IMG/VR virus record: IMGVR_UViG_3300031746_000004 | Location: 1-64,000 of that record | DNA: 64,000 bases | Origin: a virus | Lineage: Duplodnaviria > Caudoviricetes | Reading direction: 5' to 3' (one strand) | Part shown: positions 1 to 64,000 of the stretch, piece after piece | How positions within the stretch are numbered: position 1 is the stretch's first letter | Layout: each line of letters opens with the position of its first letter | Program-made: the position numbers and the translations under genes | The notes under the pieces: model-generated | What the model was told of the DNA's origin: nothing | What the model saw: the letters and a program-made list of their open reading frames with translations, nothing else | Database searches by the model: none

Positions 1-1
1 C

Positions 2-319
2 CAGCTCAGCGCATGCCTTACGCCGCTCAGCGCATGCCTTATCCCACTCAGCGTCTGCCTTACACCACTCAGCGTATGCCTTATCCCGCTCAGTGCATGT
101 CTTATCCCGCTCAGCCCATGTCCTACGCCAAGCAATCGGTAACTCTTCTATTGCTTCTTTTGGTAAGAGCTTAAACAATCGCAATCTTATTTCTTGTTCA
201 TTCTGGGGTTTATCTCTTTTTATCGCTTCTACTCTCTCGTCATAATTATAACAATGCTCAATCAAAATATTATGATGACAATGAATAGAAAGACCTGATT
301 TAATTATACTCTCTTGCAT
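2..319 (-). CDS. Hypothetical protein with C-terminal 7-aa repeats (KAxAE[W/R]x); partial, runs off the window edge; not in the ORF track
   Basis: ATG at 319 with GAGGTG RBS; open frame MQESIIKSGLSIHCHHNILIEHC...WAERDKTCTERDKAYAEWCKADAEWDKACAERRKACAEL to position 2. Confidence 0.85.
   Translation of the reverse strand, partial: MQESIIKSGLSIHCHHNILIEHCYNYDERVEAIKRDKPQNEQEIRLRLFKLLPKEAIEELPIAWRRTWAERDKTCTERDKAYAEWCKADAEWDKACAERRKACAEL
5..130. repeat. Six tandem imperfect 21-bp repeats (CTCAGCGCATGCCTTANNCCN)
   Basis: Directly visible; GC-rich relative to the genome; encodes the heptads of the CDS above. Confidence 0.95.
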
Positions 320-609
320 TTCTTCACCTCTTTAAGTTTATTTCTTATTGCTTTAATTTCTTTATGCCAATAGCATTTATCAATCTTAATATTTTTTTCT
401 TGTAATTTAATAATATTCAATCCATCTCCCCAATATTTAAAATGATTAAGCCTGTATAATTCCTCTTTGGCATAACGTAATCTTGCTTTGAATATTTTTG
501 TTTTATCTTTATCAATCCTACCACAACAATTACATCCTACGCATATTTCTCCATAAGACCAGCCAGTCGCATAACAGTTTTTCATAATTCCATAATCTAT
601 ATTATTCAT
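304..609 (-). CDS. Hypothetical Cys-rich phage protein
   Basis: ORF track 304..672; likely start MNNID at 609 behind AAGGAGAG; CVGCNCC motif. Confidence 0.7.
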   Translation of the reverse strand: MNNIDYGIMKNCYATGWSYGEICVGCNCCGRIDKDKTKIFKARLRYAKEELYRLNHFKYWGDGLNIIKLQEKNIKIDKCYWHKEIKAIRNKLKEVKKCKRV

Positions 610-625
610 ACTCTCCTTCAGTCCT

Positions 626-1009
626 TTAGTTTTCCTTTCGCAAATAGAGCCATATTTCTCCCAATGCATCACAAAGATTATTACTATAGCTAAATGTTTG
701 TAATGCCATTTTATCTACATTATGTCCTACCTGATACCTTACACTATCATTTTCAGGATATTGTTTTATGCTAACTTCTCTTGGTAACTCCTCTAAAATC
801 TCTGTGGCGAGAGGGGCAGGGTATAGAACCTTGAAATCTACATAGTTTTTAGATAATTCTTTTCTGGAAAATATATCTATGTAGGCAGTCCAAGATTTTG
901 TATTCTCGTGATAATTGCTCCCTTCACAATACCAAAATTCCGTTTCCTTTTTCCACCCTGATTCCTTCAACTGCTTAGCTATCTCTAAACTTACACAATG
1001 CTTATCCAT
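626..1009 (-). CDS. Hypothetical phage protein
   Basis: ORF in operon; VSLEIAKQLKE..W and YPAP..EILEELP motifs common in small phage proteins. Confidence 0.7.
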   Translation of the reverse strand: MDKHCVSLEIAKQLKESGWKKETEFWYCEGSNYHENTKSWTAYIDIFSRKELSKNYVDFKVLYPAPLATEILEELPREVSIKQYPENDSVRYQVGHNVDKMALQTFSYSNNLCDALGEIWLYLRKEN

Positions 1010-1160
1010 TTAGTTTTCCTTTCGTGGGGTTGGAGTTTCTTTTATAATTTTAATCCATTTATCACAAACATTGCACCACATAAAACCTTCAACAGTAAGC
1101 ACCCCAACAAATTGATGTTTACACTTCTCCATTCACCCTCCTTTTCATATCTTGAATCGC

Positions 1161-1877
1161 TTAAAGTAAATTCTCACTTGTTTGATTTATCCTTATTTCT
1201 GCGATTTTAAAGTATTCTGGTGATATTTCTATGCCGATGAAGTTTCTGCCGAGTTCTTTACAAGCTACTCCAGTTGTTCCTGAACCCATAAAGGGGTCTA
1301 AAACTAAATAGTTTATTTCTGTAACAGCATTTAGTACCTTTGTTACTAATTCAATAGGATATGGAGCAGGATGTTCTTTCATTGGTTTTGGAGATATTTC
1401 CCATACCTCCGAATAACTAAAACACTTGGGATTAAAATGTGGTGTCTTTCGCTCTTTAGTAATCCAAAACAGATATTCTGTGCAAGGCAAAAATCTTATT
1501 GGTTCTAACATTGGACTATTCTTTCTGTTCCAAACTATCATTTGCCTAACATTAAATTCTTCTAACCATCTATGCGGAAATATAACTTTATGTTCCCTTA
1601 TCTGTTGCTTGTGATTATAAAACATACTTCCACTTGTTTTCAAAACTCGCATACATTCTCTAATAACCTGTTTCTGCCATTCCTCATATTTGTCTTGAGG
1701 CATATTGTCATCATACACATCATATTTTATTCTGCCTTTAGACCAAGTTACCTGTTTAGTATTATTCTGCTGTTTGGAGCATTTATTATACGGGGGAGAA
1801 GTAATCACCAAGTCCACGCTATTATCTGGTATCGTCTTCATCACTTCCAAGCAATCACCCAACCTTAAATCTATCAT
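1161..1877 (-). CDS. DNA methyltransferase, N4C/N6A beta class
   Basis: TSPPY catalytic motif, HPAPYP, VLDPFMGSGTT SAM-binding motif. Confidence 0.93.
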   Translation of the reverse strand: MIDLRLGDCLEVMKTIPDNSVDLVITSPPYNKCSKQQNNTKQVTWSKGRIKYDVYDDNMPQDKYEEWQKQVIRECMRVLKTSGSMFYNHKQQIREHKVIFPHRWLEEFNVRQMIVWNRKNSPMLEPIRFLPCTEYLFWITKERKTPHFNPKCFSYSEVWEISPKPMKEHPAPYPIELVTKVLNAVTEINYLVLDPFMGSGTTGVACKELGRNFIGIEISPEYFKIAEIRINQTSENLL

Positions 1878-2083
1878 CCCACCCTCCTTTTATACTCTTG
1901 AATCGCTGAGTTATCCCTTTAGTTTTCCTGTTATCTCAATTATTTCATTACAATAAATACATTCTATCTCGTGATACTCAGTAATAGGTTGAATATTAAA
2001 CGATATGGGAACTTTACAATATGGACATTTCATACTAATAACTATTTTATAAGTTACATATTCTTGCATATTAGTCCTTTGGG

Positions 2084-2839
2084 TTAAAATAAACTCTTCA
2101 TTGTGTTATTTATTCTTCTCTCGGCGATTTTAAAGTAAGTTTCGTCTTTTTCTATCAAGATACAATTGCGGTTAAGGTTTTTACAAGCCACTCCAGTCGT
2201 TCCACTACCAGCACAGTTGTCTAAAACTAAATCTCCTTCGTTGGTGTATGTCTTGATTAGATATTCAAATAGGGCTACTGGTTTTTGGGTGGGGTGGAGA
2301 CGATTTACATTATTACATTCTGCTGATATTGAACTTATATTTATAAGTGTTTTAGGGTTTCTTTTTGTATTATCTCTACTATCAGAGTGTTTCCAATTAT
2401 GGACACCGATTATACCGTCCCTGTTTTTATATTCTTTTCCAGTTGGTCTTATGTTTTTAATTTTTGCCTCTGTTATTTGTTTATTAAAAACTGTTTTGCT
2501 TTTTGAAAAAACAAGTATGTTTTCGTGAACTTTCATTGGCTGATATCCACTACACATTATATTTCCCGCCTTATCTTTATTCCACACCCACTCATACTTA
2601 AACATCTTGATATTACTCATCACCAAAGCACTGGTAAAAGGTTGGGAGGCAGTCAAAACTATCGCCCCGTTGTCTTTGATTATTCTTTTATACTGTTCCC
2701 AAAGTGGCTCAAAAGGGATAATCGTATCCCACTTACAGGCGGTTGTTCCATAAGGTAAATCACAGAGTATCATATCTATACTCTTATCAGGTATCGTCTT
2801 CATCACTTCCAAACAATCACCTAATCTTAAATCAATCAT
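2084..2839 (-). CDS. DNA methyltransferase, N6A/N4C beta class
   Basis: CDLPY, HPTQKP, VLDNCAGSGTT motifs. Confidence 0.93.
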   Translation of the reverse strand: MIDLRLGDCLEVMKTIPDKSIDMILCDLPYGTTACKWDTIIPFEPLWEQYKRIIKDNGAIVLTASQPFTSALVMSNIKMFKYEWVWNKDKAGNIMCSGYQPMKVHENILVFSKSKTVFNKQITEAKIKNIRPTGKEYKNRDGIIGVHNWKHSDSRDNTKRNPKTLINISSISAECNNVNRLHPTQKPVALFEYLIKTYTNEGDLVLDNCAGSGTTGVACKNLNRNCILIEKDETYFKIAERRINNTMKSLF

Positions 2840-2861
2840 CCCTCTCCTTTAGTCCTTTGGC

Positions 2862-3350
2862 TCAATCCCATAAAGAAAAATAGTATTTTTTCATAAAATC
2901 AAATGCTCTCTCTAATTCATACATATAGCTTTCAGATAATTTTTTATTTTTTAAAACTTTCATTTCAAATAATTCTGATACTAAAGAAAATCCTCTAATA
3001 ATTATGTTTAATATAGTATGCCATTCTCCCATAGCTAATTTATCTTTTTGTTTTTGTGTTAATTTATTATTGATTCTGTATTTTTCATAAATATCACTAG
3101 GACAACCATGATGTACTTTTTTTAAATGTTTAATTCCTTCTGTAATGACTTTAGCTAAATAAATATCAAAATCCCAAGTATCTTCGTTTGACCAACCTCT
3201 AAATCCTCGTTGTATAAATGATTTTATTTTTAAGGGTCTATCATATAACCAATTATACCAAATATAAAATCCATAGTATCTAATGTCATCTAACCACGTT
3301 CTTTTTGAAATATTTTTAATAAATTTAGGTGTAACTAATTCAGTTTTCAT
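2862..3350 (-). CDS. Hypothetical conserved phage protein
   Basis: QRGFRGW..DTWDFD motif; ends YFSLWD. Confidence 0.7.
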   Translation of the reverse strand: MKTELVTPKFIKNISKRTWLDDIRYYGFYIWYNWLYDRPLKIKSFIQRGFRGWSNEDTWDFDIYLAKVITEGIKHLKKVHHGCPSDIYEKYRINNKLTQKQKDKLAMGEWHTILNIIIRGFSLVSELFEMKVLKNKKLSESYMYELERAFDFMKKYYFSLWD

Positions 3351-3528
3351 TTTTTATTATCCTTTTTATAATTTCTTCATGTAATAATTCAGATGCTTGT
3401 CCTCTAATTTCATTATCTATTACTTTTTCTAAATTTTTACATAGATAATAAGTCGTTATTTTTGTTATTAAATGAAGACATAGAAAATAAATACAAATTC
3501 CTAATATAATTTTAATGATTATTTTCAT
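3340..3528 (-). CDS. Small membrane protein
   Basis: N-terminal hydrophobic helix; tightly packed in operon. Confidence 0.55.
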   Translation of the reverse strand: MKIIIKIILGICIYFLCLHLITKITTYYLCKNLEKVIDNEIRGQASELLHEEIIKRIIKNEN

Positions 3529-3720
3529 TTATAATCCTATTTGTAAACGTTCAGTTAATTCGATGTATTCCTTTTTTCCTAAAGGAGAACAATAATTACA
3601 TTCGAACCAATCACATCCAAAATATCCTACAAAATGTGCAAAGAATTCACATGACTCACATTTTAATTCTTCTCTAGTAAATTCACATCTATCTTTGGGA
3701 CAATATTTAATGTGTAACAT
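3529..3720 (-). CDS. Small Cys-rich hypothetical protein
   Basis: ORF abutting neighbours. Confidence 0.55.
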   Translation of the reverse strand: MLHIKYCPKDRCEFTREELKCESCEFFAHFVGYFGCDWFECNYCSPLGKKEYIELTERLQIGL

Positions 3721-4046
3721 TATTCTTTCTCCTTTAAAATTTCATATAAATAACCCATTACATTAAACATTAAAGCACAAAGAGCATCTTCTATCCCTTC
3801 TCTACTTTTATAACCTCTATGTTCCATCCACCAATCGTGAAAATGTCTCCAAGCTGATTTGATATAAGCATTTTTTGGAATTCCCTTCATCCAATTATCC
3901 GAATCTCTTAATTTTCCATCTGCTTGTTTACGATGTTTATTCATATATTCGCCATATCGTCTAATTACCAAAGGACTTAAAAATCCTTCGTAATCGTATT
4001 TTCCTTCGTCGTTATCTCTTGTAGCTCCAGTATCAAATTGTCTCAT
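3720..4046 (-). CDS. dATP/dGTP diphosphohydrolase-like protein (DUF5664-type)
   Basis: MRQFDTGATRD..GK, NWMKGIP, SAWRH, CALMFN motifs. Confidence 0.75.
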   Translation of the reverse strand: MRQFDTGATRDNDEGKYDYEGFLSPLVIRRYGEYMNKHRKQADGKLRDSDNWMKGIPKNAYIKSAWRHFHDWWMEHRGYKSREGIEDALCALMFNVMGYLYEILKEKE

Positions 4047-4216
4047 ATTTACTTCTCCATTATTTCCCGAAAGGTTGAAGATAAATAAAAATATAAAGTA
4101 TAACCAAAGCTAAATTCATTCCAAAACCCAGATTCCAATCTTTTTGAATAATACCAATTATAGTTAATCCCCCGAAAGAAGTAATAGCAATAATCTGTAA
4201 AATAAATTTAATATAG

Positions 4217-4852
4217 TTAATCATTCTTTTTCTCTTCTTCTTTTGTTTCTATTTTAGGTTCTTTTCTCTTTAATTTGTATTTTTTATCTATAAATTCTAG
4301 ATAATCGTTTAAATTATTAAATACTTCTCCACCACTAACCAAAACACCTTGTAATAAACTTTTAGGTAATTCTTTTTTCAATAAGTCGGTAATTAAATAA
4401 ATAGGAATATTATGTTCTAACGCTATTCCGCATTCAAAAAAACTGCCACAAGGTTTATCTCCTTTACTATAAGTAAAAGTTAACCAATTAGACATAGTTA
4501 CATAATCAATATCTCCTGGAATATGTACTAATTCTTCTTTTCCATCTATATATTGTTTACCTTTCCAAATCTCTTTGGCTTTTTCTTTGAATAATTCCCA
4601 ATTACCAGAAGCTACCCAGCCAGACATTTTTTCTTTTATTTCTCCTGTTCTTAAACCTGTTTTTGATGTTTCTAATTTTACAGGATTAATCGGATATACA
4701 TTTCTCAATAATAACTCTTTTTCTACAATTTCTCGTTTTTCTGTGCCGTCGTCTTTTTCGACACAAATTTCCATAGAACCAATAAGATATGTAATATATC
4801 TATACTGTTCTTCTATTTGTTCTGGAAGTGGATAACCTCTATTTTCTTCCAT
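4217..4852 (-). CDS. Nucleoside 2-deoxyribosyltransferase / (d)NMP glycosidase-fold protein
   Basis: YLIGSME start, DIDYV, GSFFECGIA..NIPIY. Confidence 0.7.
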   Translation of the reverse strand: MEENRGYPLPEQIEEQYRYITYLIGSMEICVEKDDGTEKREIVEKELLLRNVYPINPVKLETSKTGLRTGEIKEKMSGWVASGNWELFKEKAKEIWKGKQYIDGKEELVHIPGDIDYVTMSNWLTFTYSKGDKPCGSFFECGIALEHNIPIYLITDLLKKELPKSLLQGVLVSGGEVFNNLNDYLEFIDKKYKLKRKEPKIETKEEEKKND

Positions 4853-5751
4853 TAATACTTTACTCCTTCAAGAAACGCTTTAATTCTAGGTAAACTAATA
4901 GATAAAGCTAGACTAGATTCGGGTACAAAATCTAAACCTACTTTATAACCATCTACATTAGAAGGTATTCCTATTAATTCTCCTTTAATATTAAATAAAC
5001 CTCCACCTGAATTTCCAAATGTACTAGTATTGTCCGACATATAAAAATCTTCGTCTTTATTACTTAAAATTCCTTTCGAAATTGTTCTTTCATATCCTAA
5101 CGGATTGCCTATAGAATAAACAGTATCTCCTTTTATTGGTTCGTTTTCTGCTACAGGTAATTCTTCTAAATTATCATCTAATACTTTAATTTGAAGTAAT
5201 GCTAAATCATTATCAGTATCATATTTTTTTATTTCTGCTTCATATACTATTATACCTCTTACTATATTATTTTCGTCTGATTTACTATACATTACTTTTG
5301 CTTTTTCATTTATACCTTGTTCATTTATCCAAATAACATCGTCTATAACGTGAGCACAAGTTAATAGGTACATGGAATCTTTTGTCTTTTTAATTATAGT
5401 ACCAGACCCCATTCCTTCTAATCCTGACACAACAACACTTCCTTTTAGAAGTTTTTCTGTATCTGGAATAATAGGTATAATATCTTTAATTTTAGATATA
5501 TTATCATTAGTATTTTTTTCTAATTCTTGAACAGTAGCTAATATTTCTATCATATTATCAAAAGTTTCATTATTCATACTTACTAATTGACTAATTTTTC
5601 TATTTATTCTTTTTTCCGACAAAGCGATTTTCATATGTAAATTAAAAATATTTAAAATAACAAATACTATCAAAAAAACCTTAAACGTTACTAATAATAC
5701 TTTTAACGCTACTTTCAAGATTTTTTTAATCATTTTACTTTTCCTCCCCAT
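4852..5751 (-). CDS. Membrane-anchored trypsin-like serine protease
   Basis: N-terminal TM helix; LTCAHV (His), DLALL (Asp), GNSGG (Ser). Confidence 0.9.
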   Translation of the reverse strand: MGRKSKMIKKILKVALKVLLVTFKVFLIVFVILNIFNLHMKIALSEKRINRKISQLVSMNNETFDNMIEILATVQELEKNTNDNISKIKDIIPIIPDTEKLLKGSVVVSGLEGMGSGTIIKKTKDSMYLLTCAHVIDDVIWINEQGINEKAKVMYSKSDENNIVRGIIVYEAEIKKYDTDNDLALLQIKVLDDNLEELPVAENEPIKGDTVYSIGNPLGYERTISKGILSNKDEDFYMSDNTSTFGNSGGGLFNIKGELIGIPSNVDGYKVGLDFVPESSLALSISLPRIKAFLEGVKY

Positions 5752-5974
5752 AAATAAATCTATCCTCTTTTGGTTTTTGTTTTTTTATTTCTGCTATAAT
5801 AAATTGAAGTAAACATTCGTATTTATCAAAATGATAAGTTGTAAAATTTATTATTAATGCAATCGGAGTATCTTGTCCTACAATATAAACATCGCAACTT
5901 TTACCGCAAGTATCACATATTTTTTCTTTATAGTGTAGATTATTACATTCTTTACATTTAATTAACTTATACAT
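5735..5974 (-). CDS. Small zinc-finger protein
   Basis: CxxC pairs; similar to the next ORF. Confidence 0.65.
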   Translation of the reverse strand: MYKLIKCKECNNLHYKEKICDTCGKSCDVYIVGQDTPIALIINFTTYHFDKYECLLQFIIAEIKKQKPKEDRFIYGEEK

Positions 5975-6203
5975 TTTTATTATTCTCCTTTTTAATTTCG
6001 TTTCGAATGAACTCTAGCAAACATTCCTTATTACAAAAATGACATTCCATTCCATCTAAACCACTTCCGTAACCAAAACTAACTGTTATAGATATATAAT
6101 TTCCTTTTTCTGTAGATTTTTCACAATTGTCACATATATATCCTTTGAGAATATTTCTATGGCATTCCGAACAGCCTTCAATATTTTCCATTTTTTTCTC
6201 CAT
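5967..6203 (-). CDS. Small zinc-finger protein (TRASH-like)
   Basis: CxxC...HFCNKECL. Confidence 0.65.
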   Translation of the reverse strand: MEKKMENIEGCSECHRNILKGYICDNCEKSTEKGNYISITVSFGYGSGLDGMECHFCNKECLLEFIRNEIKKENNKNV

Positions 6204-6326
6204 TTAAAAATAATTTATATAAAAAATTATCTATCTTTATCTTTATTTTTTCTAATAAAGTTTTTCTGAAAATTCTATTATAATTATCAGAATATCGTTT
6301 ATTATATCCTACAAATGGTTTATCCA

Positions 6327-6638
6327 TTATTTCTTTCTTTTATGTGTTTTTCTACGTCTAAATTTTAATCCTTTAGATGAAGCTAATTTTTCTAAATATT
6401 TATCAAAAATTAATCCTAAAACGTCTCCCGAAGAATAAGATAATGCGTATAAAATTAATAAATTTATATTTTTAATATTTTCTACTATTTGAGAAACTAT
6501 ATATGCCCATAAAAATATATTAATAAAAGCAGTTATAAAAGATAATAATTTATTACTTTTTTGTCTAAATTTAGAATTTATAGTCGTTCCAAATGCTTCC
6601 AATAAACCTATTATAATAACTATTATATATTTAATCAT
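6327..6638 (-). CDS. Small multi-pass membrane protein
   Basis: Three hydrophobic segments, basic C-terminus. Confidence 0.65.
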   Translation of the reverse strand: MIKYIIVIIIGLLEAFGTTINSKFRQKSNKLLSFITAFINIFLWAYIVSQIVENIKNINLLILYALSYSSGDVLGLIFDKYLEKLASSKGLKFRRRKTHKRKK

Positions 6639-6728
6639 TCTCTTTTAATTATAAATAAATTTTATCCGTTTTTTATTAACAAATATAAACCTACTAATAA
6701 CATAATTAAAAAAATAATATTTATCATC

Positions 6729-7010
6729 TTATTTCTCCTTTTGTAATTTTAAAGATAATTTAATTAAATCATGGTCTATATTTTCTATTTCTAAAGCGTC
6801 TTTATGAATAAGATTTTTTAATCCTCGAATATCATGTCTTTCAGAAATTGCTCCTAAATCTCCCGATATAATTTTTAAATCTCTTATTATTTCTCCTAAT
6901 CTTTTAGCATCATTTAACATTTCTATATAATGAAAATTAGGAGAAGAATAATCTATGCCCAATTTCTGACAAACTTCTGCAATAGTTAAACTTATCCTTT
7001 TGCCTTCCAT
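6729..7010 (-). CDS. Hypothetical protein
   Basis: ORF track 6729..7028; likely start MEGKR behind GGAGG. Confidence 0.6.
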   Translation of the reverse strand: MEGKRISLTIAEVCQKLGIDYSSPNFHYIEMLNDAKRLGEIIRDLKIISGDLGAISERHDIRGLKNLIHKDALEIENIDHDLIKLSLKLQKEK

Positions 7011-7411
7011 TATAATTCCTCCACCCAATTACTTTGATGTAATAAAAATCTTCTTCCACATACACATTTATTATCTCCATCTTTATATATATCAATCGTT
7101 AATTCTTCTTTACAATAAGGACAAATAATACCTGCCATTTCCTCATCAATCCAAAGAAAATTTACTCTTATTTTATTAGATTTAATCATTTTTTATCTTT
7201 TTGATAATTTATACAATGTTCTTCTTCACATATAAATTCATCATTATCTGGATGATTACATAAAAAATTTTGTTCACAATCACATAGAGTTCTAAATTCG
7301 CATTTCTGAGAAAATTCTTCCCATACGTTCATAATTACCATCTCCTCACAATAAAAATTACTCCCACTATTACTAATAAAAAAATCCAAATATCAATAAT
7401 TCCAACAATTA

Positions 7412-7675
7412 TCATTCGACATCTCCGTTAGTTTCTCTTGCTTCATCTTCTCTTTTATCTAAATAACGCCTTCTAAATTCATCTGCACAATGTTGAATTG
7501 CATAAACACAATCATGAAGGGTGGAATATCTATTTTCTCTGGTTGACATAAATTTCTTCATAAGAGTAAATACTAAATATTCCAAATCTCCTTTAGTTTC
7601 TATTCCAGTAGAAGATTTAATTGCTTTCATTATTATATAATATTTATCTCTTTGAGTTTGATTAATATAAGGCAT
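7412..7675 (-). CDS. Hypothetical phage protein (MPYI-start, DUF6899-like)
   Basis: MPYI start, GDLEY, EFRRR...NGDV end. Confidence 0.65.
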   Translation of the reverse strand: MPYINQTQRDKYYIIMKAIKSSTGIETKGDLEYLVFTLMKKFMSTRENRYSTLHDCVYAIQHCADEFRRRYLDKREDEARETNGDVE

Positions 7676-8041
7676 TTTATCTCCTATCTATTAATTCCTT
7701 TATCAATTCAATACCTAATGAAAATATTACAAACATTCCTACTAACCAAAAAAAACATAACATTATTATAACTATAACTTTTATCATTTTAATTTTTTAG
7801 ATAATATATATAATAAACTTCCAATAATCGTTGCTATTAAAATCGCTAAAATTTTCATTTTATTCTTCCCTTGCAGATAAAATTAAACCACATTTCGAAC
7901 AAACTCGATTTAAACCTATTCCCTCGAAAGTATGATTTTTAATAATAATCTTAGGATTTTGGCATTTATTTACATCTATTGCTCCCTTTTCTTCTAAAAT
8001 AATTATTTCGGTATGACATTTTTTATCCATTTTCTTTTCTC

Positions 8042-8428
8042 CTATTTTATTTGATTTATTTCTTTTAAAAGGTCATCAAATACTTCTTTTCTTAAATTAC
8101 CATTGCTGTAAAAATCACGCCAAAATTGTCTGCGTCTTTGGCGATTAATTCCTGATTTTTCCATTTTTTCGTCAACGTATTTAAGTATTTTTATACAACG
8201 TTGAAGGTCTACTTTTATTTGTTGATATTTATTATATTCTTTTTTCTTTTTCTGATATTCTATATCGAAAACTAAAAATAAACTATTATATAATCTTATC
8301 AGTTCTCTTAAATAGGCTTTTCCTGTATCTCTAAATAGATAAATAATTTCTTTTAAAGATTTTTTAGTTTTTATCTGAGTAATTAAATATTTAATTAATC
8401 CTAAATGTAACTTAATTAATTGATTCAT
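8042..8428 (-). CDS. Hypothetical basic protein
   Basis: ORF with GGAG RBS. Confidence 0.6.
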   Translation of the reverse strand: MNQLIKLHLGLIKYLITQIKTKKSLKEIIYLFRDTGKAYLRELIRLYNSLFLVFDIEYQKKKKEYNKYQQIKVDLQRCIKILKYVDEKMEKSGINRQRRRQFWRDFYSNGNLRKEVFDDLLKEINQIK

Positions 8429-8652
8429 TTAAAGTATTCTCCTTCCATTTAAATAAAATCCTAATGAATTAGTTGTAAAACAAAAATGGTAATACTTATC
8501 AAAAATTCTAAACCATTTACTTATTGTCATTTTCTCTCCTTTAAATATTTCTCTATATATTCTGCTAAACTTTCTACATCTTCTTCTATTAAAGAAGAAA
8601 TATTTCTTTTATCCCAATTTATAATAGCTTTTTTAATTTGTTTCTTCATTCC

Positions 8653-8698
8653 CTACTCCTTATAATTAAAGTATATACTATATTCCGCACCAAACCTA
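8653..8698 (-). promoter_or_regulatory. Promoter plus RBS block, copy of repeated motif (TAGGTT-N17-TATACT...TTAATTATAAGGAG)
   Basis: Near-identical blocks at 28255-28302 and 30616-30663. Confidence 0.75.
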
Positions 8699-8737
8699 AT
8701 CGTATTTTACCTATAATTAAAAAATTTCTATTTCTCA

Positions 8738-9259
8738 TTAAAATAAACTTTTTTGTTTTATTTCTTGTTTAGTTCCTGTATTTATTTCTTCAATATCAAA
8801 TCCTAATCGTTTAGCGTAATTTTTCATATTTAAAGATTTAGTTATTGTAGTTTTTACAAAAGTTTCGCTTGAATTAGACCCTGTAGTTTCTCTTCTTTTA
8901 CAACTATCTTCTAAAGTACAATAAAAATAATATAATTTTGTAGATACTTTTAATTTAGCAATAGCATCGAATACTTTAGTTTGATTTATTCTATCGCCTT
9001 CCATAATTATAGTATCGTAATTATTAATATTTTGGTTTATAAATTCTATAATTTGAGATTGAATTGTCATACTTAATACGTCCGTTCCACAACAACGTTT
9101 ATCAGAAGTGTAATCTCCTATCAAACAAATTTTATCTTGAGAAATAGTATGTTTAAACGGTTTCTCAATTAATTTTATAGGTTCTTTACAATAATTTTGT
9201 TTTACAAAAGTTGTTTTTCCTGAAGCACTTTGACCTATTATAATAATTATTTTATACAT
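8738..9259 (-). CDS. P-loop kinase, 5-hydroxymethyluracil-DNA kinase-like
   Basis: IGQSASGKTT Walker A; IGDY...GTDVLS; MEGDR; adjacent to amino acid:DNA transferase. Confidence 0.8.
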   Translation of the reverse strand: MYKIIIIIGQSASGKTTFVKQNYCKEPIKLIEKPFKHTISQDKICLIGDYTSDKRCCGTDVLSMTIQSQIIEFINQNINNYDTIIMEGDRINQTKVFDAIAKLKVSTKLYYFYCTLEDSCKRRETTGSNSSETFVKTTITKSLNMKNYAKRLGFDIEEINTGTKQEIKQKSLF

Positions 9260-10266
9260 AAACTACCTTTTTTTGGTTCACATTTATTACATCTAATCTG
9301 ATATTTTTTAATATTAATACGAGATTGTAATTTATTATATTCAACTAAATTATCTTTATCAAAAATTTTTAATCTATTTTCTAATATAAAATTATCTATT
9401 GAAGTTATAGTATTAATTTTATATTGTTTATCTATTAATTTTAAATACATATCATCTAAATCCATATTTAAATAATAACTTCCTACTGCTATAGAATGAT
9501 AATTACATAATACTGTTTCTGTTTCGAACCAAGACATTTTGAAATCTTTTTTCCAAGGAACTTTACCCTCTACTAGCAATCCTATTTCTTCTGTCCATTC
9601 ATCTAATTTCATTGTTACAAATCTATAATTATCTTTAATCCATTTATGATTTTTTACATCTTGATTACATAATGCCAATATCGCTTCTCCTACTCCAGCT
9701 AATCGTTCTCTTACAAATAAATCTATACACCGTAAATCTATTTCGTCAGAAGTTTGAGTAATCAAATCAGAATATTTAAAAGCACTCCAAACTCCACCTA
9801 ATGGTAAATCTCTGATAGCTCGATTGATAGCTATAAATTTAGAAGCATCTTCGTCGGATTGAGTATTTTCTTCTATTATATATTTATCGAAATAATTACA
9901 TAAAGTTTTTTCTGGATATAAATATTTAATAAGTTTTTCTAATATTAAAGATAAACCTCCTGACCAATAAATTCCTCTTCTATCGCTACCTATTTTTATA
10001 TCTTTTAAATATTTATATTTCCATATTTCGTTTTTATAAGCTATTTCTAACGAAGGATAAGAAGTAAGTAATTCTAAAGTCCATGGTAAATTATAAACGT
10101 ACACATATAATAAACATCCCCATAAACGTTGTTCTTTATCGTAGTTATATTTATCGAAAAATTGTTTTAAAATAGGATATACAGGGTCTATGTCTCCGCT
10201 ATGAATAGAACAAACAGACATCGTAAAAAAATCTTTTTCTGTCATAGGATAAATTAATTTAGCCAT
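9247..10266 (-). CDS. Amino acid:DNA transferase (aGPT-PPlase clade 2-like)
   Basis: GDIDPVY, W...Y...Y, GSDRRG, GGVWSAFKYSD (HhH-like), ETETVLC motifs. Confidence 0.8.
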   Translation of the reverse strand: MAKLIYPMTEKDFFTMSVCSIHSGDIDPVYPILKQFFDKYNYDKEQRLWGCLLYVYVYNLPWTLELLTSYPSLEIAYKNEIWKYKYLKDIKIGSDRRGIYWSGGLSLILEKLIKYLYPEKTLCNYFDKYIIEENTQSDEDASKFIAINRAIRDLPLGGVWSAFKYSDLITQTSDEIDLRCIDLFVRERLAGVGEAILALCNQDVKNHKWIKDNYRFVTMKLDEWTEEIGLLVEGKVPWKKDFKMSWFETETVLCNYHSIAVGSYYLNMDLDDMYLKLIDKQYKINTITSIDNFILENRLKIFDKDNLVEYNKLQSRINIKKYQIRCNKCEPKKGSLCIK

Positions 10267-10399
10267 TTTTTATTATATGAGAAAGTTTCATATGTTCGCT
10301 ACTATTTTTACATAATTGGAGATTTTCGATTCTATCATCGTCTCTAATTTGATTGATATGATGAACTAATTCTTTACGACAATCTATACAACGATTCAT
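10259..10399 (-). pseudogene. Collapsed HNH endonuclease remnant (46 aa); not in the ORF track
   Basis: MNRCIDCRKE fused directly to LVHHINQIRDDDRIENLQL...EH. Confidence 0.75.
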
Positions 10400-10401
10400 T
10401 T

Positions 10402-11259
10402 CTAGCCACCTGCATTCCAAAATAAAACTTTATCACTTAAAATTTTTCTATTTTCTATTAACCACTTCCACGCTTTAGCATCGTATTGTAAATTACAAGG
10501 AAATTCTAAGGGATATATTGAACTTAAATCGTAATATTTCCAACCCATATCTATAAATTTTACTCTTTTTTGTTCTGTTGGAGTTAATTTAATAGGTTTT
10601 CTTTCTTGTATTAATATAGCATAAATAAAAATATTATTTATATTTTGTAAAAATCCTGTGCCTTGTAAAAGTCCTTGAAGTAATCCTCCAGTGGACATAC
10701 AAACTACAATTTCTTTAATATTAGTTAAATCTGTTTTTTTAACTTCTTGAGATATTCCTAATTTCATAAAACTTTTATCTCCGCCCAATGGAATCATATA
10801 TTGTACTTCATGACGATGTTTATACCAATGAATTTTAACCAAATATTTTCTATCATAAAAATGAATTTTAGCTCCATATTTTTCTATATCTTTTAATCTT
10901 AATTGAGATACTTCTCTAACTTCTTTAGGTAATTTTTCTATAGGTTTGCCCCAAATATGTAGTTCTAAATTTAAATATTTACAAATACTTGCTACACATT
11001 TTGCTGCTCTATAATCTCCTGCTTCTTCCCATCCTATAATAGTTAATCCTTGTTCTTTAATATTAGTTAATTCAGGAAGAAATCCTCTTGCCTTAGAAAA
11101 TCTTTCTACGTTACAACACATATCTTCTCTTTTCACAAAAATATTATATAGAGGATAATATTCTACAGGAGTATTTTCGTATAATTGAAAATTTTCGTAA
11201 GGAGTTATTACTCCTGCTTGTCTTCCGTAAGGATAGATATTTTCGACCAATCTTTCCAT
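10402..11259 (-). CDS. PLP-dependent fold-type II enzyme (DNA-modification decarboxylase-like)
   Basis: TPVE, FVKRED, FSKARG (PLP lysine), STGG, YDAKAW, LFWNAG. Confidence 0.8.
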   Translation of the reverse strand: MERLVENIYPYGRQAGVITPYENFQLYENTPVEYYPLYNIFVKREDMCCNVERFSKARGFLPELTNIKEQGLTIIGWEEAGDYRAAKCVASICKYLNLELHIWGKPIEKLPKEVREVSQLRLKDIEKYGAKIHFYDRKYLVKIHWYKHRHEVQYMIPLGGDKSFMKLGISQEVKKTDLTNIKEIVVCMSTGGLLQGLLQGTGFLQNINNIFIYAILIQERKPIKLTPTEQKRVKFIDMGWKYYDLSSIYPLEFPCNLQYDAKAWKWLIENRKILSDKVLFWNAGG

Positions 11260-12989
11260 TTTAATGCCTTTGCTTGTGGTAAAATAGAATTATTACAAGA
11301 TACTTTTCCTTTTTCTTCGCAATATAAACAATTACCATAGCAAGACTCTAAAGGTTCGAATCTTGACCCTCTTCTAACAAAAATAGGAACTCTTTTGCCG
11401 TGACATTGATGAGCAGTTGTAAAGGTTTCCCCTAAAGATTCTCCTGCAAGATTTATTTGTGAAGGTTTATATTCATAACATAATCCCATAGTCGCTTTAT
11501 CTTTCCAGATTGTAATAAATTTTTGATGTAATTTTTTTAACCATTCTAATCTAATTACATAATTAGTAGATATTTGATTACCTACATTTTGTCCAAATGT
11601 ATTATTAAAATATTCTAAACGTTCAGGATAATTAATAAATCTTTGTTGTAATTGTTGTTTAAAAGATTTATAATTTCCTATATCTTGTTCTACAAATTTA
11701 AAAATAAAATGTTTTACTCCTATAGATATACCTAATTCTATTAATTGTTCTAATTCTTCATAAGTTATTATGCCTGGAATTATAGGATTAACTTGCCAAC
11801 CAATATAAATTTTATCTGAAATATTTTTAATTTGAGAAAATATATCTTTTAAAGATGCTGCTCTCGGACTTAATCTTCGCCAAATTTCTTCGTTAGATGT
11901 ATTAATACTATATTGTAAATAAGAATATTTATTTTTTAGTAAATATTCTATTCCCCATTGAGGCACTATTTGTCTTGTTAAATAGAAAATAGGAAGTTGA
12001 TATTTTGTAAACACTTCGGATAAACGTTCGGTAATATGATAAATAGATTCTAAAGGATTAAAACATTCTGTAAAAGAAGAAATATAACCTATAGTAGCTG
12101 TTTTTAATTTATTTAAATCTTTATCTATTTTTTCTGGATAATAAGGGTCGACCGTTGTAGTGTGAGTTAATCTATATCCTCTCACTCCAAAATTAACGTA
12201 ACAATTATGAACTAAAATATTTTCAGCAAAAAAGTTTTCGGTGGTAGTTTGTAAATCATAAACTATTTGTTCTCCTTCTAATTTCTTAATCGATAATATT
12301 TTTACGCAATGAATAATTTCTAAATCCTCTATTTCTTTATTAAACATAGGATTATGAAGTTTCATAAAATCTCTTCTTTTAAAACGACTAGTTATATTTT
12401 GTAATTCAGTATAATCTAATAAAATATCTAATTCTATATCTAAATTATTAGCTTTGACCCAACCTCTATTTTCGGTATAAATTTTATGGTCTGAAGTAAC
12501 TTTAAGATTTTTTTTATTACTTAAAGTTATTTCTAGCAAATCTGATTTATAACCTCCCCATTTCCCTATAACTTTTGTAGGGATAGATATGTTATCCTTA
12601 AATCCCCAAATTAAATCTCCTACATTAATATCTTCTATCTTCTTAATACCTCCCGAAATTTTATTTTTACCATTTCTTATTACAGTTCTGATTGTAGTTC
12701 CTTCGCTTAAACAAAACACACAACCTACAGGACAAAATCCAGCATAAGGTCGAGTTAAAAATGCTTCTGAATAACAAGGTCGATTTCTTCTTCCTAAAGG
12801 TTCATGTTTATCTTTATACCAACCTCGTAATTGTGGAGATTTATTAGGTAATAATATATGAGGAATAGGTTTTTTATAAACTACATATTTACGAGTTTTA
12901 CCACCTTTGACTATAGCATAATTAACTTCTTCCGAAAGTCCTCTTAATTCGTTAATATTAGAAGGTTCTTTATAAGTAATATCTATCAT
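11208..12989 (-). CDS. Radical SAM enzyme with intein (glycinyl-thymidine isomerase-like)
   Basis: CPVGCVF[intein]C motif; likely start MIDIT at 12989 via ATGA overlap; C-terminal CYGNCLYC. Confidence 0.85.
   Translation of the reverse strand: MIDITYKEPSNINELRGLSEEVNYAIVKGGKTRKYVVYKKPIPHILLPNKSPQLRGWYKDKHEPLGRRNRPCYSEAFLTRPYAGFCPVGCVFCLSEGTTIRTVIRNGKNKISGGIKKIEDINVGDLIWGFKDNISIPTKVIGKWGGYKSDLLEITLSNKKNLKVTSDHKIYTENRGWVKANNLDIELDILLDYTELQNITSRFKRRDFMKLHNPMFNKEIEDLEIIHCVKILSIKKLEGEQIVYDLQTTTENFFAENILVHNCYVNFGVRGYRLTHTTTVDPYYPEKIDKDLNKLKTATIGYISSFTECFNPLESIYHITERLSEVFTKYQLPIFYLTRQIVPQWGIEYLLKNKYSYLQYSINTSNEEIWRRLSPRAASLKDIFSQIKNISDKIYIGWQVNPIIPGIITYEELEQLIELGISIGVKHFIFKFVEQDIGNYKSFKQQLQQRFINYPERLEYFNNTFGQNVGNQISTNYVIRLEWLKKLHQKFITIWKDKATMGLCYEYKPSQINLAGESLGETFTTAHQCHGKRVPIFVRRGSRFEPLESCYGNCLYCEEKGKVSCNNSILPQAKALKWKDWSKISILTEDKQE
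12204..12713 (-). mobile_element. Mini-intein (170 aa), no intact endonuclease
   Basis: Starts CLSEGT; block B VTSDHKIY; block F VYDLQT..NFFAE; ends LVHN followed by +1 Cys. Confidence 0.93.
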
Positions 12990-14323
12990 AATATTCCTTC
13001 TTTTTTCCAACGAAATTCGTAAAGACGAGGAGAATATTCATAAATCAATAATCCTCTTTCGTCAACTTTTATTGGTTTTAATATTCCTTGATAATGAGAA
13101 TAAGGATTACAACCACTATTTAAATTATTCCAAGTATTTATAAACTCTCGAATATGACCTGTTTTTAATTGAGCATAATCTACTTGCCAATACTTTATAG
13201 AATCACCATAATATTTATATTCGGTAGCCCAATTATCCCACATTGTTTTTTCTATATCTTCAAATTTTAAATATTTATCTTTACCTTCACTAATCCAATA
13301 TCTTTTTCTTAATTCTTTTAAATGAAAAGTAATTTGTCCTTTACTAAAATTAGTAAGTTCTGGATTTATAGGATATTCGTCGGGGAGTCCGCAACAACAA
13401 CCTGAATAATTTAATTCTTTAAAATCAGGGTCGCTAATACTAATTCCTAATCCTAATTTTTTACAAGTTATATAAATACGTTTCATAAATATTTCTTTTA
13501 CATCTCGATTTAAACGTAAATAAGTACCTCTTTCGGTAGGAGAAAGTTTCTTATAAAAAGGTAAAATATCAAATCCTATTATATTACTTATATTTTTAAA
13601 TCTTTCTTTTAATAAAGGTGCTGCTCTTTCATCTATAGCAAAAAATTCCGTAGATATAGCTTTAGCTCCTGCTTGTTTAGCTTTAGTCAATAATTCTTCT
13701 AATCCTATATCTGTTATTCCTATAATAAAAGGTCGTAAACGTAATATAGTATAATATCCTAATTCCGACATTTTTTTAATTACCGATAATCGTTCCGAAG
13801 TAGAAGGAGTATTAGGTTCTATTTTTTTAGAAATTTCATCACTATTTGTAACTATAGAAAGTTGAAAAGCAAAATTTTTATACTTACTTCCTTCTTCAAA
13901 AATTTTCATATATTCTGGATTATCTAAAAACATCGATAAACCTTTAGTGGAAATTAAAGTGGGATAATGTAATTCTAATAAAGTTTTAATTATATCTAAT
14001 GTAATTTTATGTTTCTTTTCTATATAATCAAAACAATCTGTAAGACCTCCTATATGAAGAATAAATCGTTTAGAATAGAAATGTTGATAATAAGGATTAT
14101 CAATCTTTTTACCCATTATTAGTTCTCTAAAACTTTTAGGATTAACTAATTTTAATTCGGGTGATTTTTTACAGGCAGGATTTGTCGATGCAAATTGAGC
14201 AGCAAAACAATATTGACAACCGAAACTACATTTAGTAGTAGTATCGGCTGTTAAAGGAAGTGCACAATCAGTAAACTCTGAACTTATCCTACCAAATTTA
14301 TAATTATGTTTAAAATTTTCCAT
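12986..14323 (-). CDS. Second radical SAM enzyme (spore photoproduct lyase-like superfamily)
   Basis: CSFGCQYC; GGLTD, ISTK, IEPNTPS..ERL, LRLRPFIIG, GCCCG. Confidence 0.9.
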   Translation of the reverse strand: MENFKHNYKFGRISSEFTDCALPLTADTTTKCSFGCQYCFAAQFASTNPACKKSPELKLVNPKSFRELIMGKKIDNPYYQHFYSKRFILHIGGLTDCFDYIEKKHKITLDIIKTLLELHYPTLISTKGLSMFLDNPEYMKIFEEGSKYKNFAFQLSIVTNSDEISKKIEPNTPSTSERLSVIKKMSELGYYTILRLRPFIIGITDIGLEELLTKAKQAGAKAISTEFFAIDERAAPLLKERFKNISNIIGFDILPFYKKLSPTERGTYLRLNRDVKEIFMKRIYITCKKLGLGISISDPDFKELNYSGCCCGLPDEYPINPELTNFSKGQITFHLKELRKRYWISEGKDKYLKFEDIEKTMWDNWATEYKYYGDSIKYWQVDYAQLKTGHIREFINTWNNLNSGCNPYSHYQGILKPIKVDERGLLIYEYSPRLYEFRWKKEGIL

Positions 14324-14324
14324 A

Positions 14325-14654
14325 TTATATATTTTCTAATAATTTAAATAATTCTAATATCAAACGAATATCCTTAATTTGTTTAGTATGAGGATTAAAT
14401 ATTAAGTATTTACCTAATAATTTTAAATCTTCTTCACTATCTACAAAAATTTCTATTTTATAACGTAATCCTTCTTCATTTTTAGCTAAAAGAGAAATTT
14501 TTTCTAATTTTTCGGGAGTAAGTACCCAAGATGCCTTATAAGTTGCTATATTTTCTGGAATACCTTCTTTTTCAAATTTATTTTTTAATTCGTTATATAC
14601 TTCCCATTTATTTCCCAAAGCTGTCTTAATATCTAAATAATCTGTTAATTTCAT
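14325..14654 (-). CDS. Hypothetical protein
   Basis: Tightly packed between clamp loader and radical SAM genes. Confidence 0.65.
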   Translation of the reverse strand: MKLTDYLDIKTALGNKWEVYNELKNKFEKEGIPENIATYKASWVLTPEKLEKISLLAKNEEGLRYKIEIFVDSEEDLKLLGKYLIFNPHTKQIKDIRLILELFKLLENI

Positions 14655-15022
14655 AATCCTAACTCCATTTTTAATTTTTCTTTGTCTAATAATTTATCTA
14701 TAAAAGGTTTAGTTAATTCTACTTCTCTTTTATTCCATTTCATTAATTTAATTAATTCTTCGGTAACTATATCTGTTGTTTCTGTAATTTTTTCAATCTT
14801 TTTAAAATAAGGTACTTTTCCTTGAGGAATGGTATAATATAAATTATAATATAAATGTAACGGATTAACGATAAATAAATAATTTAAAATATTACTCACT
14901 ATATCTTGTAACTTTTTATCTTGAGCAAGATAATATAAAATTATAACTAATTCTTCGGCAGTCGTAGTTTCTGGTAATTTATTCTTTAAATATAATGTAT
15001 TAATTAATTTAAAGTCAAACAT
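14651..15022 (-). CDS. Putative clamp-loader small subunit (gp62 position)
   Basis: Position directly after RFC-like ATPase, and size; inference from synteny. Confidence 0.5.
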   Translation of the reverse strand: MFDFKLINTLYLKNKLPETTTAEELVIILYYLAQDKKLQDIVSNILNYLFIVNPLHLYYNLYYTIPQGKVPYFKKIEKITETTDIVTEELIKLMKWNKREVELTKPFIDKLLDKEKLKMELGL

Positions 15023-15915
15023 TGTTTTATTCTTTCTAAATTACTTAATATTACCATTTTCTCTTTTACATTGAAATTTATTAATTTTTCCATTTGACAA
15101 AGTATTTCGCATAATTTACCTACTTTAGAAAAAGATAATTTACTGTTAGTTATATAAATAAAAAGATAATCTATAAATTCTTTTATATTTATTTCGTCGC
15201 TCATTATTTTTACTTTAGCATTATCATAATCTCCAGAAGATATTAATTTTAATAAATTTTCATTTTTACCCCTTTGGTCTAATAATTCTACAGGAATACC
15301 TTGTTTAATACTTTGAAGATGTAAAACCATTCTTCTTATATCAGGATAATATTTATTGATTATATAATCTATATTATCTATTTTTACTTCTTCTATTTTA
15401 ATTATTTGTAATAAATAATTTTTAATTTGGTCTTTAGGCGGTAAATTAAAATTAATATTTACACATCTACTAACTAAAGGTTCTATAATTTTTTCTATAT
15501 GATTTGCTGTTAAAATAAAAAAAGCATTATTAATAGTTTCTTCCATTAAATTTCTTAAAGAATTTTGTGCTTGCGAAGTCAATCCGTCTGCTTCGTCCAA
15601 TATTACTGCTTTCTTCACCCCTATCTTTAAAGATTTATTTTTAGTAAAATTACTAACTTGTTCTCTAATTATATCTATTCCTCTATCTGAAGAAGCATTT
15701 AATGTTAATATATCGCTACCTAATAAATGACAAAGTAGATAAGCTGTAGATGTTTTCCCTGTTCCTGCAGAAGAAGAATATAATAATAGATGAGGAATTT
15801 TTTCAGGTTCTTTAGATATTTGAGTTAAAAAAGTTTTGTATTTATCGTCTATTACTAAAGATTCTAAAATCTTTGGACGATATTTCTCAATCCATACAAT
15901 ATTTTTTGTATCCAT
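15004..15915 (-). CDS. Clamp-loader AAA+ ATPase (RFC small / T4 gp44-like)
   Basis: WIEKYRP, AGTGKTS, LNASSDRGID, ILDEAD, SRC, YPDIRR. Confidence 0.93.
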   Translation of the reverse strand: MDTKNIVWIEKYRPKILESLVIDDKYKTFLTQISKEPEKIPHLLLYSSSAGTGKTSTAYLLCHLLGSDILTLNASSDRGIDIIREQVSNFTKNKSLKIGVKKAVILDEADGLTSQAQNSLRNLMEETINNAFFILTANHIEKIIEPLVSRCVNINFNLPPKDQIKNYLLQIIKIEEVKIDNIDYIINKYYPDIRRMVLHLQSIKQGIPVELLDQRGKNENLLKLISSGDYDNAKVKIMSDEINIKEFIDYLFIYITNSKLSFSKVGKLCEILCQMEKLINFNVKEKMVILSNLERIKQCLTLN

Positions 15916-15916
15916 T

Positions 15917-16594
15917 TTAACTCACTTCCGCTACTAAAATTTCTATCTTAAAATCTTCGGTTTCTTGTTTTATCAGGATAGGAGAATTATTTTTTAAAAC
16001 CAATTCTACTTCTCCCTCTAATCCTTGAATGGCTTCTACAAAAGAATTACTCATCCTAACTTTCGCTTCTCCTGAACCTTCTATTAATTCTATTGTATCT
16101 ATTATATTATCTTTATTTTCTTCTAAAATACTCACTATTAAATCTTTTCCTTTTAATTCTAAATCGAAAAAAGTAGATTCAGTAGCTATTAAATAATTTT
16201 CTATATTTCTTAAATTTTTTAAATCTACTTTTATAGAAGAAACTCCTTCCAAAATTTTTATGATATTATTAAAATTCTTTTCTTCTACTTTACTATTTAT
16301 ATATTCTGGAGATTTTAATAATACATTTACTTTCTTTTTTCCTTCGCTTAACATTAATCTATTATCTTTTAATTCTATTTTAACTTTAGGTAATAAATCT
16401 AAATACTTTTTTAAACTATTTAATTTCTGAAGTCCTATAATTTCTTTAGTATCTAATATAGACTTTTTTGCTGTTAATCTTATAGCAATACTTTGGTCTG
16501 GAGAAGTAGCTAAAATCTTTTTATCGTTTACTACTATTTCATTTATTTCTCTTTGACCTTTTAAAGTTACTGATTTTAAAATATTTTTTAGCAT
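15917..16594 (-). CDS. Putative sliding clamp (gp45/PCNA-like)
   Basis: 225 aa, immediately upstream of clamp loader; NSPILIK...ILVA C-terminus as in PCNA-type clamps. Confidence 0.7.
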   Translation of the reverse strand: MLKNILKSVTLKGQREINEIVVNDKKILATSPDQSIAIRLTAKKSILDTKEIIGLQKLNSLKKYLDLLPKVKIELKDNRLMLSEGKKKVNVLLKSPEYINSKVEEKNFNNIIKILEGVSSIKVDLKNLRNIENYLIATESTFFDLELKGKDLIVSILEENKDNIIDTIELIEGSGEAKVRMSNSFVEAIQGLEGEVELVLKNNSPILIKQETEDFKIEILVAEVS

Positions 16595-16604
16595 TTTCTT
16601 CCTC

Positions 16605-17324
16605 CTAAAATTTAATAGTAAATTTTCCTAATACTTTCTCAAAAAATCCTCGTTCTCCTTTATTAAATCCTGTTCCTACACTTACTCCAAATGCTGAATT
16701 TTCGGTTAGTTTATAAGATACTCCGAAAGGATAAAATCCTCCGTTCGTTAAACAAATATCCGCAACCCATTTAAAATATTTAGCATATCTAACCCCTATT
16801 CCATATTCCATTCCTGCTTTTACATTACTAATTCCTAATCCACCAACTGCTATAGGTTCTAAAATAAATCCATACGGTTTTAAATATTTTCTCAAATTAT
16901 CTAAATCCTTAACCTTAATATCTTTTAATACTGTTTTTTTATCTTTATCTAATACTTGCATACTTCCGTCTTTTTGGATATGTAAATAATGTTCGTTTAA
17001 TTTTACAAATTCTTCTTTTCCTCTCCAATCTATTACAACAGGTTTTCCTAATTGTCCTTTATAATAACAATAACCCCCCCAAACACCCATTACAATACCT
17101 ATAATTGCCAATCTAATTAACCAAGTTCTAATCGATAATTCTTGACTTACAGTTTTTCCCCATAAATCCGACCTAACAACTGACGTAATTCCTGTTACTA
17201 ATTTTTTTGTATCAAATTTTTCATTTTGAATTTTTGCTTTTAATTGTCCAGAAATTAAATTTTTTAAAATCCAAATTATTATTCCTGCCAAGAAACCGCC
17301 ACTTAACAATAATATATCTTTCAT
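16605..17324 (-). CDS. Membrane protein with C-terminal beta-strand-rich region
   Basis: Two hydrophobic helices; alternating Gly/aromatic strands; terminal Phe. Confidence 0.65.
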   Translation of the reverse strand: MKDILLLSGGFLAGIIIWILKNLISGQLKAKIQNEKFDTKKLVTGITSVVRSDLWGKTVSQELSIRTWLIRLAIIGIVMGVWGGYCYYKGQLGKPVVIDWRGKEEFVKLNEHYLHIQKDGSMQVLDKDKKTVLKDIKVKDLDNLRKYLKPYGFILEPIAVGGLGISNVKAGMEYGIGVRYAKYFKWVADICLTNGGFYPFGVSYKLTENSAFGVSVGTGFNKGERGFFEKVLGKFTIKF

Positions 17325-17719
17325 TTATGCTCCCATTGGTTTTTTTAATTTATCTAAAAAATAATTTAATGATTTTAATGGTTCTTTAGTCTTTCCTTTT
17401 CCGTCTATTTCTTGTCTATGATTAACTATACCATTATACCATTTTGTTATTTCTCTAATCTTATTTTCGTATGTCTTTTGACTTCTTCCTTTTTTTCTCA
17501 TAATATCCTTTTATTGAATATAAATATTAATAAAAAACAAATTATTGCTATAAATAACTCTTTTAATATTTCCATATTACTTTTTAATTAATAAAGTATT
17601 ACTATTTAGTTATAACTAAGTTAAAATACTTACTATAATAAAGCGTAACAGTTCTTTTTTGATTAATCATTTTATATCTTTGTAATTAAATAAAAGGAGA
17701 GAAGATATTTCCTATTGAA

Positions 17720-18397
17720 TTAACCATTATCCTCATCATTATTTATGGTAGAAAATAGATTCTTCTCTCCGATTATTATTTTAATCTTTTTTGTATAAAA
17801 TTCTTGCCAAAAAGTTCTGTTAAAATTTGCTCTTACATTACATGAATTACATAAAGTAATTAAATTTTCTTCATTGTAATTTATATGATTATAATCAATA
17901 TGATGAACATCCAAAATTCTACCTCTTACTATCAAATGTTCTTCTTCGGTCATACCGCAATTTTGACAAGTATAATTATCTCGTTTGCGAATTAATTCTC
18001 TAAGTTCATCATTAAATTCTACGGGATACGACTCATAACCTTTACCATGAATATAAGCACCAGATAGTATACCTTTTCTTATTCCTGTCCTTTTTGCCCA
18101 TTTATGATAGCATTTTTGACATCTAATTCCATAAAAAGTTATATGAGTACCACAATCCATACATTTATTATTTTTGGTTTTACCATGTTTATAATTGTAA
18201 TGATTTTTACCTGTGATAGTTTTAAAATAACATTCTTGACAATGTTTTACATCTTTAGTTATTTCTTTACCACATTCACAATAATATTTTTTAAAATTTT
18301 GTTTGCGACACAAATCAGAACAATATTTTTTATTAGAACCTTTAAAAGATTTAAATTCTTTATTACACTTTGGATTTTTACAAATTTTGATATTCAT
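17720..18397 (-). CDS. HNH homing endonuclease with zinc-ribbon repeats
   Basis: RDNYTCQNC...VHHIDY...NLITLC..CN. Confidence 0.9.
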   Translation of the reverse strand: MNIKICKNPKCNKEFKSFKGSNKKYCSDLCRKQNFKKYYCECGKEITKDVKHCQECYFKTITGKNHYNYKHGKTKNNKCMDCGTHITFYGIRCQKCYHKWAKRTGIRKGILSGAYIHGKGYESYPVEFNDELRELIRKRDNYTCQNCGMTEEEHLIVRGRILDVHHIDYNHINYNEENLITLCNSCNVRANFNRTFWQEFYTKKIKIIIGEKNLFSTINNDEDNG

Positions 18398-18398
18398 T

Positions 18399-19571
18399 TT
18401 ATAGTTTAAATCCCTTTGATAATTCTATTCCTTTAAAATCTAATTCAAATGCCCAAGTCATAGGTCTGGTCTTATTCGTACCAAAAAACCATTGTTTAGG
18501 CTCTGTATAAATACCATATAATTTACGAGCATAATCATCAAAAGGTATCCATGCCCCGTTAGTTAATAAAACTCCTTTATCTCCTATTGGTTCTTTTTCA
18601 AGAGAATGAAAATGACCCATCATATAGACATCGTACTTTTCTTCTGGTAAGTTTATATAAACATCTTTAGCTTTTCTAATTCGAGTAGTTTTTGCTCCAC
18701 CACCGCTTTCATCTCCATGTGTCATAAAAAACATGTGATTATAAACTTTAGTAGAATAATATCTGGATGTAGGGATAGTAACTGTTACTTTATCATTTTT
18801 TGCAGTTTTAAACATTAATTCCAATGTTTTATAAATATGGTATTCTAAATAATTTTCAACTGGCATATCTGCTTTTCGATTACTCGTTGACATCGAATGA
18901 TTACCAACTATACAAAAAACTTCTATTTTTGGAAATAATTTGCATAATTCATTTATTAAAAATGCAAAATCCCTTACAGCATCCCAAATCTGGTTTCCTG
19001 CTATTTTGGTTATTTTAAATTCTTGCCCTTCAAAAACATAGCCATCTCCTTCTATTAAATCTCCCAATAAAAATATATTTAGTTTTTCAAAACAATATGT
19101 ATTTCTTTGCATAGAAATTATCTCTACAATCGAATCTAAATATCTCTGTAACATTATTTTTCTAATACTGTCATTGTAAGTTTCAATTTCTTTTTGTAAA
19201 GGAGGATAATAAACTTTATTCGATTTTCCTATATGCATATCGGAAATAATTGAATTAGCAATTTCAGATTTTTTATTTTTTTTGTAATCTATTAAACATT
19301 TTACTGGTTTCAATCCACATACATATTTGTCTATTTGACTATTAAAAATTTCAAATATTTGATTATACATTTCACTTCTATTATTTTTGTTTATTATAGA
19401 TTTATCTTCTTTCTCATTTTCAATCATTTTTGGTTTTCCTCTCGTCAAATTTGCTCTGCGGTGCATAACAGATTTATAGGAACGATTAAGTTCTCTCGCT
19501 ATCTCTTCCGTAGTTTTGTTCTCTTCTACCATTTCAAGTAATCTTTTTTCTTCTTTATCATTCCATTTCAT
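18399..19571 (-). CDS. Calcineurin-like metallophosphoesterase with N-terminal HTH
   Basis: SDMHIG, LGDLIE, GNH, THGD, GHFH; start MKWND at 19571. Confidence 0.88.
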   Translation of the reverse strand: MKWNDKEEKRLLEMVEENKTTEEIARELNRSYKSVMHRRANLTRGKPKMIENEKEDKSIINKNNRSEMYNQIFEIFNSQIDKYVCGLKPVKCLIDYKKNKKSEIANSIISDMHIGKSNKVYYPPLQKEIETYNDSIRKIMLQRYLDSIVEIISMQRNTYCFEKLNIFLLGDLIEGDGYVFEGQEFKITKIAGNQIWDAVRDFAFLINELCKLFPKIEVFCIVGNHSMSTSNRKADMPVENYLEYHIYKTLELMFKTAKNDKVTVTIPTSRYYSTKVYNHMFFMTHGDESGGGAKTTRIRKAKDVYINLPEEKYDVYMMGHFHSLEKEPIGDKGVLLTNGAWIPFDDYARKLYGIYTEPKQWFFGTNKTRPMTWAFELDFKGIELSKGFKL

Positions 19572-19726
19572 TTTTTTCTCCTCAAAAATTATATTTATCG
19601 GGAGCAAAATTATAAATTTCTACTATATAATATCCTATTCTAAAGATACCTATATCTTGTGTAAATAAAATTCCAAAACCTAAATAATCTTTATCTTTAT
19701 AAATCTTCATATTATCTCCTAATTTA

Positions 19727-20011
19727 TTATTTAACTTTAGTTAATATTTTTCCTATATAATATTCTTGCCAATAATTTCGATTGTAATTTGCTCTTGTAT
19801 TACAAGGATTGCAAGTAGTTATTAAATTATCTTTTTTACAATCTATACAATAATGTTTTTCGAGAGTAAATCCTGTTTTGAAATTAGGATGATTTTTGGG
19901 ATTTTTATATTTTCCTTTTTGAGAACAGTGTCGACATTTTTTAGAATTATTTTGAATTAACTTTCCACAGTCTTTACATTTATTATTATCAGAATAATGA
20001 TATTTATTCAT
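19727..20011 (-). pseudogene. Internally deleted HNH endonuclease
   Basis: KHYCIDCKK joined to DNLITTC..CNTRAN; HHID catalytic segment missing. Confidence 0.75.
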
Positions 20012-20306
20012 TTCTAACTCTTTCTTTTAAAAAATTTGTATATGCAGATAATAAAAAATCCTCTATTTTATTTCCGATTGTTTTATTTATCGGATAAACA
20101 GAGGATATAATTTTTCCATTAGCCAAAGTAATACGAGGATATGAAATATAATATCCTCCTATTGGTTTGGTATAAATTCTTGCTTCGTTTATTCTTATTA
20201 AATTTTGGAAAGTAAAAGAAATATAGCAAACTAAACCTTTATCAGTTGGCTTTATAGGATAGAATGTTATTTCTGTTATTTCTTCTTTTTTTCTTCGATT
20301 AGTCAT
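20004..20306 (-). CDS. SpoVG-like nucleic-acid-binding protein
   Basis: EITEITFYP...F....RI...G.YISYP...VYPINK pattern. Confidence 0.7.
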   Translation of the reverse strand: MTNRRKKEEITEITFYPIKPTDKGLVCYISFTFQNLIRINEARIYTKPIGGYYISYPRITLANGKIISSVYPINKTIGNKIEDFLLSAYTNFLKERVRNE

Positions 20307-20314
20307 CTCTTCAT

Positions 20315-20358
20315 CCTTCTACTTATAAGTATACTAAAAAAACTCAAGAATTTAAGTA
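20315..20358 (-). promoter_or_regulatory. Putative phage-sigma-dependent promoter, copy 1 (TACTTAAAT-N14-AGTATACTTATAAGTAGAAGG)
   Basis: Same bipartite motif with the same spacing at 36502-36545 (+). Confidence 0.75.
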
Positions 20359-21054
20359 GTATTTTAATTTTTTTTCTAATTCTTTACTTATTTGACTAAT
20401 TCTCGCACTACTAATTCCAAATCTTTTGGCTATTTCTACCTTTTTCAACCCTTTTTCTTTCAATAAGATACGAATATATTTTTTTTCTAAATCAGAACAA
20501 GAAATTATAAAATCTTTCATATCTATATTTTCTAAAAAATCTTCTTCTTTAGTATCTAAAATTGGTAATTCTTCTAATTCTCCTTCGTTATTTTCCTTAT
20601 TAAAAGGTTTATGCGTAATACTTTTTATAAAATCTTTAGTTAAAAACGAAGGAGTCCAATCGAACATACAACTATAAAGATAAGTATAAAAACTTTTAGA
20701 TATATCATAATTTTCTATAATTCTTAATATTTCTAAAATTAAATCTTGTTCTACGTCCATATAATCACATAAATTATAACTTCTAAGATTAAAAAATCCT
20801 TTAATACATTCGCATTTATCACAAGTTTTACATTCCGTTTTATCTTCGATTATACATTGACGACAAAATTTACATTTATGATAGAGAGACAATGGATACC
20901 ATTTTCTTTCGTAAATATATTTTGCTTTCTTTCTAATCAAAGGTCTAAAATATACAAATATTTCTTCTAATAATTTCTTATCTTTTATTTCTTTATATAG
21001 TTTTATTTTATTTTCTATATCTACTCTATTTTCTTCGTTAATTTTATTATTCAT
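20344..21054 (-). CDS. Phage sigma-70-family sigma factor with Cys-rich insertion
   Basis: Region 2 (FRPLIRKKA...DVEQDL...YD..SFYTY) and region 4 HTH (EIAKRFGISSARISQI). Confidence 0.8.
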   Translation of the reverse strand: MNNKINEENRVDIENKIKLYKEIKDKKLLEEIFVYFRPLIRKKAKYIYERKWYPLSLYHKCKFCRQCIIEDKTECKTCDKCECIKGFFNLRSYNLCDYMDVEQDLILEILRIIENYDISKSFYTYLYSCMFDWTPSFLTKDFIKSITHKPFNKENNEGELEELPILDTKEEDFLENIDMKDFIISCSDLEKKYIRILLKEKGLKKVEIAKRFGISSARISQISKELEKKLKYYLNS

Positions 21055-21310
21055 TATTTTTTCTCCTTCTTTCTATTTCGTCTAAATTTAAAATTTTATA
21101 TCCTTCTTCTCTAAATTCTCCAGTTAATAAATCTTTATCTTTTTCTGTAATTCCTAAAAATTTAATTTTATCTTTTTTCTTGTTCATAATTTCTAAAAAT
21201 TCCTCGTGCATACTTTCTCCTGCTTTCTTACCATTTTTTAAAGCAAGTTCGCAAATTTCTAAATAATCAGATATGTTCATTATAAAAAGTGCTTGTTTTT
21301 TATTTTCCAT
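21047..21310 (-). CDS. Hypothetical protein
   Basis: ORF track 21047..21340; likely start MENKK behind GGAGG. Confidence 0.6.
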   Translation of the reverse strand: MENKKQALFIMNISDYLEICELALKNGKKAGESMHEEFLEIMNKKKDKIKFLGITEKDKDLLTGEFREEGYKILNLDEIERRRKNNE

Positions 21311-21553
21311 ATTTAATCCTCCGACATAATAATCCGACATTCTTTACAAACGTATAAAGGATAAACTACTTCTCCATCATCACTAATATTTATAAATTCT
21401 CCTTTAAAAATATAATTACCACAAAAACCACATTTCTTTAATCCTAATAATTTTAAAATTTTATTCTTCATCTTCTTTAGCCTCTCTCATAAAATCATTT
21501 CGTTCGTCAAATCTATAACTATTTTCTAACCATTCTTGGTCTGTCATTTTTTA

Positions 21554-22363
21554 TTATCCTATTTGTTTTTTATAAACTTCTTGTGCTAATTTATCGTCGG
21601 GATTTGCATAAATTAAGGTTGTTTGTAAAGAATTATGTCCTAAAATACGTTGTATAACTAATGGACTAATATTTTGTCTCATCATATAAGTAGCGGAAGA
21701 ATGTCTAAAAATATGAGTAGATATATTTTTATTTAAATATTTTCCTATTTTCTTCGATAAGTAATTAATTTCTGCTAATGTAATAGAAAAAGCATTATTT
21801 AATTCTTTTTCCGAATTAAAATAATCTGTTAAATCTTTAATAATTATATTAGGAAAATAAACTATTCTTTCGGTCTTATCTTTTTGCCCCCAAATATTTA
21901 CCGAACAATTTATTAAATCTATTTTTTCTCTATTTAAAGAAAGTAATTCTCCTTTTCTAATTCCTGTAAAAAATAAGAATTTTAAAATAGCATTACACTT
22001 AGTAGAAGACATTCCTGCTTTGCTATAAGTAGAATAATATTTTATGCCTTGTAGAAGTTCTTCATAAGTGATATAATTAGGTTGTTTTCTTTCTACTTCT
22101 AATAATTTAATTTCGAAACAAGCGTGTTTTTCTATTTTTAAAAATTTACAATAATCTCTACAACTCTTGATAACATTGTTTATAGAATTTTCAGAATATT
22201 TTTTATCTGTAAAATATTGAGCCAATTGTTCTTTTGTTAAAGTTTCAAAAATTATTTCTTTCGTTTCTAAATATTCGAAAAAAGGATTAAGGAAATTATA
22301 ATAAACCAATGACCTATGAATATTTAAAAGATACTTTTTATATATTTCTAATTGTTCTTTCAT
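21554..22363 (-). CDS. Tyrosine recombinase (XerC/D-like)
   Basis: TGIRKGE, K, HIFRH, LGHNSLQTTLIY catalytic residues; start MKEQL at 22363. Confidence 0.93.
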   Translation of the reverse strand: MKEQLEIYKKYLLNIHRSLVYYNFLNPFFEYLETKEIIFETLTKEQLAQYFTDKKYSENSINNVIKSCRDYCKFLKIEKHACFEIKLLEVERKQPNYITYEELLQGIKYYSTYSKAGMSSTKCNAILKFLFFTGIRKGELLSLNREKIDLINCSVNIWGQKDKTERIVYFPNIIIKDLTDYFNSEKELNNAFSITLAEINYLSKKIGKYLNKNISTHIFRHSSATYMMRQNISPLVIQRILGHNSLQTTLIYANPDDKLAQEVYKKQIG

Positions 22364-22746
22364 TTGATTATCCACCTTATTCCATTTTGTTTTACTTTTT
22401 CTAAAAGTGATACTACAAATTCTAAAGCATCTGTTTCGGAACATTCCGTAAATTGTTGAACAAAATTAGAAAGTATTTCCATAAAAATTATTTCTTTCTC
22501 ATTCTGTTTTTTCATTTTCTAATTCTTTTATTGCCTCTTTTAATAATCTTTCGATTTCGAGCATAGGATTTAAATTTTGTTTACCCATTCTAAAAAGTAA
22601 CCAATTTTTTGCGTATTTGTATAATTTTGTTTTTTTAATTTCTTTCATTTAATCTCCTTTGTTTATTTTCCCATTGTTTTTGAGTTACGTGTCCTATAAC
22701 ATAACAAATTTTTATATTATCATCATCTTCTAACTCTATTATCTCT

Positions 22747-23445
22747 TTACATACTTTGCATTGTTGTTTTTTCAAGATTTATCTCCTTTATTTTATATCT
22801 AAAAAACCATTTAATATATTGTTTTATCAAACCTTTTTCGACTAAATAACGATAAGCCCCCTGATGTATTTTTTGATGGTCTTTTATTTTAATTAACATT
22901 GTTTTTGTGCTATTTTCTTCTAAATATATATGATGTTTTATTAATTTATTTTTACCAAACATTGGATTGTTCTTACCCTTTAATTTATGATTATCGTAGT
23001 TTGGATTGTTTTTACCTGTCCTATTCGTATTTTTTCTTTTATTACTTTTCCAAGATAATTTAGTTCCGCAAGATTTACAATAATTATTATAATAATTTTT
23101 TATTATTGTTCCGCATTGACAATAATGTTTTTTAATTGTTCTTCCGTCTATATAACTTGGATGTTTTCTTGGATTTCTAAATAATTTTTTCATAGAACAA
23201 GACTTGCATAATTTAGTTTTGTTCCCATAACTAATTTTTGCTTTACATATTTTACAATAATATTTAATTTTAGTTCTATTATCTATATATGCGGGGCTTT
23301 TTCTGCCCTTTCTACCATACATTCCGTTATGTTTACCTTTAAAATTTAATTTGTTAACTTTAAAGGCATATTTGGTTGCACAAGAATGACATCTTTTAGT
23401 ATCTTTTGTGCTAACCCTTTTTCCACAATCGAAACAATTATACAT
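22747..23445 (-). CDS. Homing-endonuclease-like protein (zinc ribbons, NUMOD3-like repeats, atypical His-rich C-terminus)
   Basis: CxxC repeats, GKNNPMFG, KHHIY...HQKIH. Confidence 0.7.
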   Translation of the reverse strand: MYNCFDCGKRVSTKDTKRCHSCATKYAFKVNKLNFKGKHNGMYGRKGRKSPAYIDNRTKIKYYCKICKAKISYGNKTKLCKSCSMKKLFRNPRKHPSYIDGRTIKKHYCQCGTIIKNYYNNYCKSCGTKLSWKSNKRKNTNRTGKNNPNYDNHKLKGKNNPMFGKNKLIKHHIYLEENSTKTMLIKIKDHQKIHQGAYRYLVEKGLIKQYIKWFFRYKIKEINLEKTTMQSM

Positions 23446-24436
23446 TTAAACTCCTTAATAATTCTTCTCCCTTTAAAGTTCCCAATCTTCCACGAGCGGT
23501 TCTTGACAAATAATTATTAAATATTAAAAAAGGTTCTATAACGTATTGAAAATCTGCTCTACTAACTCCTGCAATCATAGATAATGCTTCGATACCAACT
23601 GGTTTTTTGATTTCTACTAAATGGGATAATATCAAAATATCAGTAGTAGTTAAACCGTTTTTTACTATTCTATGAGCATTTAAAACTTTGTTTATATCTT
23701 CGCAAACCACAAAATCATCGAAGAAATTTAATGCTATTCTTGGCGTTCCTCTTGTATTTTGAGATAATATAGTATAAATTTCGGAAGATATATTTTTTTG
23801 ATATATTTTATTATTATATTGGATAAGTATTTGTTTTATTTCTTCGTCTTTATATGGTTCTAAAATTATATTTGCTCCGCATCTATCTACTAAAGGAGAG
23901 AATTTCTTTAATAATAAATTCATATCTGTTGTAGCAGTAATAAATATAAATGGTTTAAGTTTTAAATTGTTTCCTTCTGGAAGAATAAAATCTTCAATTA
24001 CTGGATATAAATATTCGGCTATTTGTTTTTCTAAATTATGTCCTTCGTCGACAAATAAAATCTCAATATTTTTACTATCCTGATTACGAATAAGAAATTG
24101 TTTTAAATTATCCATAGTAAAAGCCCCTGCAATATACCAATTCATATTTGCTAATAATTCGTTATTTATCACATTTGCAAGAGTTGATTTTCCTGCTCCT
24201 TTGTGTCCAGAAATAACGAAATGAACAGGTTTTATTTTTCTAATTTTCTCTAAATTAAGATTAACTAAATCTTTTGCTCTTTCCTGCCCTATGTATTCGG
24301 AAAGAAATTTAGGTCTATAATTAAATTTTATAGGTCTAACTTCTTCAGAATGATATTCTTTTTTCGAAGTTATACCTATTTTTTCTTTAAACATTTCTAA
24401 TACTTGACTAATTCCAAAAATATCTAATATATCCAT
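23438..24436 (-). CDS. ruvB: RuvB-like Holliday junction branch-migration ATPase
   Basis: RP..LSEYIGQ, GHKGAGKS, FVDEGH, ATT, RGTPRIA, IEPFL...RTARGR. Confidence 0.88.
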   Translation of the reverse strand: MDILDIFGISQVLEMFKEKIGITSKKEYHSEEVRPIKFNYRPKFLSEYIGQERAKDLVNLNLEKIRKIKPVHFVISGHKGAGKSTLANVINNELLANMNWYIAGAFTMDNLKQFLIRNQDSKNIEILFVDEGHNLEKQIAEYLYPVIEDFILPEGNNLKLKPFIFITATTDMNLLLKKFSPLVDRCGANIILEPYKDEEIKQILIQYNNKIYQKNISSEIYTILSQNTRGTPRIALNFFDDFVVCEDINKVLNAHRIVKNGLTTTDILILSHLVEIKKPVGIEALSMIAGVSRADFQYVIEPFLIFNNYLSRTARGRLGTLKGEELLRSLNV

Positions 24437-24510
24437 TTTATTATCCGTTGTCCTTATATTTGTCTTGATTTCTTGTCATATTAGTCCTTTCTTGCTATTA
24501 TTAATAAAAA

Positions 24511-24559
24511 AGACCTATCTTACCACTATTGAGCCAATTTCTTGGGTAAAATAGGTCTT
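24511..24559 (-). terminator. Putative intrinsic terminator / long hairpin
   Basis: AGACCTAT...ATAGGTCT inverted repeat followed by a T-run on the - strand. Confidence 0.55.
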
Positions 24560-24610
24560 AAATCTTTGCCTTAATGAGTTCTTACGAAGTGATTAAGGTC
24601 TTTATTTTAA

Positions 24611-24904
24611 TTATAATTTCACAATAAACTTTTCCATTCCTTTTTGTATTTCATCAGGTTCTTCTGCGTGTTCTCTTATTTCTGCAAATTTATAACTTAA
24701 TTCATCATCATAATTTTCATCATCTTCATCTAAATCAGGGTCAAAATTAATATGTTCATCTAAAAATTGTTCTTCTACTAATCTAATAACATCTTCTTTA
24801 TCTGCAAAAATTGTTATCTCATCTGCTTTTTGTTTTGTTTTACCTACCCAAAAATCACCAAATATACTTCTAACTACTGCATAATTCCATTTAACTTTTA
24901 CCAT
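24611..24904 (-). CDS. Hypothetical acidic protein
   Basis: ORF with AGGAG RBS. Confidence 0.65.
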   Translation of the reverse strand: MVKVKWNYAVVRSIFGDFWVGKTKQKADEITIFADKEDVIRLVEEQFLDEHINFDPDLDEDDENYDDELSYKFAEIREHAEEPDEIQKGMEKFIVKL

Positions 24905-24906
24905 AG

Positions 24907-25095
24907 TTACTCCTTTTCTAATTTTTTAACAGCACTTTCTATACCTTTAAGATGTCGTTTTATAGTTTTTATTATTTCTTTTTTTCTATTTACATTTCCT
25001 AAACAATTTTGTTCTAATGATACTTGTGGATTTTTACATTTCCCATCTTTGGCAGCAAATAAACATAAATCATTTATTAAACTACATTTACTCAT
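24907..25095 (-). CDS. Hypothetical protein
   Basis: ORF with GAGG RBS. Confidence 0.55.
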   Translation of the reverse strand: MSKCSLINDLCLFAAKDGKCKNPQVSLEQNCLGNVNRKKEIIKTIKRHLKGIESAVKKLEKE

Positions 25096-25326
25096 CTTTT
25101 ACCTCTCTTTCATAATTTATATAATAATTCTCTCATAAAAATACAAATATATTTTAATTCTTTTAATATCAAATGAAGATGTAATAAATCAACTACACAA
25201 AAAACTAATAAAACTAAACCTAAAAATAACAATAATATGTTATTCATTTTATCCTCTATTTTATCATTATACAAATTAAATTGATTAAACTGCAAATTAA
25301 AATAATTATCAAACAAATTGTTTTTA

Positions 25327-25635
25327 TCATTTTATTATAAATCCTCTTTTTTCAAGTTCTCTTTTATAATTTTGATAAACTTTTTCTCCCATTATCTCTT
25401 TATTTCTCTGTATTAAACTTAATGTTTCGTCGCCACCTATTTCTTTAAACCATTTATTTATATTTTCTTCTGCTTGTTCTTCTAAAGATTTTATAACTAT
25501 TTCATCTAAATTTAAGATATGTAATTGTTTTCCACAAAAAGCACAATGAGTAAAACTCTGTCCATTTTCTATAAGTTCTAATTCGTCTTTTTCAAAATCT
25601 AAACAATGATTATCACAAAAGAATTTTATACGCAT
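25327..25635 (-). CDS. Hypothetical zinc-ribbon protein
   Basis: CDNHC...CAFCG. Confidence 0.6.
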   Translation of the reverse strand: MRIKFFCDNHCLDFEKDELELIENGQSFTHCAFCGKQLHILNLDEIVIKSLEEQAEENINKWFKEIGGDETLSLIQRNKEIMGEKVYQNYKRELEKRGFIIK

Positions 25636-25817
25636 TATTTTTTACCAAGTTCTGTTTCTATCAGTATCCATTTATCATTTATTTTTTCTTCAATTCTAAA
25701 ATGAGTTATTTGTTCTTCATTTTCAAAAGAAAGTATATAATTATCTACCTCATCTCTCGTAGATAATTGTTTTGCCTCTATTCTTCCTTTATTAGTTACT
25801 ATTCCAACTTTATACAT
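25635..25817 (-). CDS. Hypothetical protein
   Basis: ORF coupled to the next gene. Confidence 0.55.
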   Translation of the reverse strand: MYKVGIVTNKGRIEAKQLSTRDEVDNYILSFENEEQITHFRIEEKINDKWILIETELGKK

Positions 25818-25945
25818 TTTATTTTATTAATTTAGATAATAAATCTATAATTATTGTAAGTTTATTAGAAATTTCTATTAAACCCATTATTATAATTATA
25901 ATTGCTATAAATCTTAACATTTAGTATCTCCTTTAGTCCTTTGGA

Positions 25946-26173
25946 TTATCTACCTTGATTAGCCAATTCTTCATTAACATAATCTAAAACTGCTTCTTGT
26001 TCTTCTTCTGTTAATAATTCTTGTCCTTTAAAAATTTCTGTATCTCCTTCAAATCCAAAATCATCTTCTTCATACCATTTACTTACTAAAACTTCTTTAT
26101 TATTAATATTTATTTTATATTGTATTTCTTCTTTACTATATACTACTTGTCTTTCTATTAATTCTATATTCAT
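25946..26173 (-). CDS. Hypothetical acidic protein
   Basis: ORF track 25946..26209; likely start MNIEL behind AGGAG. Confidence 0.6.
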   Translation of the reverse strand: MNIELIERQVVYSKEEIQYKININNKEVLVSKWYEEDDFGFEGDTEIFKGQELLTEEEQEAVLDYVNEELANQGR

Positions 26174-26385
26174 CTTATTTCTCCTTTTGTAATTAAAATT
26201 ATAACTCAACTATTTTATATTCAAAAGCACAATTTTCTTTAGCAAATGTTTCTGCTTCCTCTCTGGTATCAAATGTTTCGTTAATACCATTTACATCAAC
26301 CATTAAGCCCATTACATAATTGCCATTGTGTTCTAAAATTATATACATTTTTACCCCCTTAATTATCAAAATAAAAATTATCTTA

Positions 26386-26562
26386 CTAATACCCTACTAA
26401 CCTTAATACTGCTAACCTTTCTTTTTCGTTTAATCCCGATAATAAGTCGGCTATTGCGTCAAGTTCAAAATCCCAATACTCAGAATTATCGTATCGGGTC
26501 AAAATATCCTCTCTTAAAACTTCCCAAATCTGCCTCACTAATACTTTTTTTACGTCGGTCAT
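26386..26562 (-). CDS. Small hypothetical protein with RYDNSEYWDF motif (not in ORF track)
   Basis: 58-aa ORF; paralog of 28075..28254. Confidence 0.7.
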   Translation of the reverse strand: MTDVKKVLVRQIWEVLREDILTRYDNSEYWDFELDAIADLLSGLNEKERLAVLRLVGY

Positions 26563-26566
26563 TATC

Positions 26567-26812
26567 TTACTCCTTTTTTGTATTTACTTTTTTAATTTCC
26601 CATTCGCCATATTGCAATAAATAATCTAATTTTTCTTGAGTAGTTTTAAATTGTTCTAAATACTCATATATGGTTCTTTCATCATTATCTTTCAAACACC
26701 CTGTAAAATCTATATCGTGGTAACTTGCTAATGCCTCAACAATGGCTTTTTTTGTTTTAAATCTTCTTTCTTCCATTGTGCCTACGCCCTGTAAATCAAT
26801 TATTTTATACAT
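26567..26812 (-). CDS. Hypothetical protein
   Basis: ORF with GGGGTG RBS. Confidence 0.6.
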   Translation of the reverse strand: MYKIIDLQGVGTMEERRFKTKKAIVEALASYHDIDFTGCLKDNDERTIYEYLEQFKTTQEKLDYLLQYGEWEIKKVNTKKE

Positions 26813-26959
26813 ATTTTACACCCCTTCTTCTATTACATCATCAATATACATATCGTTATTAGAAGTATAATCACTTATTTCTTCAACTAATACTTCGTAT
26901 TGTTCTTTTGTTACAGGTTCATTTGTTTTAATTATAAAAGTAACATTTAACTTATCCAT

Positions 26960-28048
<1,089 letters not shown>

Positions 28049-28074
28049 TTTGTATTCTCCTTTTTAATAATATG

Positions 28075-28254
28075 TTAAAAATTTTGTGTAATTTTTACTA
28101 TATCGTTATCCGTTAATTTATTATCGTGTTTAAAACTTTCAATAGTATTAAAATCCCAGTATTCACTATTATCATATCTTGATACAATGTTATCCCTTAA
28201 TTGCTTTCTCAATTTTAATGCTAAAGTCGCTTGTTTCATTGTTAATTTTTTCAT
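28075..28254 (-). CDS. Small hypothetical protein with RYDNSEYWDF motif (not in ORF track)
   Basis: 59-aa ORF behind the promoter/RBS block. Confidence 0.7.
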   Translation of the reverse strand: MKKLTMKQATLALKLRKQLRDNIVSRYDNSEYWDFNTIESFKHDNKLTDNDIVKITQNF

Positions 28255-28302
28255 CTTACTCCTTTATAATTAAAGTATATACTAAAAAATATACCTAACC
28301 TA
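28255..28302 (-). promoter_or_regulatory. Promoter plus RBS block (TAGGTT-N17-TATACT)
   Basis: Repeated motif; 17-bp spacer. Confidence 0.75.
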
Positions 28303-28870
28303 ATTATTACTCATTCCAGTCATTCCATTCTACCCGATAAAGTCTTTTATTCCCCCAAGAAATAATTTCAAACTTTAATCTATATAAATGAATACATATA
28401 CTATTATATTTTCTTTTAATTTTATATTTAGTAATTTTTATCATTCTAATATCCTCTATGCAAACATAACCACCCTTTGTGTCCATTCTCGCCTGTTTCG
28501 CTCTTAAAATCCCCTGTATAATACATTTTAACCAATCTATTAACTATATTACATTTCATTCTTTTAATTGTTCCTTTTTTAATTCTCATTTTAGTATCTC
28601 CATAACTCTTTTAACTTGTTTTAAAGTCAATCCATAACCTATTAAATAAAATTCTAATTTTAACAATGCTTTTTTAGTCATATTAACCTCCTTATTTTCT
28701 TTTAATAATATCTATAACTATATCTTCCAAATCATACCACCTTGTATCCCCATTTCTACAATCAAATATCTTCTCATCGCACAAATATTCTGCTATACTT
28801 TCTAAAATATCTATTGCTTTTTTTCTTGCGGGGTCTATTCCAGAATTATATTTTTTGTTTTTCATTATTT

Positions 28871-29812
28871 TTAAATTAATTTTAATGCTTCTTCGTATGC
28901 TTTCCTTTTCATAGTTGCTCCACTACCAAATAATATAGAATTTACTCTATTATTTCCTCTTGTTGTTTTATAATGGTCGGCAAATTCTGTAAAAGCATTA
29001 TATCCAGCCCATAATGTATTTTTTATTCCTTCTTCATTATTGCCTTTGCCATTTATAAATAAAGAAGAAAGTCTATCTATATTATTTTCTAAATTCGTGC
29101 TTTTCTCTGTATTTTCAGTTATATTTAATATTCTAAAAGCATATTGGTCAAAACCTTGTCTTGTCATAGAAGTATTAACAAATTTTTGAGTAATTATTTC
29201 AAAATCTTTATAAAAATCTAATGCTAATCCCAATAATCTTTTTGCTTCTTCAGTTTTAGCATTTATATTTCCAACGTGATTGATACTAATTCCTTCGTTT
29301 TGGTCTTTATAAGAAGCAATGAGAGTGTTTTGACATACTACTCTGATTGGAGTAAAATACATTTTAACAGCACTTTTTCCATCGTGTGAATTAGTAAATA
29401 ATAAATATTTTTCTACAACATCGTTTCTAAATACTAATAAATTTTTAGGCAATTTTGCTAATATCCAAATTTTTTCTCCATTACCTAAAGCACCTGCTGA
29501 ATGATAAAATGCTTCTTTTGATTTCACTATTCCATCAAAAAATTCAAACGCTTTTATATTTTGCACTATTTTATATCTATCGGCAACTACTCCTAAAATT
29601 TTATTATTAGATGTATTTAACGTTCCAAATACTTCAGCATCTATTTTTTGATTATTTTGTTCCGCAAATAAAGGCACTTTAATAACTTCATAATCTAATC
29701 CTGATAATTTTATTGCTTCTTCAGAAGTAACTTCTTCATTAATTCTAATCCCTACATCGTGCCACGCTTTGCCTACACAAAACATTCTATTTTCATAAAT
29801 ATTATGAGCCAT
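28871..29812 (-). CDS. DUF932/TIGR03299-like phage/plasmid protein
   Basis: MAHN..., WH, GLDY, NSHDG, TPIRVVCQNTL, TLWAGYNAFTE. Confidence 0.88.
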   Translation of the reverse strand: MAHNIYENRMFCVGKAWHDVGIRINEEVTSEEAIKLSGLDYEVIKVPLFAEQNNQKIDAEVFGTLNTSNNKILGVVADRYKIVQNIKAFEFFDGIVKSKEAFYHSAGALGNGEKIWILAKLPKNLLVFRNDVVEKYLLFTNSHDGKSAVKMYFTPIRVVCQNTLIASYKDQNEGISINHVGNINAKTEEAKRLLGLALDFYKDFEIITQKFVNTSMTRQGFDQYAFRILNITENTEKSTNLENNIDRLSSLFINGKGNNEEGIKNTLWAGYNAFTEFADHYKTTRGNNRVNSILFGSGATMKRKAYEEALKLI

Positions 29813-30083
29813 CTTTTTCTCCTTGTTTTATTTTATTTAAATGAAATTCTAATTCTTGTATTGTAAATTTATTTAAATCTATTTCTACATCTTTATATTC
29901 AGGTCTTATACTTAAAATTTCTTTGATAATAGGTTCTTTAATTACATCTATTGTATCTTGTATTTTTTCTTTTAAAACTTTAATTTTCTTATGAAGGTTT
30001 ATTCGTTCGGGTGTTCCTGCTTTACAAGACAATTTTAATTTTTTTAATTTTCTAATTTCTGATTTAATTTCTTTATTATTCAA
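29802..30083 (-). CDS. Hypothetical protein
   Basis: ORF with GAGGAG RBS and TTG start. Confidence 0.6.
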   Translation of the reverse strand: MNNKEIKSEIRKLKKLKLSCKAGTPERINLHKKIKVLKEKIQDTIDVIKEPIIKEILSIRPEYKDVEIDLNKFTIQELEFHLNKIKQGEKDGS

Positions 30084-30204
30084 TATTGCTCCTCTTTTAA
30101 ATATCCTTTGATAAAATTTCTTTTTGCTCCTGCGGAATGTTTCAGAGAAGTAAAATATATATTTATTTCATAATGTAACCACTTAATTACTATCATTTTC
30201 TCTC

Positions 30205-30615
30205 CTATATTAAAGATAAACCTTTTTCAATAAGTTTTTTTTCTGTAAATTTAGTATCTTCATTATAAAAAGTATCTTCTTCAATTTTATGTTTACAACA
30301 AGGACAAAGCTCTTCTTCAACACATATTTCCTCACATAATTGCCCTGTTATTCTGTCCTCAATACTTTTGCCTTTAATAGTTATATTGTCTTTAATTTCA
30401 TTTATATATAAACTATTAAAAAATTCTTTGGCTTCTCTATATGTATCAAAAGGTTTGTATGTCTTTGATTCACCTTTAAAATCTTTTGTTTTATCACTTA
30501 TCCATTCATAAGCATTCATATCTTTATTGCGATAATAATAATCTTCAAATATACTTACCCAATATTTATTTGGTAATTTTCCATCGGCTATTTGTATTGT
30601 AGAAATTTTTTTCAT
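30205..30615 (-). CDS. Hypothetical protein
   Basis: First gene after the promoter block. Confidence 0.7.
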   Translation of the reverse strand: MKKISTIQIADGKLPNKYWVSIFEDYYYRNKDMNAYEWISDKTKDFKGESKTYKPFDTYREAKEFFNSLYINEIKDNITIKGKSIEDRITGQLCEEICVEEELCPCCKHKIEEDTFYNEDTKFTEKKLIEKGLSLI

Positions 30616-30663
30616 CTTACTCCTTTATAATTAAAGTATATACTAAAATTAACACCTGAGCAA
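30616..30663 (-). promoter_or_regulatory. Sigma70-like promoter plus RBS block (TTGCTC-N17-TATACT)
   Basis: Consensus-like hexamers; shares the AGTATATACTTTAATTATAAAGGAG block. Confidence 0.8.
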
Positions 30664-30850
30664 ATCAAATTTTAGCATATCTACTTTTTGCCGCATTCGT
30701 ATTTCTCACTTGTATATCCATATATTTTCTAATTTTTATTGCTCTTTGTAAAAGTAATTCTAAATAATTCTTACAATTTTCTGGTGTCTTATTTTCTCTT
30801 GTTTGTAATTCATACTCTGCTAAATTAAATATATTCATATATCCCCCTTT

Positions 30851-31102
30851 TTAATAACCGTTAGAATTTTTAACTACCTCTAAAAATTTTGTTTTTTCCT
30901 CGCCTGTAAAATTATCCTCAATAAGTTTTACTATTACGCTTTCAAATTCAAACCTTTCCCAAGTCCTATTGTAATAGCAACATTTAGTCTTTGCAATATC
31001 CTGACCATTAAAACATAAAACTGCTAAATGTCTAAACCCATATCTTGTGTTTTCAAAATTGCAAACTATATTATACTCATTATTTAAATTGAAAATTCTC
31101 AT
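30851..31102 (-). CDS. Hypothetical phage protein
   Basis: TRYGFRH...YYNRTWERFEFESV motif. Confidence 0.7.
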   Translation of the reverse strand: MRIFNLNNEYNIVCNFENTRYGFRHLAVLCFNGQDIAKTKCCYYNRTWERFEFESVIVKLIEDNFTGEEKTKFLEVVKNSNGY

Positions 31103-31582
31103 TTTCTCACACCCCCTTTTTTTATAACTCTATTTCAGTATCTTCATTTAAATAAATCGCTGTTAATTCTTTATTTTCTCTTAATACCTGCAATTCGGCT
31201 AATTTAAATATATTCATATATTCTCCTTTGTTATATAATTAACAAACTTTTAATTTTTTGTAATTCACTTTCATCTATATCCATCCAGTTTGTTTCTCCA
31301 TTGGGCTTTATAATCTTAATTTTTGGTCTGAATTCACTATATTCTGTTTTTACTTTTTCAAATTGTTGAATTCTATATTCTTTTGTTATTTTATCCATAT
31401 ATATTATCACCTCACTTTCATTATATTATTGTAACATCTTTTATTTTGTCTTTTATAACTATTGACTTTTGAATTACATTTTGTATTTTCCAACAAGACT
31501 CACATAAGTAAGGTTCAACAACAGGATTGACGTGCCCAATATTTTCTTCAATTCCGCACTTTGAACATATATATTTCATAAT

Positions 31583-31960
31583 TTATTCTCCATTTTTCTG
31601 ATATAGACTCTCATTCAAGGTATAATGTAAATCATTCGCTGAATTCTCATATATAGTAATAATTTTCTTTTCAGCGGATATAACAAGAATAATATCTATT
31701 GTTTTATTGAATTTTATCCTATAACACAATTTCAATAATTCACCTTTGTCATCAGTATAGAATTCAAATATGTCTTCATACTTCAATTTTAAATTTTTAA
31801 TGAATAATAAAATTGCTTCAACATCAACATCCCTGTATTTCAAATTGTCCAGACAATGAGAAGAGAATGCCCATTGTTTGACATTTAACAAGCCTGTAAA
31901 TGTTTCCAGTCTTTTTGTATCTTCAAATTTAAAATATACTTTTTTATGATATCTTAACAT
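31583..31960 (-). CDS. Hypothetical phage protein (RelE/DUF4258-like nuclease fold possible)
   Basis: RYHKKV, FSSHC...R, KIITIY.N..D.H.TL. Confidence 0.5.
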   Translation of the reverse strand: MLRYHKKVYFKFEDTKRLETFTGLLNVKQWAFSSHCLDNLKYRDVDVEAILLFIKNLKLKYEDIFEFYTDDKGELLKLCYRIKFNKTIDIILVISAEKKIITIYENSANDLHYTLNESLYQKNGE

Positions 31961-32235
31961 TTCTTGTCCTTTGTCCATCAATAACATTCTTTAATTACAT
32001 TGTAGTTCAATTATTTTCAGACTGTCCAATACTCTATACCTTGTATTTTATAATTTATTTATTTTTGAATTTTCTAATTCTTTATGTTCCAGCCAATAAG
32101 TAAATGAACCTTTCAAATTATATCTTTCAAATAATTCTTGACAAGGAATATCATTTTCATTTACCCAGTCAATCCATAAATAATGCAATTGTCTTAAACT
32201 ATATCTTTTATTTTTCACGGTCATCTATTATCACC

Positions 32236-32430
32236 TCACTTTTTTTTAAGTTTATCGCAAGCAAGTTTATAATATCTCCGCCACCGCAATCTTTCAATTG
32301 CCATAGTTTTATCCTCAATCATTTGCCAAACAATTTTCTTGCCATATGAATTGATATAACCTTTGAGCAATAAAACTATAAACTTGATTGCCAATTTTCT
32401 TTGTTTTAGAGTCAGCCTGATATGTTTCAT
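32236..32430 (-). CDS. Small basic hypothetical protein
   Basis: Coupled to the GATase stop codon. Confidence 0.55.
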   Translation of the reverse strand: MKHIRLTLKQRKLAIKFIVLLLKGYINSYGKKIVWQMIEDKTMAIERLRWRRYYKLACDKLKKK

Positions 32431-33254
32431 TATTCACACCACCTGTCAATGTATAATTCCCTACAATCTTTACAACAGTTTATCATCCAATCATTATAAT
32501 ACTTTGTGTCTTTTTTATTCGACATACATAATTCGCAAAACTTTTTGCTATGCTTTGTAATTCTACCAAGTTTGTCCTGCTCTTTATAATCATCTACAAT
32601 ATCGTGCCACTTGTAATTATTGTATGAATTTGTATTGTTGTAAGCATCGAAGGGCACAGTATTATATATCATCCTTGTTTTAAAACCTTCATTGGAATAG
32701 TAGCATTCATCTGTGTGCTTAATAAATTTGCCAAATAATAAAATGTCAGATTCAATATCATTTGTCATTATAGCAAGTTTGTCTCCATTCAAAAACTTTG
32801 TAATCAATTTTTGTATAGTTTTATTTTTAAGATTGTTTTTTATTTTTGACGATGCCAATATGTCTATAATAAATTTTTGCGTGTCTGATAATTTTCTGTG
32901 CTGTCCATAGGGTAGAATTCCGTTATGAGCAACTGCAAACCTTGTCTTCAAATCCAAACATCTTAAAAGTTTTATGTTCCTTGTTATAGGGAACGGATGT
33001 CGATTGCCTTTGTCTATTAGTCCGTGTGTAGCAAGCCTGAAGTGTATAATCAGTTTGTCTTGTTTTTTAATAGTATCATTCAACCAGTTATAAAACTTTT
33101 TGAAATTGTTGAAATCTTTGCGAATGTAAACTGTTTGTATTCCTTGCTTTTTGTATGCTACTCCAACACCATCAGAATTATTTTTGTAGCATATTTCCAA
33201 AGTGCTTTTATTCGGGATGTCTACATTTTCAGGCTTAACTACTATCATACACAT
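32430..33254 (-). CDS. Class II (Ntn) glutamine amidotransferase
   Basis: MC start, N.DGVG, HFRLATHG, HPF, HNGIL, SDT. Confidence 0.9.
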   Translation of the reverse strand: MCMIVVKPENVDIPNKSTLEICYKNNSDGVGVAYKKQGIQTVYIRKDFNNFKKFYNWLNDTIKKQDKLIIHFRLATHGLIDKGNRHPFPITRNIKLLRCLDLKTRFAVAHNGILPYGQHRKLSDTQKFIIDILASSKIKNNLKNKTIQKLITKFLNGDKLAIMTNDIESDILLFGKFIKHTDECYYSNEGFKTRMIYNTVPFDAYNNTNSYNNYKWHDIVDDYKEQDKLGRITKHSKKFCELCMSNKKDTKYYNDWMINCCKDCRELYIDRWCE

Positions 33255-33256
33255 AT

Positions 33257-34756
33257 TTATTCACCTCTGTTTTGTAATACGGCACTTGCCATCTTTGCTG
33301 GGCTCATAATTCCTTGTGACTTTGTAATGCTTGTCAAGTGCATTCTACGTTTGATTAAAAATTTATACAAACATTTGTATCTGTTATTTATTTTCACATA
33401 ATCTATAAAATTACTCCAAGACTTTCCATTGAAGAAAATTATTGAAGTGCTTTGTTTTATAAAATCAATCACAGCAAGAATAAAATTTAATGAATTCATA
33501 AAACTTTCATAATTCAGAGTGCCCCTAAAAATTCTGAATTCAATTGTCTTGCTTGTCTCATTTACAGCAACGTATCTTGATTCATTTGGTTCCGCTGTCT
33601 TTGATAATATATTTTGGAAAGTATAATTTTCAATGCGTGCATAATGTGATAATGCATCTTCAGACTTTCTGCGTGAAATTTTTAAAATTTTATTTTTATT
33701 TAATGAAAAGAATGTTTTAAGTTTTATTATATCTGATTCATCAAAATGCTTTTTTGAAATATGAAAATGCAATCCACACAAATCATTATCGTGCGATGTG
33801 TATTTATTTTCTTTTAAATAAGTCAGCAAATCTTTTATCCTCAAATCTTTAAAACATAGTTTTGTTGTAGGATGACTCACTATCTCAAAACCTCTGCCGT
33901 TCAAACTGCCATCTTCTTTTAAATAATATCTGTCTTGAATTTTAAGTTTATTCAATTCATCTGTTAACTCCGATGCGTGCTCTTTTAAATTTTCTTCACA
34001 TAAAACTTCAAGTTCAAATCCTATATACAAAGCATTGTGTTCATAATCTTTTTTTACAAATTCAGGGTCAGGCTTGTATTCATATCCGCGCAAAATTCTA
34101 TCTCTATCATCATAACAAGACTCACAAACATATTCATCGGAGTCATCATTATACCTTAAATCATCTATCCAAACTATTTCATTACAACTGGCACAAGTGC
34201 CGCAATGATTATTAAAGCAATCTTCACAATAGAGTGTATCACTTGGGCTGTGATATGATTCATCCACAGAAAATGTATTGTTGCAATTGTCACAAACAAA
34301 ATATAATCTGTCAAAGCAAGATTGACAATAGACTTCACCATTTGGGCTGGACAACCTATCATCAATCAAAACTTCATTTTCACAACTGGCACAAGATATA
34401 TAATTTTCATTGTGCCATTCTTCATAGCAATCCTCACATAAAAATTTATTGTCTGCCCTGCGTGTCGCTTCAATAGAAAATTTATGACATTCATAACAAA
34501 AACTTTGACTCAATTTTATTGTAGTATGAATTGAAGTTAAGTCATCAACTACTTTTATCACTTCAATTTTATCATTTAAAATTCTGCCAAACAAGTTAAT
34601 CCCGTAAGTCTCATTCCATATCTTTGCTTGCGATAAACTTGTATTATAATTTAAAAGCAATCCAAATTGCTTGCCATTCCTATTTTCTAAAATAATAAGT
34701 TTGTCTGGAATTTTTAATACTACAGTATGTCTTTTAAATAATGTTAACATAATCAA
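33257..34756 (-). CDS. Putative amidoligase (COOH-NH2 ligase) with N-terminal zinc-ribbon repeats
   Basis: GFELEV, KEDGSL, FEIVSHP, CGLHFH, RY.AVN, TIEFRIFRGT; multiple CxxC/YCxxC units. Confidence 0.9.
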   Translation of the reverse strand: MIMLTLFKRHTVVLKIPDKLIILENRNGKQFGLLLNYNTSLSQAKIWNETYGINLFGRILNDKIEVIKVVDDLTSIHTTIKLSQSFCYECHKFSIEATRRADNKFLCEDCYEEWHNENYISCASCENEVLIDDRLSSPNGEVYCQSCFDRLYFVCDNCNNTFSVDESYHSPSDTLYCEDCFNNHCGTCASCNEIVWIDDLRYNDDSDEYVCESCYDDRDRILRGYEYKPDPEFVKKDYEHNALYIGFELEVLCEENLKEHASELTDELNKLKIQDRYYLKEDGSLNGRGFEIVSHPTTKLCFKDLRIKDLLTYLKENKYTSHDNDLCGLHFHISKKHFDESDIIKLKTFFSLNKNKILKISRRKSEDALSHYARIENYTFQNILSKTAEPNESRYVAVNETSKTIEFRIFRGTLNYESFMNSLNFILAVIDFIKQSTSIIFFNGKSWSNFIDYVKINNRYKCLYKFLIKRRMHLTSITKSQGIMSPAKMASAVLQNRGE

Positions 34757-35067
34757 TCGCCATCCTTCAAAATTGAAATAGACTGTTTTGAATAATACAA
34801 TTGACTTTCCAACTCTCTATTCCTTAACCAGTCAATCAAAACTTCATCACCGCAGGCAATTCTATTGCCTACATAATTGTTTGCTTTTTTATTCAGATGA
34901 CTTTTATTTAAGCAATCAAGAATAAAAATTTTATTTTCAAGGATGACTCCACTCTCAATAATATCTTCAGGTTCAAAACCTTTGACACGTGCCAATTGAT
35001 AATGGTGCATTGTATCGCTTTTAAACTTCTGTCCATTCTTCATAATAATAAATTTTAAATCTTTCAT
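34753..35067 (-). CDS. Hypothetical protein, first gene of the leftward arm
   Basis: ORF downstream of a consensus promoter. Confidence 0.7.
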   Translation of the reverse strand: MKDLKFIIMKNGQKFKSDTMHHYQLARVKGFEPEDIIESGVILENKIFILDCLNKSHLNKKANNYVGNRIACGDEVLIDWLRNRELESQLYYSKQSISILKDGD

Positions 35068-35107
35068 CCTCTTATCCTTTGTTCACTCTGTTCCTGTTTC
35101 CTATTAT

Positions 35108-35136
35108 AGTATACCTTACAATTCAACAGAAAGCAA
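35108..35136 (-). promoter_or_regulatory. Host sigma70-type early promoter (TTGCTT-N17-TATACT)
   Basis: Near-consensus hexamers with exact 17-bp spacing, ~40 bp before the first gene. Confidence 0.8.
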
Positions 35137-35151
35137 ATAAATCTTATACAA

Positions 35152-36483
35152 TAAACTGTTATAACTCAACCACTTACAAAGCCAACAAAATAAAAATCAT
35201 AATAAACCTAACTTGTTATAAATACATAACTTATAATAATTGAGTAGTAAAAATAATCTATACCTTAATAAAACCTTACAACAGGGATGTTTTGAACATA
35301 AATAAAAAACTATGAAGGTTATGTGCTATGATACATAAAACAACAAGATTGAATAAATCTATAATACGGAATAAAATAAAAACTAATCCTATTACAATAA
35401 ATAATTGAAGTAGTTAAGGAATATGAAATTGAAACTTTTAAAAAAGTTTATTCAACCAAATGTGCAAATAATTTTAACTATAATAAGTTAAATCTAATGA
35501 ATTATACCTAACCAATTGAAGTATAACAAGATAAGTTATAGGCAGGGTTCATTTTAGCGGATTACAACAGGACACCGAACGATACCCCTACTATACCTTT
35601 CTTTCGATTTTCTACCTTTTTCAACCTCTTTAACTTCAACACATTAAAAATTAAATCCACTCTAAAAATCGTAAAAACACAAATTGGTCGAAATATGCCC
35701 ATAACGGACATTAATATATATAATATCGGAATAGGATTATTGTTATCTTTTTTAGTTATAATCTTATCCTTTTTAGTTATAATTAACTTATTACCTTTAT
35801 TTAGGATTAATTAGCGTTTTTTTTCGGTCTTTTTATAACTTCTACCCTCTTTTACCTTATTGATATTATTATAGTTATATTAATACTAAATTAGTATTTA
35901 TCAGTATTTTATTAGTATTTCAAATCTACCTCTTCTACCTTATTGAAAACAAATAACTTACGATTTCTACCTAATTTCTACCTTTTTAGAAGGTAGAAGA
36001 TACTAGTTAATCTTAATACCTATATATATCTACCTATTTCTACTATTCGTTAAATAAACAAGATACGAAAAAATTACAGATAAATGTAATTTTTAAGTAC
36101 TAAAGTAGGAAGAAGGAGAAAGTAGTCGTGCTGAAGTTGCCCCCTACCCCCGACTTATTATTAGCTAAGATACTATATTTCTACCCTAATCTACCTTATT
36201 GTAAATAAAGAAGTTAGAAAAAGAATACAATGGTCGAATATATATAACGAGAATACGGTAAGTTAACCTAGCTTTATTAGGTTAACGTATTAGGTCGATA
36301 AGACCTAATTAGTAGACCATAGGGTTCTTCTTTTACGAGTATTTACGTAGTAAATACGAGTAAAAGATAAATTATTACTTTTATCGTATTGTATTGATAC
36401 TTTATATCATATAGATTAATATAATATATAAGTATACGTTGGTATAATATTTATACCTTAATTTATTGTAATTATTATAGTTA
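35152..36483. repeat. Non-coding region with six 25-bp IHF-like palindromic motifs, many TCTACC repeats and three adjacent inverted repeats
   Basis: See findings; no ORF of 60 aa or more in the track across this interval. Confidence 0.7.
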
Positions 36484-36501
36484 TAAAAATAATAATATAT
36501 T

Positions 36502-36545
36502 TACTTAAATAATCGGTATTTTCGAGTATACTTATAAGTAGAAGG
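36502..36545 (+). promoter_or_regulatory. Putative phage-sigma-dependent late promoter, copy 2
   Basis: Matches 20315-20358; heads the virion arm. Confidence 0.75.
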
Positions 36546-36599
36546 TAAAAATGTTCTTTAAAATATATAGACCAATTGAATTGAGTAGAAAGCAGCATA

Positions 36600-37205
36600 A
36601 TAACCGATAAAACTCGGTAAAGATACTATTAATAACAAACGTCTATCTGAATGATAGAAACGCAGTTAAAAGAAACTTATAAATAGGCTGCACAAACAAA
36701 ACTTTAATTCATGGTAAATTGTTGAAGAATATTATGATAACGATAATAGTTTGTATAGTTTGGTTATTTTTTATGTGGCTTTTTGGGCTAACTAAAAATA
36801 TACCAAGAATTTGATTTATTCTCTTTCTGATTTCTTGAGTTGAGATTGGCTAATAGTAAGCAATCGAAAAACAAATTAAGGATTCAGATTCAGAAAGAGT
36901 TATTATTGCTTGGAGGGCGTTAAGCTCTGCTTGATAGCTCTCCTTTGCTAGCTTCATACTGTCGATTGACAGATAAATGGGTAGCTACTGATTATCGGGG
37001 GCTACCCGACTAAAAATTAATTAAGGCTAAAGATAAAGTTATGGACTGGGAAATCCTGGTCGATTTTGTCTTTAGCCTTTTTTATTTATTAGCAAGGGAT
37101 TCGTCAAGTGTAGTAAAAACTGAAACGTCAACTTCGCTAATAATAATTATCACGATGGTGAGAAATACTTCATAGAAAGTTAAAAAGTAATGCTCACCCC
37201 ATAGG
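36600..37205 (+). ncRNA. Putative large structured RNA / late leader of unknown family
   Basis: At least 8 consecutive stem-loops, several with G-U pairs on the + strand. Confidence 0.55.
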
Positions 37206-37212
37206 AGAATAA

Positions 37213-37605
37213 ATGATATTAGATTTATATATAACTTATAAAAAAATAGAAGAAATAGATATAATTCAAGACCTCATAATTAAAAAAAGAGATTCTGTAA
37301 CTTATGACTGTTTTTTCTATGACGAAAATAATACTTTAGTTGACATTACAGGAGCCACATTATTTTTTACAATAAAAGAAAAATCATCTGATACAGATGA
37401 AACTGCAATTCTTAAAAAAACAATTACTTCTTTAACAAATTCTACAGATGGTGAAGCAAAAATCGAATTAAACCCAACTGATACTAATTTAACAGTTGGA
37501 AATTATATTTATGATATTCAGATTAAACTTTCTACTGGAGAAATATATACTTGTTTAGAAGGAAATATTTGTGTTAAACAAGATATAACAATCAGAACAA
37601 GTTAA
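37213..37605 (+). CDS. BppU N-terminal-like Ig-fold virion protein
   Basis: DITGATLFFTIK...GEAKIEL..TDT...GNYIYDIQ. Confidence 0.75.
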   Translation: MILDLYITYKKIEEIDIIQDLIIKKRDSVTYDCFFYDENNTLVDITGATLFFTIKEKSSDTDETAILKKTITSLTNSTDGEAKIELNPTDTNLTVGNYIYDIQIKLSTGEIYTCLEGNICVKQDITIRTS

Positions 37606-37606
37606 A

Positions 37607-38350
37607 ATGACTAGAGAATATTATTTAAAACATAGAAAAGAAATTTTAAAATATCATAAAAAATATTTTATAAAAAATAAATGTATGGATTGTGGAAAAA
37701 AAGTTAGTACAGAACATACTAAAAGATGTAGAAAATGTTATATAATTTTTTCTAAAGGAAAAAATGCGACCAATTATAAAAATGGTCGTTCTTTGATAGA
37801 AAAATTTTGTATTGATTGTGGTAAAAAAATAGATTGGAAGTCTAAAAATAATTATTGTAAAAATCATGTTGGTAAATATGTATCGCCAAAAGCAGAAAAC
37901 AGTTATAATTATATAGATGGAAGATGTTCTAAAAAATATTATTGTATAATTTGTGGAAAAGAAATAAGCCTTTCTTCTGGTTTTTATGGTAATAAAAAAT
38001 GTAGTTCATGTCATGCTAAAACAAAGACTCCTACTTTTGGAAAATTGCCTTCTCATGGAAAAAGAATTCATTATAAAAATAATTGCTTTCGTTCTACTTG
38101 GGAATCAAATTTTGCTAAATGGTTAGATAAAAATAATATAAAATGGTTATATGAATCAAAAACATTTAAATTAGATAATGGAACTTATACACCAGATTTT
38201 TATTTACCAGAATTTAATTTATGGATAGAAGTAAAAGGCTATTGGCGTGATAATGCTAAAGTTAAATTTGAATTATTTAAACAAAAATACTGCGGCGAAA
38301 GAATAAAAATTTTAGGAAGACAAGAATTAAAAATATTAAAAATAATTTAA
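37607..38350 (+). CDS. PD-(D/E)XK homing-endonuclease-like protein with zinc ribbons
   Basis: FRSTWE, WLYE, YTPDFYLP, IEVKGYW. Confidence 0.85.
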   Translation: MTREYYLKHRKEILKYHKKYFIKNKCMDCGKKVSTEHTKRCRKCYIIFSKGKNATNYKNGRSLIEKFCIDCGKKIDWKSKNNYCKNHVGKYVSPKAENSYNYIDGRCSKKYYCIICGKEISLSSGFYGNKKCSSCHAKTKTPTFGKLPSHGKRIHYKNNCFRSTWESNFAKWLDKNNIKWLYESKTFKLDNGTYTPDFYLPEFNLWIEVKGYWRDNAKVKFELFKQKYCGERIKILGRQELKILKII

Positions 38351-38365
38351 GGAGGAAATTAAAAC

Positions 38366-38611
38366 ATGATTGATAAATCATTAAGTTTTGGAATTCAAAA
38401 TTATTTTTTTGTTACTCAAGACGAAACAGACCCAGTTTATGTTTATGTTGGTTATCAAAATAAAAAAGGTTCTACATTACTTGGTCGTTACAAAAAAGAC
38501 GATACTGAAGGTTTATACTATATCGCTGTCGGAGCATTTGCTGGAATTTGGGCAGGTAGAGTAGGATATAGTTACGCTTTACCAAGTTTGCTTGTTGAAC
38601 CAGCGATTTAA
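38366..38611 (+). CDS. Small virion-associated hypothetical protein
   Basis: GGAGG RBS; YVGY...W.GR...Y motif. Confidence 0.65.
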   Translation: MIDKSLSFGIQNYFFVTQDETDPVYVYVGYQNKKGSTLLGRYKKDDTEGLYYIAVGAFAGIWAGRVGYSYALPSLLVEPAI

Positions 38612-38612
38612 T

Positions 38613-38900
38613 ATGAAACATTATTGCATCGATTGTAAAAAAGAATCAATCCGTAAAAGAGATAACTATATCTGTCAAAATTGTTCGATGATTGAAGAAG
38701 AACATTTGATAGTAATAGGTACTAATTTACATATTCATCATATTGATTACGATAAAGAGAATTGTAACGAGAATAATTTAATTACTTTATGTAATTCATG
38801 TAATGTAAGAGCAAATTTTAACAGAGATTATTGGAAAAATATTTTTCAAAATAAAATTGCCCAACTAAATAAGGAGGCAACCAAAAATGAGTCAATATAA
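38613..38900 (+). pseudogene. Internally deleted HNH endonuclease
   Basis: MKHYCIDCKKE joined directly to SIRKRDNYICQNC HNH core. Confidence 0.7.
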
Positions 38901-40113
38901 ATACAAATTTAATTGTCGTAGTGGAGTTTTTGATTTAGTACCATCTACGATTATTGTATTCAAGGCATCAGTAGCAAATTATGCTGCACTTCCTGCTGTG
39001 GGTAATACCATCGGAGATGCAAGAATTACTGAAGACACAGACCATTGGTATTCATGGGATGGTTCTGTTTGGAATGACCAGGGGGTTTTTATAGCATCAA
39101 ATTGGGAAAATATAAATGGTCGTCCATCTTCTCCAGTTGCGGATATTGATGATGCTGTTACAAAAAGACATACACAAAATACAGATACTTATTTAGATAA
39201 TATAGTTAAAAATGTTTTATATGTTGATGGGAATAGAACAGATGTTTATACTGCGAATGGTTCGATAACAAAACCATTTAAGAAAATACAAGATGCTATA
39301 GATGCTGTAACTGCTCCTTCTGCAATTAATAAATATCTTATTGAAATTGCACCAGGTGCTTATTATTCTGATGCATTAGCAATAAATAAAGTTTATATTA
39401 CTTTTAGAAGTTGTGGAATTCAAGGAGCAAGAATTTCTGGTGCTATAACAGTAACAAATCCTTCTGACCCTACTCCAGAACAAATTACATTTGTTGGTCT
39501 TAGAATAAGTGGCGGACTTACTTGTTTAGCATCTCATATTTGTATAAATGCAGTAGATTGTAATATAACTGGTTCTGATTGGGTAATGAATCCAACAGTT
39601 CCTACTGACGACGAATACTTACAGGTATTTGGTGGTCTTTATAATGTAACTACTACCCTTACAAATGTATATACTTATTTAATGGGGGGCGGTTATTATT
39701 GTACTTTTGTTGCTACAAATAAAGAATTTAATATAAATAATGCAGATATAAATGACCCATTCCAAGTTACTTTGAATGGAACAGTTATAGCTTCTGCTTA
39801 TGGAGATAGAACAGGTAATTCAAAATTTATTGTAAATGCTGGGGCAACTTTAAATATCGATGCAGACACCGAAGGTGGTTCAGTTTTAACTTTAGACCCA
39901 GCAGCAATATTAAATAGAACTACAATAGCAGCAAATATAAAAAATATTCCAGCAGGTACAATTTCTTCAACTAACGTTCAAGATGCTATTAACGAATTAG
40001 ATGGCGAAGTATTAAATGCAATTAAATCTACTGCTGGTGGAGATTGGAAAAAAGTTACAGCAATAGAATACAATCCAGCAACTGGAAATTTAAGAGTTAG
40101 TTACGAAGAATAA
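38887..40113 (+). CDS. Virion fibre/spike protein (beta-helix-like)
   Basis: LYVDG..ANGSITKPFKKIQDAID pectin-lyase-like start; NVQDAINEL; shared C-terminal module. Confidence 0.75.
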   Translation: MSQYKYKFNCRSGVFDLVPSTIIVFKASVANYAALPAVGNTIGDARITEDTDHWYSWDGSVWNDQGVFIASNWENINGRPSSPVADIDDAVTKRHTQNTDTYLDNIVKNVLYVDGNRTDVYTANGSITKPFKKIQDAIDAVTAPSAINKYLIEIAPGAYYSDALAINKVYITFRSCGIQGARISGAITVTNPSDPTPEQITFVGLRISGGLTCLASHICINAVDCNITGSDWVMNPTVPTDDEYLQVFGGLYNVTTTLTNVYTYLMGGGYYCTFVATNKEFNINNADINDPFQVTLNGTVIASAYGDRTGNSKFIVNAGATLNIDADTEGGSVLTLDPAAILNRTTIAANIKNIPAGTISSTNVQDAINELDGEVLNAIKSTAGGDWKKVTAIEYNPATGNLRVSYEE

Positions 40114-40155
40114 GATAAAAGATAATATACTATTTTTTAAAGAGGAGAAATAAAA

Positions 40156-41544
40156 ATGGCAATCAAACAAGAAATTCTTACTAAACAATATATTATTGTA
40201 GATGGAGTTGCCTACGCTAGAACTTCTACAGGAATTAACGCTGCAATAGACGCTTTAGGAAGTTCAGGCGGAGAAGTTTTTTTAACAAAAGGAGATTATG
40301 ATATTACTTCTTCTATATTAATCGATTATAATAATACTACTATAGAAGGAGTTGGTGATGGAACTAGATTATTAGCTACAAATAGAGCAACTTTTGATGA
40401 TGCTACAGGTACTCTTTCTGAAGGAAATACAATAACAGGAGGAGTTAATTCATATACTGCTATAGTAGCTAAAATAACTTATAATACGGCAACAACAGGA
40501 ATTATTTGGTATAGAAGTTTATCAAATATATTAGATTTTGAAGACAATGAAGTTCTTAGTAGTGGGGCTAATAATATTACTTTAAATATAACACCTACAA
40601 AACCAAATTTTTCTTGTTTAAATTTTAATGGTAAAAATAATTGTAAAATTTTAGATTTAAGAATTATAGGCAGTAGATTTAATACAGCATCAGTGAGTGC
40701 TATTGGTGGAGCTTTCTGCGAATATGATGTAATAGATAATATTACTATAGAATATTTATATAATGAGAATTCAGCAGCTGGTGTATTAGGTTTCGCTTGG
40801 GCTAATTATTGTACTATAAAAAATTGTAGAATTAAAAATTGCGAAAGTGTTGCAATAGCAGGTGGGGCAGGTGTAGAGAATAGACTTATAATTATTAATA
40901 ATATTATTACAGGGGGATGTAATAACTATGCTATAGGTGGCTCTTTGGAACATTCTATTGTGAAAGGTAATACTATTAGAAATACTACAGGAGTAGGCAT
41001 TCAAATAACTTCTCATGAACATAATACAATATCTAATAATAGTATAGAAACTTGCGGAAATATAGGAATTTCTATATGGTCTAATTACAATACAATCGTA
41101 GGTAATACTATTAGCGATACAGCTTCAGGATATGCTGATATAAAAATAATTAATGATTATAACATAATTATAGGCAATAATTGTTATGGAGATGGTACAT
41201 CGGATATAGGTATATGGCTTGACGAAGCTGATTATTGTATTGTAGAAGGTAATTATACTGAAAATCACGATATAGCAGGTATACAAATAGATTCAGATTG
41301 TGATAACGATTCTATAGCAGGTAATATTTGTAAAGATTCTACACCTTATATAAATAATGGAACGAATGGAAAATTTTTTATTCAAGATTCTCTATCCGAT
41401 GGTACTAATAATGTAAAAATTTCAGAAATAAAATCTATAATCGACGGAGGAATTACTTCTACGGCAGGCGGAGATGAGAAAAAAATAACATCTATGACTT
41501 ATAATCCATCTACAGGAAAAATTTCGGTTAATTATCAAGAATAA
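40156..41544 (+). CDS. Right-handed beta-helix tailspike-like protein
   Basis: INAAIDAL..GGEVFL..G.Y; repeated IxGN motifs; shared C-terminal module. Confidence 0.85.
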   Translation: MAIKQEILTKQYIIVDGVAYARTSTGINAAIDALGSSGGEVFLTKGDYDITSSILIDYNNTTIEGVGDGTRLLATNRATFDDATGTLSEGNTITGGVNSYTAIVAKITYNTATTGIIWYRSLSNILDFEDNEVLSSGANNITLNITPTKPNFSCLNFNGKNNCKILDLRIIGSRFNTASVSAIGGAFCEYDVIDNITIEYLYNENSAAGVLGFAWANYCTIKNCRIKNCESVAIAGGAGVENRLIIINNIITGGCNNYAIGGSLEHSIVKGNTIRNTTGVGIQITSHEHNTISNNSIETCGNIGISIWSNYNTIVGNTISDTASGYADIKIINDYNIIIGNNCYGDGTSDIGIWLDEADYCIVEGNYTENHDIAGIQIDSDCDNDSIAGNICKDSTPYINNGTNGKFFIQDSLSDGTNNVKISEIKSIIDGGITSTAGGDEKKITSMTYNPSTGKISVNYQE

Positions 41545-41604
41545 TTTTTAAAGATAAAAAGATAAAAGATATTATATAATATCTAAAAATGGAGGAAAAC
41601 AAAT

Positions 41605-42072
41605 ATGGCTATTCAAACAATTACATTTAATCCTCTTGATGGTTCTACAGCTATTGTAAATGCTTCTACTGCTGATTCTAAAGCAGTTGTAGGTATCGGA
41701 GATGCTTCTACTGCGGATAGTAAAGCAGTTGTCGCTTTAGCGGACGCTAGTACTGGTATCGTTAATGCAAGTACAGCAGATTCTAAAGCGGTTGTCGCTT
41801 TAGCTGACGCTTCTACTGCTGAAGTCGATGCACAGACTGGTATTACTAACGCTTCTACAGCAGACTCTAAAGCAGTCGTTGCTTTAGCGGATGCATCTAC
41901 AGCTGTTGTAAATGCTAGTACTGCAGATAGTAAAGCAACAATAGCAAAAGCTGAAGCTGATTCTGCTATCGGTTCTGAACCTTCTGCTGGTCAATATATT
42001 GTGACCGATATAAAAAGAGACGCAACTGGTTCTATTGTAATAGATTACAATGATTCTGCTATCGGAAGCTAA
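41605..42072 (+). CDS. Heptad-repeat (ASTADSKAVVALAD) fibre/decoration protein
   Basis: About 100 aa of 7-aa periodic repeats; strong RBS; followed by a hairpin. Confidence 0.8.
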   Translation: MAIQTITFNPLDGSTAIVNASTADSKAVVGIGDASTADSKAVVALADASTGIVNASTADSKAVVALADASTAEVDAQTGITNASTADSKAVVALADASTAVVNASTADSKATIAKAEADSAIGSEPSAGQYIVTDIKRDATGSIVIDYNDSAIGS

Positions 42073-42086
42073 TCTTATTGATAAAA

Positions 42087-42117
42087 GAGGGGAGTCGAAA
42101 GACTCCTCTCCCAAAAT
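42087..42117 (+). terminator. GC-rich hairpin with GAAA loop, no U-tract
   Basis: GAGGGGAGTC-GAAA-GACTCCTCTC then CCAAAAT. Confidence 0.6.
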
Positions 42118-42120
42118 AAA

Positions 42121-42690
42121 ATGAATGAATTAAAAAACTTATATATGGTATGTGCACATCCTGATGATGAAGTTATTTTTGGTTGGTTGGTATTAAAACA
42201 AGCATCTAAAATCATAACAGTTGTTGGTAGTTCTAAATATGATACCTATCATCCGAAATGGAGAGATATGGTTTTAGAAGAAATGGGAAAATTTTTAGGC
42301 ATCGAAGTTATTAATTTACATTATGAAGATTGTATTTGTAGACTTCCAGAGAATGAAATAGAAATATTGTTTGAAAAATTAAAAGAAGTAACTAAAGATT
42401 CTGAAATTATTTTCACACATAATGAACATGGCGATTATGGGCATCCAGACCATAAACTTTTATTTCAATTAGTAATGAGATTAAATAAAAGAGTAATGGT
42501 AAGTAATATTACTAATTTTACAAAAGATGCAATTAATCATGCATCCGTAAAAGTTACAGGTAAAGAAATTAAAAAATGTATAAATGATTTAGATTTCTAC
42601 GAAAAATGTCATAAAATTTACGATAAAAATGCTAGTTGGACTTGGGGGAATCCTCCAATAAAAGAAGCAATATTAATAGAAAAAATCTGA
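42121..42690 (+). CDS. PIG-L/LmbE family deacetylase
   Basis: AHPDDE and THNEHGDYGHPDH motifs. Confidence 0.88.
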   Translation: MNELKNLYMVCAHPDDEVIFGWLVLKQASKIITVVGSSKYDTYHPKWRDMVLEEMGKFLGIEVINLHYEDCICRLPENEIEILFEKLKEVTKDSEIIFTHNEHGDYGHPDHKLLFQLVMRLNKRVMVSNITNFTKDAINHASVKVTGKEIKKCINDLDFYEKCHKIYDKNASWTWGNPPIKEAILIEKI

Positions 42691-42703
42691 AAGTAGGGAG
42701 AAA

Positions 42704-43732
42704 ATGAAAGTTGTACATTTTTCAAACTGGGCAGTAAATAGGTCAGGATTATTTATGTGTACTGCCGACCAAATAAAATATGAACGTAGATTGGGAATAG
42801 ATAGTCAAATGGCTATCTACGAAACTGAATTTCCAAAAGAAGAATGGCTCTTTGATAACTGGCTTAAACCAATCAGTTGGGAAGAAACAAAAAATGCAGA
42901 CCTCTACGTAATTCACAGAGGATTACCAAAAAAATTAGAAGACTTGAAAAAACCAGATATAATGGTAATTCATGGCACAGCAGAGTTTCTTATTTTAGAA
43001 GAAGTTTTTTCTAATGCTGAAAAAACTCCGTTCAATACGCATATAAATTTGGTTCGAGACTGTGATGCAAGTGTTGCTGTAAACGAACACGATAGACAAA
43101 TATACTCATTATATGACCCAGGAGATAAATTAGTTTTGATTAATGATTCTATCGATACAGAAAAATATACTATAGAAGGTAATAAATATCCCTTTACACA
43201 TACTCAAATATTATGGGCGGATTCTCTTCGACCAAATAAAAATCCTTCTGCTGCAATTTTCGCAATGGCAGAAGTAGCAAAAAAACGACCTGACGTTAAA
43301 TTAAGTGTTATCGGACTTTCACTAGATTCTATTTTAACTTGGAGAAATCTTATTTTACGAAGTCCAAATAATCATCTTGCTGCTAATATTGAAAATGTGC
43401 AATTACTTACAAATGATAGTCCGAGTTATTTTAGAGGAGCATCGATTTTAATTAATGGAAATATGAGTGGGATTCCTAGTAGAGTTTCTCTTGAGGCTAT
43501 GAGTTGTGGTTGTCAAGTAGTAGGTTATTCCGATTCTTTTACAAAATGGAAATGTTCTTTTGATATTTATGATATGGCAAAAATTATTTTAGAATGTTTA
43601 GAATATATTGAAAAAGACCCTGCAAAGGCAAGATTAGAGGCTCGACAATATATTTTAGATAATCATTCTATAGAAAAAAATATTGAAAAATACATAGCAT
43701 TATATAAAAAAATATTGAAAATAGATAAATAA
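42704..43732 (+). CDS. GT-B glycosyltransferase (GT4-like)
   Basis: HG, NDSID, R.NK, SLEAMSCGCQVV, AR....H...Y..LY C-terminus. Confidence 0.88.
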   Translation: MKVVHFSNWAVNRSGLFMCTADQIKYERRLGIDSQMAIYETEFPKEEWLFDNWLKPISWEETKNADLYVIHRGLPKKLEDLKKPDIMVIHGTAEFLILEEVFSNAEKTPFNTHINLVRDCDASVAVNEHDRQIYSLYDPGDKLVLINDSIDTEKYTIEGNKYPFTHTQILWADSLRPNKNPSAAIFAMAEVAKKRPDVKLSVIGLSLDSILTWRNLILRSPNNHLAANIENVQLLTNDSPSYFRGASILINGNMSGIPSRVSLEAMSCGCQVVGYSDSFTKWKCSFDIYDMAKIILECLEYIEKDPAKARLEARQYILDNHSIEKNIEKYIALYKKILKIDK

Positions 43733-43734
43733 AA

Positions 43735-44277
43735 ATGAATAAATGTATCGATTGTAAAAAAGTATTAAAAGATTCGAGAAATAAAAGATGTCAAAAATGT
43801 TATTTAAAAATTATGAAAGGTAAAAATCATCCGAATTATAAACATGGAGAAGCATGTCAAAATAAGAAACATTTTTGTAAAGATTGTGGAAAAAAAGTAT
43901 GTGATTATATTGTAATAAGATGTCGTTCTTGTTCCAAAAAAGGAAAATTAAACAATCTTTTTGGTAAACATCATACATTAAAAAGTCGTAAAAAAGCTAG
44001 TTTATCTAAAGGCGGTACAGGAATTCCTTATGAATTTAATAAATATCCTGAAAAATTCTTTAAAATTAGATACTGGATTTTAAAAAGAGATAATCATACT
44101 TGCCAAAAATGTAATAAGTATGGTAATGAAATTCATCATATAGATTACGATAAAGAAAATAATAAAGAAGATAATTTATTGGTTTTATGCCATAAATGTA
44201 ATATTAGGGCAAATTACAATCGTTCTTATTGGATAAATTTTTATCAGAATAAATTAAGAATTTCTTCGGAGAAATAA
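43735..44277 (+). CDS. HNH homing endonuclease
   Basis: FGKHH (NUMOD3-like), RDNHTCQKC, IHHIDY, NLLVLCHKCN. Confidence 0.9.
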   Translation: MNKCIDCKKVLKDSRNKRCQKCYLKIMKGKNHPNYKHGEACQNKKHFCKDCGKKVCDYIVIRCRSCSKKGKLNNLFGKHHTLKSRKKASLSKGGTGIPYEFNKYPEKFFKIRYWILKRDNHTCQKCNKYGNEIHHIDYDKENNKEDNLLVLCHKCNIRANYNRSYWINFYQNKLRISSEK

Positions 44278-44280
44278 ATA

Positions 44281-46008
44281 ATGGCTATACAAGAACAAAC
44301 ATTATATCAATTAAGTACTAATACTTGGAAAAAAATTTATGAAACTACTTTAACAGATGCAGCAACAAGTGTAACTATATCTTCTTTAGATGGAAATACT
44401 GATGAAGAATATATTTTAATTTGTCGTTTTATTGACGACGATACCACAGGTGGTTATTATCTTCGTTTTAATAACGATAGCGGAAATAATTATGGATATC
44501 AATATATAAAAGGTTCATCTTCTACTGCTTCTGCTTTAAGAGATACTTCAGAAGCTCAAATAGATTTAGGTTATACTAATACAGATGGTAATATTTGTTT
44601 TTCTAAACATTTAATTCATGCTAAAAGTGGTTATGTAAGAACAGTAATAAGTGAATCAGCAGAAGATATAGCAACAACTACTGTAACAAATATAAAATCA
44701 ATAGGTCAAGTATGGAATAATACAGCCGATAATATAACATCAATAGTTATTGGTGCTTTAAATGATAAATTAAATATAGGTAGTAGAATTATTTTATTAA
44801 AAAAAGCAAGTATAACTGGTTCTGGTTCTGGAATAAAAAATATTATAGCAGGAACTAAAAAAGGAAGTTGGGAAAGAATTTATTCTACTACTTTAACAGA
44901 CGCAGATGCTTATACCAAACTCTTACTTCATTGCGATGAATCTACTCTCTATGACGTAACTGGTAAAACAGTTACTTTAGTAGGTACAGCAGCAATGAGT
45001 ACAGCTCAAAAGAAATTTGGTATAGGTAGTTGTTTATTAGATGGTGATAGTGATTGTTTAACTTTAGCAGATTCAGACGATTGGTATTTCGGAACAGATA
45101 ATTTTACTATAGATTTTTGGGTTAGATTTATAAGTGTAGCAGGAGACCAAGTCCCTATTGCTCAATGGTGGGATTTTGCTGGTGATTTGAGTTTTAGAGT
45201 CATATTTGAATCGGGGGCATTACATTTTTATTATTCGACAGACGGTACGATAATAAAAGATGTTAGCTTTGGAGCTTTTTCTGTCGCAATAAATACGTGG
45301 TATCATATAGCTATAGTAAGAGATACAGTTAACCTTAAAGTATATGTTAATGGAGTACAAATAGGTTCGACTTATAATATAAGTACTGACCCTTTATATA
45401 ACTCATCCAGAGTTTTATCAATTGGGGCTAGATATGGTTCTTCTGTAGTACAGTTTTTAAACGGTTACTTAGACGAAATAAGAATTAGCAAAGGTATAGC
45501 ACGATGGACTGCTAACTTTACTCCTCCAACAGAACCCTATACAAGTAAATTAACTTCTCTTTCAATAAATAATTTAGATGGTAATACAGATATTTTATAT
45601 AGATTAAGATGTAGATTAATAAATGGTTATAATGGTGCAGCAAGTTATTATTTAAGACCTAATAACGACTCAGATTCAGATTATGGTTATCAAGAGGTTG
45701 ATGGAACTGATTCTACTGCATCAGCAGTAAGAGATACATCAGAAGCACAAATGCACTTAGGTTATGCTGCTGCTCAAAATAATTTATCTATATCAGAGAC
45801 TATTTTTTATGTAAAATCTGGTTATTTAAGAACAGCACTAACCCAATTAATAAAAACAATAACAGGAACTACCTGTACTTCTACGAATTTAAAAGGTCAA
45901 GTTTATCAAGATACAGCAACAAATATAACTTCATTAGTTATTCTTGCAGACCAAGCAAATGGTTTGGGAGTAGGAGTTGTTATAGAATTAGAAAGATTAA
46001 ATTTATAA
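44281..46008 (+). CDS. Virion protein: duplicated domain with inserted LamG/ConA-like lectin domain
   Basis: TKLLLHCD...FTIDFW...WYHIAIVR...GYLDEIRISKGIAR; flanking repeat domains. Confidence 0.85.
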   Translation: MAIQEQTLYQLSTNTWKKIYETTLTDAATSVTISSLDGNTDEEYILICRFIDDDTTGGYYLRFNNDSGNNYGYQYIKGSSSTASALRDTSEAQIDLGYTNTDGNICFSKHLIHAKSGYVRTVISESAEDIATTTVTNIKSIGQVWNNTADNITSIVIGALNDKLNIGSRIILLKKASITGSGSGIKNIIAGTKKGSWERIYSTTLTDADAYTKLLLHCDESTLYDVTGKTVTLVGTAAMSTAQKKFGIGSCLLDGDSDCLTLADSDDWYFGTDNFTIDFWVRFISVAGDQVPIAQWWDFAGDLSFRVIFESGALHFYYSTDGTIIKDVSFGAFSVAINTWYHIAIVRDTVNLKVYVNGVQIGSTYNISTDPLYNSSRVLSIGARYGSSVVQFLNGYLDEIRISKGIARWTANFTPPTEPYTSKLTSLSINNLDGNTDILYRLRCRLINGYNGAASYYLRPNNDSDSDYGYQEVDGTDSTASAVRDTSEAQMHLGYAAAQNNLSISETIFYVKSGYLRTALTQLIKTITGTTCTSTNLKGQVYQDTATNITSLVILADQANGLGVGVVIELERLNL

Positions 46009-46029
46009 TTTATAAAAAGGAGATAATAG

Positions 46030-46323
46030 ATGAAATCAAATAATTGTAATTGTAATTGTGAATTTGAAGAAATTAAAAATAATGTTGAAGATTCTACTGC
46101 TAAAGGTTATGTTTTAGTTTCTGAATGTAACGATTGTAAAACTAAAAGAGAAGCAAATGCAATCGAATCTGCTAAACAAAATCGTAAACAAGAAATTATA
46201 AATGAACTTAATGAATTAGATAAGAAAGTAATTCGACCTCTTTTAGATGGCGAAATAATAAGAGTTAACGAAATAAAAGCACAAAAAGTAGTATTAAGAG
46301 AAGAATTAAATCTCTTAGGATAG
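46030..46323 (+). CDS. Small hypothetical protein (fibre chaperone-like)
   Basis: ELNELDKKVIRPL...LREEL motif seen after fibre genes. Confidence 0.55.
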   Translation: MKSNNCNCNCEFEEIKNNVEDSTAKGYVLVSECNDCKTKREANAIESAKQNRKQEIINELNELDKKVIRPLLDGEIIRVNEIKAQKVVLREELNLLG

Positions 46324-46338
46324 AAAGGAGTAAATATA

Positions 46339-48000
46339 ATGGCTAATTCGGGATTAGGAGACGGACTTTTTTCAGCTTTTATTAATTGGCTTTACACAAC
46401 TGGTGATATTTCAGTTCCACCTGATTTTCATAGTCGCTGCGAAAAAATTAAAGGAATGATAGATAACGATATTTCGGGGGTTATAAATACAGTTTTAGAT
46501 TATTCTATTTCTTCTGCTTCTAATGCACAATATAAAATAGAATGTAGCGATAATAATTTACAAAAATTATTAAATACTTGGTTACAAAAAATTAATTTAG
46601 AACTAAAGGGAGTCCCCACAGGATTACAAGAACTCTCAAAAGAATATTTTAAAGAAAGATGGCAGGGTTCTTCTTTATGTTTATTAAGAATTAAAGGTTG
46701 GGAAACTTTAACTATAGATAAAAATACAATAGAAGTACCTACTATTATGTGGTATGTTAATGGTTCTTCAGTATATGTAAAAAGAGATGCTGATAGTAAT
46801 TATAAATTAGGTTCAGATATTTATTATTTAGATAAAGAACATAAAGTAAAAGTTCCAGAAGGAAATAAAGAAGAGATAATAATGCAAAAACCATTTGATA
46901 GGTGGTTTGACCAATATGCTACTCCTTATTTAATTCGTAAAGGAGTATATAAAAATTGGTTAACAATGAAAGTTTTACAAGAAAAATCTGACGAAGTTAT
47001 TTCTAAAATTTTACCTTACTTATTTATAATTAAAAAAGGAACAGAAAGATTATTTATAGAAGGCGATATTAGTTACGACGACCCAGATTTAAAAAAAGTA
47101 GTAGATGGATTAAAAGAACAATTAGAATCTTATAAAAATCAAAAAAGTAAAACTCCTACAAATGCTACTACATTTGATACTGAATATGACCATTTAATTC
47201 CCGATTTAAGAAAAATTTTGACAGAAGACCTTTATAAACAGGGTTTTCGTTTAATTTTATCAGGATTGGGATTTGTTGACATGTTAGAAATTGCTTCTTC
47301 AAGACAGGAAAGTAGAATAAATCCTAAACCATTTGTAGCAGAAATAAATAATGGTGTAGAAGGTTTTAAGTCTATGTTACTAGATATAGTTTATAAAATT
47401 ATAGAACGAAATAAAGAAAAACATCCTAAATTATTTAGTAACAATAATAAATTATTAATAGTAAATTCTCCTCTAAAAATAAATGTAGAACAAATTTTAG
47501 ACCAATTAAGAAGTGGTTATATTTATGGAGCAAGTTCTATTACTACTTATCAAGAAGTATTAGGATTAGACCCTGAAACAGAAAAAGAAAGACGACAAAA
47601 AGAATTAGACGAAGGATTAGAAGATTTATTTTATCCGCATTTAATTCAGAATAGAGAAGATATACCTGATAGAATGATTCCTTCGAAACCTAAGACAACT
47701 AAAAAAGAAACAGAAAAACAAAAAGAAAAAGAAACACTTCCAGAACATATGCAAGAAGCAGTTACTCAAGAAGATTTAGAAACAGCTCCTTATAAAAATT
47801 TAGATGAATTACCTAAATATATAAAGAAAATGACAAAACATTGCCAAGAAGTTTTTATGGCAACATTTAATTCTGTTTATAAAGATACAGGAGACGAAGG
47901 TAAAAGTTTTGCTATAGCCAATTCTTCTGCTCGTAGATGTATGAAGAAGCAAGGTTATAATTATGATAAAGAAACTAAAACTTGGAAAAAGAAAGAATAA
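46339..48000 (+). CDS. Putative portal protein with C-terminal ChaB-like domain
   Basis: 553 aa, helical, upstream of protease and capsid; C-terminal PYKNLDELP...CQEVFMATFNS. Confidence 0.75.
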   Translation: MANSGLGDGLFSAFINWLYTTGDISVPPDFHSRCEKIKGMIDNDISGVINTVLDYSISSASNAQYKIECSDNNLQKLLNTWLQKINLELKGVPTGLQELSKEYFKERWQGSSLCLLRIKGWETLTIDKNTIEVPTIMWYVNGSSVYVKRDADSNYKLGSDIYYLDKEHKVKVPEGNKEEIIMQKPFDRWFDQYATPYLIRKGVYKNWLTMKVLQEKSDEVISKILPYLFIIKKGTERLFIEGDISYDDPDLKKVVDGLKEQLESYKNQKSKTPTNATTFDTEYDHLIPDLRKILTEDLYKQGFRLILSGLGFVDMLEIASSRQESRINPKPFVAEINNGVEGFKSMLLDIVYKIIERNKEKHPKLFSNNNKLLIVNSPLKINVEQILDQLRSGYIYGASSITTYQEVLGLDPETEKERRQKELDEGLEDLFYPHLIQNREDIPDRMIPSKPKTTKKETEKQKEKETLPEHMQEAVTQEDLETAPYKNLDELPKYIKKMTKHCQEVFMATFNSVYKDTGDEGKSFAIANSSARRCMKKQGYNYDKETKTWKKKE

Positions 48001-48635
48001 TGAAACATAACAAATGTATAGATTGTAACAAAAATTTGCATCCACTATCAAAATATCAAGGTTCTATACGATGCAAGTCTTGTGCAAGAAAATATCAATA
48101 TGCTACAAGACCAGAAACAAATCCATTGTTTGATAAAAAAGGCAAAAATCATTATCAATGGAAGGGTGGCAAAGATTCGAGAAAATGTTATTGTATAGAT
48201 TGTAATAAAGAATTAAACGAAAGTGCACATTATAGAAAAGATAAAAGATGCAAATCTTGTTATTATAAAACATTAAAAGGTGAAGGCAATCCGATGTTTG
48301 GAATTCATCGATTTGGAGAAAAAGCTCCTACATGGATAGATGGTCGTTCTTTTGAACCTTATACAGAAGAATTTAATTCCGAACTTAAAGAATTAATTCG
48401 TGATAGAGACAATCATGAGTGCCAGAATTGTAGTATGACCGAAGAAGAGCATTTGATAGTTAGAGGCAGAGTTTTAGATATTCATCATATCGATTACGAT
48501 AAAAAGAATTGTTCAAAAGAAAATTTGATTACTTTATGTAATTTTTGTAATATACGAGCCAATTTTAATAGAGATTATTGGCAAGAACTATTTATGAATA
48601 AAATGGAGGAATTATGCAAAACGATAAAAAATTAA
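48000..48635 (+). CDS. HNH homing endonuclease
   Basis: Start MKHNK at 48000; RDNHECQNC..IHHIDY..NLITLC. Confidence 0.9.
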   Translation: MKHNKCIDCNKNLHPLSKYQGSIRCKSCARKYQYATRPETNPLFDKKGKNHYQWKGGKDSRKCYCIDCNKELNESAHYRKDKRCKSCYYKTLKGEGNPMFGIHRFGEKAPTWIDGRSFEPYTEEFNSELKELIRDRDNHECQNCSMTEEEHLIVRGRVLDIHHIDYDKKNCSKENLITLCNFCNIRANFNRDYWQELFMNKMEELCKTIKN

Positions 48636-50488
48636 TCGCAGAAGCCCTTTTAGAAATTGCCAAAAAATCTACGACTGAATTTATAGAAGATTCTAAAATT
48701 GATAAAGAAATTAAAGATGCTGCAAAGAAAATTGGGATTGAATTACCATCTCCAGATATTAGTATTTTTAAGACAGTATATGCAGAAATTGATAAAGTTA
48801 ATTTGAATGGTGTAATCCTTCCTCGTAAAGCAGTTGAAGATGGATTAAAAACATTAATTTCTAAACAAGTAAATTTTGAACATGAAGGAGCAGGTCGTGT
48901 ATGTGGATATACAATAGATGCAAAAATTAATGAAGATAAAATAGAAACAATCAATGTTTTTTTTAAATCTCTATTTTTTGACCAATTTGATGAATTAAAA
49001 GAAAAAGTAAAATCTGGAGAAGCTGCGGTATCATTTGAGATTTGGAATAAAGACCCAGAAACAGGAGAGTCGGTAGTTAAAGAATTAAAAAATGGTTTTA
49101 AAGAAATCTCACCAATTATTTTTCATGGTACGGGATTACTATTAATTAATTCACCTGCTTGCCCAAAGGCAAAGGTATTTCATCTTGTTGCGAATAAGGA
49201 AATTCAAGAAGCAGAAAAAATTGTTAATAAAATATTTGATGAGAATTTAATTTATGCTTCTTTTGCTATAACAGATTCAAAATGTAAAAACTGTGGTATT
49301 TGTATATGCGGAAAAGAAGTAAAAGTAATAATAAAACAGATAGAATCTAAAGAATGGATTTGCCCTTATTGTGAAAAAGAAATAGGGGAAAAAGAATTAT
49401 TTTTGGATGAAAAAACCAATAAATGGTATCATCGACCTTGTCAAGAAAAGGGAGAAATAATTCTACCAAAAGAAACTGCAAAAGAAAAGGAGGAACAAAA
49501 AGTGGAATTAGAAAAATTATATGCTAACGTTACAAAAGAAGAAGATATTACTTTCGAAATTGCTATGACATTTTATTATTCTACAGAGGAAGAGCAAAAA
49601 ACATTGACAGAAGATGCTGCAAAATGGACTCGTAAGTTCATTAATAGCTTACCTGATTCAGCATTTGCTGCAATTGAACCTGCTTATCCTGAAAAATTAG
49701 AAGATAAAAATTGTAGACATCTTCCTCATCATAATGGCGAAGGTGATTTAGGGAAAGACAAATCAAATGCGAATTTAGATTTGCCCCATTATAAAAATGC
49801 TTTAGCAAGAGTAAGTCAAATTAAACCAGTTAGTGATTCTATTTCTGCCGAAGATTTAATAAATAAAGCAAGTTCTCATTTAGAAAGGCATAAGGATGTT
49901 TTAGAAAAATCTTCCGAAGAACCTAAGACTGAAGTTAAACCAGACGAAACCAAGCCAGTAGATGCTGGTGCTGAAACGAAACCTGTGGAAACTGAAGTCA
50001 AAAAAGAAATAGCACAACCTTTAGAAGTTATTGAACCAAAAATAGTAGTTAAAGTTACTCGTAGTTATACTGATGTTTCTGTAGACACTTATGTCGATGG
50101 AACTCCATCTGGAACTTCTCAAGGAAAAACTACTTCAAAAATTATAACAGAGTATAAAGATGGAACTCAAGATGTGGTTGAATCAGAATCAGAATATAAA
50201 AGAAAATATGACCTTGCTGAGCTAGAAGAAGCAGTAAATTCTGCCAAAGCCGAAAAGGATACAGAAATTGCTACTTTGAAAGCTGAACAAGATAAAGTTT
50301 TACAAGAAAAAGATAAAGAAATTAATACTATCAAAATAGAACTTGAGCAGAAGTCTCAAGAGATTGAAAAGGCAAAAGTCGAAGACAAAAAGACGGATGA
50401 CCTTACTGTAGGTACTGTTGAAGTAAAAGATAATTATCAAACCAAAAGAGAAGGTATAGATAATAGAGCTTTTGGAAAAAAGAAATAA
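48614..50488 (+). CDS. Prohead protease / scaffold fusion
   Basis: VNLNG, VNFEH, VSFE, GTGLL..PAC protease-like motifs; LPDSAFA..RHLPHH domain; coiled-coil C-terminus. Confidence 0.75.
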   Translation: MQNDKKLIAEALLEIAKKSTTEFIEDSKIDKEIKDAAKKIGIELPSPDISIFKTVYAEIDKVNLNGVILPRKAVEDGLKTLISKQVNFEHEGAGRVCGYTIDAKINEDKIETINVFFKSLFFDQFDELKEKVKSGEAAVSFEIWNKDPETGESVVKELKNGFKEISPIIFHGTGLLLINSPACPKAKVFHLVANKEIQEAEKIVNKIFDENLIYASFAITDSKCKNCGICICGKEVKVIIKQIESKEWICPYCEKEIGEKELFLDEKTNKWYHRPCQEKGEIILPKETAKEKEEQKVELEKLYANVTKEEDITFEIAMTFYYSTEEEQKTLTEDAAKWTRKFINSLPDSAFAAIEPAYPEKLEDKNCRHLPHHNGEGDLGKDKSNANLDLPHYKNALARVSQIKPVSDSISAEDLINKASSHLERHKDVLEKSSEEPKTEVKPDETKPVDAGAETKPVETEVKKEIAQPLEVIEPKIVVKVTRSYTDVSVDTYVDGTPSGTSQGKTTSKIITEYKDGTQDVVESESEYKRKYDLAELEEAVNSAKAEKDTEIATLKAEQDKVLQEKDKEINTIKIELEQKSQEIEKAKVEDKKTDDLTVGTVEVKDNYQTKREGIDNRAFGKKK

Positions 50489-50569
50489 AAAAAGCAAAAG
50501 ACATAAGTCTAGCTTAAAAAGATAGTAACAAAAAACGAAACAATCGATAAAAAAATAGGAGAAATAAAA

Positions 50570-51478
50570 ATGAGTGATAAAAGAGTGGATTTAGAAATAG
50601 CAAGATTAATCGGGCAACCTATTAATCCAAATCTGCCTTCGCCATTGGCGTTGACAGAGGCTTGTAACGTCGAAGCAGCAGCTCCTGGAGAAGAAATTAA
50701 AGCATTTACAGGTGATACTAGTGATATAGATGACATTTATACTGCAGACGCAGATGGTAAATTAACGATTCATAAATGTACTCCAGTTACACCCGCTGCA
50801 GTTACTTGGGTTGGTTTACAGTCATTGTTAGAGTATGTATTAATTAATGATGTACTTCCTAGCGAAGACCAGGGTGCATTAGCAAGAAAGAAAGCTGGAA
50901 TTACTAGAGCTATGGATAAACAAGAAGTAAAATTAGTTTGTGATGCCGCGTTGGGAGTAGTTTCTCAGAGAGTAACAGCAGAAGCTGGTAAAGATGTTCT
51001 TCATCGTATTATACAATTAAAGCAAAAAGTTGGAGTTTATGGTGATAATTTTGTACTTTTAGTTGGCACAGACATTGCAGATGCAATCGATACTTATGAC
51101 ATTGATTATGTTACTACACATGAATATAAAATAGGTATTAAAGATGTATTAGCTAATTTGGGAATTACAGTTATAAAAATAGTTGGCGAAGTTAATGGTG
51201 CAGTAATTTTAGGTGCTAAGAAAGGTATTTTAGTAGCTAGAAATTCTATGTTAGCTGAAGGTAGACCTATTTATTTTCTTAGACGTTCAATTAGTCCTGA
51301 AATTGCAGCTCAGATGGGAATCGAAAGTGGCGTGAGATTAATTTCCGTTGCTCAAGTTCCTACAATTATAGATACTAAGAATACATTAGGTTATGGATGT
51401 TTTGGTTATGAAAGTTTTATGTTAGTTATAACAAACTATAGAGCAATTGCTACTATGGTAGACTTATTAGCTGCATAA
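50570..51478 (+). CDS. Major capsid protein (HK97 fold likely)
   Basis: 302 aa after scaffold; strong RBS; followed by a stable hairpin. Confidence 0.75.
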   Translation: MSDKRVDLEIARLIGQPINPNLPSPLALTEACNVEAAAPGEEIKAFTGDTSDIDDIYTADADGKLTIHKCTPVTPAAVTWVGLQSLLEYVLINDVLPSEDQGALARKKAGITRAMDKQEVKLVCDAALGVVSQRVTAEAGKDVLHRIIQLKQKVGVYGDNFVLLVGTDIADAIDTYDIDYVTTHEYKIGIKDVLANLGITVIKIVGEVNGAVILGAKKGILVARNSMLAEGRPIYFLRRSISPEIAAQMGIESGVRLISVAQVPTIIDTKNTLGYGCFGYESFMLVITNYRAIATMVDLLAA

Positions 51479-51493
51479 TCTTTAGATAAAAAA

Positions 51494-51530
51494 GAGGGGG
51501 ATAGGTAAAACCTTCTCCCTCCCATAAAAT
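51494..51530 (+). terminator. GC-rich hairpin after capsid gene, no U-tract
   Basis: GAGGGGGATAGG-TAAAA-CCTTCTCCCTC then CCATAAAAT. Confidence 0.6.
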
Positions 51531-51544
51531 TACTAAAGAAAAAA

Positions 51545-52036
51545 ATGATTAAGAAATTAAATAAAACTAATATACAAGATATTTATGAATTTGTTTCTAA
51601 AGTTAAAGATAAAGAAGAAGATTTTTATATTACAGAAAATAAACAAAGAAAATTTCTAAAAGAAAATTTTAAGTTAATAGAAAAAATTTTAAAGTATCAA
51701 GAAGTATATGGTAAAATAGAAAAAGATAATATAAAAGCAATTTTTATTATATATAAAGAAAAAGGATTTAGACCTTATTTAAAAATTTTAGGCGAAACTA
51801 CGGAAGATAGTTTAGATTTAATTAAATTTATAAAATGGAATTTTTCAGAATTGGAAGTATATTGTAAATTAAAAAAATATAATCCATTAACACAAAAATT
51901 ACAAAGAGAAGGATTTTTTCCTATAGGAAGTAGAGGAAAAGAGATATTGTTAATTAAAAAAAGTTATAAGACTAATAAAATAGTAGCAAAGGATAAAGGA
52001 GAAGAAGATGGATACAATAATAGAAAAGATTCGTAA
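51545..52036 (+). CDS. Hypothetical protein (GNAT-like fold possible)
   Basis: MIKKL..DI..IYEF start; N....L...GF end; weak. Confidence 0.45.
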   Translation: MIKKLNKTNIQDIYEFVSKVKDKEEDFYITENKQRKFLKENFKLIEKILKYQEVYGKIEKDNIKAIFIIYKEKGFRPYLKILGETTEDSLDLIKFIKWNFSELEVYCKLKKYNPLTQKLQREGFFPIGSRGKEILLIKKSYKTNKIVAKDKGEEDGYNNRKDS

Positions 52037-52613
52037 TCTCATTGAAGATATATTAATAACTACTGGAAGAGATGTGTTTCAATACGAATCTATAACTTCA
52101 TCAAAGATTTTTACATTAACAGAAAGTAATATCTCTGTTTCTACAATAATAGTTTATAAAAATGGAATAGTTTGGGCAGGAACTAATTATTCTTATTCAA
52201 CCACTACAGGAAAATTAACAGTAACGGGTACTTTAGTGGTAGGAGATTCATTAGAGATTATTTACTCATATTATGCTAAATATTCGGATAACGAATTAAG
52301 AGGATGGATTAGAGCAACATTATCTTATATTTCTGTAGAAAAATATAGAACATTTGTAGCAAAAAGTGATAATATAATTTTTCCTACTCCATCTGAACCT
52401 GAATCTAATTTAATAGCAGTTATTGCTGCAATTTTAATAAAAGGAGATATAAGACAATATCGTACACCTGAAATAACTATTAATTTTGAACCTTCGGAAT
52501 CTAAAGAAAAAAAGATTAGAAGAGCAGTTAGACAATTTAAAACTAGTTATGGAATTTTAGATTATGTTCAAATGGATAAAAAAATAGTAGAAGTAGTTGA
52601 CCAAGATATTTAA
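52008..52613 (+). CDS. Putative head-tail adaptor
   Basis: Position; IRNLIED...YSDNEL pattern with inserted beta domain. Confidence 0.6.
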   Translation: MDTIIEKIRNLIEDILITTGRDVFQYESITSSKIFTLTESNISVSTIIVYKNGIVWAGTNYSYSTTTGKLTVTGTLVVGDSLEIIYSYYAKYSDNELRGWIRATLSYISVEKYRTFVAKSDNIIFPTPSEPESNLIAVIAAILIKGDIRQYRTPEITINFEPSESKEKKIRRAVRQFKTSYGILDYVQMDKKIVEVVDQDI

Positions 52614-52628
52614 TTAAGAAGGATTGCA

Positions 52629-53006
52629 ATGAATAAAAGAATAAATTTATTTGGTATTTTAAAAAATGAAAACAAACTCTCTACTTTACTAGTCTATTCT
52701 GCTCAGGAAGTAACATTAGACCCGTACGAACGAAACACAGAAAAGAAATTTAACAATCCTTTACCAATTAAAGCATTGGTAAGGCAAATTTCTCAAGAAT
52801 CTTTACGTTGGAAGTATTATGGTATGATTCCTTCAAAATCGATTGAGGTCATAGCAGAATTAAAATATGAAACTTTATTTAAAACAGCAGATAAAATTAA
52901 ATATAATGAAGAATATTATAAATGTTGGAAAGATGATAGTCAAAATTTTATGATAACTAAAAGAAATGATTACATTTTAGTTATATTAGGAATAAAAAAT
53001 GATTAG
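52629..53006 (+). CDS. Putative head closure protein
   Basis: Size and synteny. Confidence 0.55.
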   Translation: MNKRINLFGILKNENKLSTLLVYSAQEVTLDPYERNTEKKFNNPLPIKALVRQISQESLRWKYYGMIPSKSIEVIAELKYETLFKTADKIKYNEEYYKCWKDDSQNFMITKRNDYILVILGIKND

Positions 53007-53664
53007 AATAAGTGTAGATTGGAAGGGAGAAAAAGGGTTAGATAATTTAATACGATATATAGAAAATAATACTCTATATTTTGAAGCACAAGAAGGAATT
53101 AGAGTTTTGGGTCATCATACTGCCGATAAAATGAGACAAGTTATCAATTCCGAAAGAAAAAGACCAGATAAAGGAACTCATAGATTAGAAAATTCTATTA
53201 CCGCAGAAACTATATCTACTACAGGTGGAGTAGAAATAGGAATAGGTAGAATTTCTAAAATGACTGAAGAAGCACCTTATTGGGAAGTTTTAGATAGGGG
53301 CGGATATGTTCCAAATTATGGTAATTTAGTTCCTTTAGGAGCTTTTATTCCTGGAGAACCCATACCCAATCCAAAAAATTTTAGACAAGGAAATTGGGAA
53401 GTAGGAGAAGGAAAATATACTTTTAGAGCAACCAGACCAATCGAAGGAATTGATTATGTAGGAAAATCGATTCGCCATTTAGATTCTGAACTAAAAGAAA
53501 TGATAACTAAATTAGGTGGAAGTTGGTTAGAAGGAATGGAAAAAATTTCTGTAACTTTTGTAGGTATTCAGCAAGGTTATGGAAATATACCTAATGTTAC
53601 TTTAGTTAATTTACCTAATAAATCAACTGTAGCATTTGACCCTACAAAACATAAGATAGTTTAA
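52999..53664 (+). CDS. Putative neck / tail completion protein (HK97 gp10-like)
   Basis: T..LENSI, APYWEVLDRG motifs; synteny. Confidence 0.6.
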   Translation: MIRISVDWKGEKGLDNLIRYIENNTLYFEAQEGIRVLGHHTADKMRQVINSERKRPDKGTHRLENSITAETISTTGGVEIGIGRISKMTEEAPYWEVLDRGGYVPNYGNLVPLGAFIPGEPIPNPKNFRQGNWEVGEGKYTFRATRPIEGIDYVGKSIRHLDSELKEMITKLGGSWLEGMEKISVTFVGIQQGYGNIPNVTLVNLPNKSTVAFDPTKHKIV

Positions 53665-53677
53665 TGGAGAAATAATA

Positions 53678-54148
53678 ATGGCTACTTACAGGCAAATTCG
53701 TAATTGCGAGGCTAGCTTAATCGATTGGCTTACAGAAAAACTTGAAGATGGTGGCTGGGTCGGAATCAGAGTAGAAAAATCTTTTGCCGAAATTTATAAA
53801 GGAACTTTACCAGCTATTTGTATTAATTTAATTGAAACAAGACTTGAGAAGTTAGAGATTGGGTCGAAAACTAATCTAAAATATTATACTATAACTATTC
53901 GCATCTTCGGAACCTCAGATGGAATTCGTTGTGATTTAGCAAGTTTTTTGACAGATTTATTAGAGGATGATATAAATTATTATTCTTATGTTATTACCAA
54001 TGGAGAAGTTGCTTCTAAAGATTTAACAGGAAAAATAGTTATAAGAACAATTACAAGAATGGAAAAAGAATTAACCAATACTGAAGGATTAGCTAAAGAA
54101 GATAAATATAGACATCTTATTGAATTTATTTGTTTTGTAGCTAAATAG
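53678..54148 (+). CDS. Putative tail terminator
   Basis: LPAICI pattern; immediately before major tail gene. Confidence 0.6.
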   Translation: MATYRQIRNCEASLIDWLTEKLEDGGWVGIRVEKSFAEIYKGTLPAICINLIETRLEKLEIGSKTNLKYYTITIRIFGTSDGIRCDLASFLTDLLEDDINYYSYVITNGEVASKDLTGKIVIRTITRMEKELTNTEGLAKEDKYRHLIEFICFVAK

Positions 54149-54157
54149 GAGAATAAT

Positions 54158-54361
54158 ATGAATTGGTTAGCTAATTTAGGAATAGGATTTTCTATTATTA
54201 CAGCTATTATTAACGTTTCAGTTTTAATAGCAATGAAATTTAACGACTTACATCACGTTCAAAAAGATTTAGATGAAATAAAAGAAGATTTAAAATGTTT
54301 TAGAGATAAATTTATAAAATTAGATGAAAGAGTTGCTCATATTGAAGGAAAATTAGAATAA
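54158..54361 (+). CDS. Small TM plus coiled-coil protein
   Basis: One TM helix; ERVAHIEG end. Confidence 0.6.
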   Translation: MNWLANLGIGFSIITAIINVSVLIAMKFNDLHHVQKDLDEIKEDLKCFRDKFIKLDERVAHIEGKLE

Positions 54362-54479
54362 ATTAAAATAAAAAGATAAGTTTTTGTGAGGAAAATAGTA
54401 ATAGTAAGTTGAGTAACAAATTCTGTAAAGAAGACAGAATGAAACCAAATCATTAACAAATCAAAGGAGGATTTAAAAG

Positions 54480-55700
54480 ATGATACCTAGTAAATTTTGC
54501 AAGCCGAGAATTTTTCCAGCAAACTCAGCAAGAGTCCCTGAGCAGTGTGACAGAATACAGGATATAGGCATGGACTTGACTTTAAACAGAGAAAAACAGC
54601 ATGAAATCGGTAGAGTTGGTATTTTAGCTTATAAGGAAGGAACTCCAGCATTAGCTTATTCAATGAGACAATTTGAATTTGGTGATATGGCTCTTTGGTA
54701 TGCCATGGCTAATAAAGCAGGAACTCCTAATTATGTTAGTTTAGATGATTTCAAAACCAATACTTTTGACATTGCTGCATTTTTAACAGATGATAACGAT
54801 ACATTTAGAGGAACAATAGTTCTTCCTAAATTAAGAGTTAATGGATTTTCTATTAATATCGGAGACCCAGATGCTATAGTTGAAAGAAATTTTGATTTAG
54901 TTGGCGAAGATAAAAAATTATTAGACGAAAAATATTATGCTTATGATTCGTTAGCAGTAATAGATGCAGACCCAATACAAACATTAACATTAGACCCAAT
55001 AGCTGTAGAATATGCAACTGGAAAATTTGTTTCTAAAGTTTTAAGAGTAAGAGCAGGTGCAGTTAGTGAATTGGAAGAAGATGCTACTTCTACCTATGAC
55101 GCAAATACTTGGAGATACTCTGCAGGTGCTGTAATTGTTCAAACATGCGAAAATGGTGATTTAATAAAAGTTTATTATGTTTCTTCAACTGCTTATGATA
55201 CACTTTGGACAGACCATAATGAACCAAGTTATTCTAACTTTTTATTGGCAGATTCTTGTACAATTCTTATGAAAGTAGGTGTTGGAGATGCTGCAAAAAT
55301 TTACCGTTTACAATCTGTAGGAACGGATATTGCTTTTGAAAGAGCTGATTATAAAGAAATAGGTAATAGTGAAATAGTTCTTCGTGGTTCTAAAACAGAA
55401 ACTGTAACAATCGCATTAAATAAATTTGCTGAAGATTTAACTCTTGAAAGAATCTTAGCAGGCGGTGGTACAGATGTTTTAATCGACCCTAGAGATTTTG
55501 TTGACACTATTCAACTTAGAATAGAAGTCTATGAGGATAAAACAAAAGAAACATTTAAAATTGGTTATTTAATGACAGGACTTACCCCCACTACATTAGG
55601 TACAACTCAGGCGGTAGAAGATTATCAAGTAAGAACAACTAATTTGGAAGGGGCTAACTGTAAAATATCTCATCTTATTGCACAATTAGCCTGGTTATAA
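54480..55700 (+). CDS. Major tail (tube) protein
   Basis: 406 aa beta-rich; two EIG-containing halves; GGAGG RBS; followed by hairpin. Confidence 0.7.
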   Translation: MIPSKFCKPRIFPANSARVPEQCDRIQDIGMDLTLNREKQHEIGRVGILAYKEGTPALAYSMRQFEFGDMALWYAMANKAGTPNYVSLDDFKTNTFDIAAFLTDDNDTFRGTIVLPKLRVNGFSINIGDPDAIVERNFDLVGEDKKLLDEKYYAYDSLAVIDADPIQTLTLDPIAVEYATGKFVSKVLRVRAGAVSELEEDATSTYDANTWRYSAGAVIVQTCENGDLIKVYYVSSTAYDTLWTDHNEPSYSNFLLADSCTILMKVGVGDAAKIYRLQSVGTDIAFERADYKEIGNSEIVLRGSKTETVTIALNKFAEDLTLERILAGGGTDVLIDPRDFVDTIQLRIEVYEDKTKETFKIGYLMTGLTPTTLGTTQAVEDYQVRTTNLEGANCKISHLIAQLAWL

Positions 55701-55722
55701 AATAATAATTGAAATGAAATAC

Positions 55723-55765
55723 GAAGGAGAGAATCTCTTTCTTGAGAAACTCTCCTTCCCAAAAT
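55723..55765 (+). terminator. Hairpin after major tail gene, no U-tract
   Basis: GAAGGAGAG...CTCTCCTTC then CCAAAAT. Confidence 0.6.
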
Positions 55766-55900
55766 TGTAATAAATGTAAGGTAAGGAAAATGAATAAAAA
55801 AGAAAGTAAAAATAATTCAATTATAATACACGCAGAGAGGAAACTAACGCCTATCGTATATGAAAGGTCTGTTTCCTCTTTTTTGCTTTATGGAGAATAG

Positions 55901-56629
55901 ATGCAATTTAAATTTTGCTCAGAATGTAAAACGAGAAAATCTATAAATCAATTTCATAAATGTATTAGAGATGGAATATCTAGTTGGTGTAAAGAATGTT
56001 ATAAAGAATATTATATATTGCATAAAGAAGAAATAAAGAAATATAAAGTGAAACATTATCAAATTCATAAAGAAGAAATTAGAGAAAAACACAAAGAATA
56101 TCAAAGGATTCATATAAAAGAAATTAAACAAAAGCACCACGACTATTGGTTAATAAACAAAAAACAATTAAGACAAAAACAAATAAATTACAACATAACT
56201 AATCGAGATAAAATTAAGCAGTATCAACATAATTGGTATATAAAACATAAAGAAAAAATAATAAAACGACAAATCGATAATGAGAAAAGCAAATATAAAA
56301 CAGATATTTGCTTTAGAATTTTAAAAAATTTAAGAGTCCGAATAAGATTGGCATTAAAAGGCAATCTCAAATCCGAAATTACTATGAAGTTATTGGGTTG
56401 TAGTATTAAATTTTTTAGAAATTATTATGAATCTAAATTTACCAAAGGTATGTCTTGGACAAAAGTAATGAATGGAGAAATCCACTGCGACCATATCAAA
56501 CCCTGTGCTTCGTTTGATTTATCTAAACCAAGCGAGCAAAAGAAATGTTTTAATTACACTAATCTTCAACCTCTATGGGCAATTGATAATTTAAGAAAAA
56601 ATAAGAAGGAATTTATATGCAGCCAATAA
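55901..56629 (+). CDS. HNH-type endonuclease (DHIxP...NLQPLW family)
   Basis: HCDHIKPCASFDL...CFNYTNLQPLWA..N. Confidence 0.85.
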   Translation: MQFKFCSECKTRKSINQFHKCIRDGISSWCKECYKEYYILHKEEIKKYKVKHYQIHKEEIREKHKEYQRIHIKEIKQKHHDYWLINKKQLRQKQINYNITNRDKIKQYQHNWYIKHKEKIIKRQIDNEKSKYKTDICFRILKNLRVRIRLALKGNLKSEITMKLLGCSIKFFRNYYESKFTKGMSWTKVMNGEIHCDHIKPCASFDLSKPSEQKKCFNYTNLQPLWAIDNLRKNKKEFICSQ

Positions 56630-56850
56630 GTTTATTAACGAAGGGTTTAATTTCTCAAAAAGGAGAAATAATAAATAATTATTTCTTCCCATTTCAAATT
56701 TCTATAGATTATGGTTCTAAAATAATTGAAGTATTATTAGAAGATGTTAATTTATTAGTAGAAATAGAACAAGAAGCAGTAATAGTCGAAGCAGGACAAG
56801 AAGATTTAACAGTAGAAATTGAAACTATAAATGTAGAAGTAACTATTTAA
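56617..56850 (+). CDS. Small acidic virion-associated protein
   Basis: SLLTKGLI start; VEIE-type repeats. Confidence 0.55.
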   Translation: MQPISLLTKGLISQKGEIINNYFFPFQISIDYGSKIIEVLLEDVNLLVEIEQEAVIVEAGQEDLTVEIETINVEVTI

Positions 56851-56862
56851 TAAGGAGAAAAA

Positions 56863-57189
56863 ATGAACGACATTACCCTAAAAATTAAGGAACAAAAAGT
56901 AATTGCATTTACTTTTAAAGATGCTTCTGGCACTATTATTCCATTAACAGGTTGTACATTTGCTCTTACAATGGAAAATTCAGAAGGTACTGATGTTATT
57001 ACAAAAGTGGATGTAGATTTTGATAAAACACAAATTGCAGCAGGGGTAGTAAAATGCACATTTACAGTAGCAAACTTAACACTTCCTGCTGGAGTTTATT
57101 TATTGGAATTAAAGACCATTTTTACAACGGGAGAGGTGGATAAATCGACTTCATTCCAAGTTAATGTAATTTCCGCCATTACTGATTAA
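56863..57189 (+). CDS. BppU-like Ig-fold virion protein
   Basis: IPLTGCTF...G.V...T..N...AGVYLLE; resembles 37213..37605. Confidence 0.65.
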   Translation: MNDITLKIKEQKVIAFTFKDASGTIIPLTGCTFALTMENSEGTDVITKVDVDFDKTQIAAGVVKCTFTVANLTLPAGVYLLELKTIFTTGEVDKSTSFQVNVISAITD

Positions 57190-57202
57190 TAGGAATAAAA
57201 TC

Positions 57203-57949
57203 ATGAAAAAAATATGCTCTATTTGTAAAGAAGAATTTATACCAAATTCAAATTCGCAAATACATTGCAAATTATGTAAAAAAATTTTTTATTTAAAATA
57301 TCAAAAAGAATATCATAAAAAACATAAATTAGCTCCAAAAATTAAAATTTGTGTAATATGTGGTAAAGAATTTATAAAAAATAGCAATCAAATATGTTGC
57401 TCCGAAGAATGTTCTCAAGAACTGAGGAAACAATATGCAAGACAATATAGAAAAGAATATTATAAAACCCATAAAGTAGAATTAAATAATAAAAAGTCAA
57501 TTTGGAATAAACAATATAGGGAACAAAATAAAGAAAAAGTTGCAATATATATGAAGAATTATTATCTTAAAAATAAGGAAGAAATAAGCAAATATAAAAC
57601 AGAATATCAGAGAAATAGATGTAGAAATGATGTTAGTTATAGATTAAAAAAGAATTTAAGAAAAAGAGTTTGGGATGCTCTAAAAGAAAATGCAAAATCT
57701 GAGATAACTATGAAATTAATAGGTTGTAGTATAAATTTTTTAAAACAGCATTTAGAATCTCAATTTAAAAATGGAATGTTTTGGAATAATTATGGTAAAC
57801 AAGGATGGGAAGTAGACCACATAATTCCTTGTGCTAGATTCGATTTAACTAAACCCGAAGAACAAGGTAAATGTTTTCATTACACAAATTTACAACCCTT
57901 ATGGGCAGACGAAAATTCAAGTAAAAGAGATACATTAATTACAGTATAA
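57203..57949 (+). CDS. HNH-type endonuclease (DHIxP...NLQPLW family)
   Basis: WEVDHIIPCARFDL...CFHYTNLQPLWADEN. Confidence 0.85.
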   Translation: MKKICSICKEEFIPNSNSQIHCKLCKKIFYLKYQKEYHKKHKLAPKIKICVICGKEFIKNSNQICCSEECSQELRKQYARQYRKEYYKTHKVELNNKKSIWNKQYREQNKEKVAIYMKNYYLKNKEEISKYKTEYQRNRCRNDVSYRLKKNLRKRVWDALKENAKSEITMKLIGCSINFLKQHLESQFKNGMFWNNYGKQGWEVDHIIPCARFDLTKPEEQGKCFHYTNLQPLWADENSSKRDTLITV

Positions 57950-57962
57950 AGAGGAATAAAAA

Positions 57963-58313
57963 ATGTTATTTGCAAATAAAAAATCTCTAAAAGGTGGAGG
58001 AGCAATTTTATCAATAAATGCTCAAATAGGTACAACTTATCAACTAGTAATTACAGATGCAGGAAAATTAATTATATTAACTAATGCTTTACCAATTGCA
58101 GTAACGATTCCTACCAATGCAGTTGTACCATTTTTAATAGGAACACAGATACAATTAATTCAAGGTGGTGCAGGTAAAGTTACTTTCTCAGGCGTAGGAG
58201 TTACAATTAAATCAAAATCAAGTAATAAATCAATAGGTGCACAGAATGTTACTGTCGCTTTAATTCAGGAATCAATAGATGTATGGAATTTAATTGGCGA
58301 CTTAATTGCTTAA
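57963..58313 (+). CDS. Tail-fibre C-terminal-type domain as a stand-alone protein
   Basis: NAQIGTTY.L..TDAGK...TIP.NA.VPF.IGT...W.LIGDL. Confidence 0.75.
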   Translation: MLFANKKSLKGGGAILSINAQIGTTYQLVITDAGKLIILTNALPIAVTIPTNAVVPFLIGTQIQLIQGGAGKVTFSGVGVTIKSKSSNKSIGAQNVTVALIQESIDVWNLIGDLIA

Positions 58314-58328
58314 AAATAAGGGGAATAA

Positions 58329-59468
58329 ATGATTAGTTTAGGAGTACTCACATACAATACAGAACAACCACTACCAATGAGCACCATTGCATCGGTTATA
58401 TATGAAGGAGCACCAGCTTTTTCTTATCAACGTAAAAGTTTTTATGCAAATGGAAGATTTTGGGTATTTTGGAGCAATGGAAGACAGGCAGCAGGAGATT
58501 TTAATATTTTATATTCTACTTCAATAAATGGTATAATTTGGACTTCTCCAATAATTATTAGACCCTGTATCAATAGTACAATGTTTTCGATTTGGTTTGA
58601 TAATACTTATGTGCATTATGCTTATGCTGATAAAACTAAAATTTATTATCGGAGAGGAATTCCAAATGTAGATGGAACAATTACTTGGAGTGCAGCAGAA
58701 CAAGTTATATCCACTACATATAATCGGGCATCTTTTCCAATGGTATCTATTGATAGTAATGGTTATGTATGGGTGGGTTATCTTGATTGGACTGGAGCAT
58801 CTGGAAGTGGCTATTATGCCTATGTTATTAAGTCTGGTAATAATAATGGAACGTGGGGAATAACTCCTTCTGGTTTTCCCTACAGATGTCCAGGCACTTC
58901 TGTAAATGTAGCTAAAGCAACTGTTATTCCTTTAACTTTGGGTAAAGTACTTATTATTTATTGTACTTATATGAATAGGAGTTTTAGAAGTCAATACTGG
59001 AATGGTTCTACTTGGAGTGGAGAAAAAGCACTTTCATCTGTTCCTTACGGTACTTGGGCACATTCAGCAGTTGCAGAAGGTGATGATGTTCATCTTACCT
59101 TTTTGCAGAAAACTACGTATAATATTCAATATGCAAAGTATACTTACGCTATAGATAGTTGGTCTACAGAAGAGACTATACAAATAGCAGCAACCTCACA
59201 AAGCGACCCAGTTTTATGTAGAGATATTATTTCTAATAATTTATATTGTTTTTGGTTTAAAAGTCCAGATTCAAATACTATTTATTATAAGAAAAGAATT
59301 AATGGAACATGGGATAGCAATCCTATTACTTGGATAACAGATATTTTAACCCTATCTGATAATCGTTTAAATTGTTTTTATAATAGTTATTCTGGAAAAA
59401 TAGGAATAATGTATTGTTCTAAGACAACCAGTCCATTTGATTTAAGATTTACACATTTAATAATTTAG
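58329..59468 (+). CDS. Beta-propeller (BNR/sialidase-like) virion protein
   Basis: YSTS.NG..W, KS.NNNGTW Asp-box-like repeats. Confidence 0.7.
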   Translation: MISLGVLTYNTEQPLPMSTIASVIYEGAPAFSYQRKSFYANGRFWVFWSNGRQAAGDFNILYSTSINGIIWTSPIIIRPCINSTMFSIWFDNTYVHYAYADKTKIYYRRGIPNVDGTITWSAAEQVISTTYNRASFPMVSIDSNGYVWVGYLDWTGASGSGYYAYVIKSGNNNGTWGITPSGFPYRCPGTSVNVAKATVIPLTLGKVLIIYCTYMNRSFRSQYWNGSTWSGEKALSSVPYGTWAHSAVAEGDDVHLTFLQKTTYNIQYAKYTYAIDSWSTEETIQIAATSQSDPVLCRDIISNNLYCFWFKSPDSNTIYYKKRINGTWDSNPITWITDILTLSDNRLNCFYNSYSGKIGIMYCSKTTSPFDLRFTHLII

Positions 59469-59477
59469 GGGAATAAA

Positions 59478-60032
59478 ATGATTATTTTAACTTATTTTAC
59501 AGAAAACAACATTCCAAAAACAGGATTATCACCCACTATAAGAATTAGAAATGCCTCTACAGGCATTTTAATAATAACAGATGAATTAATGTCTGAAGTA
59601 GGTGATGGATTTTATAAATATGAATTTGTGGGTTATGATTCTTCTATTGATTATGCAATTCGATGTGATGGTGGAATGAGTTTATCAAATGATGAACGTT
59701 ATTCTTATGCTGGAAATGATGTAGACCAAACTGAAGAAATTTGGTCAAATACGATAAGAACTTTAACTTCAGGAACTAAAGATTCTGAAATAGATGCAAT
59801 AAAAACCCAAACAGATAAAATACCTAGAATTTTAGGTTTAAATATGGAAAATCACAGAATATTTTCTCCAACTTATGATGCGAATAATTGTTTAACGAGT
59901 GCAACGATAAAAATATATCCTACCAAAGCAGATTGTATAGCTGACACAAATTCAATAGCAACTTATTCGATGGTAGCAACATTCGATAGTGAAAGTAAAT
60001 GTTTAACCTATAGAATGACTCGTGAGATTTAA
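59478..60032 (+). CDS. Virion-associated hypothetical protein
   Basis: PKTGLSPTI...MSEVGDGFYKY motif. Confidence 0.65.
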   Translation: MIILTYFTENNIPKTGLSPTIRIRNASTGILIITDELMSEVGDGFYKYEFVGYDSSIDYAIRCDGGMSLSNDERYSYAGNDVDQTEEIWSNTIRTLTSGTKDSEIDAIKTQTDKIPRILGLNMENHRIFSPTYDANNCLTSATIKIYPTKADCIADTNSIATYSMVATFDSESKCLTYRMTREI

Positions 60033-60707
60033 ATGAAAAAATGTACGGATTGTAATAAAGAAATAAATTATCGAGCAATAAGATGTAGAGAATGTGATAA
60101 TTTAAATAGAAAAATAAAATATAAAGGCGAAAATAATCCAGCATTTATTGATGGTAGAACTTTAAAAAAATATTATTGTCTTATATGTAATAAAGAACTA
60201 AGTTGTTATCAAACAAAAACAAATATGTGCCAATCTTGCGAAAATAAAGAAAAATATAAAAACCCAAAAAATCATCCAAATTATAAAGACGGTAGAAGTT
60301 TAGAAATTAAATTTTGTATCGATTGTGGACAAGAAATAGAATATAGAGCAATGAGATGTTCAAGTTGCGAAACCAAAAGGAGATATATTTTAGGTATTTT
60401 AAGTCCAGAAAAAACTCAACCAGAAATAAAATTACAAAAATTATTAAAAAGATTATTTCACAAAAAATATAAATTTGTAGGAAATGGAATATATTGGATA
60501 ACCAATTTTAATCCAGATTTTGTAAATATAAAAAATAAAAAGATTATAGAACTTTATGGCGATTATTGGCATAATAGACAAGATATTAAAGAAAAAGATA
60601 AATTAAGAATTCCTACTTATAAGAAATATGGTTATAAAATTCTTATTGTTTGGGAACATGAATTAGAAGATTTAAATGAATTAATCAAAAAATTAAGGAA
60701 ATTTTAA
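60033..60707 (+). CDS. Vsr/DUF559-like PD-(D/E)XK endonuclease with zinc ribbons
   Basis: TQPE, PDFV, IIELYGDYWH, GYKILIVWEHE. Confidence 0.85.
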   Translation: MKKCTDCNKEINYRAIRCRECDNLNRKIKYKGENNPAFIDGRTLKKYYCLICNKELSCYQTKTNMCQSCENKEKYKNPKNHPNYKDGRSLEIKFCIDCGQEIEYRAMRCSSCETKRRYILGILSPEKTQPEIKLQKLLKRLFHKKYKFVGNGIYWITNFNPDFVNIKNKKIIELYGDYWHNRQDIKEKDKLRIPTYKKYGYKILIVWEHELEDLNELIKKLRKF

Positions 60708-60982
60708 TGGATGAATTTAAATCGATTATAGATTATATTGTTCAACAAGAATCAAGAAAAACAGTTGGTATCCTCTTAAAAAGAATAGAATTATCAGTAG
60801 AATTAGCTAAAAAAGAAAATAGAGATTATCTAACTTTTCAAGAAGTTGAAGGATTAAAATCTCAAATAAAAGAGGCGACCTATGAGGCATATAGGAATAT
60901 AAGAGATTTTTTAAATACTGGTAAAATTATACTTGTAAATGCAAATGAACAAAAACGTAAGGAAAACCTAAAAAAGGAGTAA
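60707..60982 (+). CDS. Hypothetical protein
   Basis: ORF in operon. Confidence 0.6.
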   Translation: MDEFKSIIDYIVQQESRKTVGILLKRIELSVELAKKENRDYLTFQEVEGLKSQIKEATYEAYRNIRDFLNTGKIILVNANEQKRKENLKKE

Positions 60983-60985
60983 GGA

Positions 60986-61618
60986 ATGGAAGATAATCAT
61001 ATGGAAGAAGCAAAAAAAATAGTCGAAGAAATGGATAAAGATATAAATTTAAAAAGAGCAGAAGAACTTATTAGAGATAATAAGATTCAATTTGAATATA
61101 AAGATAAACAATATAGAGTTCGTATGCTTAATTTAAAAGAAAAGGAAGAATTAGATATGCTTCGTAGAAAAAAATTTGGACAACTTATTCAGGATAAAGA
61201 TATTCTTCTCGAAAAAGACCTTATTAAAGTACTTAAAACAAGAGATATAGATGTAGATAAAATTAATGACGATATAAAAAAATTAGAAGTTGGAGAATTA
61301 GATTTACAAATAAAATTAGGAGAAGCTATTTCTAAAAACGAAAATGAAACTATTTTAAAAAGATATAAAGAGCAAATCGAAGAAATAAGATTAAAAATAG
61401 CAATATTAAATACTCAAAAAACTTTAATATTAGAATTTAGTTTAGAAAATCAACTTTTAAATTATATTTCGCAAATAATTACTTATTTGAGTGCAGATAT
61501 TTTAGAAGATGGAATTTGGAGAAGGATGTTTAATTCTTTGGTAGAATTTCAAAGTTATTCAGACGAATCTTTAATTAATAGAGCAGGGCAAATGAGTATG
61601 ATTTTGCAGTATATTTAA
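60986..61618 (+). CDS. Putative tail assembly chaperone
   Basis: Position upstream of tape measure; helical. Confidence 0.55.
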   Translation: MEDNHMEEAKKIVEEMDKDINLKRAEELIRDNKIQFEYKDKQYRVRMLNLKEKEELDMLRRKKFGQLIQDKDILLEKDLIKVLKTRDIDVDKINDDIKKLEVGELDLQIKLGEAISKNENETILKRYKEQIEEIRLKIAILNTQKTLILEFSLENQLLNYISQIITYLSADILEDGIWRRMFNSLVEFQSYSDESLINRAGQMSMILQYI

Positions 61619-61622
61619 AAAT

Positions 61623-61961
61623 ATGAATATATGGTATAATATCAGGTTATTAGCTAAGAGTATAAAGGCTCAAAATTTATTTGCAGCAGCAAAAGAAATT
61701 TCAAGTATTAAATTATTTAAAAATAATTTTAATTTTTCTAAAATACAAGAATTATATCTTAACTATTTATATATGTACGATGCTATTTTAAAAGATATAA
61801 TTACCGAAAATATTAGTAAACATGTAATAGACAATGAAATTTATGAAGATGCTTATATGTTATGGCGAAAAGAAAATAGATACAAAAAACAAAAATCACA
61901 AGATAAAAATAAAGGCATTCATTTGGTTGCTGGAAACAAAATAAAATTTAAAGAGGGATAA
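61623..61961 (+). CDS. Putative second tail assembly chaperone
   Basis: Directly before tape measure. Confidence 0.5.
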   Translation: MNIWYNIRLLAKSIKAQNLFAAAKEISSIKLFKNNFNFSKIQELYLNYLYMYDAILKDIITENISKHVIDNEIYEDAYMLWRKENRYKKQKSQDKNKGIHLVAGNKIKFKEG

Positions 61962-61965
61962 TACT

Positions 61966-64000
61966 ATGCCAAGTGGAGATTTTCTCGCACGTATAAAATT
62001 AGCATTGGAAGGAAAAGAAAAAGTCGTAAGTGGGTTATCAGAAACACAACGTGCTGCTCAACAACTTGCCAAGACTAAAGTAACTACTACCTTCGATAAA
62101 GAAGGTCTAGCTACAGGTAAACAAATAGAAGAAACTTTTAAAAATATAACTCCAGCAGCATCGAAAGCCTCTGGTATGATGAACGATTTTACCAAAGCAT
62201 TATCTAGAGTTATAATAGTAGCTCCTATTTGGATGGCTTTTAGAGCAATTTTACAAAGTACAATGGCTTTACTTAGTGAAGGATTTAAAACATGGGAAGA
62301 TTTTGATAGACAATTAATAAAATCTAAAGCTGTTATTCACGATTATTCTGGAACTACTGACCAAGCTATGGTTGTCTTAGAAGATAGAATTAGAACTTTT
62401 TCTAAAGAATCAGGAATAGCTTTAGACCAACTAACTTCTTCTTTTTATAGATTCGGAACTGTAGGAATAGCTTTCGAAGATGCTTTATCAGGAGCAATTG
62501 CTTCGGCAAAATTAGCCAAAGCAACTTTAGGAGACGTAGATACAATTTCTCGTTCTTTAGCTATGACTTATAGATTGTTAGGAGATACAATAGATAATAG
62601 TCTATCTCCTATGCAAAAACAAGAAAGTTTAGCAGGTAAAATTTTTCATTTATGGAAATCTAACGCTTTCGAAGCAAACGAATTTGCTGCTTCTTTAAAT
62701 AATTTTGTTTCTACAGCTAACATCGCAAATTTTACTGCAGACCAAACAGTTGCAACTTTAGCTGCGTTAGGTACAGCAGGTGTTCAGGGTTCGAGAGGTG
62801 GTGCTTTATTAAAAACATCTATATTTAAATTAATAGAAAATATGGATAAATTAGCAGGAAGTTTAGGATTAGCAGTCAATCCTGAATTAGAAACAACATT
62901 TGGTCTTTTTACGAGAGTATTAGATAAAATAAATTTATTAAGCCAAACTAAAGGAATTCCTGCAGAAGCAATGAAAGATATACAAGAAATATTTGGTGGG
63001 GTAAGAGGAGCACAAGCAATTTCTGCTTTAAATGCTTTACTCCCTGAATTAAAACAAAATTTAATAGATTTAGGAAAAGACCCTCAACAATTTATAGCAG
63101 GATTAAACGAAAGATTTGAAGAAGTAAAAAGTACAGTTAGTGGACAATTAGATATTTTTAGAAATTTAAGAACTCAAATCGGCGAATCGTTTGTCAAGGC
63201 TTTATTAGGAGCAGATGATTTTAAAATAGCTTTAGAAGGTATTAATTACGATATGGAAAAAATGATGGAAACAGCAAAAAATATAGGAGAAGTACTTTAT
63301 TTTTTCCATAATCCAGTAAAAGTAGCCGAACAAGATTTTATAAACATAACAAAAGAAGAAGCAAAATTTAATAAATATATATCCGATGGAATTAAAGGTG
63401 CATTATCTTTAGCAGATACTATAAAATTAATGTCTTTAATTGAAGTTACTGAAGAAACAGAAAAATTAGTGAATAAACTTAGAAAAGTAGCTGTAGAAAT
63501 GGTAAAAGATTCGAATACAGCTATAGAACTTGAAAAAGAATTACAAAGAGTTGCAGATATATATAATAAAACATATAAATTAAGAGACGAATCAGCAGAT
63601 AGAAAACTATCTCCCGAAGCACAACGTAAAGTAGAATTAGTTAAAACGGAATATGAAATACTAAAAAAACAGAAAGCAGGAGTAGAGGATACAGTTATAG
63701 CTTATGAAAAAATGAATAATTTTATTAATATTTTAGTAGACGAATATAATAAATTAGAATCAGCAAATGGAAAAACAGTAGAACAAATTAATAAACAATC
63801 AATAAAAACTGCACTTTTAAAAGGAGATTTCGAAAAAATTAATGATATATTTAAAGAAAGAAAATTATCAGAAGAAGAATTAAATTCTTTAATAAAAATT
63901 TATTCGGATATAAATAAAAGTACTTTATCCGACGTGGAAAAAAGATTAGGAATAAATTCTTCTTTATTAAGAATAGCAAACGAAGAAGAATCAGCTATTA
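61966..64000 (+). CDS. Tape measure protein (TP901-like), partial; not in the ORF track
   Basis: ATG at 61966 (MPSGDFLARIKLALEG...); frame appears open to the window end; Ala/Gly-rich helical, LGTAGVQGSRGG motif. Confidence 0.88.
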   Translation, partial: MPSGDFLARIKLALEGKEKVVSGLSETQRAAQQLAKTKVTTTFDKEGLATGKQIEETFKNITPAASKASGMMNDFTKALSRVIIVAPIWMAFRAILQSTMALLSEGFKTWEDFDRQLIKSKAVIHDYSGTTDQAMVVLEDRIRTFSKESGIALDQLTSSFYRFGTVGIAFEDALSGAIASAKLAKATLGDVDTISRSLAMTYRLLGDTIDNSLSPMQKQESLAGKIFHLWKSNAFEANEFAASLNNFVSTANIANFTADQTVATLAALGTAGVQGSRGGALLKTSIFKLIENMDKLAGSLGLAVNPELETTFGLFTRVLDKINLLSQTKGIPAEAMKDIQEIFGGVRGAQAISALNALLPELKQNLIDLGKDPQQFIAGLNERFEEVKSTVSGQLDIFRNLRTQIGESFVKALLGADDFKIALEGINYDMEKMMETAKNIGEVLYFFHNPVKVAEQDFINITKEEAKFNKYISDGIKGALSLADTIKLMSLIEVTEETEKLVNKLRKVAVEMVKDSNTAIELEKELQRVADIYNKTYKLRDESADRKLSPEAQRKVELVKTEYEILKKQKAGVEDTVIAYEKMNNFINILVDEYNKLESANGKTVEQINKQSIKTALLKGDFEKINDIFKERKLSEEELNSLIKIYSDINKSTLSDVEKRLGINSSLLRIANEEESAI

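Follow-up and report, generated by a model that had tools for sequence, protein, structure and literature searches.

To our knowledge, all characterized thymidine hypermodifications begin at 5-hydroxymethyl-dU (5hmU). Its sources are of two kinds: a thymidylate-synthase homolog that makes it from dUMP, and an O2-dependent dioxygenase that acts on thymine in DNA. The present locus raises the question of how a thymidine hypermodification cassette may be supplied in a genome that carries neither source. It lies in an uncultured phage record of 105,284 bp with an exact 127-bp terminal repeat (the whole record is labeled G000); CheckV gave a completeness of 70% for this record, the terminal repeat notwithstanding. 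The window is the stretch analyzed here, namely, the first 64,000 nt of the record.

The putative operon and its M6-type genes

A sequence-only reading of this DNA described five co-oriented, mostly overlapping genes at positions 8738-14323. The coordinates and strand were borne out. All five ORFs are on the minus strand, overlaps occur at three of the four gene junctions, and the ATGA coupling of rSAM-A to rSAM-B is real, with the rSAM-A stop codon overlapping the rSAM-B ATG at 12986-12989. The five gene identities also hold in profile, identity, motif, and fold searches. However, a sixth gene was left outside the cluster, and its small product, the helper, is an obligatory companion of rSAM-A. 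The six frames are open and tightly coupled. On sequence evidence, the locus is best explained as a six-gene thymidine hypermodification operon composed of the helper, rSAM-A, rSAM-B (with an intein), a PLP enzyme, an amino acid:DNA transferase (AADT), and a kinase (Table 1).

Table 1. Features of the putative operon in window coordinates.
Feature	Position	Strand	Remarks
Small helper protein	14325..14654	-	109 aa, of no known family, lying 1 bp upstream of rSAM-A
rSAM-A, SPL-like radical SAM enzyme, proposed entry enzyme	12986..14323	-	445 aa
rSAM-B, M6 gp53-type radical SAM isomerase with mini-intein	11208..13010	-	phrog_9252
Mini-intein within the rSAM-B CxxxCxxC motif	12204..12713	-	Intein_splicing
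PLP-dependent enzyme, M6 gp52 / MP1412_11 type, predicted decarboxylase	10402..11259	-	phrog_7093
Amino acid:DNA transferase (AADT / aGPT-Pplase2 type)	9247..10266	-	PF18724 below cut-off, fold, motif
P-loop kinase of the type of 5-hmdU DNA kinases	8738..9259	-	Ploopntkinase3 below cut-off, phrog_800

In M6 (Lee et al. 2021, PMC8989533), gp51 is the glycine:DNA transferase, gp52 the PLP decarboxylase, gp53 the radical SAM isomerase, and gp54 the 5-hmdU DNA kinase. A Cys and a neighboring Glu are essential in gp51; its Pfam name is aGPT-Pplase2 and its functional name AADT, both denoting one family. All four enzyme types of this M6/Yuavirus 5-NedU pathway are present and adjacent in the window locus. 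However, the genes are arranged in a different order, an intein interrupts rSAM-B, and the operon is headed by two extra genes, those of the helper and rSAM-A.

The resemblance of rSAM-B to the M6 isomerase was confirmed. It is approximately 42% identical, over both exteins, to Yuavirus gp53-type proteins (76 phage records), and it matches phrog_9252 ("DNA repair photolyase") at 2.9e-84. The protein has 600 aa if counted from a TTG; the ATG at 12989, which is the likely start, gives 593 aa. Its motif is CPVGCVF/C, compared with CTVGCAFC in M6, and is interrupted by the intein (Intein_splicing, 49.1 bits). The alignment with the intein-free homolog P0122 (68% identical) runs to CVFC and picks up again at CYVN; the +1 Cys is the third cluster ligand, and rSAM-B is predicted to need splicing before it becomes active.

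The PLP enzyme aligns over its full length with MP1412_11 (29% identity, 284 columns, E 8e-21), has the FSK(A/I)RG lysine motif in common with it, and matches phrog_7093 at 1.8e-21 and PALP at 22.9 bits, which is below the cut-off of 35. Proteins P0123 and P0124 are fusions of rSAM-B and PALP. The AADT also scored below its cut-off (PF18724, 23.5 versus 26.2 bits). Its profile matched, at 9.1e-5, a PDB chain titled "Amino acid:DNA transferase domain-containing protein" (25qc_A), and the essential Cys/Glu motif is kept as ETVLC (E..C motif), with C254 invariant in 12/12 rows. The AADT model was of moderate confidence (pLDDT 73); in Foldseek, its top three matches, the only credible ones in the PDB, were to PaMx11 gp46/PUGT (probability 1.00, target-normalized TM 0.54), and the next match had E > 1. 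We take PaMx11 gp46/PUGT (PDB 8z2n, 8z2m) to be a 5-PmdU glycinyltransferase; the window AADT is only 14% identical to it. The kinase matched Ploopntkinase3 (PF18751) at 19.4 bits, below the cut-off of 27, and phrog_800 at 5e-12. It is 51% identical to the kinase of contig L004, which itself scored above the cut-off (34.7 bits), and its N terminus weakly matches MP1412_13. Across 15 sequences of this kinase family, the Walker A motif and G48/Y50/G58/D60 (G-x-Y...G-x-D) are invariant. We accepted the three calls below cut-off because of the evidence from identity, profiles, folds, and motifs. The four genes match the M6/Yuavirus 5-aminoethyl-dU set gene for gene, and their activities are predicted accordingly from homology.

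An operon with an interrupted enzyme may not be self-sufficient: it may be decaying, or may need a 5hmU source from the host or a co-infecting phage. Inactivity of rSAM-B until spliced and the several selfish elements of this genome (HNH, LAGLIDADG, and intein matches) agree with this explanation. However, the open and coupled frames, the conserved catalytic motifs, and the splicing-domain signature retained by the intein do not, and healthy members of the two families of radical SAM enzymes repeatedly carry inteins as well. Furthermore, a cellular supply of 5hmdU among DNA precursors is not known to us. We consider a non-functional or dependent cassette extremely unlikely.

The divergence of the kinase and AADT from the M6 proteins, which is very high, is in line with another explanation, in which activation of thymine or another base by rSAM-A gives a handle that is not 5hmU (for example, by direct radical coupling at the C5-methyl, or through a phosphorylated or thiolated intermediate) and the kinase and AADT are adapted to that substrate. 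However, the Cys/Glu motif that serves to eliminate phosphate from 5-PmdU is present in the AADT, the kinase retains the conserved residues of its family, and rSAM-B and the PLP enzyme have clear orthologue-level matches to enzymes acting on the glycine adduct of 5hmU. We regard a different handle as quite unlikely.

Distribution of 5hmU sources among M6-type cassettes

The sequence-only reading reported neither a dUMP hydroxymethylase nor a TET/JBP gene in the 64 kb, and the search was extended here to the rest of the genome. Six-frame searches of the whole 105,284-bp record gave no match to PF00303, PF02511, PF12851, PF13640, or PF13532; thus, neither the window nor the whole record has a thymidylate-synthase-family (TS), ThyX, TET/JBP, or other 2OG-oxygenase gene. 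As a positive control, the Tet_JBP model matched viral records L087, L088, L132, and L159. Pfam scans of 71 of the 151 ORFs of the genome did not identify a 5hmU-source enzyme; the other 80 are short ORFs and the virion arm. In contrast, MP1412 has a dUMP hydroxymethylase three genes away. Many ORFs of the present genome are unannotated.

Among 50 records of M6-type cassettes from other viral contigs, 34 have a TS-family gene, two have TET/JBP, six have rSAM-A, and eight have none, and the overlap among the three candidate sources is zero. TS was found in 0/6 cassettes with rSAM-A, all on contigs that are 20-55% complete, and in 34/44 others (Fisher p = 5e-4 over the 50 records, uncorrected for kinship); for TS or TET/JBP, the fractions are 0/6 and 36/44. 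When records at least 90% complete are considered, TS is present in 19/20 cassette records, none of which has rSAM-A, and in 0/16 rSAM-A records. TET/JBP was found in 0/86 rSAM-A records. We established this phyletic pattern, together with the gene identities, in the present analysis.

The mutual exclusion of rSAM-A and the known sources, suggested earlier as a test, stands across the 50 M6-type cassettes. However, it does not extend to the whole rSAM-A family, as 5 of the 80 records found via rSAM-A have a TS-family match, one of them directly beside rSAM-A. L004 (near-identical to L042) is the closest relative, with rSAM-A approximately 60% identical; there, a 479-aa ORF directly between rSAM-A and the kinase has a weak TS match of 20 bits, below the cut-off. 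Three further rSAM-A records have a TS-family match above the cut-off, with a stop codon inside in two of the three.

A further explanation of the locus is that rSAM-A and the helper perform an extra tailoring step, on 5-phosphomethyl-dU, the amino-acid adduct, or the final amine, giving an undescribed base, while 5hmU is supplied by an enzyme invisible to profiles. The TS-like ORF of L004/L042 and the many unannotated ORFs of the present genome agree with this possibility. So does the complete M6-type genome G043/L121, which is without TS, TET/JBP, and rSAM-A; hidden 5hmU sources may exist, and the absence of known sources is not in itself an indication of rSAM-A. However, a tailoring step leaves the 0/6 versus 36/44 exclusion unexplained, and we consider it unlikely.

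The rSAM-B tree provides further information on how the sources are distributed. The rSAM-A label requires at least four changes on this tree, and the rSAM-A-bearing L116 and L118 group as sister to the TET/JBP-bearing L132 (96*). L132 and L116 have the gene order AADT ... PLP - rSAM-B - kinase in common; after the kinase comes TET in L132, and rSAM-A two ORFs on in L116. Apart from one extra ORF between AADT and PLP in L132, the two cassettes match. The source enzyme appears to have been swapped repeatedly among M6-type cassettes, which we count as support for rSAM-A as one such source.

rSAM-A, its helper, and its relatives

rSAM-A had been described as SPL-like, and this is the case in fold. 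The protein scored 32.5 bits against Pfam Radical_SAM (cut-off 29.5). Its motif, CSFGCQYC, is a single CxxxCxxC cluster motif with C32, C36, and C39; neither these residues nor C20, C310, and C311 vary among 27 sequences. The best PDB match of the AF2 model (pLDDT 92.3) was spore photoproduct lyase (SplB; PDB 4fhc, 4fhf, 4k9r), with Z 18.8 and an rmsd of 3.2 A over 263 residues; the top six matches were all SPL chains (Z 18.6-18.8) and the next entry was at 16.3. The catalytic hydrogen-donor cysteine of SPL is presumably C140 and its tyrosine relay Y98, in the numbering of the PDB titles. SPL has the same fold and a single CxxxCxxC motif. However, the match covers residues 1-298 of the rSAM-A model at 13% identity, and it has no counterpart at the sequence level: the profile of the 27 sequences gave no hit at E <= 1 to any SPL chain of the PDB, and a search of NCBIfam with rSAM-A found no SPL model, the only matches being to the PA0069 (78 bits versus 360) and Rv2578c families, both far below threshold. 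rSAM-A also differs from SPL in its genomic setting, which is DNA modification rather than sporulation, and in having approximately 150 extra C-terminal residues with the invariant CC pair, which contact the helper in the predicted complex.

No match to the helper was found in Pfam, PHROGs, or NCBIfam. The predicted complex of rSAM-A with the helper scored 0.85, 0.85, and 0.56, with the best control at 0.00. Of 80 solved complexes, 58 attained the mark on this measure, as did 2 of 110 mismatched pairs. At least 63% of contacts were common to the runs, with a partner pLDDT of at least 65. These models support binding of the helper to rSAM-A.

The rSAM-A family occurs on 404 viral contigs. rSAM-A, described earlier as an additional enzyme, is not peculiar to this cluster; it is the constant gene of its loci, and the tailoring genes vary. 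Two clades of the rSAM-A tree differ in their companions. In clade I, which includes the window, a homolog of the small helper adjoins rSAM-A in 39/39 rows, and rSAM-A comes immediately after the genes of the clamp and clamp loader and a further two small genes. In clade II, ParB-like neighbors were found in 41/43 rows; rSAM-A is outside the replication module, yet adjoins a kinase, AADT, GNAT, or ParB in changing orders. The genome studied here gave no match to ParB_N or to the ParB-like alignment. In the kinase clade of the window, rSAM-A is beside the kinase in 16 of 18 loci, in several gene orders, and the co-occurrence expected by the sequence-only reading was confirmed in this clade. However, neither a kinase nor an AADT lies within 10 kb in 54 of the 79 rSAM-A loci examined, which suggests that the role of the family is wider than feeding an M6-type pathway. 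In related loci, rSAM-A adjoins SPASM-type and B12-type radical SAM enzymes, a methyltransferase, and GNAT.

These findings bear on each of the explanations involving rSAM-A. The 54 loci, in which other radical SAM enzymes or genes of no assigned function take the place of the kinase and AADT, and the extra invariant cysteines C20, C310, and C311 would suit a handle other than 5hmU. The radical SAM, methyltransferase, and GNAT neighbors would suit a tailoring step; however, a tailoring enzyme should vary by cassette, whereas rSAM-A does not, and the ParB-type helper of clade II, which is known from thymine dioxygenases, would be left unexplained. Alternatively, rSAM-A may be a repair-type lyase or a housekeeping enzyme of the replication module, for example, removing photoproducts from packed virion DNA, with its position reflecting genome layout. 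The SPL fold, the clade I position after the clamp genes, the predominance of loci without a kinase or AADT, and the name "DNA repair photolyase" given by JGI to several homologs are consistent with repair. However, the setting of clade II, the failure of any SPL sequence model to match, and the exclusivity with TS and TET/JBP, for which repair offers no explanation, argue against it, and we consider this role very unlikely.

The ParB-like neighbors have a counterpart in known systems. In a published study (PNAS 2026, PMC13229309), ParB-like proteins activate phage thymine dioxygenases, enzymes with links to kinases and AADTs. These 5mYOX (TET/JBP) cassettes resemble our proposal for rSAM-A in that 5hmU is formed after replication and feeds a kinase and AADT, and in that an oxidizing enzyme is paired with a small activator protein; moreover, both 5mYOX dioxygenases and clade II rSAM-A adjoin ParB-like genes. 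In contrast, the present genome has neither an Fe/2OG dioxygenase nor ParB, and its helper belongs to no known family. With a radical SAM enzyme as the candidate oxidant, the reaction would be independent of O2, unlike that of 5mYOX. The words "radical", "rSAM", and "anaerobic" do not appear in the available part of PMC13229309.

Proposed route and its significance

From comparative genomics, we propose that rSAM-A, together with the helper, makes a 5-hydroxymethyl-type handle on thymine in DNA without oxygen, and we assign this reading a probability of approximately 0.5. The phyletic pattern is the one line of evidence on which we would choose an entry enzyme over an extra tailoring step. SPL acts on a thymine C5-methylene radical within DNA, according to the M6 study (PMC8989533). 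We infer the chemical steps of rSAM-A and the final base as follows. Helper-bound rSAM-A would act on thymine already within phage DNA, and its 5'-deoxyadenosyl radical would take a hydrogen from the C5-methyl, which is SPL chemistry in reverse. The allylic radical may then be oxidized and the radical product captured by water, yielding 5-hydroxymethyl-dU or an equivalent handle without O2 or a dUMP hydroxymethylase. By homology to the reconstituted M6 enzymes, the kinase would convert this handle to 5-phosphomethyl-dU, the Cys/Glu pair of AADT would replace the phosphate with an amino acid (in M6, glycine), spliced rSAM-B would isomerize the N-linked adduct to a C-linked one, and its decarboxylation by the PLP enzyme would give a 5-aminoethyl-dU-like base. 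Such a base probably shields the DNA from host nucleases.

We know of no precedent for the hydroxylation of a DNA base by a radical SAM enzyme, and our literature search found no report of one. We speculate, at slightly less than even odds, that rSAM-A with its helper is the first radical SAM enzyme to oxidize or activate the thymine C5-methyl in polymeric DNA, that it represents a third, O2-independent route to 5hmU, and that it is the common entry point of hundreds of uncultured phages. If so, this route would stand beside the dUMP hydroxymethylases and TET/JBP dioxygenases and would feed very different cassettes, with a kinase and AADT, extra radical SAM enzymes, methyltransferases, or acetyltransferases. 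The two types of helper, the small protein and the ParB-like protein, would mirror ParB-independent and ParB-dependent dioxygenases.

Since the locus joins rSAM-A and the helper to four enzymes with reconstituted homologs, a defined product (5-NedU or a close relative) may be used as a read-out. Even if the idea of an entry enzyme is wrong, the locus shows that M6-type cassettes occur without any known 5hmU source. If it is correct, rSAM-A would represent a new reaction type for radical SAM chemistry on DNA and a tool for the oxygen-free, post-synthetic functionalization of thymine. Moreover, an entry enzyme of the radical SAM type would account for DNA decoration by phages from anoxic habitats.

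An M6-type operon and its genome

The genes at this locus form an M6-type operon for thymidine hypermodification. The five coupled minus-strand ORFs named in the sequence-only reading lie exactly where it had placed them, and each identity is backed by Pfam and PHROGs; at 12986-12989, an ATG of rSAM-B overlaps the stop codon of rSAM-A within an ATGA. The coordinates are summarized in the table. The operon should be drawn with six genes because a small helper protein belongs to the locus. The window covers the first 64 kb of a record with a total length of 105,284 bp, an exact terminal direct repeat of 127 bp and a G+C content of approximately 25%.

Features of the cluster and of related viral loci (positions without a prefix refer to the window; L numbers denote IMG/VR loci)
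Feature	Position	Strand	Basis or remark
rSAM-A	12986-14323	-	Pfam and PHROGs
rSAM-B	11208-13010	-	Pfam and PHROGs
Mini-intein in rSAM-B	12204-12713	-	170 residues
PALP-fold (PLP) enzyme	10402-11259	-	PHROGs; Pfam score below curated cut-off
AADT-like protein	9247-10266	-	Pfam/PHROGs; Pfam score below curated cut-off
P-loop kinase	8738-9259	-	PHROGs; Pfam score below curated cut-off
479-aa ORF	L004:11287-12723	+	Between rSAM-A and kinase; same in L042 and L081
M6-type cassette of G043/L121	L121:9121-16053		AADT, rSAM-B, PLP enzyme, kinase
SAM-synthetase-like gene	L056:11244-12098		Adjoins rSAM-A in another virus
B12-binding radical SAM	L019:11779-13395		Adjoins rSAM-A in another virus
SPASM radical SAM	L025:11307-12302		Adjoins rSAM-A in another virus
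FkbM methyltransferase	L002:11330-12064		Adjoins rSAM-A in another virus
GNAT	L077:1227-1637		Adjoins rSAM-A in another virus

Four of the five genes were assigned to an M6-type cassette because of homology, motif, profile and fold matches. In phage M6, gp51 is described as the glycine:DNA transferase, gp52 as the PLP decarboxylase, gp53 as the glycinyl-thymine isomerase and gp54 as the 5-hmdU DNA kinase, and a conserved Cys and a neighbouring Glu are reported to be essential in the transferase (Lee et al. 2021, PMC8989533). The likeness of rSAM-B to the M6 isomerase was borne out, its exteins being approximately 42% identical to proteins labelled "DNA repair photolyase" in 76 phage records, most of which belong to M6-related Yuavirus phages of Pseudomonas. 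The corresponding genes of phage MP1412 are arranged as a 291-aa hypothetical protein (the transferase), a "threonine dehydratase" (the PLP enzyme), a radical SAM protein and a kinase mis-named "terminase small subunit", with a TS (thymidylate synthase) homologue three genes beyond. The PLP enzyme can be aligned with MP1412_11 over its full length (29% identity, E 8e-21), whereas the similarity between the two kinases is confined to the N-terminus; searched against PDB sequences, the kinase family profile returned generic P-loop matches only. The two transferases have the motifs GD(I/L)DP(V/I)Y and ETVLC in common, and the Cys of ETxLC is invariant among 12 aligned relatives of the amino acid:DNA transferase (AADT). 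The AADT family profile matches the solved 25qc_A, "Amino acid:DNA transferase domain-containing protein" (9.1e-5), and PaMx11 gp46/PUGT is the sole credible PDB match of the AF2 model (pLDDT 73). In the proteins P0123 and P0124 (708 and 700 aa), an rSAM-B-type radical SAM domain is naturally fused to a PALP (PLP enzyme) domain, which supports the isomerase and decarboxylase acting together.

An intein-free rSAM-B homologue (68% identical) aligns up to ...CVFC and then resumes at CYVN; therefore, the +1 cysteine is the third radical SAM cluster ligand. Inteins are recurrent in both radical SAM families, and were found in P0030 and P0108 of the rSAM-A family and in P0181, P0187, P0189, P0204 and P0216 of the rSAM-B family. 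Elsewhere in the record (G000), an 876-aa ORF at 92388-95018 carries an intein/LAGLIDADG signal, and more LAGLIDADG and Hint matches are present in the 72-82 kb stretch.

Several other genes were noted. Amidoligase_2 matches occur at 33257-34756 (-) in the window and at 72816-74480 (-) in G000 (499 and 554 aa; 24.6 and 31.9 bits), and amidoligase domains are described in some T-hypermodification contigs (Lee et al. 2021, PMC8989533). The encoded proteins could attach an acyl group to the amine that the cluster produces, and the base would then be modified further. A 108-aa ORF at window 3720-4046 (-) has a sub-threshold match to the dATP/dGTP diphosphohydrolase N-terminal domain (MazZ-like; 24.8 bits, cut-off 27) and may be a nucleotide-pool enzyme, and an HD-domain protein is encoded at G000 91463-92101. 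The phage may also methylate its own DNA because two minus-strand ORFs in window 304-19607 match N6_N4 DNA methylase (best E 6.3e-45). The early arm at G000 72412-81964 (L109:412-9964) has a Pfam content unusual for a phage, namely, two Clp protease, peptide deformylase, M50 peptidase, BT1/MFS (folate-biopterin-type) transporter and Zeta-toxin/AAA_33-like kinase matches. An archaeal-virus origin was considered on account of genes resembling RFC/PCNA and of a homologue that bears the name of a Thermoplasmatales bin, but was dropped because the genome matches bacterial-type RecA, Clp, peptide deformylase and SpoVG.

rSAM-A and its helper proteins

rSAM-A and rSAM-B are only distant relatives, with 26% identity over 162 residues. 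The rSAM-A model has high confidence (pLDDT 92.3), and spore photoproduct lyase is the best match among solved structures (Z 18.8, rmsd 3.2 A, 263 residues; the next entry has Z 16.3), covering model residues 1-298. No sequence model assigned rSAM-A to SPL or any named family, and its profile returned one chance-level match among PDB sequences. The cluster cysteines, C20 and the CC pair at 310-311 are among the residues invariant in the family. We found 273 relatives in a large protein collection and, by an alignment-based scan, relatives on 404 viral contigs. Scans of the viral contigs with a single protein (rSAM-A or the rSAM-B C-extein) gave no match, whereas alignment queries did detect relatives. 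In cultured phages, tblastn gave three weak partial matches for rSAM-A and none for the AADT.

A FastTree phylogeny of 82 rSAM-A sequences separated two clades (99% support), and these differ in their neighbours. In clade I, which includes the rSAM-A of the window beside that of locus L004, a homologue of the 109-aa helper ORF (14325-14654) adjoins rSAM-A in 39 of 39 rows. In clade II, one or two ParB-like genes, assigned by profile matches to Noc, Spo0J and ParB chains (E down to 1e-14), are present in 41 of 43 rows, the two exceptions being short contigs. The predicted complex of rSAM-A with the helper scored 0.85, 0.85 and 0.56, and the best of three controls scored 0.00. Of 80 solved complexes, 58 reach the mark used; of 110 mismatched pairs, 2 do. 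The runs had at least 63% of contacts in common, with a partner pLDDT of at least 65. These models support binding of the small helper by rSAM-A, with a predicted interface in which helper residues 35-59 contact the C-terminal extension of rSAM-A and its conserved residues 249-278. Against PDB sequences, the profile of the helper matched at chance level only. Homology of the helper to the ParB-like family was considered on a weak profile-profile match to the ParB-like C-terminal part (probability 17%, E 0.0015) and was not counted.

One subclass of phage thymine dioxygenases requires a ParB-like activator and is linked with P-loop kinases and AADTs (2026, PMC13229309). Clade II rSAM-A likewise has ParB-like neighbours, but no dioxygenase, and in locus L132 the same ParB-like family as in clade II stands beside a TET/JBP (thymine dioxygenase) gene. 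Radical SAM enzymes go unmentioned in PMC13229309. Our literature searches revealed no paper proposing a radical SAM source of 5hmU, although cassettes that include an SPL-like radical SAM gene may be present in supplements (e.g., the SI of PMC13229309 and Supplementary Figure S15 of PMC8989533).

The source of 5hmU

The reading with the most support, to which we give a probability of approximately one half, is that rSAM-A with its helper would be the entry enzyme, making a 5hmU-type handle on thymine in DNA in place of a dUMP hydroxymethylase or TET/JBP. The absence of these two enzymes, previously claimed for 64 kb, holds for the whole record: a six-frame search of all 105,284 bp revealed no match to TS, ThyX, Tet_JBP, 2OG-FeII_Oxy_2, 2OG-FeII_Oxy_3 or dUTPase. 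The Tet_JBP model was silent in 14 control genomes and matched four other viral records, which served as a positive control. A Pfam scan that covered the cluster and every non-virion ORF of 100 aa or more (71 of 151 predicted ORFs) did not reveal such a 5hmU-source enzyme.

Mutual exclusion was examined across related cassettes. From the rSAM-B alignment, 150 viral loci were obtained and 80 of them retained, and the AADT alignment gave only 6; the census used 18 kinase-clade loci and the 80 rSAM-B loci. Within 10 kb of rSAM-B, these 80 encode a kinase in 73, a PLP enzyme in 62, a detectable AADT in 40 and rSAM-A in 6. The source test covers 50 of these 80; the remaining 30 are mostly short contigs. 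A TS-family gene was found in 34 of the 50, and in 19 of 20 when at least 90% complete. The 16 TS-negative records comprise two with TET/JBP, six with rSAM-A and eight with none, two of the latter being truncated contigs that have an identical relative with rSAM-A or TS beside them. No two of TS, TET/JBP and rSAM-A occur together in any of the 50, in line with the exclusivity check proposed earlier (rSAM-A versus TS, Fisher p 5e-4, with kinship not corrected for). Well-supported branches of the rSAM-B tree require four or more changes of the rSAM-A label, and L132 (TET/JBP) is sister to L116 and L118 (rSAM-A) with 96% support. The gene order is AADT, unknown, PLP enzyme, rSAM-B, kinase and TET in L132, and AADT, PLP enzyme, rSAM-B, kinase, two ORFs and rSAM-A in L116. 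Among 80 records found via rSAM-A, TET/JBP is present in none and TS-family matches in five (over the cut-off in three); no TS match was obtained in the 16 that are at least 90% complete.

Other observations count against an entry role. The six rSAM-A-bearing M6-type contigs are only 20-55% complete. In L004, the closest relative of the window and near-identical to L042, a 479-aa ORF stands in place of rSAM-B, the PLP enzyme and the AADT. It has a weak, sub-threshold TS match (20 bits), a long C-terminal extension, and RRxxxSxW and PC motifs spotted by eye; jackhmmer found no relative in G000 or the other loci searched. Three records with TS matches also count against this role: in one rSAM-A record of 188 kb a clear TS-family match lies 8 kb away from rSAM-A, and in two others the TS matches are partial and interrupted by stop codons. 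So does G043/L121 (77.5 kb, terminal repeats, 100% complete), in which an M6-type cassette occurs with none of TS, TET/JBP and rSAM-A. Inside or beside that cassette are a DUF2284 metal-binding protein, a UDG-superfamily gene and an unknown 262-aa ORF, and this genome may hide a fourth substrate-supply route. The main rival, in which rSAM-A would perform an additional tailoring step and the 5hmU would come from an unrecognised source, appears rather unlikely.

Variable neighbourhoods of rSAM-A

The sequence-only reading treated rSAM-A as an extra gene, and this view was overturned. In the 79 rSAM-A loci examined for gene neighbourhoods in IMG/VR, rSAM-A is the constant gene, and the genes after it differ: a short radical SAM, SPASM and B12 radical SAM, FkbM methyltransferase, GNAT, DUF2284, a SAM-synthetase-like gene and unknown genes. 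A P-loop kinase is present in 25 of the 79 loci, together with an AADT in 16 of these 25, and both are absent in 54. That most rSAM-A loci have no kinase also counts against the entry role. In the kinase clade of the window, rSAM-A is beside the kinase in 16 of 18 loci, in several gene orders. The pool of rSAM-A neighbours probably represents cassettes that make different bases.
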